This document shows positions 1 through 64,000 of a stretch of DNA of 64,000 bases, piece by piece (positions within the stretch are counted from its first letter, which is position 1; each line of letters starts with the position of its first letter). The notes beneath the pieces are model-generated. The model did not search any database. It saw only the letters and a program-made list of their open reading frames with translations, and had not been told where the DNA came from. Source of the DNA: Lama guanicoe (Eukaryota). The translations under genes and the position numbers were made by a program. The stretch covers positions 557,687-621,686 of the forward strand of contig MU054575.1 in the NCBI GenBank assembly GCA_013239625.1, given 5' to 3'.

Positions 1-185
1 GGTCCCTGAGACGTCTGCGTCCTGACCTGTGAATGTGGGCTCTCATGTGGCGAAGGGGGCTTTGCAGGTGCGGCTAAGTGAAGGGTCTCAGTGCTGGGGG
101 TTATCCTGGGCTTCCCACTGGGTCCAAATGACCTTCAGAGGGAGGGGCAGGGGCAGAGGTTGAGGAGACGTGACTGCCGGGCCAG
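1..185 (+). mobile_element. MLT1-type (MaLR) LTR fragment
   Basis: acctgtgaatgtg...tggcgaagggggctttgcaggtgcggctaag...ttatcctggg resembles the remembered MLT1C/D 5' part. Confidence 0.7.
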
Positions 186-716
186 AGAGATGCGCTCTGC
201 TCCTGCCCGGGGCCTGGCCCCGTCTCCGCGGTTTACCCTCGTCTGTGTGCGGGGATGGGGCCCGGGGCCGTGCCTGGGAGTCGGCCCCAGGGTGGGGCTG
301 CCACCCTGGCTTCGTGGGCTCCACCTCCGGCACCCCCTTGAATGGGAGCGGAAACAGAGGCAGGGCAGTCCGTGCAGACTCCAGCCCTGGGGCCCCACGC
401 TCTGGTGACCCCCCCATTAAGGGGTGCAGGAGTCGGCACCCCTCCTTGGCTGGCTGGCAACTGTGCTTCAAGCGCAGGCGCCCTGCTCGGGGCCGCGAGC
501 TCTGAGCCCCCATGTGCAGCAGACGTGCCAGCGGCTGTCAGGATGCCCGCTGCGCCGGGGGAGCATCACCACTACATCTAGGACCTTTCTGTCTCCCAAA
601 CGAGACCCCTCCAGCCCCCGGGGGCACCAGGCCGCTTCCCGCCCTGTGGGTTTCCGATGTGGACATTTGATAGAAAAGTGGTCTCCAGGGTCTGGCTTCT
701 CAGCACAGTGTTCTAA

Positions 717-1106
<390 letters not shown>

Positions 1107-1564
1107 TGAGCTGCTCCTGGCACCCCCACCCACGGTGACCCTGTGCTGGAGCCCCCTGCTGGCTGGCCGCTGCGGGCTCACCCTAAGATGGGGACCAGGA
1201 GTGTGGGGGCCCCATACCCTGGCTTCTTCACTTGCTAGAACGTGACTGTCAGGCTGGGAGGGCCAGGGAAAGAGGGGATCCTGGGCTTGGCAGCCTGAGA
1301 GGGCTTCCTGGAGGAGGGAGCTTCTGAGCAGGGCGGGGAAGGACGGATAGGAGGAAGTGGGCACGAGGAGATGGGGATGTGATCTCCAGTGGCCTGTGCG
1401 TGACTCTGGTCTGAGTGGCTCCTGCCCTGGGTTATGGCCGGTACGTGGGTCCCTCAGGTGTCACAGTCACTGCCCCCGCCTCTGCCCTGAGTGCCCCGCC
1501 CCAGCCTCCTGATGCTTGCGAGCCTGGGCCCAAGTCCTCGTGGCAGGGCCCCGCGGCGGCCATG

Positions 1565-2720
1565 CCCATTTTATTCACGAGCAGGCGGCCGTACCTTTCC
1601 TTCATGCTTCTGGGTTTTGGTCCACAGGAGTCCCCCTGCCCGGGGTGCAGGGAAGTCCACCCACGATCTCTTGTAGCACGTGCCTGGGCTGACTGTGCGT
1701 TCTGAAGGGTTGCTGGCAGTTAGGAGTGTCCCGGCGTGCGGCTCGGAGCCACGCTTCCTCCAGCCTTCTGCTCTGCCGGCTACTGCAAAGTCTGCCTTTC
1801 CTCCCCGATCCGAGGAGCCGGTTGTACTGTACAGCAGCCATCCCGATGCCCCGCCTCCGCCCTGGGGTCCTCCCGCTCCGCCCACCGCTCCGGCCCTCGC
1901 TGCCTGGAGGGCGTCCGCGCTGAGACCTGCGTCACCCCGTGACGGGCTCTTCGCCCAGCTTTTCTGTCTCTGGGGGCCCGTTTTTGCTTGTTGGTTTTCC
2001 CCAGAGACCTCTGCAGCCAGCTTGTCGGCCTCCCAGAAAAAAACCTCATGGTATTTGATGCATGAACCTGGGAGACCGACCTCTCCCTGCTGTGGGGGCC
2101 TCCTGTCCGCAGTCACCGTGTGTCTGTCGGGAGCTTTGTGTTTCTGTAACGTAGGCTCTAGGCAGTTGCGGTTACTAACGTGACAGTAGCGATAGTTGCC
2201 CGGCGCCACCACAGATGGGGTCTTCCCTTCCGTTACGGTTTCTGGAGGTTTCCTTCGGTGTGTAGGAAAGCCGAGCACCGCGGGCGCGCGCGGCCGTGAC
2301 TCCGTCGGTTTTGTCACTGTTTGCGGGTCGTTGTCCCCCCTGGAAACCTTCAGAGGTTTCCGGACGTGGAATCACCGTGGCTTGGCGCGGCCTGGCGTGC
2401 TGGCCGGGCGGGGAGCCTGGCTCTGAGGCTCCCTCCGGCTGTAGCGGCCGGGTGCGGGGCGGCGGGGCTCGCCCGGCCCCTCCTGGAGGAGCGTGGCGGC
2501 CTCGGGCCCGAGGGGTGTGTGCGTCCTCGCGGCGGGAGTGCCTCACGAGGGTGTGAGTCCAGCGTGACGACGCGGACTTTTGTCGGGTGTCTTTCTTGCA
2601 CCCGTGGAGGTGGTTGATGGCCTCGATTTCCTGGGATAGCTGTCCTGGGTCCCAGCATTTTGTTTATTATGAGGCTCTGCTTTCTCATGTAAAAGTGGGG
2701 ACGTGCTTAATGGCAAAAAG
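1565..2720 (-). mobile_element. Highly degenerate, GC-enriched old L1 fragment
   Basis: Collinear traces of antisense L1 ORF2 (cagcttgtcggcctcccagaaaaaaacct...ggtatttgat; ccttcagaggtttccggacgtggaatcac) matching the clearer L1 copies at 14.6-15.1 kb and 22.9-23.4 kb. Confidence 0.5.
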
Positions 2721-3384
2721 CAGGGTGGCTGCCGTCCCAGCGAGAGGGATGGGCTTTTGGGGTCATGGGGGACTCCTGCCTCCTCCCCATCCCCTGGCCC
2801 TGGGGACCCGTGGAAGTAGTCCGGGTGCCAGCCAGGTCCGTGCCAAGGCCCCGGGGCTGCAGCTCCCCAGAGGAATGAACTCAGGTGGTGTGGTGGCCGC
2901 TACTGGCCTGGAGAGGAATGTCCCCAAGCCTCTGTTCTGGGCAGGCCCTGGGGCGGCTCGGCCCATCCCCCTGCAGGTGAGCTGCTTTGTCTGCCATGGG
3001 CGTCCCAGGTGCCCTCGCCTACCTTGTGTCTGCTTCCAAGGTGGGGACTGTCCCTCCTTCTGGCCAGCCTTCCTTACCCCCTGCCAGACCACAGGGGTGG
3101 GGAGTGGAGAAAGTTGGGGGGTGTCTGGCGCTCTGGGTTATCATACGGCCATCGGAGCCCCTGCCCGGACCCCAGGAAGCACGTGCACTCTGTGAGTTGC
3201 TCCTGGAGTCCTCTCCTTGTGGCCCCGGGCCCAAGCTCCGCATCCGGCTGAGAACGGTCTTCGGGAGGCAGCAGCTGGGAGGGGCTGGTAAGACGCTGGC
3301 AGGCTGGGCCCGACTCCAAGGCTGCCCTTTGACCAAATGTGTCAGTTGTGCTGGGCCCAAGGGCCTGGCCGGCCTCTCCCCGCA

Positions 3385-3737
3385 ACGTGAGTCTCCTCGG
3401 GCCGTAACGAAGTCCACAGACGGCGGCTCAAACAACAGGCAGTCACTGTCCGCAGTCCTGGAGGCTGGAATCCGAGGCCTAGGCGTGGGCAGGGCCGGCT
3501 CCTCCTGGAGCCTCTCTCCTCAGCGTGGAGACGGCCGTCTGCTCCCCGTGTCCTCACGTGGTCGTCGCTCTGCGTGTGTGTCTGTGTCCTGATGTCTTCT
3601 TGTAAGAACGCCAGGCCTGTGGGATTAGGACCCACGCTAGTGACCTCATTTTACCTACTCACCCAAGTGCAGTCACACTCTGGGGTGCTGGGGTTAGGGC
3701 TCCAACACATGACTTTGGGGGCACAGTTCAGCCATAA
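3385..3737 (-). mobile_element. MLT1-type solo LTR
   Basis: aaacaacagg...cagtcctggaggctggaatccgagg...ggattaggacccac...gacctcatttta...gtcacactctggggtgctggggttagggctccaacacatga. Confidence 0.85.
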
Positions 3738-4291
3738 GGCCCCCTGAGTGGCTTAGGGCAGTTCCTCCTCTGCTGGGAGGTTCACTCTGGGTTCTAAGTG
3801 GCTTCAACCACACTCAGCTCCGGGTTGACGTAAGGCACCCAGGGACCACCCTCCACCCCCAGGCCCTGCATCCCAGTCTGTCCACCTTGAGGGCCCTGAG
3901 TCAGGTGGCAGCTCAGGCAGGGCCTCTGGGTGCGGCTGGGAGAGTGGGAATCACCACTGATGTGTCCGTGGAGCCCCGGCCTGTGCTGAAGGTGGGGACC
4001 CCCAGGACAGCCCCGGGCTGGGGGGCGGACCCTGGCGGCCGCGGGCCCCCTCTGGTCTGGCCTCCACTCTCCCCTTGGACTGGCCAGGAGCACTTCCCCC
4101 CAGACGGCACTTCTCACGTTCAGACAGGGCTCCTGGCGGCAGAAGTCGCGGTGTGGTGTGGCCCAGAGCTGGGGGAGGTGGCTGAGGGCCCCGTCACACC
4201 CCGAAGCCCCCTTCCCAGCAGCCTCTTGCCCCCCCGCAGCTCTCCCTCCTTGGCACAGCCCCCAGCCACTGTCCTGGCATCTCTGAGGCCC

Positions 4292-4326
4292 GTGTGCCAC
4301 CTGGTGGCCATTTTCTGAACTGCGGG
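4292..4326 (-). promoter_or_regulatory. Candidate CTCF site (core plus upstream module)
   Basis: Minus strand reads CGCAGTTC-agaaaa-TGGCCACCAGGTGGCAC; perfect match to CCASYAGRKGGCRS. Confidence 0.6.
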
Positions 4327-5127
4327 CACAGTTCCCCCTGCTGATGTTGGGGGCTCAGCATGATTTGGGGAGGGGAGAGGGGGCAGGGCCATGATGGCTG
4401 TACCAGTGAACAGCTCCACTGCTCCACGCGGAGAGCCCACTCCTGTTTTTCCACCCCTTTGAGGGGAGAGGCCTTATGCCACCTCCCGTGTCCCCCATTT
4501 TCTCACACCAGTACCTCGCTGCCACCCTCACGTCCCCCCAGGAGCCCTCTCCACGCAGCAGCCATTGGTTGGGGCAGAGGTTGGGGGGCTTTCTAAAACC
4601 TACATCTGATCATCCTAGAAGCTCCCTGTGGCATTTAGAGGCCTCTCTCGGGCCCCCAAACTGCTGCCCACTCAGGCACCGGCCCCGCACTGCTGTCCCC
4701 CCACCCCACTCACGTCCTCCGCGCCAGCATACTGTTTGCTGACCCTTGGACACTCCTAGCTGCCCCGGGGTCTTGCATGTGCTCTGCTCCGGCCTGGTGG
4801 CTGCTCTGGCATGTCACAGGACCGGCTTCTCAACCGGTCCAGCCTCGACTGTGCGTCACTGCCTGAATGCACCCTTCCTGACCGCTGTCCACGGGGTCTC
4901 CGTCCCTCTGGGGCACCCTGCTCGTTCCCCAGCGGTCTGAGTGACCGGGGCTCCGCGGTGGGGGCAGGTCCAGCGCCTGTCCCTTTGCTTCATTCCACAC
5001 CCTGGGGGCGGGGACCCAGCGGCTGTGCCCACCTCAGAGGCCCACCCAGAATGGTGCCTCTGGGCTTTGGGCACCTCTGCTCGGAGCCTGTATGCCCAGA
5101 GCTGCCCCCATGGAACACCCCAAGTTG

Positions 5128-5175
5128 CTGTGTGGTCCTGGGCCTCAGTTTCCCCACCTGCAAAAATGGAGGGGG
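5128..5175. mobile_element. MIR core fragment
   Basis: ctgggcctcagtttccccacctgcaaaaatggag. Confidence 0.6.
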
Positions 5176-5768
5176 TGGGCAGGACGGCCTCAGACTTATC
5201 CTTTGAGGACCTTGCCAGGGTTCCAAGGGTTTCTAACTCACCGGCCTGTGGGGCCGGATCCTTTGAGGTGGGTTTGAGCTGGCTGTGTCCAGCTGCCTCT
5301 GGAGTCATGGCCATGGGGAGTGAGGGGCGCTGGGGATCCAAGGAGGAATGAGGCAGCCTCAGGCACGGCCTCCAGGGGCAGAGTTATGTCAGGGGTGGGG
5401 AAGGGAAGGAGGTAAGAGGTGAGGGGGGACTGGGGGATGTGTCTGCAGGGGTGCTGAGGGCTTCCTGGAGGAGGGAACGCCCTGAGAGGGGAAGGAGGAG
5501 GTAAGCGGGTGCGGGGGTGGGGGTGGCGGTGGCTGGGACAGGCAGGGGCCCCTCCTGCCGCTCCAGGTGGGCAGGGCAAGAGCAGGCCCTGGGGCTCTGG
5601 GTGCGGGTGGAAGGCAGGTGGGGGCTTTCTGGGGAGGCTGCGGGATGGGGGTGGGTGTCGACCCCAGGCACAGGGAGGCGTGGTGCGTGTGCGGGTGCGG
5701 GCAGTGGGCTGAAGAAGCCCAGACGTTGGCCGCCCCTGCCTGGGGTGGGAGACGCAGGGCGGGGCCAG

Positions 5769-5788
5769 GGGACACCAGGTGGCGCTGT
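5769..5788 (+). promoter_or_regulatory. Candidate CTCF site
   Basis: GGGACACCAGGTGGCGCTG; one mismatch to CCASYAGRKGGCRS. Confidence 0.5.
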
Positions 5789-6247
5789 TGTTAGCGGAAT
5801 CGCAGTGCCGCTGGCCGGGGCCCAGGGCGTGGAGCCCGGAGCCAGACCGCAGCCGGGAGCCCAGGAGGGGCCGAGCGCGGGATCGCACGGGTTCCGAGAG
5901 CAGCACGAGATTTAAATGGTGGAAAAAAGCCATTCGGAGCTGTGTTTTCCCGGAGAGCCCATATTTCTTCCCTTCTTTTCATGTGCCAGAAACCTGTTAT
6001 CTCGGCTCCGTGTGAGGGAGCCCCAGGGCGGCCTCCGAGGGATTAAGCGTTCTGCTGAACCAGGGATATTTGGGGGGCCTGAAGAAGCTGTTTGGGGAGG
6101 AATCCATGTCTGCCGCGGGGTCTGTCCCGGGGCTGTTAACGTGCCCGCGGGGGAGCTGAGCCTTGTTTGCGGTCTCCCAGGGAAGAGCCGCTCCCGGGGC
6201 TGCAGGGACGCCCCCGCCGGGCCCGGTGCCTGGATTCAGAGGAGGCC

Positions 6248-6380
6248 CGCGTGTGTGTGTCCGCGTGCCTGTGAGCGTGCAGTGTGCTTGTGTGTCCGCT
6301 CGTGCACATCGCCATGTGAACGCGTGTGCGTGTCCGTGTCCGTGTGTGTGCTCCGTGCCCGCGTTCTGTGTGCACACGCG
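6248..6380. repeat. Degenerate (TG/CG)n simple repeat
   Basis: cgcgtgtgtgtgtccgcgtgcctgtgagcgtgcagtgtg... Confidence 0.7.
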
Positions 6381-7521
6381 CCTTGGACGCGCTCTGGAGC
6401 TGGTGGCTCCTCCGCTCTCTCCGTGCCTTGCTGCTGTGGCCGAGCCCTGTCTCCCCACGGCCCCCTGGACAGGAGACCCTGGCTTGGCCCAGGTGAGGGG
6501 CTTGCTTTTGTCTCTGAAGTCTCAGGGCTGTTTTTCTTTTTCTTTTTCGAATCCCACACAAAGAGCGAGGCGCTCAAAAGCACGACACAAACACCGCGGG
6601 TTCCGTGCCTGCGGGTGGGGAGCATACCAGGGGCTGTCCTGCGATGCCTGCGGTTCGCAACCCCGCGAGCCGCGGACCGGAGGCCTAGGGGGTGAGGTCA
6701 TCGCTGCGGTTTCCTCCCCGATTCCGCCACCGTGACCGCCCTCCCGGCCGCTGGATCACCCAGCCTGGGGCTCCCGCTCCCCCAGCCCAGAGCAGGACTC
6801 TGGTTCTCTGGGCCTGTTTCCCAGGTGCAAGACGAGGCCCCACGGGGACTCTCTGGGCCCTCTTGGCGGCCCCCCATGTGGGTCCCACGTTTCCCTGGAG
6901 CGAGGTCCAGGCTCTGTCCTCAGGCCCCCGGCCCAGCTCACTCAGCCCAGGCCCCTGCAGACCCCTGTGTTTCCAGACCCTGCTCTCTACACCCTTTGAG
7001 TGCCAGTGCCGGCAGCAGTGCTAAGTCAGGGCCAGGACACGGAGCGCCTGCTGGTTGCACGTCCTCTGTGCGTCCTTCACTCGCATGGAGGGGATGAGAC
7101 TCGCTGTCACTCCTGCCCAAGGTCAGGGCACCAGCGGGTGCCCCAGGTTTTCCATTAACAGACCCCAAGGTCTTGTTTTCTCTGCAGCTGCCTCCCACTT
7201 GGGGTGCTGCTCTCTCAGCCTTCACCACGCTGCTTGGTGAACTCCTACCCATCTGACAAAGCCCCACCCGTGCACATTTGCTTCTGAGACATCTTCCTGC
7301 TCAGCCAGTGACATATCTGCTTTGTCCTCTGGACCTCAGGTTACTCTGGGGAGACCTTGTCTCCCCCGCCCCGCCGTGGGCCCTCGAGCTCCTTGGCCTC
7401 GGTCCCTGGTACATGGGAGCTGTGCTGTGAGCACGGGCTCCCTCTGCCTGGGCCTTCTCTGACGTCCTGCCTCAGAGTGTAGTCCACCTGCTTCTCCCAC
7501 CCTGGCAGGGTGTCCTCGCCT

Positions 7522-7600
7522 ACCTTTGTTCAGCCAGCAAATGTTTACCTGTGCTTATTACGCACCTTCTATGTGCCAGGGTCTGTGTGCCAACAGGACA
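7522..7600 (-). mobile_element. L2 3' end fragment
   Basis: tttgttcagccagcaaatgttta...gcaccttctatgtgccagg. Confidence 0.55.
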
Positions 7601-10600
7601 TGCATGGGCTTCGTGTCTGCAGCCCCAGGACCCTCACCGCAGGGCCCTGCATAAGAGAGGACCGGGTGCTGAGGCATGGGGGAGGGACCAACCCCCCACC
7701 AGGAGCCAGAGGGCAGTGGCTGCGCCGCCCTCCTGCCAGCACGTGTGTGTGCGCACGTGTGCCCCAGGCCACTGTCAGGCTGTTGCTTGAGTCGAGCGTC
7801 CTGCTTGGCCCTCTGCAGGGCAGGGGCTCTCAGCCGCCCCACCCCCGGCCCCGCACAGCCTCAGTCCACATTCCGGACGTTTCTGTGCGGCTCCTGGTTC
7901 AGGCAGGGAGAGGGACGGCGGTGCTGTTTGAAGCCGCGGCCTGGATTCTGCGTGTGCACCCGGGGATGCGGAGCGGCCCGTGCCTCCGGGCTGCAGGGGG
8001 TGCTTCTTGCTCACCCGCCCTGAGGCCCCGCTTGGTGCCGACCCCGGGGGGACAGGAGAGGGGGCTGCTGGCCCCCAGGACGAGGGAGGGGGTGAAGGTG
8101 GACGTGGGGTCTGGGCTGTCCTTGGGCAGGAGAGGAAGGGGCCCGCCTGGACAGTGCATGTCTGGTGGGGGCGGCCCGGTGCGCTCACACACTCCGCGCA
8201 GGTGGGCGGGGGAGACCCGGCAGGCCTGCAGCTCCCCCAGGTCTAGGTCGCCCCGGATGTCTCCACACGGGTCTGCAGGCAGAGGTTTAAGGGCCACCAA
8301 GCAGAACTTGAAGCTGCTGCCTCAAGGGGCCTTGGCTAATTCTCCAGAGCCCCCTTGCCAGCTGGCCGGGAACCCTGAGAATGAGACCCCCACCGCAGTG
8401 ATTCTGTGGACATTGACCCGAGCCACCTCTCAGCCCCCAAGCCAGGGGCCCAGGCCCTGCCCTGCCCTCACTGTGCTCAGCCCCTCGAGTTCCCTGGCAC
8501 CTACTGGGCCTTTCTGTCCGACCCACAGGCTACGTCCGAGTGTCACCCCTTCTCCAGGCGTCTGTGGCATGTTCTTCCCACGGAGCGTGGTTGGCGCGGT
8601 AGCGACCTGGAGTGGACTAGGCCTCCCTGCGGGGTCTCCTGGGTTGCAAGGGGCAACTGCTGCTGTCCCCGCTTTATAAAAGGGGCAGTCTCCTGGCCCC
8701 TACGGACATCCAAGCATGAGTAGGGGTGAGGCTGCAGGGCCCTCTGTGGGGCCCAGGGCAGTGGCGGGGCCGTCCCCACCACCAGGGACATAATGTACGC
8801 CAGGGTCCCCGTCCCTGGCTGGGGTGACAGGGGTCGGGCTGGCCGCGTTCCTGGCCTGGAGGCAGCTGCTTCTGAGGGGACAGCTGACGCTCCTTCACAC
8901 GGGGCTGCCCTCAGCCGAGAGCCGTGAAAACGGGAATCCTCAGCTGTAACCGGAACCTTCCGCGGGTGCGCGGGCCCTGTGGGTGGAGGGGGTCTGCCGG
9001 CGACTCGTCCTCTGGAACAAAGGCGCCCTCTGTGAAGCCCACACTCTGTCGAGGGCCGGGATTGTCATGTCAAGCTGGTTCAGAACAGGGAAGGGTGGGG
9101 TCGGGTGGCCTGGGCAGGACCTAGAGGAAACTGCAAAATGTTTGAAGCTTTCCCGAAAAACATGTAACCTGATCCCCTACAAGTGGTCTGAGAGTCAGGC
9201 CAGCGCCCCGGGGCCATGCTGGCCGGGCGGTTCTGTGCTCTGGAGCGTGTGCGGTGGTGGTGGGGGGCCACCTGGGATTAGGGGTCCTGGGGGTGTGCAG
9301 GGGGACATCCACCTGCAGCCCCCGGTCACCCGGGAAGCAGGGCGCCTTCTCCCTGTTGCTCCTCCACCAGAACCCCTCTCCCAAAACCCCACGTAGGCCA
9401 CCTGGATCCCAACTTCCCCCTGAAGGAGAGCGGAGGTGGCCCTTGGCTCCTGCCTGGCCGTGGGCCCTCTTGGGCCCCGGGGAGACAATGCAACCGCCAA
9501 GTGGAGGCCCCGGGGTCTGGGGTCCGAGAGCAGCCAGGGCCCAGCCCGCAGGGCTCTCCCAGCTCTGAGAACCACCGGGTCTGAGCCTGCTTCCATAGTG
9601 TTTCCTGTCTGATTTCAGGCTGTAAAGCTCTGTGATGCCAGGTGGGTGCTGGCATCTTGGCCTGGGAGCCTGGGGAGAGCCCCTGGCCAGCACCCTCTGT
9701 GCCCTGGGCTCTTTGAGTGTCTCCTAGACCCTCCCCCCGGAAGCCCATCCCCCGGGTCCGTGGACCCCTGGAGGGAGATGGGTGGCAATGACTGTCCTGC
9801 TGGTCAAGGAAGCGGGACCACTGGGGCATCCTCACCTCCATTGGGGCAGACCCCACGGCTGCTCCTGGCACCTGGGATGCGTGTGCGTGCATGTGTCTGT
9901 GCACACGTGCGCGCGCATGGGCGTCGGTTCCCGGTCTTCGTCCCAGCACGGCCAGATGCCTGGGTGGTCTCGTTCTCCAGCTCTGCCCACGGTTCCCTTT
10001 TCCCTTCTTCCCTCTTTTCAAAGATTCTGATGATTCAGCTCCAGGCTGGTGACCAGAGAGAGGCCTGCCCCAGTCAGGTGCAGGTGGGTGGGGATGAGGG
10101 GGCAACACCCGTCTGATTTCAGGTGGGGGGAGCGCAGCCCAGCCTCCCTCGTCAGCAGGAGGGCCTTTCGGGCCATGCGCCCCTCCCGTCCTTCCAGGAG
10201 GCATCGACCATGCAGGAACGGGGTCTGCCCTGCACCCAGGCCACCCGTCAGTGGCCCCAGAAGGAGGGCCCCCACTCTGCCCTCTGCCCTCCGTGGCTGT
10301 GGGTCTGGCTGAGGGGAGGCCGCTGCGTGCTTTCTCTCACGGCTCACCCTCCACAGCGCGGGGGCACTCATCAGCGTCTCCCTGAGGCCCAGGACAAAAG
10401 TCAGGCTCCGGGGCGGGGGCGCCTGCTGCGGGCCTGCGGCCCCTCCACACGGGGGCTTGGGGGATTAAGAGTGTGCCGCCCGTGGGACAGGTGTTTCCTT
10501 TATGCTCGGCCCGAGGGCTGGAAAGAAGCTTGTCATTAAGTGCCACATTCAGTGGGGTCTCGGCTCGGGGTGGCTGAGGGCGGGTTTTGTCAGCGCTTGT

Positions 10601-11719
10601 TTTTACATCTGACCCTGGCCAGCTGGAGCGCCTTGTTTTAAGCGCCGGGCAACAGCTGACATAACATAACGGGGATCGTGCTGAACAGGCAGCCGTGTCG
10701 CTGGGCGCGGGCGGGGGCCTGGCACCGGCACTCCACGTGGGGGCTCCGGGGGGCTGCCCTGGGGAAGGCGTCAGGGATAATAGGATGAGCCCGGCGGGGC
10801 CTCGTGGCCGTGGGGTGTGGCGCGGTGGGGTCCGCCAGCTGTCGCCCCCTCCCGCCCCCGGACGGGAGGGCTGGCGGAGTCGCTGGGCCGGGCGGGGGCC
10901 GGGGTTATGCAGGTGCCAGAATAATCTCCCCAGGACACTGCATTCAGATGGGCTATAATGTGCTCCTGCCCCCCACCCCCACAGGGTCACGCAGAATGGA
11001 AACCAGAGGCCCCGGCTGTGCGCCCATTGAAATGTGTCATTGTGCGCCTTCCCGGGCGAAGGTCGGGGCTGGTGCAGCCCTGCGGGGTCGGTGCACCTAG
11101 GCGCCCCCCAGACCCCTGCCTGCCTCACTGAACTGACTTCCTGCATTTCCTGTCTCCCCAAGTGTGGTGGGCGGGCTCACCTGGCGGGGTGAGTGGAAGG
11201 GGGCGCCGTGGGGGACCGTGGGCGAGAGATGCCCTTGACCGGGGCCAGCCCTGTGTGTCCCGCACACTGCCTGTCAGCTCCTTCGGGGCCTCTGGGTGGA
11301 CTTGATGGCAGTTGTGAGGGCAGAGGAGGCCCACAGAGACCATCTGCACGGTCACAGGAATCGGGGGCAATGGTCCCTCTCCAAACAGGGGTCTCTCCTG
11401 CCAGCGCAGGTCCCCCTGCCGGGCTTCTGGCCACCCAGAAGGCGAGCCCCAGCCTCAGGCCTTCCCAGCTTCACTTCCCCATGGCTGGTGGCTGTGAGAA
11501 GCAGACCCTCAGCCCAAAGCTTGAGGCAGGGGCGTCATATTTGCATTTTCAGGCGAAGGCGGCCACCCCGGGCTGTGAAAAGCTCCCTGTGCCGACATGC
11601 TCACCAGGGTGGCCTCGAGCCGGAGGTGCCATTTTCCCAGCTTGGCCAAGGCTGAGGGTGGACGAAGAAGCCTCTTCCCACTCATGCCCCGTCCAGCCAG
11701 ACACCTCGCTGAAGGGCAG

Positions 11720-11865
11720 GCATGCCCAGGCGCACACAGACACAGACACAGTCCATGAGATCACGCAGACCCACAGGGGCACGCGCACACACATAGACAC
11801 ACTCACGTGGCGTGCACACTCAGGCACACACGTGTCTGCCTGCACACGTGCACACAAGCATGCTC
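11720..11865. repeat. Degenerate (CA)n simple repeat
   Basis: cgcacacagacacagacaca...cacacatagacacactcacg. Confidence 0.7.
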
Positions 11866-13239
11866 GGCCCCGAGCTTCGGCCGGCAGGGAGCGAGACCCC
11901 CTCGGGGCCGCCGCGTTCCATTTGCACACTTAATCCAGAAACTGTCAGCACGGGAAGCCTGGATGAGAACAAAATGTCAAATGTGTGCTGAGAGGCGCAG
12001 CTTGCCCCCTTTCCTGGCGGGCCATGATCTGGTCAGCTTCCGAGCACGATGAGCTGAGAATAATTTGTGCATTCAGAACAGGGTTCGGTGGGGAGACCTG
12101 GGGGAGGGCCGGCGTCTTTATTTCATTTTCAGTTTCTTGAGTGGGCCTGTGTCTCTTCTCCCCAGCTGCTGTCTGAGTCAGCCTGGGAGGCTCAGGGACG
12201 GTGCCACCATCCTCGGTGGTGGGGACCCGGCTGGGGTCTGCGTGTATTCGCTTCTCAGCGTGGCCAAACCTGCGAGGTCCTTGGACCTGGCGATCACTGC
12301 AAACGCCTGAACTTGACCGCAAACCCCAGTGACCTAGTCATTTTCAGGGTGCTGGTGAGCGTGGCTCAGCCCCCTGTCAGGGTCCCCTCATCTTCCCTAG
12401 ACACCGCCCTTCTCACTCAAGGGCTCTGTCCTCACCTCGGGTGCAGGTGGTTTTGTTTTAAATGAGGACACCTGTTTGACCTCTTAGTGGCTCTGGGACC
12501 CTGGGGAAGCACCCCGTCGTTCTGGGGAGCTTGTGAGGATTTCTGGCTCCTCCCTGGTGTTCAGGTTCCATCCCTGGTTCCCGTGCAGATGGGCAGAAGG
12601 AGGGGGTACTTGGGGGCAGCTGGCAGCCTCTGGAAGCCTCTGTAACCCATCTTGAGAAAGGGCGGCAGCAGGCAGCCGGCCTGGGGCCTCCAGGGTTCCA
12701 TGCCCGTCTGGTTTCGGGAAGCCTGCCTTTGGCGGTGGCCCTCCCAGGCCTGTGGGGCCCAGGTGTGCACAGGGAGACTCCTCGGCCTCACCAGAGAGAA
12801 TCCAGGTGGTGGTGGTGGCCCAGACCCCCAAAGACAGCTGGGTGGACCCACACACAGCACCGCTCTCCCCGGACCTCAGCGTGAAACTGGTGTGGTCAGT
12901 GACTCGGGGCCTGGGGCTGTGGGAGGGGCACATACTGCGAGCCTCGAGGGCCAACGGGACAGTGGTGGGCTGCTGCCTCCTCCTCCTGGTAGGTGTCAAG
13001 TGAGTGTCGAGGCGGGGCTGCCGGGCAGGTAAGCGGGAGGGCTGTCAGTAGCTGGGAGCCAGCGACCTGGACTCAGGATTTGTTTGCAGCACCTGGGTGT
13101 TCTTGTACCTGAAATCCAAGGGGGAGAACAGACAGACAGACGTAAGTTTGCCGCGGCAGCACGTGGACCTGGACCAAGAACGGTGCGGTGGCCTCTGGTC
13201 TATGCACTCTGTCCGCTTAAGCCAAAACCAGCTTTACTG

Positions 13240-16200
13240 GGGCACGTTCAATGCGTGGAGACCGCCACATTTAAAACATTCAGTTGGATCAATCTTGACA
13301 TGTGTAGACACCAGGGGACCACCGCCAGTGTCAGAAGAGCAGAGGTGTCCTCATGACCCTTGGGATCCCCCCACACACACAACTCAGGAGGTAGCCACTG
13401 ATCTGCCCGACGGCGGAGACTGATCTGCACTTTCTGGCGTCCTCGGTCAATGGACTCACACAAGAGTGCTCCTTCTGTCGGGCACCGTGCCCTCGGCATC
13501 GCTGTTCTGAGGCTCGCCCAGGCAGTGGCGTGCACCGGCAGACCATTCCTTTTGCTGCTGGCTGGTATTCCTCTGTGTGGACGGAGTGCAGTCTGTTCAC
13601 ACGGTGGTGGGCACTTGGGTCATTTCCAGTTCTGAGCTGTTGTAAATACGTTTGCATTCAAGCCTTTGTAAAGACCTGTACGTCTTTTTTCTTGGTAAAT
13701 ACCTGGGGACAGAGTGACGGGTAACATGGTCGGTGTTTGTTTGCCCGTGTAAGAAACCGATGAACCATTTTCCCAGGTGGCTGTACACTTCCCAGCCCCA
13801 CGGCCGCGTGAGAGTTCCAGTTCCTCCACTTCCTCACTCGCGTGCGGTCATCCTGGTCTTTTCCATTTTGGCCAGTCTGATAGGTGGGTAGTGGTACCCC
13901 ATTGGGTTCTGACTCTTGTTTTCAAATGACTAATGATGTGGGGGTCTTTTCGTATGGTTGATTGGCCTCCATATAACTTCTTTCGCGAAGCATTTTTCAG
14001 ATCTTTTCCCCATTTAAAAGTTGAGCTGCTTGCCTTGTGAGAGGCTTGTAAAAGTTCATTATGTATTCTAGACACATGGATATGTTTTACAGATATTGCC
14101 CCCCGTCTATGGCTTTCCTTCTCGCTTATTTAACAGTGTCTTTTAAGGACTAAAAGATCACAATTCTAATAAAGTCAAATTTATTGCTTTTTCATTTTTT
14201 ATGCTTTTCATGCTTTTAATGGCATATTTAAGAAATATTTTACCAAACACGTGATTACGAAGATTTTCATCTGTGTTTTCTTCTGGTAGTTTTCGTTTTA
14301 GTGCCTACGTTTAGGTCCATGAGTTAATTTTTGTATACCATGTAAATTACAGGCTGAAGATCTTAATTTTTTTATATGAGCGTCCAACTGTTCTGGTGCC
14401 ATATGCTCAGAAGAGTGACCTTTACCCATTGAATCACCTTGGCACCCTTTTAAGTATGTAATTTAATAAAAATGTGGGCCTATTTTTGGTAACTGTATTC
14501 TGACCCGTCGGTCTGTTGGTCTGTCTTTGTGCTGACACCACACTGCCTTGGCTACTGTGGATTTGCAAAGAGTCCTAAACTGAGTTGAGGCAAATCCTCC
14601 AACCGTGTCCTTCTCTTTCAAGTTGTTCCAGTTATTCCAGGTCCTCTGCACTTCCTTATGAATTTTAGAAGCTTCTTGCCAATTTTTAGCCCGGTGGGGT
14701 TTTGAAATTTTATTGAACTCCAAGATCAGCGAGGGCAGAAACAACCTCTCAGCATTCCTGGATCTTCCCACCATGAAGACTGTATCTGTCTCCATGTATT
14801 TAGATCTTTAACACCTACCAGAGACGTTTGGTAGTTTTCGGTGCAAGGTCTTATACTTCTTTTTTCAGACACCAAGTATCTCATATTTTTATGCTACTGT
14901 CGATGGTATTTCTGCGTTAATTTTGATTTCTGGTTGTTCATTGCTGGGATTTAGAGTTGTAATTAATTTTGGTGTATATATTTTATATCTCAGGCCTTTC
15001 TAACTCATTTCTAGTACTTTTTTTGTGGATTCTATTAATTTTTTTCTCACATTGACAACCATGTCTGCAAGTAAAGGCAGTTTCACCTCTTCCTTTCCAA
15101 TCTGGATGCCTATCTTTTTTCCTGCCTGATTGCACTGGCTAGCACCTCCAGCACGATATTTAATAGAGGTAGGAGGAGTGAACATCCTTGCCATCTTCCC
15201 AGTTGTAGGAGAAATCCCTTTAGTCTTTCACTACCATGAAATTACTAGGCTCCTGGAGATGTCCTTTGTCAGATTGTGGAATTTTCCCTTCTAATACTAA
15301 GGGTTGTTTATTTTAGCATGAACGGTTGTTGAAGTTTTCTCAAGTGCTTTTTCTACACCTCTTGAGATAATCATGTTTTTGCCTTCTTTAGCCTCAGTAT
15401 GCTGAATTGTATTGATTGAGTTTCAAAAGTGCTGCAACCAAGCTCGCATCTCTAGATACCCCTACTTGGTCACGCTCTCATACGCATTTATATATTGTTG
15501 GACTTAATTTGCCAAGATTTTACTAAGAAGTTTTGCATCTAAGTTCATGAAGCATATTGACCATAGTTTTCTCGTGATGTTTTTGGTTTTGGTGTCAGAG
15601 TAACCCAGGCATGGTAGTGTGTGCTGGGCCGTGCTCTCTCTTCACTTGGGGAGAAGGGCTGTATGTAACTGGCCTTATTTCTTCCCTGCGTGTGTGCTGA
15701 AATTCATCAGTGAAGCCATCTAAGCCCAGATTTCTCTTTGTGAGAAGGTTGTTGACTAGCGTTTTAATGCATTTAACAATTATAGTTGGGTTTTGTGTTA
15801 CTTTGTGAGCAGGCTTTGGTATATTGTGTGTTTGAAGGAATTTGTTCGTTTCACATATGATGTTAAATTTATTGGCACAAAGTTGCTCATAATATCTCAC
15901 TATTACTTTCTTTGACATTTGTAGGATTGTAGTAGTGTCTCATCTCTCATTCCCATATTGGTAATCAGTGCCTCTTTTTAAAAAAAAAAAATCATCAGTC
16001 TGGCTGGAGTTTTAGTGATTATGTTGATCCGAAAGAACCAACTTTTAACTTGAGGTTTCATTGGATTTTTTTTCTTTTTTGTTATTTCATTGATTTCTGC
16101 TCTGATTTTTATTGTTTTTTTCCTGCTTGCTTAGTTCTAATTCACTCTCCTTTTTCTGGCTTCTTAAGATAGAAGCTGAGGTCATTGATTAAAGATCTCT

Positions 16201-17200
16201 CTTCTTTTCTGATGTAGGCGTTTGGTGGCATTACATTTTTCTCTAGTGACTACTTTAGTCACATTTCACAGATTTTGATGTGTTGTTTTCATTCCATTTA
16301 ACATATTTTCTAATTTCCTTTTTGATTTCTTCTCTGATTCATGGGTTATTTAGAAGTGTATCACTTTCCCAGCATTTGAGGGTTTTCAAGATACTTTTCT
16401 GTTGTTGATTTCTGCTTTAACTCATTTGTGGTAGAAGAAAACACTTAACATGATTTAATTCCTTTACAGTTTATTAAGGCTTGTTTCATGGCCCAGAATA
16501 AGACTTATCTTTGTAAATGTCCCACATGCACTTGACAGGAGTGTATCTTCTGCTGCTGTTGGGACGACTGTTCTGTAAATGTCAGTCCGATTGCTGTGGT
16601 TGGTGGTGTTCTCTAGTCTCCTGTATCCTTACTGATTTTTTTGTCTCCTTGTCTTCTCAGTTATTGAGAAGAAGGAATGAGTATCAAAATCTCTAACTAT
16701 AATTGTGGATCCATCCTTTCGCTCTTCTGTTTCTAGTAGCTTTTGCTCAGGATATTTTGAAGCTTTGTTATTGGGTGCGTTAGTGTTTAGAACTGTTATG
16801 TCCTCTTGGTGAGCCGACCCATGGTCATTGTGCACTGGCCATCTTTAGCCTTGGGAATTTTCTTTGCTCTGAAATCTGCTTTGTCTAGCTTTCTCTTCAG
16901 TAGTGTTAGCATAGTATATCTTTTTCATTTATTTTATTTTTAACCTATTTGTGCCTTTATATTTTAAATGTGTTTTTTTGTGTGAAGCACACAGTTGAGT
17001 TTCAATTTGTGAGTCAGATTAAAATTGTTTTCTTTTTTTTTTTAAATAGTTTTCTTTTAAGGTTGAGTTAAGCTTACTTACGTGTATTGATATGCCGGGT
17101 GTTCTTGGTTTTGACTCTGTCATCTTTTATAGTTATGTGTGTTTTGTCACAGTTGCGGTGGTAGCTTCCCTGAAAGATGTGTACTCTTTAGTCTTTAAAC
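13240..17200 (-). mobile_element. Old L1 (L1M-type), about 4 kb, ORF2 plus 3' end, antisense to KCNQ1
   Basis: Minus-strand peptides: endonuclease QEDITVLNTNAPN..TIIVRDFDT (16629-16835), YYEQLCANKF..LDGFTDEF (15595-15918), RT IQIGKEEVKLPLLAD (15000-15194); T-rich; many stops and frameshifts. Confidence 0.92.
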
Positions 17201-19504
17201 ATACGTTGGTATTTCAGGAGGCTTGTGCTTCCATTCTGAGGGTTACTTTTGTACTTACACCTTGAGCTTTCTGTAGTCTCTGTTTCCCACACACCCCTTC
17301 ACCCGGCTCGCTGGTGTCTGTCTGTAGCCTGTGACTCCCGCCTGTAGCCTGTACCACGTACAGTGGGCTTATTCCGTTTTCCTCTTCGATAAGGTTCAGA
17401 CCCCACAAACCCAGCATCAACATCTGAATACACAGAGGGCAAGAAGTGATGAGTGACATGGGAGGTGGGGGTCCTGGTGGCCTCACTGAGCAGGTGACTG
17501 TGTGACTCTGTGCAAAGGTGAAGGACTGAGCCCTGCATTTTGGGGGGAGATGTTCTTGGCAGAAGGGATGGTCCCACCAAGACCCAGAGCAAGTATGTGC
17601 CTGGTCCATGTTGGAGAGAGGAGGTCAGCCTGGCATGCAGGGTGTGGGGCGCTGCACACTGGGCTTTTCCTCTTGGGGGCCAGAGCTCAGCGTGGGGTGC
17701 CTCTGACCGTCGGAGGACAGGCTAAGGAGGGGCAGGCGGGCAGCAGCAGGGAGTGGGGAGGTGATGGAGAATGGCGGCTTGGACTGGAGGGTCCATGGAC
17801 GTGTGATTTTATTTTGATGACACATGTCGTGTGAGCGCAGAAACACTGATAGGAAGCATTTACACCCCAAATGTGGTTCCTTCTGGGGGGAAGGATAGGA
17901 GAAAGCTCTTACTGATTCCGTAACAGGTTTTATTTCTCAACAACAAAAAAAATCTGAACCAAATGTGGCAAAATGGAGAAAAACAAAGCAGGAAAGAGGT
18001 GGGAGCTTTTTCTTGTCATGCTATTTGCTATATTCTAAGGTCTGTTTTTAAAATTTCACATGGAACAAAGACCTCTCTCTCCACAGCTGAGAAATTTCCG
18101 CAGCACTTACATGCCCTTTCTCAGCCTCGTGGGTGCAGCGGGGCACCCTGGTATCTGCGGGGGTCGTGGGAACGTGTCTGCAAGTGGCTCGTCCTGCCGG
18201 GACATCTGCAGAGTTTGCCGACCCTTTGGGGAAAGCATTTCTGCAGGAGGTTTAATCGGTGTGGGGGGGGGGTGGCTTGCTGCATCCCAGGGTCGCTGGC
18301 CGTGAGCAGGTGTGTGCGTGTGTGTGCACACATCTGCAAGTTCATCGTGTGCTTGTGTGTGCGCGTTCCTCTGTGTGTGTGTGTCGCAGCCAGGCCCCGA
18401 GACAGCGGGCACGGGGACCCTCCGTCCGCCCCTGGCCCTGCACTGGGCCGTGAACGGGTGCAGGTAGAGGATGAGCTGGCTGGAAGGGAGCCGCAGGGTC
18501 TCTCACCCCCCAGCGCTGTCTTGTCACTGCCTTCCCCACCCCCACCTCGCCCTCTTTGGCATCCTGGTGCCCTCACCTGCTCAGCAGTTGGATGCTGGTG
18601 TTAGCTCCCAGATCTCAGTCTATATTCGGAGCCCCCGCACCCTGGGGGAAGGGGGCGTCTCAGCTGCCAGCTCCACGATGGAGGTGGTGGCCCACGAGGG
18701 CCCACAAGGGGCTTTGGAGGAGTGGGCTGGCACCACTCTGTCCCCCATCTAAGCTGCCCCAGGTGATGCCAGGGCTTCGCTTTCCAGCCCATTGCTGCCC
18801 GGCGTCCTGGCCGCGGCGGGTCCTGTTTCTGGAGGCCTCTGTGCCTGTTTGATGAGCAGTGCTCTTCCAGGAGCTGCTCCTGGGGGCCCGCTGTCAGCCC
18901 ACTCGGCCCCAAGGCCGGCTCTCCCACCCCCAAGTCCCCAGGATGGGAACAAGTGGCGGTCTGTGTGCTGCAGCCGCTCCTCCAGCAGGCAGGCCGCCCA
19001 GGCTCCAGCGGGCCGGGCCTGGGGACTCCTGGCGGGCAGTGGGCGGGAGTGGCAGCGCGTGGCCGGCTCGGGGCGCAGGGAGGCTCCTCTTCGGGCCTGC
19101 TGGCCCTCCTACGCTATGGACCTGGGGGCCTCGGCCCCCTGCCCGCCAGCCCTGCCGTGTGATCTCTGTCTCCCTCTACGCTTGTTGAGGGGAGACCTCA
19201 GGGCCACTTGGTGGGTAGGATGCGGGGGAGGGGAAGGCACCTCCTCAGGGCGGGAAGGTGGTCAGGCCTGGGGAGGGGCAGACTAGAGCCGGACGCGGAG
19301 TGTGCTGTTGCTGCCGTGCGGCCGGGCGACGGCGCAGACCTGGCGGTGAGCGTTTCCGCGCTGGGCCGGGGGGTGCGGGCAGCGGTCACAGGCCTCCCGC
19401 CGCACACGCCCCCCGCCCCCGACGGTGAGGAGAGCGCAGGACATGAGGGGGCGGGGCGTGTGCCCATAAAATATCCCCTTAAAATTAACGTTATAAAAGG
19501 AAGA

Positions 19505-19852
19505 GACTTTTTTGTAGCAGTTTCAGGTTTACGGGAGACCTGAGCAGGCAGCACAGAGTCCCCCCCGCCCCCCCGCCCCACGGCGCCCCCCGTCGCCAGC
19601 CTGGTGTGTCTGCCCAGGCGTTGGTTGTGATCACGCAGCACCGCCAACTCATCACTATTAACTCAAGTCCGCAGCTCACATTAGGGGTCCCGCTTGGGTT
19701 GCTCTTTCTGTGCGTTTTGACAAATGTGCAGTGACGTGTATCACGGCGTCGCCCGGAGTGGCCTGGCTGCCCTGAAGAGCCTCTGGGCCCCTGCTGTTCT
19801 CCCTCCCTCCCCCGGAGCCCGGCCACCACTGCTCTTTTGCCGGCTCCAGAAT
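19505..19852 (-). mobile_element. L1MC1-like 3' end, GC-enriched
   Basis: tttgtagcagtttcaggtttac...aagtccgcagctcacattaggg...tttgacaaatgtgcagtgacgtgtatc...ctgccctgaag. Confidence 0.7.
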
Positions 19853-20274
19853 CCACAAAAGCAGGCGGCTTGGCCATGGCGAAGCGTGAGGCCCTGGCTC
19901 AGACCACAGTGCGGGGAGGGAGGCTCTGCGCGCGGCTCGAGGGGCGCCCTGCCTCCCTCCCACCGTGCGGGCTCGAGCCTGGCGTGCGGGAATGCCCTGG
20001 GCTCCCAGGCACGTGTCCACCAGCGGCGGGAGGGGGCCCAGATCGGGCTGGCCCTTGACTGAGAGTGTCCCTGGAGTGAGGCGTCCCGTGTCCCCCCAGG
20101 ATGCATCTGGGCTTGGCGGCGTAGGGCTCAGAGCTCAGGCTCTCTGACCTGGGGCTCTGAGGACCTAGGCCACACATGCCTGTGACTGTCTAGGCGGGGG
20201 CTTCACTCTGTCCTGGGTCCGAGCTCTGCTGTCCCTTGTCCCTCATCCAGAGCGTGCCAGCCACGTGCCCCTCT

Positions 20275-20560
20275 CCCCAGGCTAGACGTCACCGGTGCCC
20301 ACTATGTGTGGACAAGACAGACTCAAATGGCCAATCAGATCTGGTCCCTGCCTTGTTTACAACCTCCAGAAGCTTCCCACGCTGTGAAAGGACACCCCTA
20401 CCCCTTGTGACCCACAAAGTCCCTTGAGGCGAGGTCTCTGCTCCGCTGGGCCAGCCCCGCCTCATGACACAGCCTCCCCGAGGTCTAGCCTTCATGCATG
20501 TCCATCAGGCCAGAGCTTGAACGTCACCTCCTCAGGGAGGCCTGCCCTGTGCCGTGTCCC
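20275..20560 (+). mobile_element. L2 fragment
   Basis: aatcagatctggtccctgccttgtttacaacctccag...cttgaacgtcacctcctcagggaggcctgccctg. Confidence 0.5.
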
Positions 20561-21569
20561 TCTGCCCTCCGCCGGGCCCCCTTGCCCTCCTAATGCACAG
20601 GTCCCCCCAGTCCTGGGGTCACTGTGCTGGGGCTTGCAGGGGAGGGTCCGTGATGTGGAGGTTGGGCCTTTCAGGCGGGGCCCCCTCGCCCTGGGGACCA
20701 GGGGCAGCAGTGTGGGTGGAGGAAGACAGCAGGCTCCGAGATCACAGGAGCAGGGCCACAGGGTCCCTGTGACCCTCTCCCAGTGTGTGCGGGGACGGGT
20801 GAGCTGGAACTCGCCTAACCAGGGCCTGGGGCACACTTCCCACGTGGCGACCCAGCCAACACATGAGCCTGGGTCCTCCGAAGGCAGATGGGCCACGGCC
20901 CGAGGGCACTCTGGGTGGGGGCCAGGTCAGGAGCTTCTGGAAGGAGCCTTCAAGGGCCCCCTCAGTCTTGGGATGGGCGACGGGGGACACTGGGCTCAGT
21001 GCAGGGCTGGGTTGCAAATGAGGTTGGGGTCCCAGGAGTGCGGTCTGGACGTCATCTGGGCTTCCGGCTTCATCGGCACCTATTTCCTGAGCATGCCCTG
21101 CGTGCTCGGCCTGGGGCCTGGGTGTGAAGCAGGGCGGAGAGAGCTGCCCACGGGGGCCTCTCCGTGAGAGAGGGAGCCGGGCAGCGAGGTGGTCAGTGAG
21201 CCGTGCGGGGACAGCGAGGAGGGCAGTGCCACGGGCAGTGGGGCGAGCCCTCCTGGGGAGGCGAGCAGGGGGCCAGTGGCACAAGTCCCTGTGCTGGGGG
21301 GCGTCTTGCACCTGGAGGCTCGGGGCTGTGGTCAGCGGGGGCAGGGGAGGCCGGGCCGAGCTCAGTGGACCTGTGAGGTCAGGCGTCGGCTCTGGACAGA
21401 TGGGGGCCGTTCCTCACTTAGAGTGGATTTATGGAAACCCCCCAAAGCAGAGCTGTGATTTAGAGCATCTCTTTTACCGTGTGAACTGGTCTTCTTTTTT
21501 TTTTTTTCCAAATAACCCATTTACTTATTCACCTCTTGGGTTGGGTTCGTGATTTTTCTGATTTCTTCT

Positions 21570-24175
21570 CATTTTCAATCTGGACTTCGGGCGGTGAGAT
21601 TCGCCCTCCTTTGGTGCAGAGATCCCTGCGCCCTGGCAGATGTGGACGGTTGTGGGTCGTCCCCCGGCAGAGACGCAGAGCGTTCCCACCACCCCCGGCA
21701 GCCCCTGTCTGCCCTTGGCGGCCCAACCAGCACCTGGTAATCACGGACGTTTCCTGTCCCCACAGTCCTGCCTTTTCCAGGACGTCATGGGAAAGGCATC
21801 CTGCATTCTGTAGCCTTTGTGTCTGGCTTCTTTCACTGAGCACAACACATTTGCGCCTCATCCATGTTGTGGCCTGTGTTCAGTAATTTGCTTCCTTCTA
21901 ATTGGAAAGGATACAACGTACCACGGTTTGTTTATCTGTCCGCAGGCTGACGGACGTTGGAGCTGTTTCCAGTTTTCGGCTGATGATTAAAGCTGCCTGA
22001 CTGCTGCCGTCAGGTTCTCTGCCTGGTCGTTCTGTCTTCATCGCTCTCGGGGAAGCCTCTGGGAGCTTGATCCTGGATGACGTGCCGCAGGCACGCTGAC
22101 CTTTCTAAGAAACGGCAAGCTGTTTTCCGCAGTTTGCTCCGCCGCGCCTTCCTTCCCTCTGTGTCTGGCCGCGCCTGCTGACCTGCGACCTCGGCATTCG
22201 CGCCGCCCGGCCGAGCGTCCTCACCACTGCAGTGCGTGCGCGGCCCCGTCCCGTGGCTTCGGCTGCATTTCCCTGGTGACCAGTGCCGCCGGGCACCTCT
22301 GCTGTGCTCATTTGCTGTTCCCACGTCTGCCTTTTGACCAAGTGTCTTCAGGGTTTGCCCATCCGCGTAACTGGGTCACGGGCCGCATTAGTGAGTTGCA
22401 AGGGCTGTTGTGTGTGTTCCAGGTACGAGTCTAGGCATTAGATTTCAATGACCAGATCTGTGTTTTGCAAGTTTTCCCCCAGTCTGTGGCTTCCCTTTGT
22501 TTTTTCTTAGCAGCATCTTTCAGATGAACAGAGGTTTTAATTTTGATGAAGTCCAGCTTTTCGGGTTTTTCCCCCAAGGTTCACGTCTTTTGTGTTCTAA
22601 GAACTATTTGCCTAGTCCAAGGTTACAGAGAGTCTTCTCCGCTGTTCCCTGTAGAAATCTTGTAGCTTTACGTTTTCTGTTTAGATCTGTGATCCATTTC
22701 GAGTGTAATTTTACCGACGGTGACAGGTCTGGATGGAGGTTAAACCTTTCTTGCACGTGGTTGTCCAATTGTTCCCGCACCTTTTTTGCATCAAATTAGT
22801 TTGACACCTTTGATGAAAGTCAGCTGACCATCTGCGTGGTCTGTTTCTAGACTTTCTAATCTGTCCTGCCACTACCACACTGTCTTGATTAATGTGGCTT
22901 TATAGTAAGCCTTGAAATCAGGCTGTGTTAATCCCTCAGTTTTGTTCATTTTCAAAAGTATGTTGGCAATTCTAGTCCTTTGCATTTCCATGTAAATCTT
23001 AGAATCAGCTTGTTAATTTCTCCCCAGAAGTCCTGCTGGGATTTTGATTAGCACCGTGTTAAACAGATGAATTCGGGCGTCCAACACATGACGCTGTTTT
23101 CTGACCGTGAACATGATGTGTCTCTGTACTTATTTAGGTGATTTTAAGTATCGCTCATTAATGTTTTCTAGTTTTCAGGGCACAAATCTCTCACATAATT
23201 TGTGTGATTTGTTACTGAGTATCTCTTGTCTTTGAAGCTACTGAGATGGCATCGTTTTCCCAAGTTCACTTCCGGATCATTGTTTGCTAGTCTGTGGACT
23301 TTGTATCCTGTGGCTTTGCTAACATTATTAGTTCTGGAACCTTTTTTTTTTTTTCTGGTTGACTCTTTAGACTTTCCTATAGAGATGATCACATTGTCCC
23401 ATAGAAAGTCAGTTTTATTTTTTCCTTTTCAGTCCTGTTCTTTTTATTTCTTGTTCTTGCCTGATACCCTGGCTGGGACCTCCACAGCAAGACTCCGTGG
23501 CGAGGAGAGAGCGGCCGTCCATGCCTCGTCCCTGACGTGAGGGGCACTCGTGGTCTCGCCGTCAGCACGACGCTGGCCCCGCGGCTTCGCACACGCTCTT
23601 CAGCAGCCGAGGAAGCTCCTTCACATCCTCGTACGCTGGGAATAAGGGTGGATGTTGGCCGTGGTTGCTGGATTTTGTCAGATGCTTTTTCTGCATCTAT
23701 TGAGATAATTCTATGTGCTTTCTTTCTGACTTGCATTAACATGGTGAACTACACAGACTGGTTTTCAAATGTAACCAGCCGAATTCTCAACATAAAGCCC
23801 ATCTGGTCACGATGCGTTTTGAAAGCGTGTGCCGCTGGATTTGACTTGCTAAACTGTTGTGTAGGTGTTTGCCTCTGTGCCCCGGGGGAGGTGTCTGTGG
23901 CTTGCTTGTAGCCTCATTGCTTTTGGCCTCAGGTAAGGCCAGCCTTAGAGAACGGGGTTGGTGAGTGTCTCTGCTTTCAGTTTAGGAAGAGTTAGCGCGT
24001 AATTGCTGTATTTCTCTGAGAGGGTTTGATCGGACATGCGACTCCATCTGGGCCTGGAGTCTTCTTTGTGGGAAAGCTTTTTTGTTAGAAATTCAGTGTC
24101 TTTCATAGATCCAGGACTATTCACGTTACCTACGTCTTCTCAAGTAACATTCCATAGTTCATGTCTGTGAAGGTA
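21570..24175 (-). mobile_element. Old L1 (3' end plus RT region), antisense
   Basis: Minus peptide HRIISIDAEKASDKIQQP (23389-23742); ttttaattttgatgaagtccag; gtctggcttctttcactgagcacaac. Confidence 0.9.
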
Positions 24176-25444
24176 TTTGTCCCCAAGGAGCCAGTGCCCC
24201 AGCCCAGACTGGAGACCAGACCAGCTTGTGATGGATGTCACTCCTGGGTGGCTTATGGGCAGCGGGCTATGCAGCTGTCCGGAGGCAGGGGACCTACGCG
24301 GTGCCCTGAGAGGGGACACAGGCTGGTGGCCTTTGGCCCCAGAGCTGCTCCACGCTCCCTCCCAGCCCCCACAGCTGCTGGCTCCTCGGCAGCCAGGTGA
24401 CAGGGCACAGTTGGGGGCGGCCGCACGTGGGGAGCCGAGGATCAGGCTTTCGGCCTTTCCTTCCGATTTCGCTCCCGGGAAGGCTGCCCCTCTCTGAGGA
24501 ATGAAACTCAAGTAGCGGGCCCTGCAAGGCCACGGCGAGTCTGCTTTTGTCTCACACTTTTACTCTGTAAACTTCAGCCCTAAAACAACACACATCCTCT
24601 GAAGCTGCTCACATATTAGCTCTTAAAACAGCAAAATCCGTGCACAATTTCCTCTCAATCCCTTAAAACATTCCTGAAAGGGGAAAAAAAAACTGTTTAA
24701 ATTCACGCCTGTCATTAAAATCTCTGAACATGCAGCATCGGAGCGGGTCCGCAGCAGTCAGGATACAGAGGCGCGGGGCCCGCGCACGCCGCACGTGTGC
24801 ACTGCACAAGGAGCCCCCGCACGCGCGTGCATGTGCTCGTGCACACATGCTTACACACACGTGCTCGCGCGCGGCCCCGCTGCACACGCCGGGGCGCCCT
24901 CTGCAGACGACGCGCCTTCTCAGCACGTGGACCGGTTAGTTCGGAAGCATCTTCCTCCCCGAGGTGCCTTCGGTTTGGTAAACGTCTGGTTCCGGGTAAA
25001 TTCTTACAGATGCTTTTAGAAGCTGGGGCTTCAGCAGATGAAAATGCTGCCCACCTGCCTCTTTCCCCCCTCTCGGAGTTGGCAGCCCTCCGCGTGGGGC
25101 TCCAGCCGGCGTCCAGCAGAAGGCGGCCCCCGCGGAGCCGGCCGGGGAGGACAGGGTGTGAGCTGGCTGCCCGGCGGCGGCATGGGGTTGCAGCCACGCG
25201 GCGGGGCCCAGGGCGCCGGACCCGCCTGCCCACAGCTTGGCGCCCGCCGGCCCTGCCCCGCGCCCACCTTTCCCCGGCGGGGCCTGGGCATCAGCCCGAG
25301 TGCCGCCTCCAGCACTGTGCGGTCTCCCGCAGCGCAGGTCCCCTTCCCAGGAGGACAGAGCTTCGGGGCCTACAGCTTGGACGTCCCCAAGGACCCTTGT
25401 CCAACCTTGGCTTGACCTTGGTGACGAGCCAGAGCCCCGGGCAC

Positions 25445-25825
25445 CACTGCTCCCTCCTCAAGCTGGGAGCCCATGATCAAGGTGTGGGTTGGGCGGGGCT
25501 GGTGTCTCAGGCTGAGAGGGAGCATCTGGCCGGGCCTCTCCCCCAGCTCCTGGTGGCTCCTTGTCGACCAGCGACATTTCTTGGCTATGGAAGCCTCTCC
25601 CCGATCTCTGGTTCACGTGCACGTGACATTCTCCTATGCGTGTCTGTGTCCTATGTCCCCTGTTTATAAGATACCAGTCATACTGGAGGGGGGCCCCCCC
25701 TAGTGACCTTATCTTAACTCTTCACCCTTGCAGTGACCTTATTTCCAAATAAGATCACATTCTGGCAGGTCAGGACTCCAACACATGAATTTGGGTGTGG
25801 GGGACACTGTGTCAACCCCGAACAG
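25445..25825 (-). mobile_element. MLT1-type solo LTR
   Basis: gatcaaggtgtggg...tttataagataccagtcatactgga...gaccttatttccaaataagatcacattctg...ggactccaacacatgaattt. Confidence 0.85.
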
Positions 25826-26949
25826 TGCCTGAGCTGGGCAAGCTGGCTGAGCAAGGGACGTTGGGGTCATTCCAATCTGCCGCCTGTTCTGCTGTGAGAG
25901 GTGGGCGGCCCTCGGTGACTGTTTCCGCCGGTTGTACCAACCGCCCAAGCCGGGTCCTGGGTTTGGTGCCGTGCCAGGGGCTCAGCCAGAGCAAGACAGG
26001 AGAGGCCCCGGTGCTCAGGCCCTACGTTCCGCTGGGTGTGGTGATGTTCCCGTGAGCCAGGAAACGCGGTGGTTCCCAGTACGGTGAGAGGACTGGGTGG
26101 TGGAGACAGCTGGTGTGGGGCTGGGCTGTCAGACCCTTGTGAAGGTGGCACTCGAGCTGGCACTGAGGGGAGAAGGGGGCCAAGGGGCAGAGGAGAAAGC
26201 ACAAAGGTGAGGCCCAGGGCAGGAGAGAGGTGGCCCCTGGGGACAGAAAGGTGGCTCTGTGGGTAGAGCTGCTGCTCCAGCCCTGTGTGCTCTTCCTCAG
26301 GGCCCCGGGCGGAGGGTGGCCTTGGGCACGGGCTGCAGGTGCAGATGCTCAGCAGGTGTGTGCTGAGTGACTCCCAGAGATGTCGGCTGCTCTCAGCAGC
26401 AGGCCTGTGAGGTGGCATTGCAGACGTGCTGCACACGGAGGCCTGGCACGCGGTAGGTGCAGCTGGATGGACAAGGATCCGGCTCTGGTGTTCCCAGCGC
26501 TGGGAAGCGGCAGGCTGGCCCGGCAGTTTCGGGTGGCGGGATCCCCCGAGCTGGGACCGGGATGGATACACAGAGGAAGGAAGGATGGGTGGCTTCCTTA
26601 TTTTTGTCTGCTTAGGAGGAAGACATTCCCAGACGCCTAAGTGCAGGTGTGCGCAGAGTTTCACCTCTTGAAATGTGGAAGCAAAAAACAAAAACCTTGG
26701 TTTATTCGGTTTCCAGGGTCTGAGGTTCTGAAGCCTGGTGCCCCGCATGTCTTGTCACAGCAGGCAGCCGCCAGAGCAGCTGTAGGGAAGGAGAGCAGAG
26801 TCCTCACAGCACGCAGACGTCCCCCAGTGAGCCACCACGTGTCCTCAGCCCTGTCCCCGAGACCTCGCCTGCCACACTGGCCCCCGCCTGTCCCCGCCAT
26901 CTGTGTCTGACCACAGGATGCTAGCTGGCGTCGAGGCGAAGGCAGTGTT

Positions 26950-27760
26950 CTTGCAAAAGGGGCAGGGTTTTGTGGAGTCTGTGAAAGCAACATCAGAGAC
27001 GCTTTATTGGCCCCCGTTGATGGGCTGAAGGGAGCCACCGATGGGAATGGAGTCACACACCAGCTCCTGCCTCACTGGGGAGAAAGCCGCAGGGGAACTG
27101 TTGCAGTGGAAACTGCTTCTAGCCCTGAGCAGGTTTGGTTACTAGTTAAAGAACTGAAGGGTCTCGGTGATGGAATGGAAGGGTTCCATGAAACTCCCCA
27201 ATTCATGAATAAGAAGGGAGTGGGTAATGGGTGACCACCTTGGCAACTGCAAGGAGAATGAAAGGAGTAACTAAGTGAAACAGCAAATAGCGAGTAAAGT
27301 GGGAGGAAGCCAGATGGATCCAGTTTTACACTGAACGTGAATGGTCTGAACCTCCCTGTTAAAAGGCAGAGACTGCCAGGAGGGTCTTCACCTGTTACAG
27401 GTACATTGTTCAGAGGGGTGCAGCCAAGCACAGTAGTTATGACAGTCGGAAAATGAAAGGATGGCCGAAGTGACGCCAAGCAAGTGGGCTCAAAAGGGAA
27501 ACATAAAAGCAGGATGGACGGTGTGAGGGCCAGCACTGAGACTGGCCCAGTCAAGACACCGTGTCCAGAGAGACGTCACGGAAACTTGTATGCATCAAAG
27601 AGCGTAACACAATATGTGAAGCAAAAGCTATTGGAAGCGCGAGGGAAATGTGTTGAACGTGGTGTTTCTGGGAGGGTTTAATGCATCTCTCTCAGAACAG
27701 GACGATTCTAGCAGATGAAACACAAGTGAAGATGTGGACGGTCCATGTCGTAGTTGTGAC
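26950..27760 (+). mobile_element. Old L1 fragment (inter-ORF region and ORF2 start), sense
   Basis: acactgaacgtgaatggtctgaacctccctgttaaaaggcagagactg encodes TLNVNGLNLPVKRQRL, the ORF2 N-terminus; also NLYASKSVTQYVKQKL. Confidence 0.7.
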
Positions 27761-30700
27761 CGTTTCAGATCCCAGCGGTAATGCCAAGTCACTGTCCCTA
27801 TTACCTACAAACGTGTAGCAGGCATCCTCACATCTGGCTCCTTCGAGCAGCCATCATGGGAGCCCGCCCTGTGCAGCATGGGCGGGGCCCCTCGGGCCGG
27901 CTTCCTCTGCTCTGCCTGGAGTCAGCTGGGCCTGTAGGCCCCACCCGGTGGGCGCATGGTGGAAAGCCCGCTTCCCCAGGCCTCCCCAGGGCTCTGTGGC
28001 TTCCTCACAGCTTGGTTCCAGGAGCCTGGAGGTGGACAGGCCTGGCACAGTCCTTCCGCCCTCTTCTTCTGACCCAGCGTTCACGGAGCCCAGCTGCAGC
28101 AGGAGGAAGAGCCTCAGGACCACGACCCGCGGCCAGCGCTGTAGCCCTGGGTCCTGATGACGGAGACCCCGTGTTTCCTCGTGCCTGTGAAGCACTTGTA
28201 AAACCATCATTTTATGTGGCCATGAAACACCTAACACACTTTGAAAAATTGAGATGTAGCTGTTTACATCCTCTGATCAAAGCCCAGTGCAGTTAGAAAC
28301 AGACGGCTACAAGGTTACCGAGGAGGCTTAACTACCTGCGGATTAAGTCGCACTCTCCTCGGGGACCATCAGGGAGAGGAGACGTGAGTGAGCGTGCAGC
28401 CGCGTGTGGTTGTGAGAGCAGCCCCCGTGCGTGCAGGAGGGCGCTTCCCGGGCCCACTGCAACCCCCAGCACCGACGGGCGCGTCTGTCGCTGTCATGCT
28501 GTTGCCCACGTCACGTGCCAGTGGCTTCGTTGTGTCTGCACTTGTCGTCTCCCCAGAAGGGTTGAAATTCACTCATGAAAAGCAAATAATAATGCGATAA
28601 AATGTATATGTTCTACTTTGTGTAACCCACGTATACTCACCAAGTGCCTCCTGGGTGCCCACCCCTCCACCAGGCGCCCTGGGGTGTGGGCGATGCACAG
28701 GCTTTGCTTCGCCAGAATCTGCCAAGCCTGGTGCCGGGCAAGGAGAAGACGGCCAGCCTGTGGGCCCCCTTCCCAGCCGCATCTGCCTCCCCCGCGCCAG
28801 CCAGGTGCTGGGGGCTGCCGAGCCCCCATCCCTCTGCCTGCTGACCTCGGGAGCCCCAGGTGGGGAGTAAGCGGACAGCGTGCTGGCACCCCCACATGGC
28901 TGGCACACGTCTGGTGCTATGAGCTGGGTCCCCAGGCTGGAGACACCTCGTTAAACCACCTGAATCACGTGAAACTAGTCCGCCTCAGGAAGGCACCGGC
29001 AGTCCACGTGAACTTAAAGTCGCCGCGGGGCCACTCTTCTCCCCTCCGTGGGCGGGTGGCCTTTGTTCCGAGGCTGAGCCCAGAAGCCTGCGATCCTGGG
29101 AGGGATTTGGCCCTGACAATAGCGGGCCTGAGAATGTGCCTGGCACCACGTGCCCGAGACCCTCGTCTCACCGCACACCCTCCACACACGGGGGCCCGCG
29201 GGGCTCAGATCCGTTTGCAGTGCCTAGGGTGATGGGCATTGGGATCTGTAGTTACTTGTACAACTTCGGACAGGGGAGGAGGAGGGTAGGGGCTGGAGGC
29301 CTGGGTGGAGCCCCTGTGGCTCCTGGGGTGGGGTCCTGAGCTGCTGGCTGCAGGAAGGGCTTGCCCCAGGTGCATCCTTGTGCTTTTCTTGCTCCTGGGA
29401 AGAGGGTTTCCTGGGAAGCCCATGTGTGGAGAAGGCACCTCCCTGGGAGCTGGGATGTCCTAGGCTCTGCCCAGCTGGCCACTGAGCCTGGAGGGTCGCA
29501 GTGACGTGTTTGAGCGTGGCCCCCATGAGGCTGGTGGTGATGGCACAAAATGGAGCTCAGGGAGAGCTGACCCTCCCCACATGCCATGCACCTCCGGCAG
29601 CACCCCCTCAGCCCCAGCAGCTGCTCGAGTGTAGAACACGGGGTGGGGAGGAGCAGGAGCGCCCCCACGTGGTGTTTCCATGTAGCCCGCTGAGCGCGAC
29701 GCGGGCGCCCTGTGCACAGCGCTGGACAGGGCTTCTGGAGTGAAGGCAGGCAGGGCCTCGGAGAGACAGCCAAGGAGGTGGGCAGGGGTCCCATGGGGGG
29801 ACACAGGCTCAGGCCGGGTGGGGAGCGGGGGCTTCCGCGTCTGTCGCACAGGGTCGGGGCGTCACCCAGAAGGGCAAGTCTGGGCAGGGCCCTCCTCCAG
29901 GCCTCCCCACCTTGCAGGGACCTGCCCCTCCCACCTTCCCCAGGAGGTCACCCAGCACCACCCCGACTTCTAGATCCTTCCATCGGCATTCCAGCAGCCA
30001 AGGGTGCTCTTCTCATCTCACCCTCCCCAGCCCTGGGAGGAGTCCTGCTGGCACCCTGTTGTGCAGACAAGGACGCTCAGGCACCCAGGCGTTGAATGGC
30101 TGACCTGGGTTGCCACTAGGTGGGGGCCCTGAGGGGGCTGGCTTGTCCCTCTGTCCTAGCCTGGAGTGCCCCTCGGCAGCCCGGCAGCCACCTGGGAGCA
30201 GCGAGCAGACCCTTTCAGGCCACCTTGGGCTGCTGTCAACGTGGTAGCCACACATTCAGGGAGGCTGTGGGACCAAGGGGGTGCAGCCGAGCAGAGGGGC
30301 TCCCCACGGCTAAGGGGGAGTTGGTGGGGAGAGGGGAATGGGGGTCAGTTCCCCTGTGGGGTCCTGGCAGGCCAGATCCCGGCCCTGCACAGGCCTCGCC
30401 ACCTCCTGGCCCCTCAGCAGGGCCGCACTGCCCTCGCCCCCAGACCCGGCAGCTCTGGCGGTGTTGCAGGGGGCGGGGTGGGGCGGTGCTGTGCTGCACG
30501 GGCAGAGAGCATGCACCGGGGGAGGCCCAGCTGTGCCCAGCACATGTCACCAGGAGGCCCATGGCCCTCACCACGGGCGTGCGGCTAGGAGCAGCTGGCC
30601 GCAGGCGGACCCCTGAACAAAGGGCCTTTGAGCAGCCTGCGCGCCTGCCCCGTGCCCCCCGGCCAGCTGACCCTCTCGGGGATGCCGAGACCAGCTCCCT

Positions 30701-32059
30701 CCACGGCTTATCGGGTCCCACGTGGAGGTGGGACAGCTGGCCCCAGAGCCCGCCGGCCGGACTCTGCTGGAGGACACGGCCTCCCATGGGGACGCCTCCT
30801 GGCCCGGGCAGGGCAGCCCGCACGTCCTCCCGGCTTGTGGAAGGAGGGCGAGGCCCTCACCCTGGTTGCCTGTGCCCCTGGCCCTGGTGGCCGTTGGTCT
30901 GGTCCCCCGGCCGCCCCTGTCTGCTAACATCGCGGGCACCCCGGACGCCTTTTAGAGGGCCAGGAGCTCCTGCAAGGGGCCCCCAGGCCCTGTCCCCGAG
31001 CCGGCCTCTTCTGGCGTCCACAGGGCTGCCGGGAGGGCGGGGTGCCTGTTGTCCTTGACCCCAGTTCCTGCCTCTGGTCGGCCCCTGCCCCTCGGCCCCG
31101 AAGGCCTCGGCACGCACTTCCCCGCAGTTCCTCTTCCAGCCCTCTTTGAAATTAACTTTCCATCATGAAGATAGCAGAGCAGTGACACACGAGCCCCGGG
31201 AGGAGGATAAGGATCTGCGAGGCTTCCTTTGCGGTTTAGCGAAAAACAAGGAAAAATCTTTCATCTGAAGTGTCAGGGTACAAGCAGAGGCGACATGAGC
31301 GAGCTTGACCTTCAGGCCGTCTCGCTATCTGTCACATGGGGGCCGCGTTCCGCGGGACGTTCGAGGCGGGTGACGCCGGCAGCGCTGAGCCTCAGAGCAC
31401 GTGGGCTTTAGACAGGCTCCCCAGTGGATGACGAGGGTTGATGAGCTGATAAAAGTGAGACGGCAGATAAGACGGCCTCGTGGACCTTCATCCTTCTCCG
31501 GGCAGCGGTGGTGCCACTAGGATTACGAAATGCCCAAGGAATCCGCAACCTCTCCCCTTTGTGTCCTCGGGTAGACAGCCCAGATAAGCACCTGCTCTTC
31601 TAAACCTTTATCTTGGCTCTTGGGATTTGCAGATCTGCCGTCACCCCAAAACGCCACAGGCGGGTGCGGGCGGCGCCCCTCGCTTGTGCCTTGGTCCAGC
31701 TCGGGAGTCCCAGCGTCCATCTGCTAAAGGCAGGGCCTCTGCACGGGGAGCAGCTGAGGCAGCACGGTCCCGGGGGTCCGTCAGCAGCCAGCGCGACCCG
31801 CTGTGCCCCGTGGCCGCCCAGCTCCTGCGCACCACTCCCCATCCTGTCCTCACGGTGGGGATGTGGCCGCGCCCGCGTGACGCTCGCAGTCAGTTGCTGC
31901 GCTCAGTTTGCTGGTTTAGTACTGAACTAACCACGGGCCACGAGGATTAAGAGCCGGGGGCCCAAGGACGACTGTGAGGCAAAGCTCCCGGCCACGCTTT
32001 CTGCCCGATGAGGCCGCCCCGAGGGCCCGGCGCACAGTGCGTCCGTGTGGCGGGGAGAC

Positions 32060-33075
32060 ACACAGCATACAGGCCACCGCTCTCACGCGCACAGTTCCGT
32101 GGCGTTTAATATATCAATACCATTGTGCAAACACCACTTCAGTCTCGTTGCGGAGCTTTGCCATCACCCCTAAAGGAAGCACCGTACCCGTCAGCAGTTG
32201 CCCCCCGTTCCTCCCCCACCCCCGGCCCCTGGCAACCACCAATGGGCTTTCTTTTTATTAAAACTGTCGTAGAACACATAGGACATAAACTTTGGCATCT
32301 CAGCCATTTTTAAGAGCACAGTTCAGAGGCATTAAGTGCATTCTCACTGCTGAGAAACCATCACGTGGGCCATCCCCAGAACTTTCCATCTTTCCAAACA
32401 GAAACTGCTTCTGGAAACATCCCACTTTCTGTTTCCACGTCTGACTTCTCTGGGGACCTCCCATGAGTGGAATCGCACAGGATTTGTCCTTCCGGGTCTG
32501 CATTCTTTTCACTGCACGGCACGTCTCTGAGGCGCACCCACGCGGTAAATGCGTCAGGATCTCCTCCCTCCTTATGGCCGAATAACATTCACTTATGGGT
32601 GAACCACACTTCGCTTTCCTGTTCACCCTTCAGGGCGCCCTCGGGGTGTTTCCACGTTGTGGCTGTTGGAAACAGGGCTGGGAACCTGGGTGTGCAAATA
32701 CCTGCTCGAGTCCCTGTTCTCACTTCTTCTGAGGACGTACCCAGGACTGGGGCCACGGGTCACGTGCTGTTTCTGCTTTCAGCCTTTTGGGGGGAGCTGC
32801 TGTGCTCTCCTCCCCAGCAGGCGCGCCGTTTTGTATCCCCACTGGCAGTGCACAGGTTTCCGATTCCGCCACATCCTCACCATCACTTACTTCATTTTTC
32901 TGGAGGTACCCCCCGTGGTGGGTGTGAGGTGGGCTCTCATCGCGGTTTGGTTTGCGTCTCGAGATGACCAGTGAGGCTGAGCACCTTTTCAGGGTCTTAC
33001 TGACTGGGCGTCTGTCTTCTCTGCAGAAGTGCGTCTTCAAGTTCCCCACCCATTTTTTAACTGGGTTGTTTGTTA
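32060..33075 (-). mobile_element. Two adjacent L1MA/MB-like 3' ends
   Basis: catcacccctaaaggaagc...cccctggcaaccaccaat, then a second tail at about 32250 (ccatttttaagagcacagttcagaggcattaagtgcattc) continuing into ORF2 C-terminal sequence. Confidence 0.8.
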
Positions 33076-35184
33076 GGAACTTTATTTTTAAAAAAGGATT
33101 CTAAATTGCACAAGTAACGCCGCTGAGAGCCACCCCCAGGCCCCCTGCTTGTGAGACGCTGGGGGAGCCTAGGATCTCCTGACCTGAAACTCACGGAGGA
33201 GGGGCTCAGCCCCTGGGTGGGGGGCTCGCTGCTGCTCGGAGCCTGGACGGACGTCCCTGTGTCTGCGCCCCGGCCTGCTTCTGGCAGGCAGTGAATTCTC
33301 AGGTCTGTGCCCTGGTGTCAGCGCCCAGCCGGCCCAGAGGCCCCTGGTCCATGAGGCCAGCTGCAGCTGGGAGGCGACCTTGCTTTGTTTGGGGACAGTG
33401 GCCAGGCGGGAGGGGGCCCTCTGTCCCTCTGGTTGACTGTGGTCTTAGCGGAGATCCCCGACCCAAGGACGGGGCAGAGCTCAGGGCTGTGCTCCAGCCG
33501 CCCCCTTGACCTGCGCACACAGCCGGGCATGCAGGCTTCACGTGGGGCTCGCTGAGGGGGGGCCCCGGGCCAGCTCTGTTATCAGTGGGTGCCTGCGGTG
33601 CACTGAGAAGGGTGTGAGGACCTGGGGGCAGGGAGGAGCAGGAAGGAGAGTGTCCCAGACACAGAGCACTCGGACCGGGGCTGGGGGGCGGGGAGGGGTG
33701 CCCTAGGTCCGTAGGAGGCTCTCAGGTGGGCCGACCTGAGCCCAGACCCTCGGTGCAGGCAGCAGGGAGCCAGGGCAGTGGCTCGAGCAGTGGGGAGGGG
33801 CCGGGAGGGGTGACAGCAGTTGGCAGGCTGCGGGGGGACTTCAGGCTTCTTCCTTCTCGTCTGGGGCTTGCTGGGGGCCTGGTGCAGGGGACCCAGAGTG
33901 TGGAGGGTGGCCCGCAGTGGGGGTCACCCTTTTGGGTCTGGACCCCTGAGGCTGGCCTCCCGTTACCCAGAGCTGAGAGCAGGCAGCCCTGCCCTTCCGT
34001 GAGCCTGCTCTGACGGCGAGTGTCAGGGGTAGCCCCACGGGGTGACCTAGGGGTCAGCCTTCCTGCTGGCCCTACCCCCCCACCACCACTCAAAGAGCCC
34101 ACAGCAGCCCCTGGTCCAGGGTGGCCAAGGCCCCTCTGGTGAAAAAATCCCTGAGTCCCTGCTGGTCCAGAACTTCAGGTCAGCCTGTCCGGCCCTCCCG
34201 GGACCCAGGTCAGTGGACAGGGGGCTCCAAGAGATGGTGATGGGCCAGGCTGACCAGGACACCTGGCCTGTGGGTGCCTGGGCCACAGGGAGCCCCAGGC
34301 GTCCAAGTGAACGACGCCCAGTCCTGGGGTCCTGGCCTTGACCCCAGGTGCATCCCACCCAGCACTTGAGGCTGACGGTGGTGATTTGATCTCGGAGCAA
34401 ACGTTGGTTCCCACTGTCCCAGGCTCTGTCCCGCCCGAGGGCCAGCAGTGCCACACCGATGTGCAGCCCGGCCAGGCCTGGGGCTCAGAGACACGGTGAA
34501 CACCCGGTGCGGCCCCTCGAGCCGCATTCCAGACTCAAATAGGATTTGGGGGTTCGCATTTAAAGAACTATTCCTGCGCCTCCTTCCTGCAGAGGGAGGA
34601 TCCCCCAGCCTCAGCCTGCCAGCCCCAGGAGGGCGAGGGGAGCTCTGAGCGTGAGACCAGGATGATGGGGGGACACGCCGTCCACAGCAATCCGTGGCGG
34701 TTATTTATCTTAAGGTCTGTTGTAAGATCGCGCTACAGACCTGTCAGTCATAAGGCTTCTGCCACTTCCAATGTGCTTAGGACGCGGCCGGAGAAGGTAC
34801 TTAAGTAGTAAGATGAGCATCGGAGTAAGAAAAAGCCTGCTCGGGGATCGATCCGCCTGAGGGTGTGTGGATTTACGGAGCTGAGCTGAGGCTCTGGGGC
34901 TGCCCTTCAGGGGCTTTGTTCATCCCTTCGGGACCACCAGTGGTCTGTGAAGATGCCAGCGCTGGAGTCTCAGCTTTGGGGACCCGGGGGTGGTCGCTCT
35001 GTGGCCCTTGTCATGATGGCCAAACACTGGGAGCAGGCCCCTCTGCCCCACCTCCGTTCACTGCCAGGACCTTGGCTGTCACCTGCTCATCACGCCAGCT
35101 GAAAACCGGCTGGGCCAGAATCCTGGGAAACACACGAGCAAGAGGAAGCTTTTGTACCGGGAGCTCAAGGCCACGGCACAGTCT

Positions 35185-35225
35185 GATCATTCATTCGTTC
35201 ATTCATTCACTCAGCAGATCCACAT
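35185..35225 (-). repeat. (TCAT)n, L2 3' tail
   Basis: atcattcattcgttcattcattcactcagcagat. Confidence 0.55.
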
Positions 35226-35849
35226 CCAGGGCCAACCAGGGAGAAGGCAGTGGGCAGATGGATGTGGCCCTTGCCCTGGTGGGCCCAGCCACCCTCCAAC
35301 CAAGGCTGCCGCCCCAGAGCTGAGGACAGAGGTGGCACCGGCAACCCCCCCCCCAGTGAGGCCACGAAGCCTGGAGTGTCCACACTCCCTCACTCTCCGC
35401 CATCTCCCACCTGCCCTGCATGCCAAACGACTCGACATTTTAAACCAAGAACTTTTTCACAAAAGGAGAGCAGTAGGCCTGCCCACATTTTCTCCCATCG
35501 CCCCCCGAGTCTGCCCCGAGCGCAGGCTGGATGGGGTAAGTGTTCCACCCAAATTGTTGATACTTGGGAGCCAGCGGGCAGTGCCTGGCCGCCCCTTTGT
35601 GGTGCACTCCCTGATGGGGAAGGGCAGAGGTCGGGCATGGGAGCAGGGCCCGCCACCGTCACCCAGTGGGAGCAGAAGTCCCTGCTGGGGCCGGGCTCCC
35701 GGGGAGGACAGGGTGGGGGACCCCAGCTGGAAGCAGGCTGACGGGCTGATTTCACTGAGCGCAGCATCCGCAGGTCCACCTGCGCTGTAGCCTGGCTCAG
35801 AGCTAACTTCCTCTACCAGGCCGAGTAGTGGTCCTTGAATGGATGGACA

Positions 35850-37743
<1,894 letters not shown>

Positions 37744-37910
37744 TGAACCGGGGCAATCCTGGGGCTTTGCCCAGAGGTGGCCTGGAAGGAATTCAGAAAC
37801 TGCAGGTTTAGCTCTGGGCTGGGAGTGCTGCCCCCGCCCTGCCCCTGTGCTCCAGGAGGGTGGGTGGTGCCCGGCAGTGAGGGGCTGGCCCTGCGGGCGG
37901 CACACAGTAG

Positions 37911-38222
<312 letters not shown>

Positions 38223-38564
38223 TAACTGGGCCGGAGGAGGGCAGCCCCGTGGAGGTGGAGGTGGCCAACCTGCACCCCAACCAGTCGCCTGATCAAGGTC
38301 CCGCATGAAGGACATCCGGGCGGCACAGGGTGCTGGCCAGGGGCCAGCTCCCTCCTGGAGCGTGAGACCTGACATTGCCGTTTACGGGCACTGGGGAAGA
38401 CGGATGGTTCCGAAGCCCGGTGTCTGTACACAGGGCTTGCCAGAGTGGCTGTGGGCCCTCTGGGGAGCGTGGGGACGCGCTGCCGGGCAGGCCCGCACTG
38501 CCGCTGGTGCCCGGCCAGGTGTGTCCGCAGGGGCCGGGGGGGGCTGCGGGCGCGACCCGGCTGA

Positions 38565-38888
<324 letters not shown>

Positions 38889-38957
38889 TGAAGCCAGAGC
38901 AGCTGCCCCAGCTTGGTGGACGGGCGGCCCGCACCAGGCTCCACCCAGAAGGGCCCC

Positions 38958-38977
38958 GCAGCTGCCCTCTGGAGGTT
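38958..38977 (-). promoter_or_regulatory. Candidate CTCF site in intron 6
   Basis: Minus strand CCTCCAGAGGGCAGC; one mismatch to CCASYAGRKGGCRS. Confidence 0.45.
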
Positions 38978-41554
38978 CTTAATGTTTCTACCTTTGAACT
39001 TGCCTTCTGTAAGGGACAATGGCGAGTGTGCAGGGGGCACCTGTGCGGGCTGCCCTTTCCCTGCTCCAAGTCCCCAGCCACCCCGGTACCCCGGCGGGGG
39101 CCTGGGTGCAGGCACGGGAGGGCGGGGCTGGGCGTGCCCTGTCTGTGCGGTTCTGCATCAGCCCCTCGAATATCCGTGCGCCCAGCATGCGATGTTACAC
39201 AGCAAACAAGACACATGCGGCAGGCGGGGAGATCCTGGAAGAAAGGAAAGCGCTCCCACGTTCTGACTGTGCGATGGGCCTGCAAATTCTGTAGCCAGCC
39301 CAGCAGCGGGAACACAGAGCTGCCCCCGCCCTGTGCTGGGGGCCCGGAGGCTCCCCGGCTCCCCAGATGGGCTCCTTGGGCGTGCTTCCCCTCCCTCCCC
39401 ACCCCTCCCTCGGAAGTGGCCAGGAGCGTGGGCTGGAGTGGCTGGAGGCTCCCCCGGCGGCCAGCCTGCAGGAGGGGTGGACGGGAGGCTGACATCCCCG
39501 CAGGTGGGCAGGCGTCTCCACCAGGTCCAGGGCTCCTTGCAGGAATCAGGCTTGTGGTGGGGGAGGGAGGCATTCCGGGGGGACCACCTGGACTTGCTGT
39601 GGCTGGTTGTGAGGGGACACCTGAGCCGTGTGCTCCCTGAGTCCTGAGTCACTGGTCTGTGGGCCTCAGATCACGGAGGACACCCTTCACCAAACCCTCA
39701 ACTCGGGCCCTGTGGGGAGGCAGGGCCTGGGCTCTTAATAGCAGGGTGGCCAGCAGCTTACTGGCCTGGGGAACAGCACGTGCAGGGGGCCCTGAGGCAG
39801 CCCGGACAGACACTGGCTGCGGGGCAGGCAGGGGTGCCGCCTGGAACGTCTGTTCTGTGGGCCGTCTCTGAGCCCCGCACCAGGGCCTGGCCCCCAACTT
39901 TCCCGAGGGCGCACTTGGGTGCACGGAGCTCTTGCCCGGAAGGGTCTAGGACAGCCTGAGCAGCAGAGCAGGCGACGCTGGCCCTGACCATGAGCTGCCC
40001 GAGGCCCAGCCTGGCCCAGTGTGAGCCCCTTTGATCCGGGGGCTGGGGGGCCGAGGCCCAGACTTGCTTGGCTAGGGAGAGGAGAGGGTCACAGCCTGCA
40101 CGAGGTGGGGCTGGGGTCTTGGGGGCAGCACAGGGTCCGAGGGGCCCTGGCTATATCTGTCCCTGAGCTGTTTCCTTCCAGGCCCCCCCCAGCAGGGAGT
40201 CCATCCCAGCTTGCTTGGTGGGGGCGGAAGCTGCTCTGTGACTCCCGGGCAGGCACGTGCCCCTGCTGTTTCTGCATCCCCACCCCCATAAGGCGGGGGC
40301 TCCTAAAGTTGGCAGAGTCAGCGTTTTTTCTGGAAGCTTCCAAGTGCCAGGTGGCTCAGGGAAGGCAAGGATATGCTGACCCAGCTCCTGGGCTGGGGAA
40401 GGCCCCGGTCCAGGCCTGTGCCCCGCAGGCCTGGGCGTGGCAGGCCCCGGCAGGTTTGGGCGGAGGGCTCAGCCCAAGCAGGGAGCTTGCCTATGGTAGG
40501 TGGAGGGGACGCGTCCTGGTGACAGGCAGAACCCATGGAGGGACAGGCTGCCCAGAGGCAGGAGGATTCCCCGGGGACTGGATGACGCGGCAGGAAGCAC
40601 GTGGGTGATGGCCCGCGGCTCTGCTGATAAGCGGTGCCCAGCCTGGCACTGCCCTCCCTGCCTTCCCGGGCCGCTCTGAGGCTGCTCCCCGGCCCCCGGC
40701 CCTGGCCAGCGGCACTCCTACCGCACACCTGTGCAAACATCCGCCCGCCGGCCGGGAAAAGGCCCCTTTGTGCCCGGCTTGGCACCGGTGCCCTGGCCTC
40801 GCCGTCAGCTGCAGCCCCAGCCTCGGCCGCCGCAGGCCTGGCCCAGCCATTGTCCCCGCCAGGCCCGCGCCCCCGCCGCCCTGGGCCCCGCCGGGGCTCT
40901 GGCCCCTATTCATGGTAGCGGCTGCCCCTGCAGCTGTCCAGGCAGGAGTGCCCCAGGCTTGAGTTACGGGCTGTGCTCCTGGCACATCTCAGACAAACAG
41001 AGCTCAAGAAATGCAAGATGGGGCAGCCCAACTGGGGCTTTGAAGCCAGTTTGTACTGCACCCCAGTGGTGGCTTCATTTGCCCACCGAGGGAGAGAGCG
41101 CCAGCCCCCCCGGCCCCACCCCGCCTTGCAGCTCCCACCTGGGTGGTCGAGGGGGTCTGTTAAGTGAGTGGTGCTGCCACGGGGCACTCGGCAGGGGAGG
41201 GGACTGCAGGCCAGGCCACTTGTGATGTCCATGTTGGGTCTGCTCCAGGCTTTGCCAGCACAGCCCTCACTCCACAGCCCTGGGTGGGCATGGCCGGAGC
41301 CAGGCCAGCTTCTCCGAGATGTGTGAGGTAGACCCGTGGATAGGGTGTCAAGGCTGCTGGGATGTGCCATCTGCCGGGTCTCCGCTAGGGAGTGCCGGGG
41401 GGCAGGGGAGCTGCCACACGTGGACACTGTCAGGCAGGGTACAAGTGCCACAGGGGTGACCCCAGCATCTCTGCCCGGCCGGTGTTTGCTGTGTGAATGA
41501 GTGCATGAGCTGAGGAGCCGGGAGGCTCGTGCCGTCCATGGCCCATGGGACAGC

Positions 41555-41935
41555 GGCTCTCAGTATCCTTGCGTGGCCATGACAAAGCCCCTTAGGCCGG
41601 GCGGCTTAAAACAGCAGAGCTGTGTTCTCCCAGATCTGAGGTCTCCCAGAAGTCTGAGATGGAGATGCTACCGGGCTGACTCCCTCCAAAGGTTCCAGGC
41701 GGGTCCCTCCTGCCTCTTCCAGCTCGGGGGCCCCCAGGCACGTCTGGGCTCAGGGCTGCACCTTCTGTTTCTTGTCAGGACACTGGTCAGTGAGTTCAGG
41801 GCCTGCCCACGAGACCCAGGGCCTTCGCATCTCAAGACCTTTAACCCAGTCGCATCGACAAAGACCCTCTTTCCAAACAGGTTCATGTGCTGGGGGTCCA
41901 GGTGGACGTGAATCTGGGGGCATGCTTCAGCCCCG
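41555..41935 (-). mobile_element. MLT1-type solo LTR
   Basis: ggcggcttaaaacagcagag...ccagaagtctgagat...tgcctcttccagct...catctcaagacctttaac...caaagaccctctttccaaacaggt. Confidence 0.8.
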
Positions 41936-43957
41936 GCCAGCAGCTGTTTCCCTGGGACTTCGTGAGACGCGCTCTCCCCTCACTGAGCCCGTTTCCGGGC
42001 CGTCTCGGTTAGGTGCCAGCTCAGCGGCTGAGCGTCCCCTCCAGTCCCCCCGCCCCAGGTGGGGACCCGAGTGTGGCGCCCCATGCCTGGCTGCTGAGGT
42101 GTTTGGGGAGGATTTAAGACTTTCTTCTTTGCCCTTGGAACAGAATGCGTTTGTTTGTGTTAACATTTGAGTGGAGGGAAAAGCGGTTTTTGCAGACACG
42201 GGCTCCTCTGTTTAGCGCCCGGGGGTCTCTCAAGTCAGGAGGCTGCTGGGCGCTGTTCACCCTGCGTCTAAATTTAGCTTTTAGAGTGAAAAGCCTAGAA
42301 GCCGCCCTGCGTTCAGCCACCACTTAAAACAGAGTCTGACCTCTGCTCATTCTCCTTCGCTGCGGGCTCCAGAAGGTTCCGGCTCCCCAGACTGCACTGC
42401 ATCCTGGCAGCGTGAGGCCAAACGGGTCTGGGGGCCAAGTCGGGGCCCGGGTGAGGACAGGGCCTCCCAGGTATTCTCGTGCAAGCCGTGTCGGCACGGC
42501 CAGGTGGGCAGGTCCTGTGCCGGGACCTCATGTGAAGCTGGGGAAACCAAGGTCCTGAGGGCTGGGGGGCGGGGGCCAGGCCCCCAGACCCCAGGTGGCA
42601 GGGCTCTTCCTCTGCCTGGGCTCCGTGTGAGACCTGGGAGTGCAGTGCAGCTGAGAACGGAGTCTCCGTAGGACCTGACCCGGTTCCGTACCTGTGGGCT
42701 GCTGTGTATGGGGTGGGAACATGGGCTCTGGGAGCCCAGTCAGAGAAGGGCCTTGACAACTGGGTTCTGCAGGATGAACAGGAGTCCACAGGGCAGGTCC
42801 ACCTCTCTGTACTTCCTGTCCAGTGACGGACACCTGTGGCACTGTCTTACTCGGACTTGGTGAGCCCAGTGAGGGTGGTGTTCAGGATGATTTCCACTGG
42901 GGTGGAGGTCAGCTCGTGTCATCGAGGGTGAGAACTCTTCCAATTTAGCTCTCCAGAGACAGTGAAAGAGGAAGCAGTGGGGCAACATGGTGGGGGGACC
43001 TGGGCTCCACCCCCGACCAGCTGAGTGGCCCCGGGCGTGTTACACGCCCTCCTGGACTCCTCTGTGTGAGGGATGTAGGCAGGTGCCTACTGGGTGGGGA
43101 GAGGAGATCGCAAGCCTGACTGGGTCAGCCCTCGGCCTCCCGGACCAGAGTCGTCCCCTTTATGGCGTCTCCCTATGGCGACCGGCACTGTGCCCCAGGA
43201 CCACGGCGCCCACCCCTCACTGCCCACAGACAGCCCTGACCACCGGGGCTGCCCTGTTCCTGGAGACGTGGGTGAAGACCCAGAGGAGACACAGATGACG
43301 GGGGACGGCACCAGGGCATGAGGCATCCGTGTTCGCGTGCCGCTGCGCATGGGGCGCCCTGGCTGAGCCATCTCCCAAGTTTGTGTCCAGGGACATCCAG
43401 GTCTGCATCCCCGATCACCTGCTCTCGGGCAAGTCCCCAGCGCAGTGGCGGTAAAGTGGCCCACTCCCGAGCTGCAGGAAGGGCCAACAGCTCTGCGGGG
43501 TGGCCGCCGCCTCCAGGGCCGCAGGGCCGCCGATCACTCGGCAGATAAGGTCTGTGACGGGCTCTGAGGGGCCGAGGCGGGTGCCCTCCTGGCCCCTCCC
43601 AGACAGGTGGGCGCAGCACCAGGCCTGGTCCAGTGGGGCGAGGACGCGGACGCCCGCGCTCCTGTCCGTGGAGGGAGGCGGACTCCCCCTCCTCGGCCGC
43701 CCTGCACCCCTCTGCCCTCCAGATGGGCCCTTCCCCTCTTCCCGCCTGCGTTTGGTTTCCAGTTGTGGAGGTATTTTGTTTTATGGGGGGTTTTTTGATT
43801 AACTTCGGTAATTTAAAATGTTGCGTTAGGTGTTACTTGTCTCGAGGCCTGAGTTTTCTGACACCCTTTACATCCTGCCCCCAAGGCGTGAGGGCCACAC
43901 TCACGTCCCTGCTTGCTCCGTCTCAGAGGTCACCTTGCCCCTGACTCCCTGCATGGC

Positions 43958-44330
43958 CACCATTCTTGAACCTGTCTCGGGAACCCTTACGCTCTTAGCG
44001 GTAACTGAAGGCTCCAGGGAGCTTTTGTTTATGTGGTTTATATCAATACCATATTAGAAAGTGAAACTTAGAAATTTAAAAATAGCTCCACTGTATGTTT
44101 ATACGTAAATGAAGTGATTTTGTGGAAAACAGGATTTTCCAGAAGACACTGGACGCAGTGTCTCGGATGGCCGTTCGCAGCCGCGATCCGCCTTTGCTCC
44201 GCACACCCGGGCCCCTGCGGAGGCAGCTGCAACCCAGGCCTCACACGTGGGGCGCAGGCCCGCTGGGACTGCTGGTGAGGGGCCCCCGTCTGCCTGCTGG
44301 CCGTCGGCCTGGCCCGTGGCCCCGGGGTGG
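43958..44330. mobile_element. Charlie1-like (hAT) DNA transposon fragment
   Basis: gagcttttgtttatgtggtttatatcaataccatattagaaagtgaaacttagaaattt matches the remembered Charlie1 end. Confidence 0.7.
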
Positions 44331-44469
44331 TGTGGTCCCCCCTACAGGTAGCAGGGCTGTGCTCCAGGTGTGCCCAGCCCGTGTGCACGTGCGGTGTGCG
44401 TGTCAGAGGTTGGACCTGGAGAGAGTCAGGCTTGATGTGGGCACCAGACCCCCTTTATGTGACCTCATG

Positions 44470-44570
44470 CTGTGTGTGTGATGTGAACATGTGTGTGCCA
44501 CGTGGCGGCCACTGCACATCCCCGTGTCTGTGCGAGGCTGTCTGTGTGTGTGTGTGCACGCGCGTGCGGG
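44470..44570. repeat. Degenerate (TG)n simple repeat
   Basis: tgtgtgtgtgatgtgaacatgtgtgtg...tgtgtgtgtgtgcacgcgcgtgcg. Confidence 0.7.
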
Positions 44571-46016
44571 CCCGGCAGCAGGTGGCTCTGCGTGTGGGGG
44601 GCGTGTTCCTGGGGGACAGTGGCATTGCAGGGAAAGGCTCCTCGTGGCCATTGCAGGAGATGGCCCCCAGGTCCTGGGGCCACAGACGGGCGTGTGCTGG
44701 GCACCGGGCGGCCTGGGCTCCCTGGTCATGGAGGCTGAAGCGTGTGCCTGGTTTCCCCACAGCGTCGAGCTCGCTGGCGTCCCTCAGGCCCTCACCAGGT
44801 CCTTCCTGCTCCAGACTCAGTCACCTCTGCTTCCTGAAGGCCTCCCACCTCTGCTCTGGTGCTTCTGAGCTGTCGCGTGTACAGCGTGTGTCCGGCCCGG
44901 CTGTGAACACCGGGCTTCTCTGTCCCCTCCCTCCCCACCCCCGTGGCTGGTGGGCTCTCTGCGGGGCTGGAGTGGGCCCTGCCGCAGGACTCGCTGCTTC
45001 TTGTCAGGCCTAGCCTTCCATTGGAATCTGCTAAATGGGCCGCCCCAGGCCCTGCCTCCGTGTCCCTCTCTCCCTGTGCTGGCCTCGTGGACCGGGGGTT
45101 TGCATGGAGGTCCCACACAGGGCTCCCTGAGCTGCCGGGGGCCGTTCTCATGTGGCCTGGAGGAGAGAAGCAGGGCTGGCAAGACCACAGGGTGGCAGGC
45201 GCCAGACTGACCGCCACAGGTGGGGAGCCTGAGGGACACTCTGGGCCATCCTGCCCGCTGCCCTGGTGTGCAGGTTGAGTGCGTGTGCTGGAAGGTGGAG
45301 CTGTGACCCCAGGCACCCTGGGTCCCCTTGCCAGACCCAGAGCCAGCTCCTCAGATCAGAAGCCCCGCAGGCAGCCCCACGGCCTAGACACTGGTGTGGG
45401 CAGGTGTGGGTGGCCTGGCTGGCATGGCCAGGCTGGGCTCCGAGCCCCTGCAGGATGTCCTTGTCATGCTCAGGCTGGAGGCCCAGGGAGCAAACCTCAA
45501 TGCCAGGGGGAGGCAAGCCTGGTGTGGGAGCGGGAGCAGCAGGGATTGGCCCCCACTCCCAGTGCCCCCCTCCGATGGACAGCTCCCCCACGGAGGAGGA
45601 GGAGCGGGCTACATCTGGTGCTCTCAGGGAAGAGGACAAAGGGAACATCCGGTGCCCGGGTGGCGTCAGGAAGTGGTGTGTCATCCCCGGCCGGGCTCCC
45701 TGTCGGGGACGGGTCCCAGTGGGAGCTTCCGGCCTCCTCGGGGCCGGAGCACAGCGACATCGGTGGCCTGGGTGGCAGGCCTGCTCGGGATGGGGCCGCG
45801 GAGGCCACGCATGTCCTCCTGTGGGCCCTGTCCCCCGTCGGTGCCAAGCTCCCGTTGATTTGGGAACCCGGTCCCGCCAGGCTCTGGCACTGACCCTTGA
45901 GCCACACAGCCACTCAGTGCTGGCTCTCCCCTGGCCTCTGCTGGCAGGGCAGCAGGTCTCGGGTGCAGGGGGTCAGGAGCACGGACGCCCGTCCAGGGCT
46001 CGGGCTCCACCGCTGA

Positions 46017-46487
<471 letters not shown>

Positions 46488-46594
46488 TAGGGAGCGGGCG
46501 GGCCCGCACTGAGGCCTGGAGGTGGTGGGGGGGCCCTGAGCCAGGTCCTTTCTGGAAGTCACAGGTCCTGAGCACTGAGACCTTCCAGCTCACT

Positions 46595-46875
46595 CTGTGT
46601 GTGTGGAGGGGTGCGGCAGTTGTGCGGTGCTGGGCGTGGGTGTGCACTGTGGGTTCCGCGTCACGCAGGCTGTGTCCACGTTTGCGTGTGTGTGTGTGTC
46701 GTTTATACATGTACCATGTGGGTACACACTGTGTGCATATCTTACATGTGTGCTCCGTGGGGGTCACGCTAACGTGTTGCATGTGTATGTGTGTCTGCAC
46801 GTGTGTGTGCAGTGTGTCAAGTAGCTCTGGTGTGGTAGGTGTGTGCATGTGGGCGTGTACGTGTGTAAGCGTGTC
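46595..46875. repeat. Long degenerate (TG)n tract in intron 7
   Basis: About 280 bp of interrupted tgtg repeats. Confidence 0.8.
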
Positions 46876-47123
46876 TGCTTTAATCCCCTCCATGGGCAGG
46901 GAGCTCCCTACACGAAGGGCCGGCCCTTTTCCCCGCATGAGCGATCCTGGGTGGCAGCGGTGTCCTGCTCGGGGTGGGGGGAGCTGCATCTGCGGGGCCC
47001 GCAGCACTGGGCAGGCCTGGCTTTCCCGAGCCCGCGACCGGGTGCCCAGACCATCTCCCCGACTCCCACGTCCAGGGGACACGTGTCCATGTGGACGCGA
47101 GCCCTGCTTTCTGCTCCCCCCAG

Positions 47124-47219
47124 GGCATCCTCGGCTCCGGCTTCGCCCTGAAGGTCCAGCAGAAGCAGAGGCAGAAACACTTCAACCGGCAGATCCCGGC
47201 GGCGGCCTCGCTCATCCAG
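47124..47219 (+). CDS. KCNQ1: KCNQ1 exon 8 equivalent (S6 end, helix A)
   Basis: ccccag|GGCATC...ATCCAG|gtgacg; 96 bp; [32 protein letters not shown]. Confidence 0.98.
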
Positions 47220-48617
47220 GTGACGGCTCGGCCCCCGTGGCCTCGTCCATACATCCGGCCTGTGTCCCCCCAGGGAGACACAAGCTGTCTGGTCTGGGAA
47301 CTAGGAGCTGCTTACGGACTCTGAGAGCCGCGACTGCGCCCAGGCGCGCCCGCCCGTCCGTCTAGTGGTGCTGGCAGGTGCACAGGGGCGCGGGGAGCCC
47401 TCCTCCCCCCACTGAGGCTTCTGTGGACCGTCATGTCCTGTGGGCCGGGCTGGGGGCGAGGAGTCGGCCAGGCCAGTCCTGGATTTGGTGTGGTCTGGCC
47501 TCTCCCCTCTCCGTCCTCCTTCTGTGGCTGCGCCGCACTCTGCGTGGGGCCAGTCTGGGAGCGAAGAGTAAGGGGTCCTCGGGGGGCCAAATCCCGGGGT
47601 CAGGGCCCCGCTGGTGCAGTGCAGGTGCCTTCTGGGCCGTTCCAGCTCCCACGAGGCTCGGGGCTCGCAGGCGGCTGAGGACCAGGGTTTCTGGCAGGCC
47701 GGGCAGCTGCCCTTCACGGGCCCAGGGTTCCGAGTGCCGGCCTTGGTGGTGGGGCTGCGTCTGCCCTGATGCCCCGCACTGCCTGGTGGGGAGCCAGGCT
47801 AGTTGACCACCCTCCTCCCCACCAGGCTGATGGACAAGACGGTCCCAGAGGCTCCAGGTTGGGGGGCAGAGGAGGCAGAGACAGAGTGCTGGGGAAAGGA
47901 AGGGTCAGAGGCAGGTGAGGAGGCAGGTGGCCCCAAGCCCTGACACTTGGCTCTGGGACCCCAAGCTTCTGGGACTCACTGGAGAACCGGGCAACCCTTT
48001 TAGTGCAAATGAAGATGTAGGCACGAGATTCATTCGAGAATCATCACTGAGGGTTTGGTCATTGGCCTGGCCAGGAGCAGCGGTGTCATCCTGTGTTGGC
48101 CACGGACGTGGGGCCCTCTGCTCAGCAGAGCAGCTGCCGGGTACAGTGTGGACCCCTCGGGACCCAGGGGTGGTCTGGGGTCCCGCCTGTGGCCGCGGCT
48201 CAGCCAAGGCCTGCAGCCTGTTCCTCGGGCCCTTTTGGGACCCCCGTCTGGGTGGGAAGGAAGTAGAAGTCGGGCCGTAAGGCTGATGGGCTGGGCCCCT
48301 CCCGCTGAGTCTCCTGGGGAGACCAGAGGGCCTCCCGCGGGAGGGGCACGCTGACTCCCCATGGATCTTGTGTGCCGCTCTGGGAATCCGGAGTCGGAAC
48401 CACAGCCTGGCACCAGTGTCCCCAGGAGGCGGAGGCGGGAGAGGACTGGAGCCAGAGCAGGCGGAGGGCGGGCACAGTGAAGGAAGCGGGGAAGCTCCAG
48501 GCCACGTCGCATTTGGGAGCAGGAGACGCGCTGGCCGCTGGGGATGGGGACGGCGGCACGTGGGCTCAGGGGGCCGGGCCTGTGGCCTTTCCCTGACTGT
48601 CCTGGGAAGTGTGTGGC

Positions 48618-48765
48618 CCACATCACAGGTGGTGTCACAGCCCCGGNNNNNNNNNNNNNNNNNNNNNNNNNNNNNNNNNNNNNNNNNNNNNNNNNNNNNN
48701 NNNNNNNNNNNNNNNNNNNNNNNNNNNNNNNNNNNNCCACATCCACGGTGGTGTCACAGCCCCGG
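48618..48765. repeat. Assembly gap (48647-48736, 90 N) flanked by near-identical 29-mers; probable minisatellite
   Basis: ccacatcacaggtggtgtcacagccccgg | N90 | ccacatccacggtggtgtcacagccccgg. Confidence 0.75.
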
Positions 48766-49511
48766 GAACCCTGCTGCCTCACCCACTCCCAGGCTCCCAC
48801 AGCCGGCGGTGCCGAGGCCCTTGGGTTGCGTCCTCATCTGGGCTCAGGGTCTGCCTCCCATCCCACCTCTGCCCACCTGGGCATGGCGCAGCTCCCCTGG
48901 TTCCCCTCCTCCAGGCCACTCCCTGCGTGGGAGCGCCATGGGCATCTCTAGAATGGAGCCTTAAGACCTTCACCCCCACCCGTCTGGAGCTCCCCAAACT
49001 GTGGGTCCCTGGATCCCACACTCGGGCCTCTGGGAGGAGCTCTGCTTCCTGGACATTGAGTCTACCTTCCGCCAACCCCAGGGGCCCGGCGCCCACTGGG
49101 TGGACCCTGGCTGCTGGTTCTGGGCCCACCCCTGCCCTCACTGTGCACGTACTTGCTCTGCACGCCCTGCGGAGAGGCAGGAAACTGGTCACCTTTGCAG
49201 ATCTAGGGCCGGGCGTGGGGCCGGTCCAGGGGGCACTGGCAGGTGGCGGCAGAACCAGGTGGGCTGGGCTTTGCAGGCACAGGCCTCTGTGGTGTCCAAG
49301 CTAGGAGTGACCGTGTGTGAGGCTGCGAGCTGCCCGGCCGAGGAAGGGGCTGAGCCAGGCCGTCCGGGAAGAGGCACAGGCCCTGGGGGGCAGCAGGGAA
49401 AGGGCTGGCAGACAGGATGCCCTGTTGTCCCGCCAGGAAGGGCCCGCAGCACCCTGTGAGGCCCTGTCGGTGGCTCAGCAGGTGACAGCCCCTCCCTTCT
49501 GCTGGTTTCAG

Positions 49512-49634
49512 ACGGCATGGCGGTGCTACGCAGCCGAGAACCCCGACTCCTCCACCTGGAAAATCTACGTCCGGAAGCCATCCCGGAGCCACGCTCTGCT
49601 CTCTCCCAGCCCCAAGCCCAAGAAGTCCGTCATG
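49512..49634 (+). CDS. KCNQ1: KCNQ1 exon 9 equivalent (helix A end, A-B linker)
   Basis: tttcag|ACGGCA...GTCATG|gtaacc; 123 bp; [41 protein letters not shown]. Confidence 0.97.
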
Positions 49635-50551
49635 GTAACCAGCCGCCGCCCGCCGTCCAGCTGGGGCACTTGTTAGCGAGCGGGGGTCCACGGTGGCCAC
49701 AGCTCGCGGCCAGGGTTCGACCCTGGCGCTTCAACCCGGTGCAGCCCACGTCGGGGTATCAGCACCACTCTGGGCACTGGAGCGGCACAGCCCGCACTGG
49801 GCTCCCGCCATCCCAGCGTCCCACGGCTGCGGGCACGTAGGACCGGCTGCACCAAGGCCAGGGCTGTGGGAGGTTGGAGGAGCCCCCGGACCAGGACGGG
49901 CTGGGTTCTGGGAGCTGCTGGGGGAGGCTCTTGAGAGGGCCTCGGCGTTGGGCTTCGTGTGCTGAGCGTGGTGGGCGTCGGGGCACGGACATGGCCTCCT
50001 GGCTCAGGAGAGGGTCTGGGCTGGGTCGTGGAGTGAGGGAGTTCAGGCAGCCTGGGGCGAGGGTCTCAGGAACGGAGGGAGGGCCGGCCCTCTCCCTGGC
50101 TTGCGCCCACACCGTCCTCGGAGAGGTCCTGCTCTCTCAGTTGCTGGCTGCCCCTGCAGCCTTTGCACCTGCAGTTTGACCTCCCGGAACATTCTCCCAG
50201 ATTCCAGCATGACCTGCCAGCCCACTTCCTTTAGGTCACCCCCTCAAAGAAGCCTTGGCTGGCCCTCAGCCTGTGCCCCGCCCTGTGCTCTCACGCCCTG
50301 GCAGGCCACAGCCCCTGTCACCACCTGCTCTGATGTGTTCCTCTGCATTTATCTGTTTCCTAGTTTTCTGTCCACCTGCCCCCCTGGGACCGCTGTCAGT
50401 GTCACACGCTGAGCCCGCCCTGTCTGTGTGTGAGGGGCTGGCCCTGGGTCCCTGGCAGGTGCCCCCAGCCTGCTGGCACAGGTGCTCTGGGCCAGCAGGA
50501 GGCCTGGCGGAGGGTACCCAGGGACTGACCACTTACTGTCTGCTGTTTTAG

Positions 50552-50696
50552 GTAAAGAAAAAAAAGTTCAAACTGGACAAGGACAACGGGGTGAGCCCCG
50601 GAGAAAAGATGCCGGTGGTCCCCCACATCACTTGCGACCTTGCATCGGAGGAGCGGAGGCCTGACCACTTCTCGGTGGACAGCTGTGACAATTCTG
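50552..50696 (+). CDS. KCNQ1: KCNQ1 exon 10 equivalent (A-B linker)
   Basis: ttttag|GTAAAG...AATTCTG|gtgaga; 145 bp; [48 protein letters not shown]; the gene continues beyond the window. Confidence 0.95.
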
Positions 50697-52839
50697 GTGA
50701 GAAACTGTCACATAGGACAAAGGGGTGGGCACAGGGTCTGGATGCTCAGTTCTGATCCACCAGGGCCGGCAGGACCTCTGGGGTGGGCAGATGCCCAGTC
50801 CTCCCTGGACCACGTGCTCTCATCCTGTGGGCATCAGGTGTCCTTGCGTTTGCTCCGGCGGACCTGGTGTCACCCGGAGAAGTCCTCTCTGTTCTGTTCT
50901 GGGCTCTGGGCTTCTGGGAGCCAGGCCCTGCCTCGGTCCAGCTATGTGGCTGGCGCCCCCAGTCTGGCAGAGAGGAGGTGGCCCGCACACATGCTGACCC
51001 CCACTCCAGGTGGAGTGGGGGCGGGGGTCCCGAGTGCCGAGCCAGCCCTGTGTGCCCGCAGCTGTCCCCTTCCTCCTCGCTCCGTGCGTTGTTCTAGCGT
51101 TTCTGTGTCTGTCCCTCCCTCCCCTCTTGGGCTTCTTCCCGGAACCTCCCAGAATGTTCCGGCATCCACTAGAGCATCCCAGCCTGCTGGTGGCTGTAAG
51201 GACGGTGTCCCTGTCTCAGGCACGGCAGAGGGCGACGAGCTCGTGTTGTTCCTGACCCTGTGTGCTCACGGCGCCGGCGCCTGGTCTGCCTGGTGCCAGG
51301 TTTGATGTACCCCCCGCGTCTGGTCAGTGCTGGCAGGAGGGCAGAAAGCGTCCCTTGAGGCTGGCTGTGGATGCCCCCTGGGAGCTGGGTGTGCGAGACC
51401 GCGCCTGAGCACCCAGCCCACTGGGCGTGGTGTCGGGGTGCCCGCCCGTCCCCATCGCCGATGAGCCCCTGGGACGTGCTCCCCTCCTGCCCGCCAGAGT
51501 GGGCACAAAGGACAATTGTGCCCACGGCTCCGGATTTGGGGCAGGACCATTGTCGCGATGCAGATGGGGGCTTTCTGCAAATGCTGATGGGCAGGTTGGG
51601 CACGGGGAGGAGCGACGTGGCCGCGGGCTGAATACGGAGCAGCCCAAACGATGCGTCCATTCAGCCTGTTGGGTGTTACTAAGTACTTAGCGATGTCTGC
51701 GGAATGTTAACGAGCTCCTAGGGCAGAACAGCGGGCACCCTTTGTGGGCGGCTCCTGCCCGGAGGAGTGCTTCCTTTCCTACCGACACGATAAGTCAGCC
51801 CAGCCCAGAGCTGCCGAGCTGAGCCTGAGCTGTGGGCCTGGGCCCTGGGGACCCAGAGCGGCCCCCGCCCCGGGGTTACCTGAAACCCCCCAGTCCTCCT
51901 CGCCCGGAGGCTCTCGGGAGCCCTGGGTGAGAGAGGGGCGCTGACCCCGGGGCGGGGGCCGCCACCGGGAAGGGCCCGCGACCCCAGCGCCTGCACACCG
52001 GGTGCCAACAGCCACGCTGGGTTCCACCACCCTGCCGGACCCAGGCGGGAGCCCAAGCCCCGTGTGGGTGTGCAGACGGGGAGTGTGGGGCAGGATCGTC
52101 CCCCTGCCAGCGCCTGCCCGCCCACAGCGCCTGCCCCAGGCAGAGACGCTCACCATCCTGTGAGCTCCAGAGCCTTGCTGGTTCCCGGCTGGGTTCGCCG
52201 GCGTCAGGCCGGGTCTCACGCTCACGGGGGCGGGTGGTGTGGGCGGCAGGACCCCCGGCCCCCATAGCTTCCCTCTTCTTCCAGATTCTCATCACGCAGT
52301 TCCTCGCGCTGCACTGGCTCAGTAGGGGCCGTGGTCGGGCCTGCTCCGCGCTGGGCCCAGGTGAGGCCCCCGGGGCATAGGGAGCACCCCTCACCACCCA
52401 GGGAGGACTGTGGGTGACAGCAAAGGGGCAGAGTGTGTGGGTTTCTGGGGGACAAACACCTGGCTTGGGTTGGTTGGACCTGGGAAGGCTTCTCGGAGGA
52501 CGTGACACCAGCATTGAGCAGAGCTGGCTGGGGAGGGCGAGGAAGCACCTGGCAAATGGCAGGAGCAGCTTGGACGGAGGTGCTGCGGGGAACAGACCTC
52601 TCCACGTCTGCACATATTCGCCGAGTGACCTGGGAGTATCACGTGGTCTCCCCACTTGTAGGGTGGGCAGCGTGGGCTCCCGCACGCGCTCATGCTGTTT
52701 TGATCACTGTCCTTCAGAAGACGGAGGCCTCGGACGGGCGTGGTGACCCAGGGCCTGCAGGTGCCGGGCGGGCCAGGCAGCAGAAGGCCACGGAGCAGCT
52801 CTGCGCTCTGCCTGGTGCTGGAGGTGGCGCGGATGGAGG

Positions 52840-53400
52840 AGCGGGCAGGACAGGGCGGCGGGCCGGTCTCGGGCCTGCGTGGGGCTGAGGGGCGAGGAGG
52901 TGGGAGGAGAGGGGCCAGAGAGCGGCGGGCAGGTCTGCAGACTCAGGGCTCCGGCGCCAGGGCCGCGGGCTGCGCCGCGTTGGGCATAGTCAGGCTACTG
53001 GGTGAAGAGAGGCCGTTCGCTTTGATCACAAAACATTTCAGACAAAAGCTTCAGAGGACGGCACGCCCCAAGCCACGTGCCGCACCGCGGGCGGGACCCG
53101 CGTCGAGCGCTTGCGGGCCCGGGCTCATGCCGGCGCGCTCGCGGGACGCGGGTGGCGCGAAGCAGCCGCGACGCGCAGGCTGGCCGCGTGGTCCCCCGGG
53201 CCCCGCGCTGGGCCCGAGCGCCGAGCCCTGCCTCTGCCCCGCCCGCGGGTCTGGAGGCTGCGGGTGCTGGTGGTGCGTTTCCCCCTGTGGCAGCAGGACT
53301 GTGTCCTGGGCGCTGCGCCCGGGCTGCGGGCCCTCGTCGCGCCGCCTCCCCCGTCCCCGGGCCTTGCTGCGGGCTGTGGGTCTGGCCTCTGCCCGCTCCT
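52840..53400. other. CpG-island-like patch in intron 10
   Basis: Dense CpG by eye (cgcaccgcgggcgggacccgcgtcgagcgc; ggcgcgctcgcgggacgcgggtggcgcga); not computed. Confidence 0.6.
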
Positions 53401-53419
53401 CTGCTGTAGGGCCTGCCGT

Positions 53420-54400
53420 TGGCTCTGGAGACCTGCTTGGATTTACCCACGATTTGCCAGTTTTCGCCTCTCGGTTTGGCTTTAACTTCCTTCCTCCCGA
53501 AGCCCGTGCTTCCTTCAGTGGCAGTCGGGTGGCGACCAGCTCGGGTGTTGTCTGAGATGTTGCTCCTGGATGACAGTTCAGCTGCAGGCTAAGCTGCACG
53601 TTCCCAACGCCCCGCAGGCTGGCCGCCGGCCCCCGCGCGTTGTCCAGTCCTGGACAGTCCTTTGTGGGTGACCCTCCCTTCCTGTCTGGTGACTCCCCGT
53701 GCCTTCTCTGTGGCTTTGGCATCCTGGAGTTTCACCGAGTGGATCAGCTGGTGGGTTACCTGTATTTGTTCTGCTCGCAAGTTGTCGTGACTCCCGCATC
53801 TGCAGGTGTGTCTTCCGTCGAGTGGAACGTCAGCCCCACGTCGTGCATTGTCGTCTCCCCCAGATGCTCTCATCTCCCCAAAACTCCCACCCAACCTCGC
53901 TCTGACCTCCCTGGCTGCCTCCGGGCTGTCCCGTCTCGCCCCGGGTGCTGCTTCCTCGCTCACGTCTGTCTGGTTACAGATTCGCCACACGTGCCACCGT
54001 TGAGATCCGTTTCCGTCACCACGTATGTTTTTGTTTCTGTCTGTCTGCACGTGGGGCGGGTCTGCTTGTCCTTGGCACCACGTATGTTCCTCCTGGTTCG
54101 CATCACAGCTTCGGATCCTTCAGCCGCTTGAACCCACTTGTTTCATCAGCTCCGTCCTGTGACCCTGTCACCCACAGCTGTCGGAGACTCTGATTCCATT
54201 CTCCGTGGCTGCTCTGACGCTCACTTGTGGTGCCTTGCTTCCTCGTGGGTCTGCAGCTTAGGTCGTGATTGGTGGAGGTCCCCTATCCTTGGGGTCCTGT
54301 GCGCGCTGCCTGAGGGACGCTGCTCCGGCGAGGCTCTCCCTCTGCTGGCCCAGGCGCCCGGGAACCACCCTGGGGCACTTGCGGTGCTGGTGTGTGGATG
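53420..54400 (-). mobile_element. Very old L1ME/HAL1-like ORF1-region fragment
   Basis: ggatttacccacgatttgcca...cttccttcctcccgaagc...gtctgagatgt...tcctttgtgggtgac...ctttggcatcctggagtttcac. Confidence 0.5.
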
Positions 54401-56269
54401 TGCGATTGTCTAGATGACCCGTGTCACATAAATATGCACCCAGCCTCTCAGAAGGGCGGCCCTGAGCCACGTGCCCCGAGAGGAGACTTGTGACTCATGC
54501 TCCGAGAACACGGGCCAAGGCAGGCGAATCTCTTTTTCTCCCCCTTTTGCCAGCACGTGGGTTTGGCTGGCTGGTTTTGTTTTGCTCTGCTCTGCTCTGT
54601 GGTTTGAGTCCACCCTCTCACTCTTGGCTGAGCTTTTCGAGGAGCCCAGGCTGAGATGTGGGGTCTCAGCTTCGTGCAGGCTCTTCCTCTCTGGGGGCAG
54701 TAAGTCCACCTGTGTCCCCCGGGTGGGCAGCCTGGGACAGCCTGCGTGTCAAAGCCAGCATGCACCTGCTCCACTGCACCTGCTTCCCTCTGGGCCACAG
54801 GGACGCCCCTGCCCCACCAGGTGAGCCCTGTTCCTGCGCAGACAGAGGCTTTCTATGGCATCAGGCCTGCTGATTGCCGGACACAGAGGTCCTCCTCTTG
54901 TGAAAGATGACCTGTTCCTGACACGGGAGGCTGGGAGCTCCCCATGGGCAGGGGACTGTGATACTCCAGGTTGGAACATCCCTGGGTGCCCCTCGAATCT
55001 CCTGGAGATTTTACTGCTAACTCAGAGGCCCACCCCTTAGGTTCTGAGTCACAGTGGCCGTGGGGAGGCCCAGGGGTGTGTGTGTAACAAGCCCCAGGTT
55101 ACCCTGAAGCATGTGGCCCGTGCACTAGTGCAGCCCGCAGGTGACATCCTGCCTCTGTGACATCCTGGTCGGCGTCCCACCTTGGTCTCACCTGGGTCAG
55201 CGTTTCCTTGTTCAGAACAAGAACAGGGTCCCAGGCACCCTCCTGGCATCTGCCCCTCTGTCCTGGTCTGGGGCGTGATGTCACCCCAGCTCTGGAGAGG
55301 ACTTTTGATGATAAATTCTGGTGACCATCCAGTCATTCCATGTCACTCCTGCCAGCCTCAGGGTCCTGGGGAAGTGGGCCCTCAGGGTCTTGCAGGCTGA
55401 GGACCCGTGATTCCCTGAGTGGTGTCGGGGCACAGTGGGGCAGGGGAAGAGGCTGCCGGGCTCCGTGGGCGTGCTCGGAACTCCCGGGTCGGAACCGTCC
55501 CACCGGCCCTTGCCCGAGCCGCTCCCTCCTGTCCGCTCGGCCCCTGTGGCTTCTGTCTCTTTCGGGCCTTCGCCGAGGGTGACGGCGCCAGGTCAGGCTC
55601 ACTGTGCTCCCCTCCCGTCTGCTGTGTGGCCAGGGGACAGGTTGGCACGTGCGCCTGCCTCAGACCCTCCAGGATTCCTGTCCCCTCTGGGACACAGCCC
55701 AGATGCCTCTGGGAGCCTCGCCATCACCTGGCCCGGCCACCTCTGCCCACGAAGGCCCCGTCTGCACCCACAGCCAGGCTCTTCCTCCCAGACGCGTCCG
55801 CCTGAAGGTCATCCCACAGAAAGAGCTCCGCGCTCAAATTTCGGATTTGTTTTCTGATTAAAAAAGTGGCACATGCTCATCACAGAGCGTATGAAACCAC
55901 AGACCCGAGTGGTGAGGAGGAGCAGCCACCTGTCGTCCAGCCGCCCAGGACAGCCGCTGCCGGGTCCTCGACACGCCGCCCCGCCTCCACAGTTCTGACA
56001 CCTGCCTCCACCTCAGCTGTGCAGGCTTCTTCCCGCTTGCATCCCTGTCAGGACGTGATTGTTCCCATGTACCATCTGAAGTTCTTGCATTGATCTCTTG
56101 CTGTGTCCAGTCAGACGTTTATGCCAGTGCGTCCGGGCTCCTGACTTCCTGCGCTAGTTTGGAAATACAGTGGGCAAGGGTCCCCTGACGTTTCTGATTT
56201 TGTTAGAACTAGATTCAGCGTGTTGCTGTTTTGATTGGTGGTGTTCCTGGTTTTTAAGCTCTTTCTCTG

Positions 56270-59200
56270 TCAAAGAGGAAATAAAATCCCAAATTAGAGA
56301 ATATTTAGAAAAATAATAACAGAAACACTCCTCATCAGATCCCATAGCATATAAAGTATTTGAAGGATTATTGAGCCATGAATTGTGTATCTAAATATGA
56401 CTTCAAGGCCCATCAGCAAAAAGGAAAAAATAATGAATAATACAAAAGGAGAAAGAAACCCACAATTAGAGGTGGTGATTTTAATAAAGCTGTCTCAAAA
56501 GCGGATAGAACAAGCAGACAGAAAGCAGGAAGGGTACAACCTTGAATGGCACCTCCAGCCAAGCCGACCTAGTTAACACCTAGAGACCTCTCCTCCCAAC
56601 AGTGGCAGAGAATATGCTGTTTTCAAGTGCGCACGGGACACAGACCAAGACAGACCATGTTCTGAACCATAAAGCAAATCCGATAAACGTAAAATGACTC
56701 AAGTGATAGATAAAGAATGTCGTCTAACCACAGTGGAATTAAACTGAAAATCAATAAGAAAAAAATCTCTGGAAAATCCTCAACTATTTGGAACCCAAGT
56801 AACATGTTTCAAAACAGCACAGTGTCAGAGAAGAATTCCAGATGAAAACTCGAAAGTGTTTTGAACCGAATGAAAATGAAAACACAGAGTATCAAAATGT
56901 GTCGTCTCTGCTGCGGGCAGCACTCAGGGGCCGTGCGGTGTCCCAGCGCGGGCGCGAGAGACATGGTCTCCGTCAGCCTCAGCTTCACCCCCAGAAACGA
57001 TCACAGATAAGTAGAAACAGGGCAGCCATAAAGATCAGAGGGGAAACAAATGAAATAGAACACACAGAAACAAAATAATTAAACCAAAAGCTGTTTGTTT
57101 GTTTGTTTTAAAGACAGTCAGCACAACTGATAACCCTCTGCGCAGACACGTCAGGAGAAAAAGGAGGTGCAGATTATGAGAAATGAGAGCTATGGTGGTG
57201 CAGAGTCTACGGATGTGAAAAGGGTCATAAGGGAATACTGTCTACAGTTCTTTAAATTCAGCAGCTTAGATGAAATGGGCAAATTTCTTGAAAGGCGTAA
57301 ACTACTCAAGAAATAGATAACCTGAATAGGTCTCTATCTGCTAATAAAATCAAAGTTATAGTTCAGAACATTTCCCCAGACAGCACTGCCGGATCACATG
57401 GCCTTACTGGGGAATCCTCCCAAACACTTAAGAAAGAATAAAATCAATTTTAGACACTGTTCTCTAGAAAATTGAAAAGGAGGGAATACTTCCAAACGCA
57501 TTGTGAGGCCAGCGTTGTCCTGATCTGAAAACCAGCCAAAGATATTATAAGAAAAGAAAGCTACAGGTAAGAATCCCTGATGAACATACACACAAAAAAA
57601 TTCTAAGCCGAAGTTTAGCAAATCAAATCCAGTAATACATTAAAAGGATCACACATCATGACCAGCTAGGGCTCAGGAATGCAAAGCTATTTTGATATTT
57701 TAGAAAATCAGCCAGTTAGCCATATTGACAAATGAAAAAACCATATGATCATCCTAATAGATGCAGGAAAAGAATTTGACAAAATCCAACACCGATTTTT
57801 AAGCAAAGGTTCTCAGCAAATGGAAAGTTAAAAGGAACTTCCTCAACCTGATCAAGATTATCAGCAAAAATTTACAGCTGTAACATACTTAATGAAGAAA
57901 GACTAACTGCTTCCCCCTCTACGGTCAGGAACACAACAAGAATCTGCTCTCATCATTTCTAGTTAACACTAAACTGAAGATGCTAGCCAGTGGAATAAGG
58001 CAAGAAAAAGAAACTTTAGACAGCCAGTTTGGAAAAGAAGTAAAACTGTCTTTATTTGCAGATGACATGGTTATCTATGTAGAAAGTCTGGTGAATGCAG
58101 AAGATGACTACTAGAACTAGTGTGTGAATTTAGCTTTCTGGCAGATAGAAGACTGATAGGCAGAAATCAACTCTGTTTCTGTCCTCAAGCAGGAAATACT
58201 CTGAAATTGAAGTTTTAAAAATAGAGTCATATAAAAATATGAAATAATTAGAGGTTAATATGACAAAAGATGTGAGAGCTGTGCATCTCACACTGCTGAG
58301 AGGAATTAAAGAATATCCAAATACTTGCAGAGGTGTACCATGTCCATGAATCACAAGCTTCAATATTAAGCTCTACACTCAATGCACTGCCAGGCAAAAT
58401 CCCGGCAGGTATTTTGTAGAAATTAACAAGCTGGTTCTGAATTCACATGGACATGCATATGACCTAGAACACCGAAACAACTTCGAAAATGAACAAAGTT
58501 GGAAGAAAAACACCAGCAGTGTGGCATTAGCATCAAGGTGAGCAAACAGATCAACAGAACAGTGTTGAGAGTGCAGATAAGCCTATACATTTATGGGCAG
58601 CTGACTTTTGATGAAGGTGCAAAGCCAATCTGGTGGAGAAAGGATAGTCTTTGAACAAAGAGTGCTGGAACAACTGGACATCCACATGCCAAAAACCCAA
58701 CTTCCATCTACCTCTCACATCACAGACAAAAATTAACTCAGAATTTATCATAGACTTCAATGTAAAGCCTGAAACTTTTAGAAGAAAACACAGTGGAAAA
58801 CATCTTTGTGATCTGAGCTAAAGACTTTAGACATGACACCAGAAGGAAAAGCCACAATCAGAACAACATGACTGAACTTACCAAAGTCACAACCTTCACT
58901 TTGAGAGACACTATTAAGAGAATGAAAAGACAAACCAGAGATTGGGAGAAAATGTTTTCAAACCACACAGCTGACAAAGGACTTGTATCCAGAATATATG
59001 AGGGACACTTAATGACTGAGCAACAAGAAAAGAAAGAAAAATGGGCAAAAGGTTCGAACAGACACTTCATCTAAGAAGATACACAGGCAAGCACATAAAA
59101 AGATACTCAGCATCATTAGGTTTTAGAGAAATGCCAACTAAAACCATGGTGAGATGCTGCCACACAGTTAACATACAGGCTGAAATTAAGAAGACTGGCC

Positions 59201-59810
59201 ACACCAAGGGCTGGTGGAGAAACTGGAACTCTCATGCTCTGGCAGGAATGAGAAATTGCTTTGGAAAACCATTTGGCAGTTTCCCAAAATGTTAAATACA
59301 TACTTGCCCTATGATGCAGTCGTTCTGTGCCTAGGTGTTTGTCCAGGAGAAATAAGAGCAGACACACGTACCAACCCACGAACGGGGCGTGTTCACAGCA
59401 GTTTTATGAAGACTGGACACAACCCCAATGCCTGTCAGCATTTGCATATTTTTTTAAGCCCATGCAATGGGCATCACTCAGAAGTGAGGCGTTAACAGCC
59501 CAGATGAACCTCACAGTGATGCTGATGAGGGAAAGAAGCCAGACAGGAAAAGAGCACATGAAACTCGAGAAAATGCAGACAAATCCAGAGTAATAAGAAG
59601 ATCAGTGGTTAACTTGGGACAAGGGTGAGGGGCACAGGGACAGTGCTGGGAGGAGGGGTACAGGTGGGGACAAGGAACCTTTGGGGGGTGATGGCCATGT
59701 TCAGCACACGTTAAATCATATGCATCAAACATGCAGTTGGCCATATGTCTGTTATGCCTTAATGGGAAAATATATAACATAAAAATATTTCTCATAACAA
59801 AAAAATACCA
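56270..59810 (+). mobile_element. Old L1, about 3.5 kb, ORF2 plus 3' UTR, sense to KCNQ1
   Basis: tctaaccacagtggaattaaactgaaaatc (SNHSGIKLKI); tctttatttgcagatgacatg (SLFADDM, RT motif); KRMKRQTRDWEKMFSNH (58868-59074); A-rich. Confidence 0.93.
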
Positions 59811-59839
59811 AAAATAATTTTTCAAAGATTCCCTGGGGG

Positions 59840-60340
59840 AAGCAGTGGCCACTCATATCACAGATGTGGGGCTAATTTCATCAATATATTACAAAGCTCT
59901 TTTGAATCATGAAGACAAAAGGATAAAAGATACAGAAACAGTTCTCAGAAATGGAAATACCAGTGATTCTTAAGGGTCAAAAGATGCTTAGAACCTCGAT
60001 TATGGTTAAAATAAATGCAAACCAAAGCAATGGGATTTTTGAACTTACCTGACTATTGAAGAGTTTGATAATACTATGTGGGCGAGTGTACAGGGAAACT
60101 CTCAACCTCAGTCACTGATGTTGGGAGAATAAGTTGATACAACCTCAGTGGAAATGAAAGGTGCATATGCCCTTTGACCCTTCCAGAAACACATTCTGCA
60201 CTGATGTTGCACATCTGCAAAGGGATCCCTTGCTAGCATACTGAGTTCTGCAGCTGTGAAATAGCAAAGGACAGCAGACCGCAGACATGCCCATCAGTGG
60301 AGGTCTGCTCAAAGAACGTGTCGGGCACCCCTTAAACAGT
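59840..60340 (+). mobile_element. Older L1 3' fragment
   Basis: aaaataaatgcaaaccaaagcaatggga...gtgcatatgccctttgaccc...atgcccatcagtgg. Confidence 0.6.
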
Positions 60341-60544
60341 CGTTAAACCTGGGACGCTGTGCTCAGTGCTGGCGGAAGACGCCCCTGATATCTGACCCCA
60401 GAGGTCACAGGGCCTCGGCTGCCGAGGAGGAGGGCCTCCGTGCGCTTCTGCGTGCAGACACGGTGCCTCGTGAAAGGGAGCCCGCCCTTTGCTGTGTCCC
60501 GGGAGGGTCTGAAGAACACCGCAAGTGTCTTCTCTTCCAAGATG

Positions 60545-61375
60545 AAGTATTACAGCTGAGTTGTAAAACCACCTGGGCCTGGTACGTGGCTTACAGGAGA
60601 CCGTCAGCCTCCTCTTAGTCTGATTTATAGTTCTTTGTTCTAAATACACGTGCTGCGTTTTCTGGGTAATTTACTCACTGCTACTTAACTTCTCGAGGGG
60701 TTCATCTATGTGGTCGCTCGGTAGCAACGAATTTTCCCTTTTAGTGACTCGGTGTCCTCTGTGTCTCTCACCTCGTCCCCCTTGCCTGAGCGCTCACCCT
60801 TTCACTCTCTTTGTCCTAATCACGTTCCTGACAGAGCTACTATTTTATTTATTACACTTTTCTCATCTCATCAGGGAACTACCTTTTCACCGTTTTTGTT
60901 TTCTGTTTCACCAACTTGGGCTTTTGTATCCGTTCATTCCCTCTTCCTGGTTAACTTGATTAAGTTTTAACTTCATGAAGAGTAATAGTATGATTATTTA
61001 AAGCCTTTCTTCTAAAAAGCATGTTAAAGGTTATAAATTTTCCTCTGATTGCAGCATTAGCCACGACACGTAGATCTTACAATGAAACATGTTCCTTTCC
61101 ATTGCTTTCTTGGTAGTTTTTGTTTTGTGTTTTGATTTTCCTTTTGATCTAGAGTTCTTTTAAGAAATGTTTCCTTAATTTTTAAGTAGTACATTTTTGT
61201 CATTGTTATTTATTACTAACTTAACAGACTTACAGCAAGAGGGTGTGGCCTGTGAACTCTACTTTTTTTGATGAAGTTTTTTGTGTCCAAGTACAAAAAT
61301 AAAATCATTGCTTTTGTAAATGTTCCATGGACCTGAGTTCAGGAGATAAATTTTCTATTTGTAGGACACAGACTT
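60545..61375 (-). mobile_element. Old L1 ORF2 fragment, antisense
   Basis: tgtaaaaccacctgggcctggt; aaggttataaattttcctctga; ttccttaatttttaagt; ttttgtaaatgttccatg. Confidence 0.65.
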
Positions 61376-62356
61376 TTACTTGTACACCCAGGTGAAGTGT
61401 ATGTGGGGAGGGGTTATGCATCCACATGTGTGTGCGTGCGTACGCACATGCACCCCTCCTGAGCTCTGCGTCCCTCGACCTGCCCCAGCCCTCCTGCTGT
61501 TAGTGCTTCCTAATATAACACATCTGCCAGATTCTGAAACAGGAAAATTAAATCCTTCCTTTGTAATTATGTTTTCAGAAGCTGAGTGGCAGATCCTTGG
61601 AGTGGCTGGGAGCACAGCCCGACGGTCACCCTCCCTGGGGTCGGAGCCCGGCTCTGCCTCTTTCTCCCTGGTGATGCTAGACAAACTACTGCCTTCTCTG
61701 TGCCCCAGCTTCTGTCCCCACATCAGGAGCCTAACAGGGCCGCTCCCAGTGTCGCTGTGTCGACCGGGTCAGTTAACATGTGCCAGTGCTCACCCAGAGC
61801 CTGTCTGCTGCCAGCACCCTGGTGTCTCTGGCTCCTGCGCTGAACCTCTTTACCCTCCTCTGCCAAACAGCCCCCACTCCACCCGGCTCCCCAGGCCACA
61901 AATCTTGGGGCTGATCTTTCTTAAAATGTTATTACCTTACAATACACATATAACTCTATAGATGTGTGTAATGCGTATGTTTTTGTGCAGTCCTTTTTTT
62001 TTTTCACATTTGCTTGATTCCGTCACTTCTGCGACCTACGTTACCAATCCAGGAGTTACCCCTGAGTTCTTCCCAGTGCTCCCAGCAGACGATGACCAGG
62101 TGTGCACAATCCAGTGGGGGTTCATCATTCATCTCCAGCACGTGGGATCTCAGCACACCTGCTTCTCTGCCTCTTGCCTTTCCCCTTCCTCCCTCCAGAG
62201 GTTCGGGAGCAGTTCATTCTGGAATTCAGATCTCTCCTGCATTCCCCAGGGTGTCCACGCGCCAAGATGCTCTCTGTTGCCGCGCACCCGTCTTGCTTCA
62301 GGTTTTGGCCAGTTTTCTAAAACCTCCCTTGAGCCCTACTTCCCGGCAGACAGGCA

Positions 62357-63156
62357 CCGCAGTCCCCGCTCACCTGTGGCTCCTCTTTCCACGGTTTCCA
62401 GTTACCTGCGGCCAACCGTGGGCCAAACGTGTCCAGAAATAAACAATCTGTAAGCTTCAAATCGCGTGCCGGTCTGAGTGGTGTGGCGAAGCCCTGTGCT
62501 GCCCCGCCCTGTCCCCCACGCGTGAGTCATCCCTTTGCCGACGCGTCCCGCCCGTCGGTGACTTAGTAGCTGTGGGGGTTGTCAGATCAACGGTCGTGTA
62601 TTGAGGTGCTTATATTCAGGGGCCCCAGAGAGCCAGAGCAGTGATGCTGGCCGTTGCGATCTGCCAGAGGGAAGCTGTTAAGCGCTTCCTTCAAGTGAAG
62701 AGGCGAGAGTCCTCGACGTGTCAAGGAAAGGAGAGCGCCGTATGCCGCGGCTGCGGAGCGCAGCGGGAGGAACGCCCCTCCTGTCGTGAGACTGTGAAGG
62801 AGAAAGAGAACGTCGTGCTGGCCCCGCGGCTACCGCGCCGGCTGCAGGCGTGCCGGCCACGGCCCCGACACGTGCTCGGGAGGGAACAGGCGTTCACTTT
62901 GTACAACAAAGTATTTTGAGTGAGAGCACATTCACGTAACTTTTTTTGCAGTATATTGTTCGTTGTTGTTATTGTCCGTTTCCTACTGTGCCTAACTTAC
63001 ACATTCAGCTTTATCTAAATTGTGGTATAATTTAAATGTAACTTAGAATATAAACTGTAGACGTGTGCATAGGGAAGAAGCGTTTGGCACTTTGCATGGT
63101 CTCAGGCATCCCCTGGGGGCCTTGGGAGGCGCCCCGTGGACGAGGCAGGGCCCCCG
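62357..63156 (+). mobile_element. MER44/Tigger7-like non-autonomous DNA transposon
   Basis: 5' cagtccccgctcacctgtgg...ccagaaataaacaat; transposase N-terminal remnant agtgatgctggc...ccttcaagtgaa; 3' cacattcacgtaac...tcaggcatcccctgggggccttgg; degenerate terminal repeats. Confidence 0.85.
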
Positions 63157-63184
63157 TCCTCTTGTTTGGTGGTAATTTCCGGGG

Positions 63185-63580
63185 TGAACCAGTTTGCTGG
63201 GGCTGCCGGAACGAGGAGCTGGGCTGTGTGGCCCGAGTGGCAGGAGCTGATCTGGTGGTTCTGGAGGCCGGGACGTTGAGGGCAAGGCGTCGGCGGGGCG
63301 GTGTCTCCCGACGCCTCCGTCCCTGGCGGGTGCTCGGCCACCCTCTCGCCGGGCACTCGTGGGGTCTTCCCCCTGCGTGTGTGCGCCTGCTTGTCTGTAT
63401 GCCCGAACTTCGTCTCCTCGTAAGGACGCCAGTCACACTGGGTTAGGGCCCACCCGAGAGCCTCGTGCCGCGGGATCACCCCTGTAGGCGCCGGCTCCAA
63501 GCACGGTCACACTCTGGGCTCCTGGAGTTTGGAGCTTCAGCATGTGAATTCTGGGCGCTGCCGGGGGCGTCCTCAAGCAC
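63185..63580 (-). mobile_element. MLT1-type solo LTR, GC-enriched
   Basis: gttctggaggccgggacgttgagggcaaggcgtcggc...cgtaaggacgccagtcacactgggttagggcccaccc...cttcagcatgtgaatt. Confidence 0.8.
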
Positions 63581-63774
63581 ATCCCAGCCTGCCGTCGCCG
63601 CGGAGCCGGGGGGGCAGCACCGCGGGTGCTTGGGGCAGAGCGTCTCCGCTGAGGGCCTCGTGTGCTTCGTAGGCGGTTCAGCGGCACGTACGCGCTGTGG
63701 CTGTGCCCTGGGGGCAAGACCGCCCCCACTGAGAAGCACCGAGATACCTCGGAGTTTTAGGGGCAGCTTCCAAC

Positions 63775-64000
63775 TGTTTCTTTGGAAATAATTCTTAATT
63801 ACAGAAAAGCTGAGAGAATAAGGACGAGATACAAAACACTCATACGCCCTCCGCTAAGATCCCGGCCACTGGTTGCCGGCACCGTGCCCGGTTCATTTGA
63901 CCCTTTGCACCCCTTCCGTGTGTGTGTTCACGCGACGCTTTTTTCTGAACCATGTGTGGGTCCGCGGCATGCGCTGCAGCCCTTTGCCCCAGACGCTGTG
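63775..64000 (-). mobile_element. L1MC4/5-like 3' end (runs off window)
   Basis: tttggaaataattcttaattacagaaaagctg...cactcatacgccc...tttttctgaaccat. Confidence 0.5.

Follow-up and report, generated by a model that had tools for sequence, protein, structure and literature searches.

The question raised by this locus is how one piece of an old L1 element came to be rich in GC and CpG. The window, i.e., the whole stretch of guanaco DNA that was analyzed, has a length of 64,000 nucleotides (G000:C3434:557687-621686, genome assembly of 2.05 Gb). In a sequence-only reading, a sharply bounded patch at positions 22000-22430 had been attributed to a long-lived recombination hotspot, at which GC-biased gene conversion (gBGC) replaced A/T by G/C.

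The window has 60-70% GC for the most part, and its AT-rich islands coincide with L1 copies. The gene was identified as KCNQ1 by its pore exon, the sole Pfam match among 262 stop-to-stop frames (125 on the plus and 137 on the minus strand). The exons which we take to be numbers 2 and 3 were placed by short-motif matches, and based on these placements the patch lies inside KCNQ1 intron 2 (Table 1). Zero matches were found in the Pfam scan of the frames overlapping the patch, which therefore seems to have no coding role. The patch-bearing repeat is presumably an L1 of the L1M type with an age in the order of 100 Myr. It is present in high copy number, with thousands of first-look candidates genome-wide, and 58 paralogous loci were taken from the same genome by two AT-rich queries, 29 each. 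The paralogues are 72-85% identical to their majority state, and subfamily clustering of the L1 3' ends resulted in just two small groups, the focal copy being placed in neither. An assembly gap of 90 N bases is located in window positions 45001-50000, near the pore exon. Fourteen public runs contain 81-94% of the words sampled from positions 19500-26500, and the shares of 0.09-0.20 in the RNA rows constitute no evidence of expression.

Table 1. Features of the window (W, A/T; S, G/C; W>S and S>W, changes per site of the first class).
Feature	Position	Strand	Evidence and values
KCNQ1 exon 2 (approximate), bounding the host intron upstream	955..1046	+	short-motif match in translation
Paralogous L1 copy (13.7-kb control), moderately shifted, most at its 3' end	13480..15590	-	W>S 0.27 over the patch segment and 30/63 at 13480-13574
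T run, likely poly(A) tail of the patch-bearing L1	21495..21507	-	sequence; putative role
Old L1 copy (3' part) holding the patch, antisense to KCNQ1	21520..24143	-	profile matches; probable orientation from T-rich plus strand and T run at left end
Second W>S peak, same L1, near its 3' end	21588..21703		W>S 43/76, S>W 1/37, profile of 3' ends
Main W>S peak, graded	21995..22405 (best-fitting box)		centre about 22,210; decay ~200 bases each side; W>S 125/259, S>W 16/144
Third W>S peak, same L1	23480..23640		W>S 42/86, S>W 3/55; 67% GC, 18 CpG, o/e 1.0
Fourth copy of the L1 segment, missed by the sequence-only reading, strongly shifted	32495..33110	-	W>S 0.37, S>W 0.18
Fragment of a more internal L1 segment, W>S peak at about 36230-36510	35850..36755	-	W>S 81/182, S>W 8/96, columns 1601-1900
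KCNQ1 exon 3 (approximate), bounding the host intron downstream	36931..37057	+	short-motif match in translation
KCNQ1 pore exon (exon 7)	46038..46151	+	Pfam Ion_trans_2 E 1e-8; top PDB matches KCNQ1, E 5e-18
Paralogous L1 copy, opposite orientation, least shifted in the window	57300..59550	+	W>S 0.23 in the same segment

Two profiles of the L1 were used, the first consisting of 29 genomic paralogues and the second of 87 segments over 2,174 columns, on which all substitution counts are based. Matches of the first profile flank the patch at 21817-22133 (columns 3-330) and 22453-24143 (columns 649-2494), leaving a gap of 319 bases for 318 missing columns. The global alignment of the patch to the profile scored 624.5, compared to 183 +/- 23 (maximum 300.5) for 300 shuffles and to a maximum of 244 for 102 unrelated GC-rich pieces of the window aligned to the patch segment of the profile. 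The hardest core at 22134-22264 scored 113.5 against at most 106 for controls. Due to this colinearity and an alignment far above shuffles, the patch is homologous to the L1 and was not inserted into it, and it can be confirmed that the same L1 segment occurs at all three places which had been named in the window. Its identity to the majority state is down to 0.52-0.65, local searches skip it and plain BLAST fails to detect it, so that a profile is required. GC richness is not found in the consensus either, as the majority state of the segment has only 36% GC.

The substitutions were counted over profile columns 195-620 (about 22000-22420) and polarized by the paralogue majority state. For comparison, those 46 of the 87 paralogous segments were kept which cover at least 300 of these columns. 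As the paralogues are the best matches to AT-rich queries and also contribute to the majority state, this baseline is biased low; the contrast between the patch and the remainder of its own L1 is unaffected by the selection of paralogues. As described before, the patch (22000-22430) is rich in GC (62%) and in CpG (36, o/e 0.87), and the DNA to its right, from about 22430, is AT-rich again (42% GC). The other two copies are AT-rich in composition as well (13690-14070 with 47% GC and 13 CpG, 58960-59350 with 42% GC and 2 CpG), but the 13.7-kb copy is itself shifted (0.27 vs. 0.125).

The substitution spectrum is clearly unbalanced. Counting along the patch gave 125 W>S changes at 259 sites and 16 S>W changes at 144 sites, whereas the remainder of the same copy (columns 620-1700) shows 143/675 and 56/304, respectively (Fisher p 1.6e-15 for W>S and 0.054 for S>W). 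In the 46 paralogues, the same columns have a W>S of 0.125 +/- 0.037 (largest 0.29), an S>W of 0.236 +/- 0.048 (smallest 0.16, compared to 0.11 in the patch) and a GC content of 0.35, with 49% in the most GC-rich of them. The two-state equilibrium GC (GC*) amounts to 0.81 for the patch, 0.53 for the rest of the copy and 0.35 for the paralogues. The W>S excess persists in well-conserved columns (107/227, 86/185, and 56/137 at 70, 80, and 85% paralogue agreement) and with an ancestor made from the 9 nearest of 31 eligible paralogues (W>S 115/241, S>W 11/121). In the core at 22185-22292, W>S is 0.61 and S>W 0.05, which corresponds to roughly 1.0 W>S change for each A/T site. Among the 46 genomic paralogues, the strongest W>S shift (0.29) is that of L041 (G000:C3990:13365-16545), located ~15 kb from the start of its contig.

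The shift is symmetric between the strands, with A>G at 33/87 equal to T>C at 62/172 (p 0.79), which argues against RNA editing or a transcription-coupled bias. Transversions toward G/C are increased three- to five-fold (A>C 0.14 and T>G 0.10 vs. 0.03 each), and A<->T changes are not elevated (0.027 vs. about 0.04). G<->C changes are elevated (16/144 vs. 15/304, p 0.027), which would not be expected of pure gBGC, and in almost every simulated scenario they reach or exceed the upper limit; pooled, the GC-conservative changes A<->T and G<->C amount to 23/403 vs. 43/979 (p 0.33). The G<->C excess may be due to multiple hits, slight misalignment or recombination-linked mutation. Across 111 windows of the locus, G<->C rises alongside the W>S shift from 0.045 to 0.076 (Spearman 0.21, p 0.029).

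The patch contains 31 aligned CpGs, compared to a median of 2 and a maximum of 12 in the 46 paralogues. Only one of the 31 stands on an ancestrally CpG-like site; the other 30 are new, and 14 of the 31 required two changes, starting from TA or TT. Sites which are not CpG-capable show a W>S of 43/93 and an S>W of 4/68, compared to 0.13 and 0.23 in the paralogues. As the bias is also present at these sites and the CpGs are mostly new, the CpGs are a result of the shift and not its cause. The CpG o/e is about 0.86-0.98 in the patch vs. about 0.47-0.5 in the GC-rich DNA around it. This is compatible with germline hypomethylation, but simulated active gBGC on methylated DNA reaches the same value.

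In contrast to the first description, the patch is not sharply bounded. In 50-base bins from 21820 to 22519, W>S is 0.19, 0.26, 0.33, 0.28, 0.47, 0.41, 0.45, 0.70, 0.56, 0.45, 0.39, 0.43, 0.25, and 0.19, i.e., it climbs from ~0.2 at 21820 to the maximum of 0.70 at 22170-22219 and has dropped to 0.2 again by 22470. The best fit is that of a two-sided exponential (centre 22,210, decay 207 bases) with an AIC of 871.6, followed by a Gaussian (875.5), a box at 21995-22405 (878.2) and a constant (933.4). The likelihood ratio of the best box is 62.8, with a maximum of 21.3 in 300 permutations. Nevertheless, the sharp-edged box is rejected in favor of the peak (AIC 878.2 vs. 871.6), since none of 60 data sets simulated from a box preferred the peak as strongly as observed, while 30 of 60 simulated from a peak were at or below the observed preference. 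Such a graded fall-off would be expected of conversion tracts spreading out from a fixed centre. In human non-crossovers, G/C is reported to be passed on 68% of the time (PMC4404656).

Further shifted segments were identified in the same L1 and around it. The second and third peaks lie ~570 and ~1,350 bases from the main one, and the alignment of 21588-21703 scored 209 compared to at most 160 in 300 shuffles. Outside the window, 82 kb downstream of the patch, a twin of the same L1 3' segment (G000:C3434 ~661,498-662,077) has 70% GC, 65 CpG (o/e 0.92), a W>S of 214/362 and an S>W of 25/210. Its whole-segment alignment scored 691 vs. a maximum of 221 in 200 shuffles, although two of its six 100-column blocks taken alone fail to beat shuffles. 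The patch had been called the clearest example of a recurring pattern, which is correct among the L1 windows within the 64 kb, but over profile columns 1-620 the twin is stronger (W>S 0.58 vs. 0.41).

In the 234 kb around the window, the profile gave 40 local matches, and 20 locus copies, hand-chosen by length or colinear joins, were aligned. Their W>S per 200 columns ranges from 0.12 to 0.72, whereas the pooled genomic paralogues stay at 0.10-0.14 throughout, without a peak at the patch columns; the peak is therefore not a property of the L1 segment. In the 16 L1 copies of this region which include the 3' segment, the shift correlates with the GC content of the flanks (Spearman 0.79, p 2.5e-4). 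The patch shows no excess of shared derived states with any of 8 locus copies (smallest p 0.051), which argues that each copy was rewritten independently. Younger repeats of the locus are W>S-rich as well, with 17/112 vs. 50/695 for SINEs (p 0.009; 3 locus SINEs vs. 17 genomic copies) and 80/649 vs. 126/1638 for L1 tails (p 0.0007; 7 locus tails vs. 18 genomic copies), i.e., with 1.7-2.3-fold odds. The regional bias thus seems to have persisted into the later history of the lineage.

On a larger scale, 20 blocks of 20 kb were analyzed along the 6.8-Mb contig. GC is 0.59-0.66 and CpG o/e 0.38-0.47 in the first 0.4 Mb; over the final 0.8 Mb, GC has fallen to 0.43-0.57 and CpG o/e to 0.23-0.26. 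The eight blocks with L1 matches have a W>S of 0.21-0.38 up to 1.8 Mb and of 0.15-0.21 beyond. At the start of the contig, no telomere array was found. In human, KCNQ1 is located distally on its chromosome.

In addition, 26 patches of at least 200 bases with a GC content of at least 60% and a CpG o/e of at least 0.9 were found in the 234 kb, all but one of them 200-500 bases wide. Fifteen of them lie within the window, e.g., 2151-2650, 31851-32200, 52951-53300, and 62351-62950. Possibly, these 26 are further gBGC peaks. A CpG island of 1.1 kb (G000:C3434:~691237-692336) lies 87 kb downstream of the pore exon, in a position which, as we assume, fits the imprinting centre KvDMR1/KCNQ1OT1. Furthermore, three related old repeat copies, presumably MaLR-LTR-like, are located at window positions 3455-3722, 25613-25795, and 63258-63558; by eye, those at 3.5 kb and 63.3 kb are richer in GC and CpG than the one at 25.6 kb.

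The patch is an L1 piece in which about half of the A/T sites were shifted to G/C, most likely by gBGC at a repeatedly used recombination site near 22,200, the fixation bias being deduced from substitutions. Rewriting by gBGC, as first proposed, withstood three checks, as the spectrum is unbalanced, no insertion is present and the majority state is AT-rich. Meiotic recombination would initiate again and again near position 22,200, with putative breaks there, and repair of short heteroduplex tracts would favor G/C, leading to the fall-off over ~200 bases on each side. The G/C alleles would then be fixed by gBGC, likely over many millions of years. Such a site would have far outlasted a single PRDM9-type hotspot, and either its activity would have lasted into the last quarter or so of the life of the element, or methylation would have been lost afterwards.

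Strength and duration were estimated by a forward simulation tuned to the paralogue pool, with an assumed CpG multiplier of 8, a background B of 1 and a B uniform over the patch. Without gBGC, the simulated W>S is 0.11-0.12, methylated or unmethylated. A W>S of ~0.5 requires a B of ~8 for the last half, 12 for 30%, 35 for 10% or 400 for 1% of the element age, and a B of about 4-5 over the whole age also reaches this W>S but results in an S>W of 0.01-0.03, which is too low compared to the observed 0.11. For an episode ending at half age or earlier, with methylation thereafter, CpG o/e is 0.53 or 0.44 (upper bound 0.71) vs. 0.86 observed; an end at three quarters of the age is borderline (0.67, upper 0.87). 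An old episode with later loss of methylation also fits the simulated statistics. At an element age in the order of 100 Myr, a B of 15 would take roughly 20-25 Myr. In human, the 0.3% of the genome with the strongest gBGC is reported to reach a B of 9-15, and the age of hotspots not to exceed 0.7-1.3 Myr (PMC4510005). The required product of strength and duration is far above one lifetime of a human-type PRDM9 hotspot, which argues for long or repeated use, and by this model a long-lived or re-used recombination site is likely. The long-lived part of the first reading is thereby supported indirectly, via the simulated integrated strength. As a counterpoint, ancestral populations may have been larger.

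The PRDM9 gene of the same genome is of full length, with open exons for KRAB, SSXRD, and PR/SET (G000:C9322:4264779-4278127, minus strand), and the situation is therefore not that of canids. Its last exon comprises five complete zinc fingers and a natural-looking stop; the finger array may be collapsed in the assembly. The fingers differ from one another almost solely at the contact positions, which we take to be those contacting the DNA. An intact PRDM9 favors short-lived hotspots and speaks against a long-lived site.

Accordingly short-lived activity, with one or two very intense gBGC bursts like that of HAR1 at a transient PRDM9 hotspot, would require nothing long-lived. PRDM9 appears intact, the peak is narrow, and in the simulation a recent episode of 1% of the age at a B of about 400 matches all statistics as well as a long one. 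Large short bursts do exist, as in HAR1 the human branch alone accounts for 18 fixed differences, every one of them W>S (PMC2873926). However, a B of about 400 exceeds the highest values in human (PMC4510005) some 25- to 40-fold, and ~1.0 W>S change per A/T site in the core together with 14 of 31 CpGs needing two changes imply many successive fixations. The PRDM9 motif would have been eroded by conversion long before that, and the burst is rather improbable.

A germline-unmethylated orphan CpG island, whose composition would result from lost CpG decay or a local mutation bias instead of conversion, is considered very unlikely. The high CpG o/e relative to the surroundings and the small G<->C excess are in line with it. 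But 30 of the 31 CpGs are at sites which are not CpG-like in the paralogues, the bias is equally strong at non-CpG sites and in transversions, and an unbiased unmethylated simulation yields a W>S of 0.12 and 9 CpG. Hypomethylation or CpG retention as the sole cause is largely refuted by these new CpGs, the non-CpG bias and the simulation.

Still less credible is selection for a GC-rich regulatory element, i.e., an enhancer or CTCF site, in intron 2. The location in the imprinted KCNQ1 domain, whose CTCF sites are treated in published papers, would suit it, and base-wise change is reported to have given novel CpG islands at an imprinted locus (PMC3217256). It would have to account for 125 changes in one direction over 400 bases, a pattern which recurs across the locus in other L1 copies, in SINEs, and in L1 tails. 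Between 20575 and 24407, no CTCF core motif was found (at most 2 mismatches), and in the whole window CTCF-like motifs occur at chance level, with 50 matches vs. 49.97 expected.

Finally, three other origins can practically be discarded, namely insertion of a distinct GC-rich sequence, descent from a GC-rich variant subfamily of L1, or copying of a tract out of another GC-rich paralogue: the low identity to the majority state (0.52-0.65) and the skipping by local searches are set against exact colinearity and alignment far above shuffles for the insertion, 46 paralogues of which none is GC-rich there (largest 49%) for the variant, and, for copying, no shared-derived excess with any of the 8 locus copies (smallest p 0.051) and a genome search of limited sensitivity in which the patch matched itself alone.

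This leaves gBGC at a repeatedly used recombination site as the preferred reading. One stable hotspot and repeated short-lived ones are indistinguishable in a region which is shifted throughout, and given the locus-wide shift and the 26 CpG-rich patches, the patch may stand at the extreme end of what repeated random hotspots produce. A stable PRDM9-independent site is slightly preferred over re-use by changing PRDM9 alleles. Such a stable site would not be exotic, as 39 of 52 mammals recombine at PRDM9-independent loci, many with intact PRDM9, as reported by Joseph et al. (2024, PMC11161765). Speculatively, promoter-less stable hotspots might be born in camelids in dead, once AT-rich L1s despite a full-length PRDM9, and feed themselves via a gBGC micro-island, methylation loss and more breaks; this is doubtful. 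If true, the patch and its twin would show default hotspots and orphan CpG islands in the course of de novo formation, within an imprinted domain and from a known ancestral sequence. If the site is stable and unmethylated, it would help to test whether reinforcement between gBGC and hypomethylation creates default hotspots in species which keep PRDM9. The patch is a clean record, left by nature, of the extent to which gBGC can rewrite neutral DNA on a scale of a few hundred bases, with the ancestral state taken from paralogues, and of CpG-island-like sequence arising from scratch in an imprinted gene. Taken alone, it adds one more case of a process already described in detail.

Judged by titles and the openings of abstracts, no retrieved paper deals with gBGC in camelids, and none, as listed, with patches of this kind in LINE-1 or other ancestral repeats; both may nevertheless have been published. 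Kocher et al. (2024, PMC11170920) have proposed that gBGC gives rise to orphan CpG islands; unlike the islands described there, the patch has only ~420 bases and lacks known enhancer marks. In a human study, BGC was found to contribute little to the maintenance of methylated CpG islands (PMC4417305), which counts against the gBGC reading.

The full-length PRDM9 (KRAB, SSXRD, PR/SET, and zinc-finger array) is what PRDM9-directed hotspots call for. With the PRDM9-independent or default hotspots of Joseph et al. (2024, PMC11161765), the patch has in common a narrow GC* peak, CpG richness, a full-length PRDM9 and a presumed stability; camelids are named neither in the main text nor in the four text supplements of that paper, as available. 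The default hotspots are orthologues of hotspots of the mouse Prdm9 knockout, mostly promoter-like and of known hypomethylation, whereas the patch is an intronic L1, initially AT-rich and CpG-poor, and known from sequence alone.

The closest resemblance is to the gBGC tracts and W>S clusters of mammals, as described for phastBias tracts, accelerated exons (PMC2631073), HAR1 and the neighborhoods of HARs (PMC2873926). Like them, the patch is a W>S cluster below one kilobase with lowered S>W, and it is located in a GC-rich, probably distal chromosome region. Such tracts are measured on a dated branch, whereas for the patch paralogous repeat copies served as the reference and the entire age of the L1 as the time span. 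Compared to a tract of the human branch, the patch has far more changes per site, and it lies in non-coding repeat DNA. A W>S excess and an S>W deficit relative to the paralogues were found, independent of CpG, in transitions and transversions and symmetric between strands. Judged by the tests run here on its substitutions, the patch is a gBGC tract of the kind described by Berglund et al. (2009, PMC2631073) and Katzman et al. (2010).
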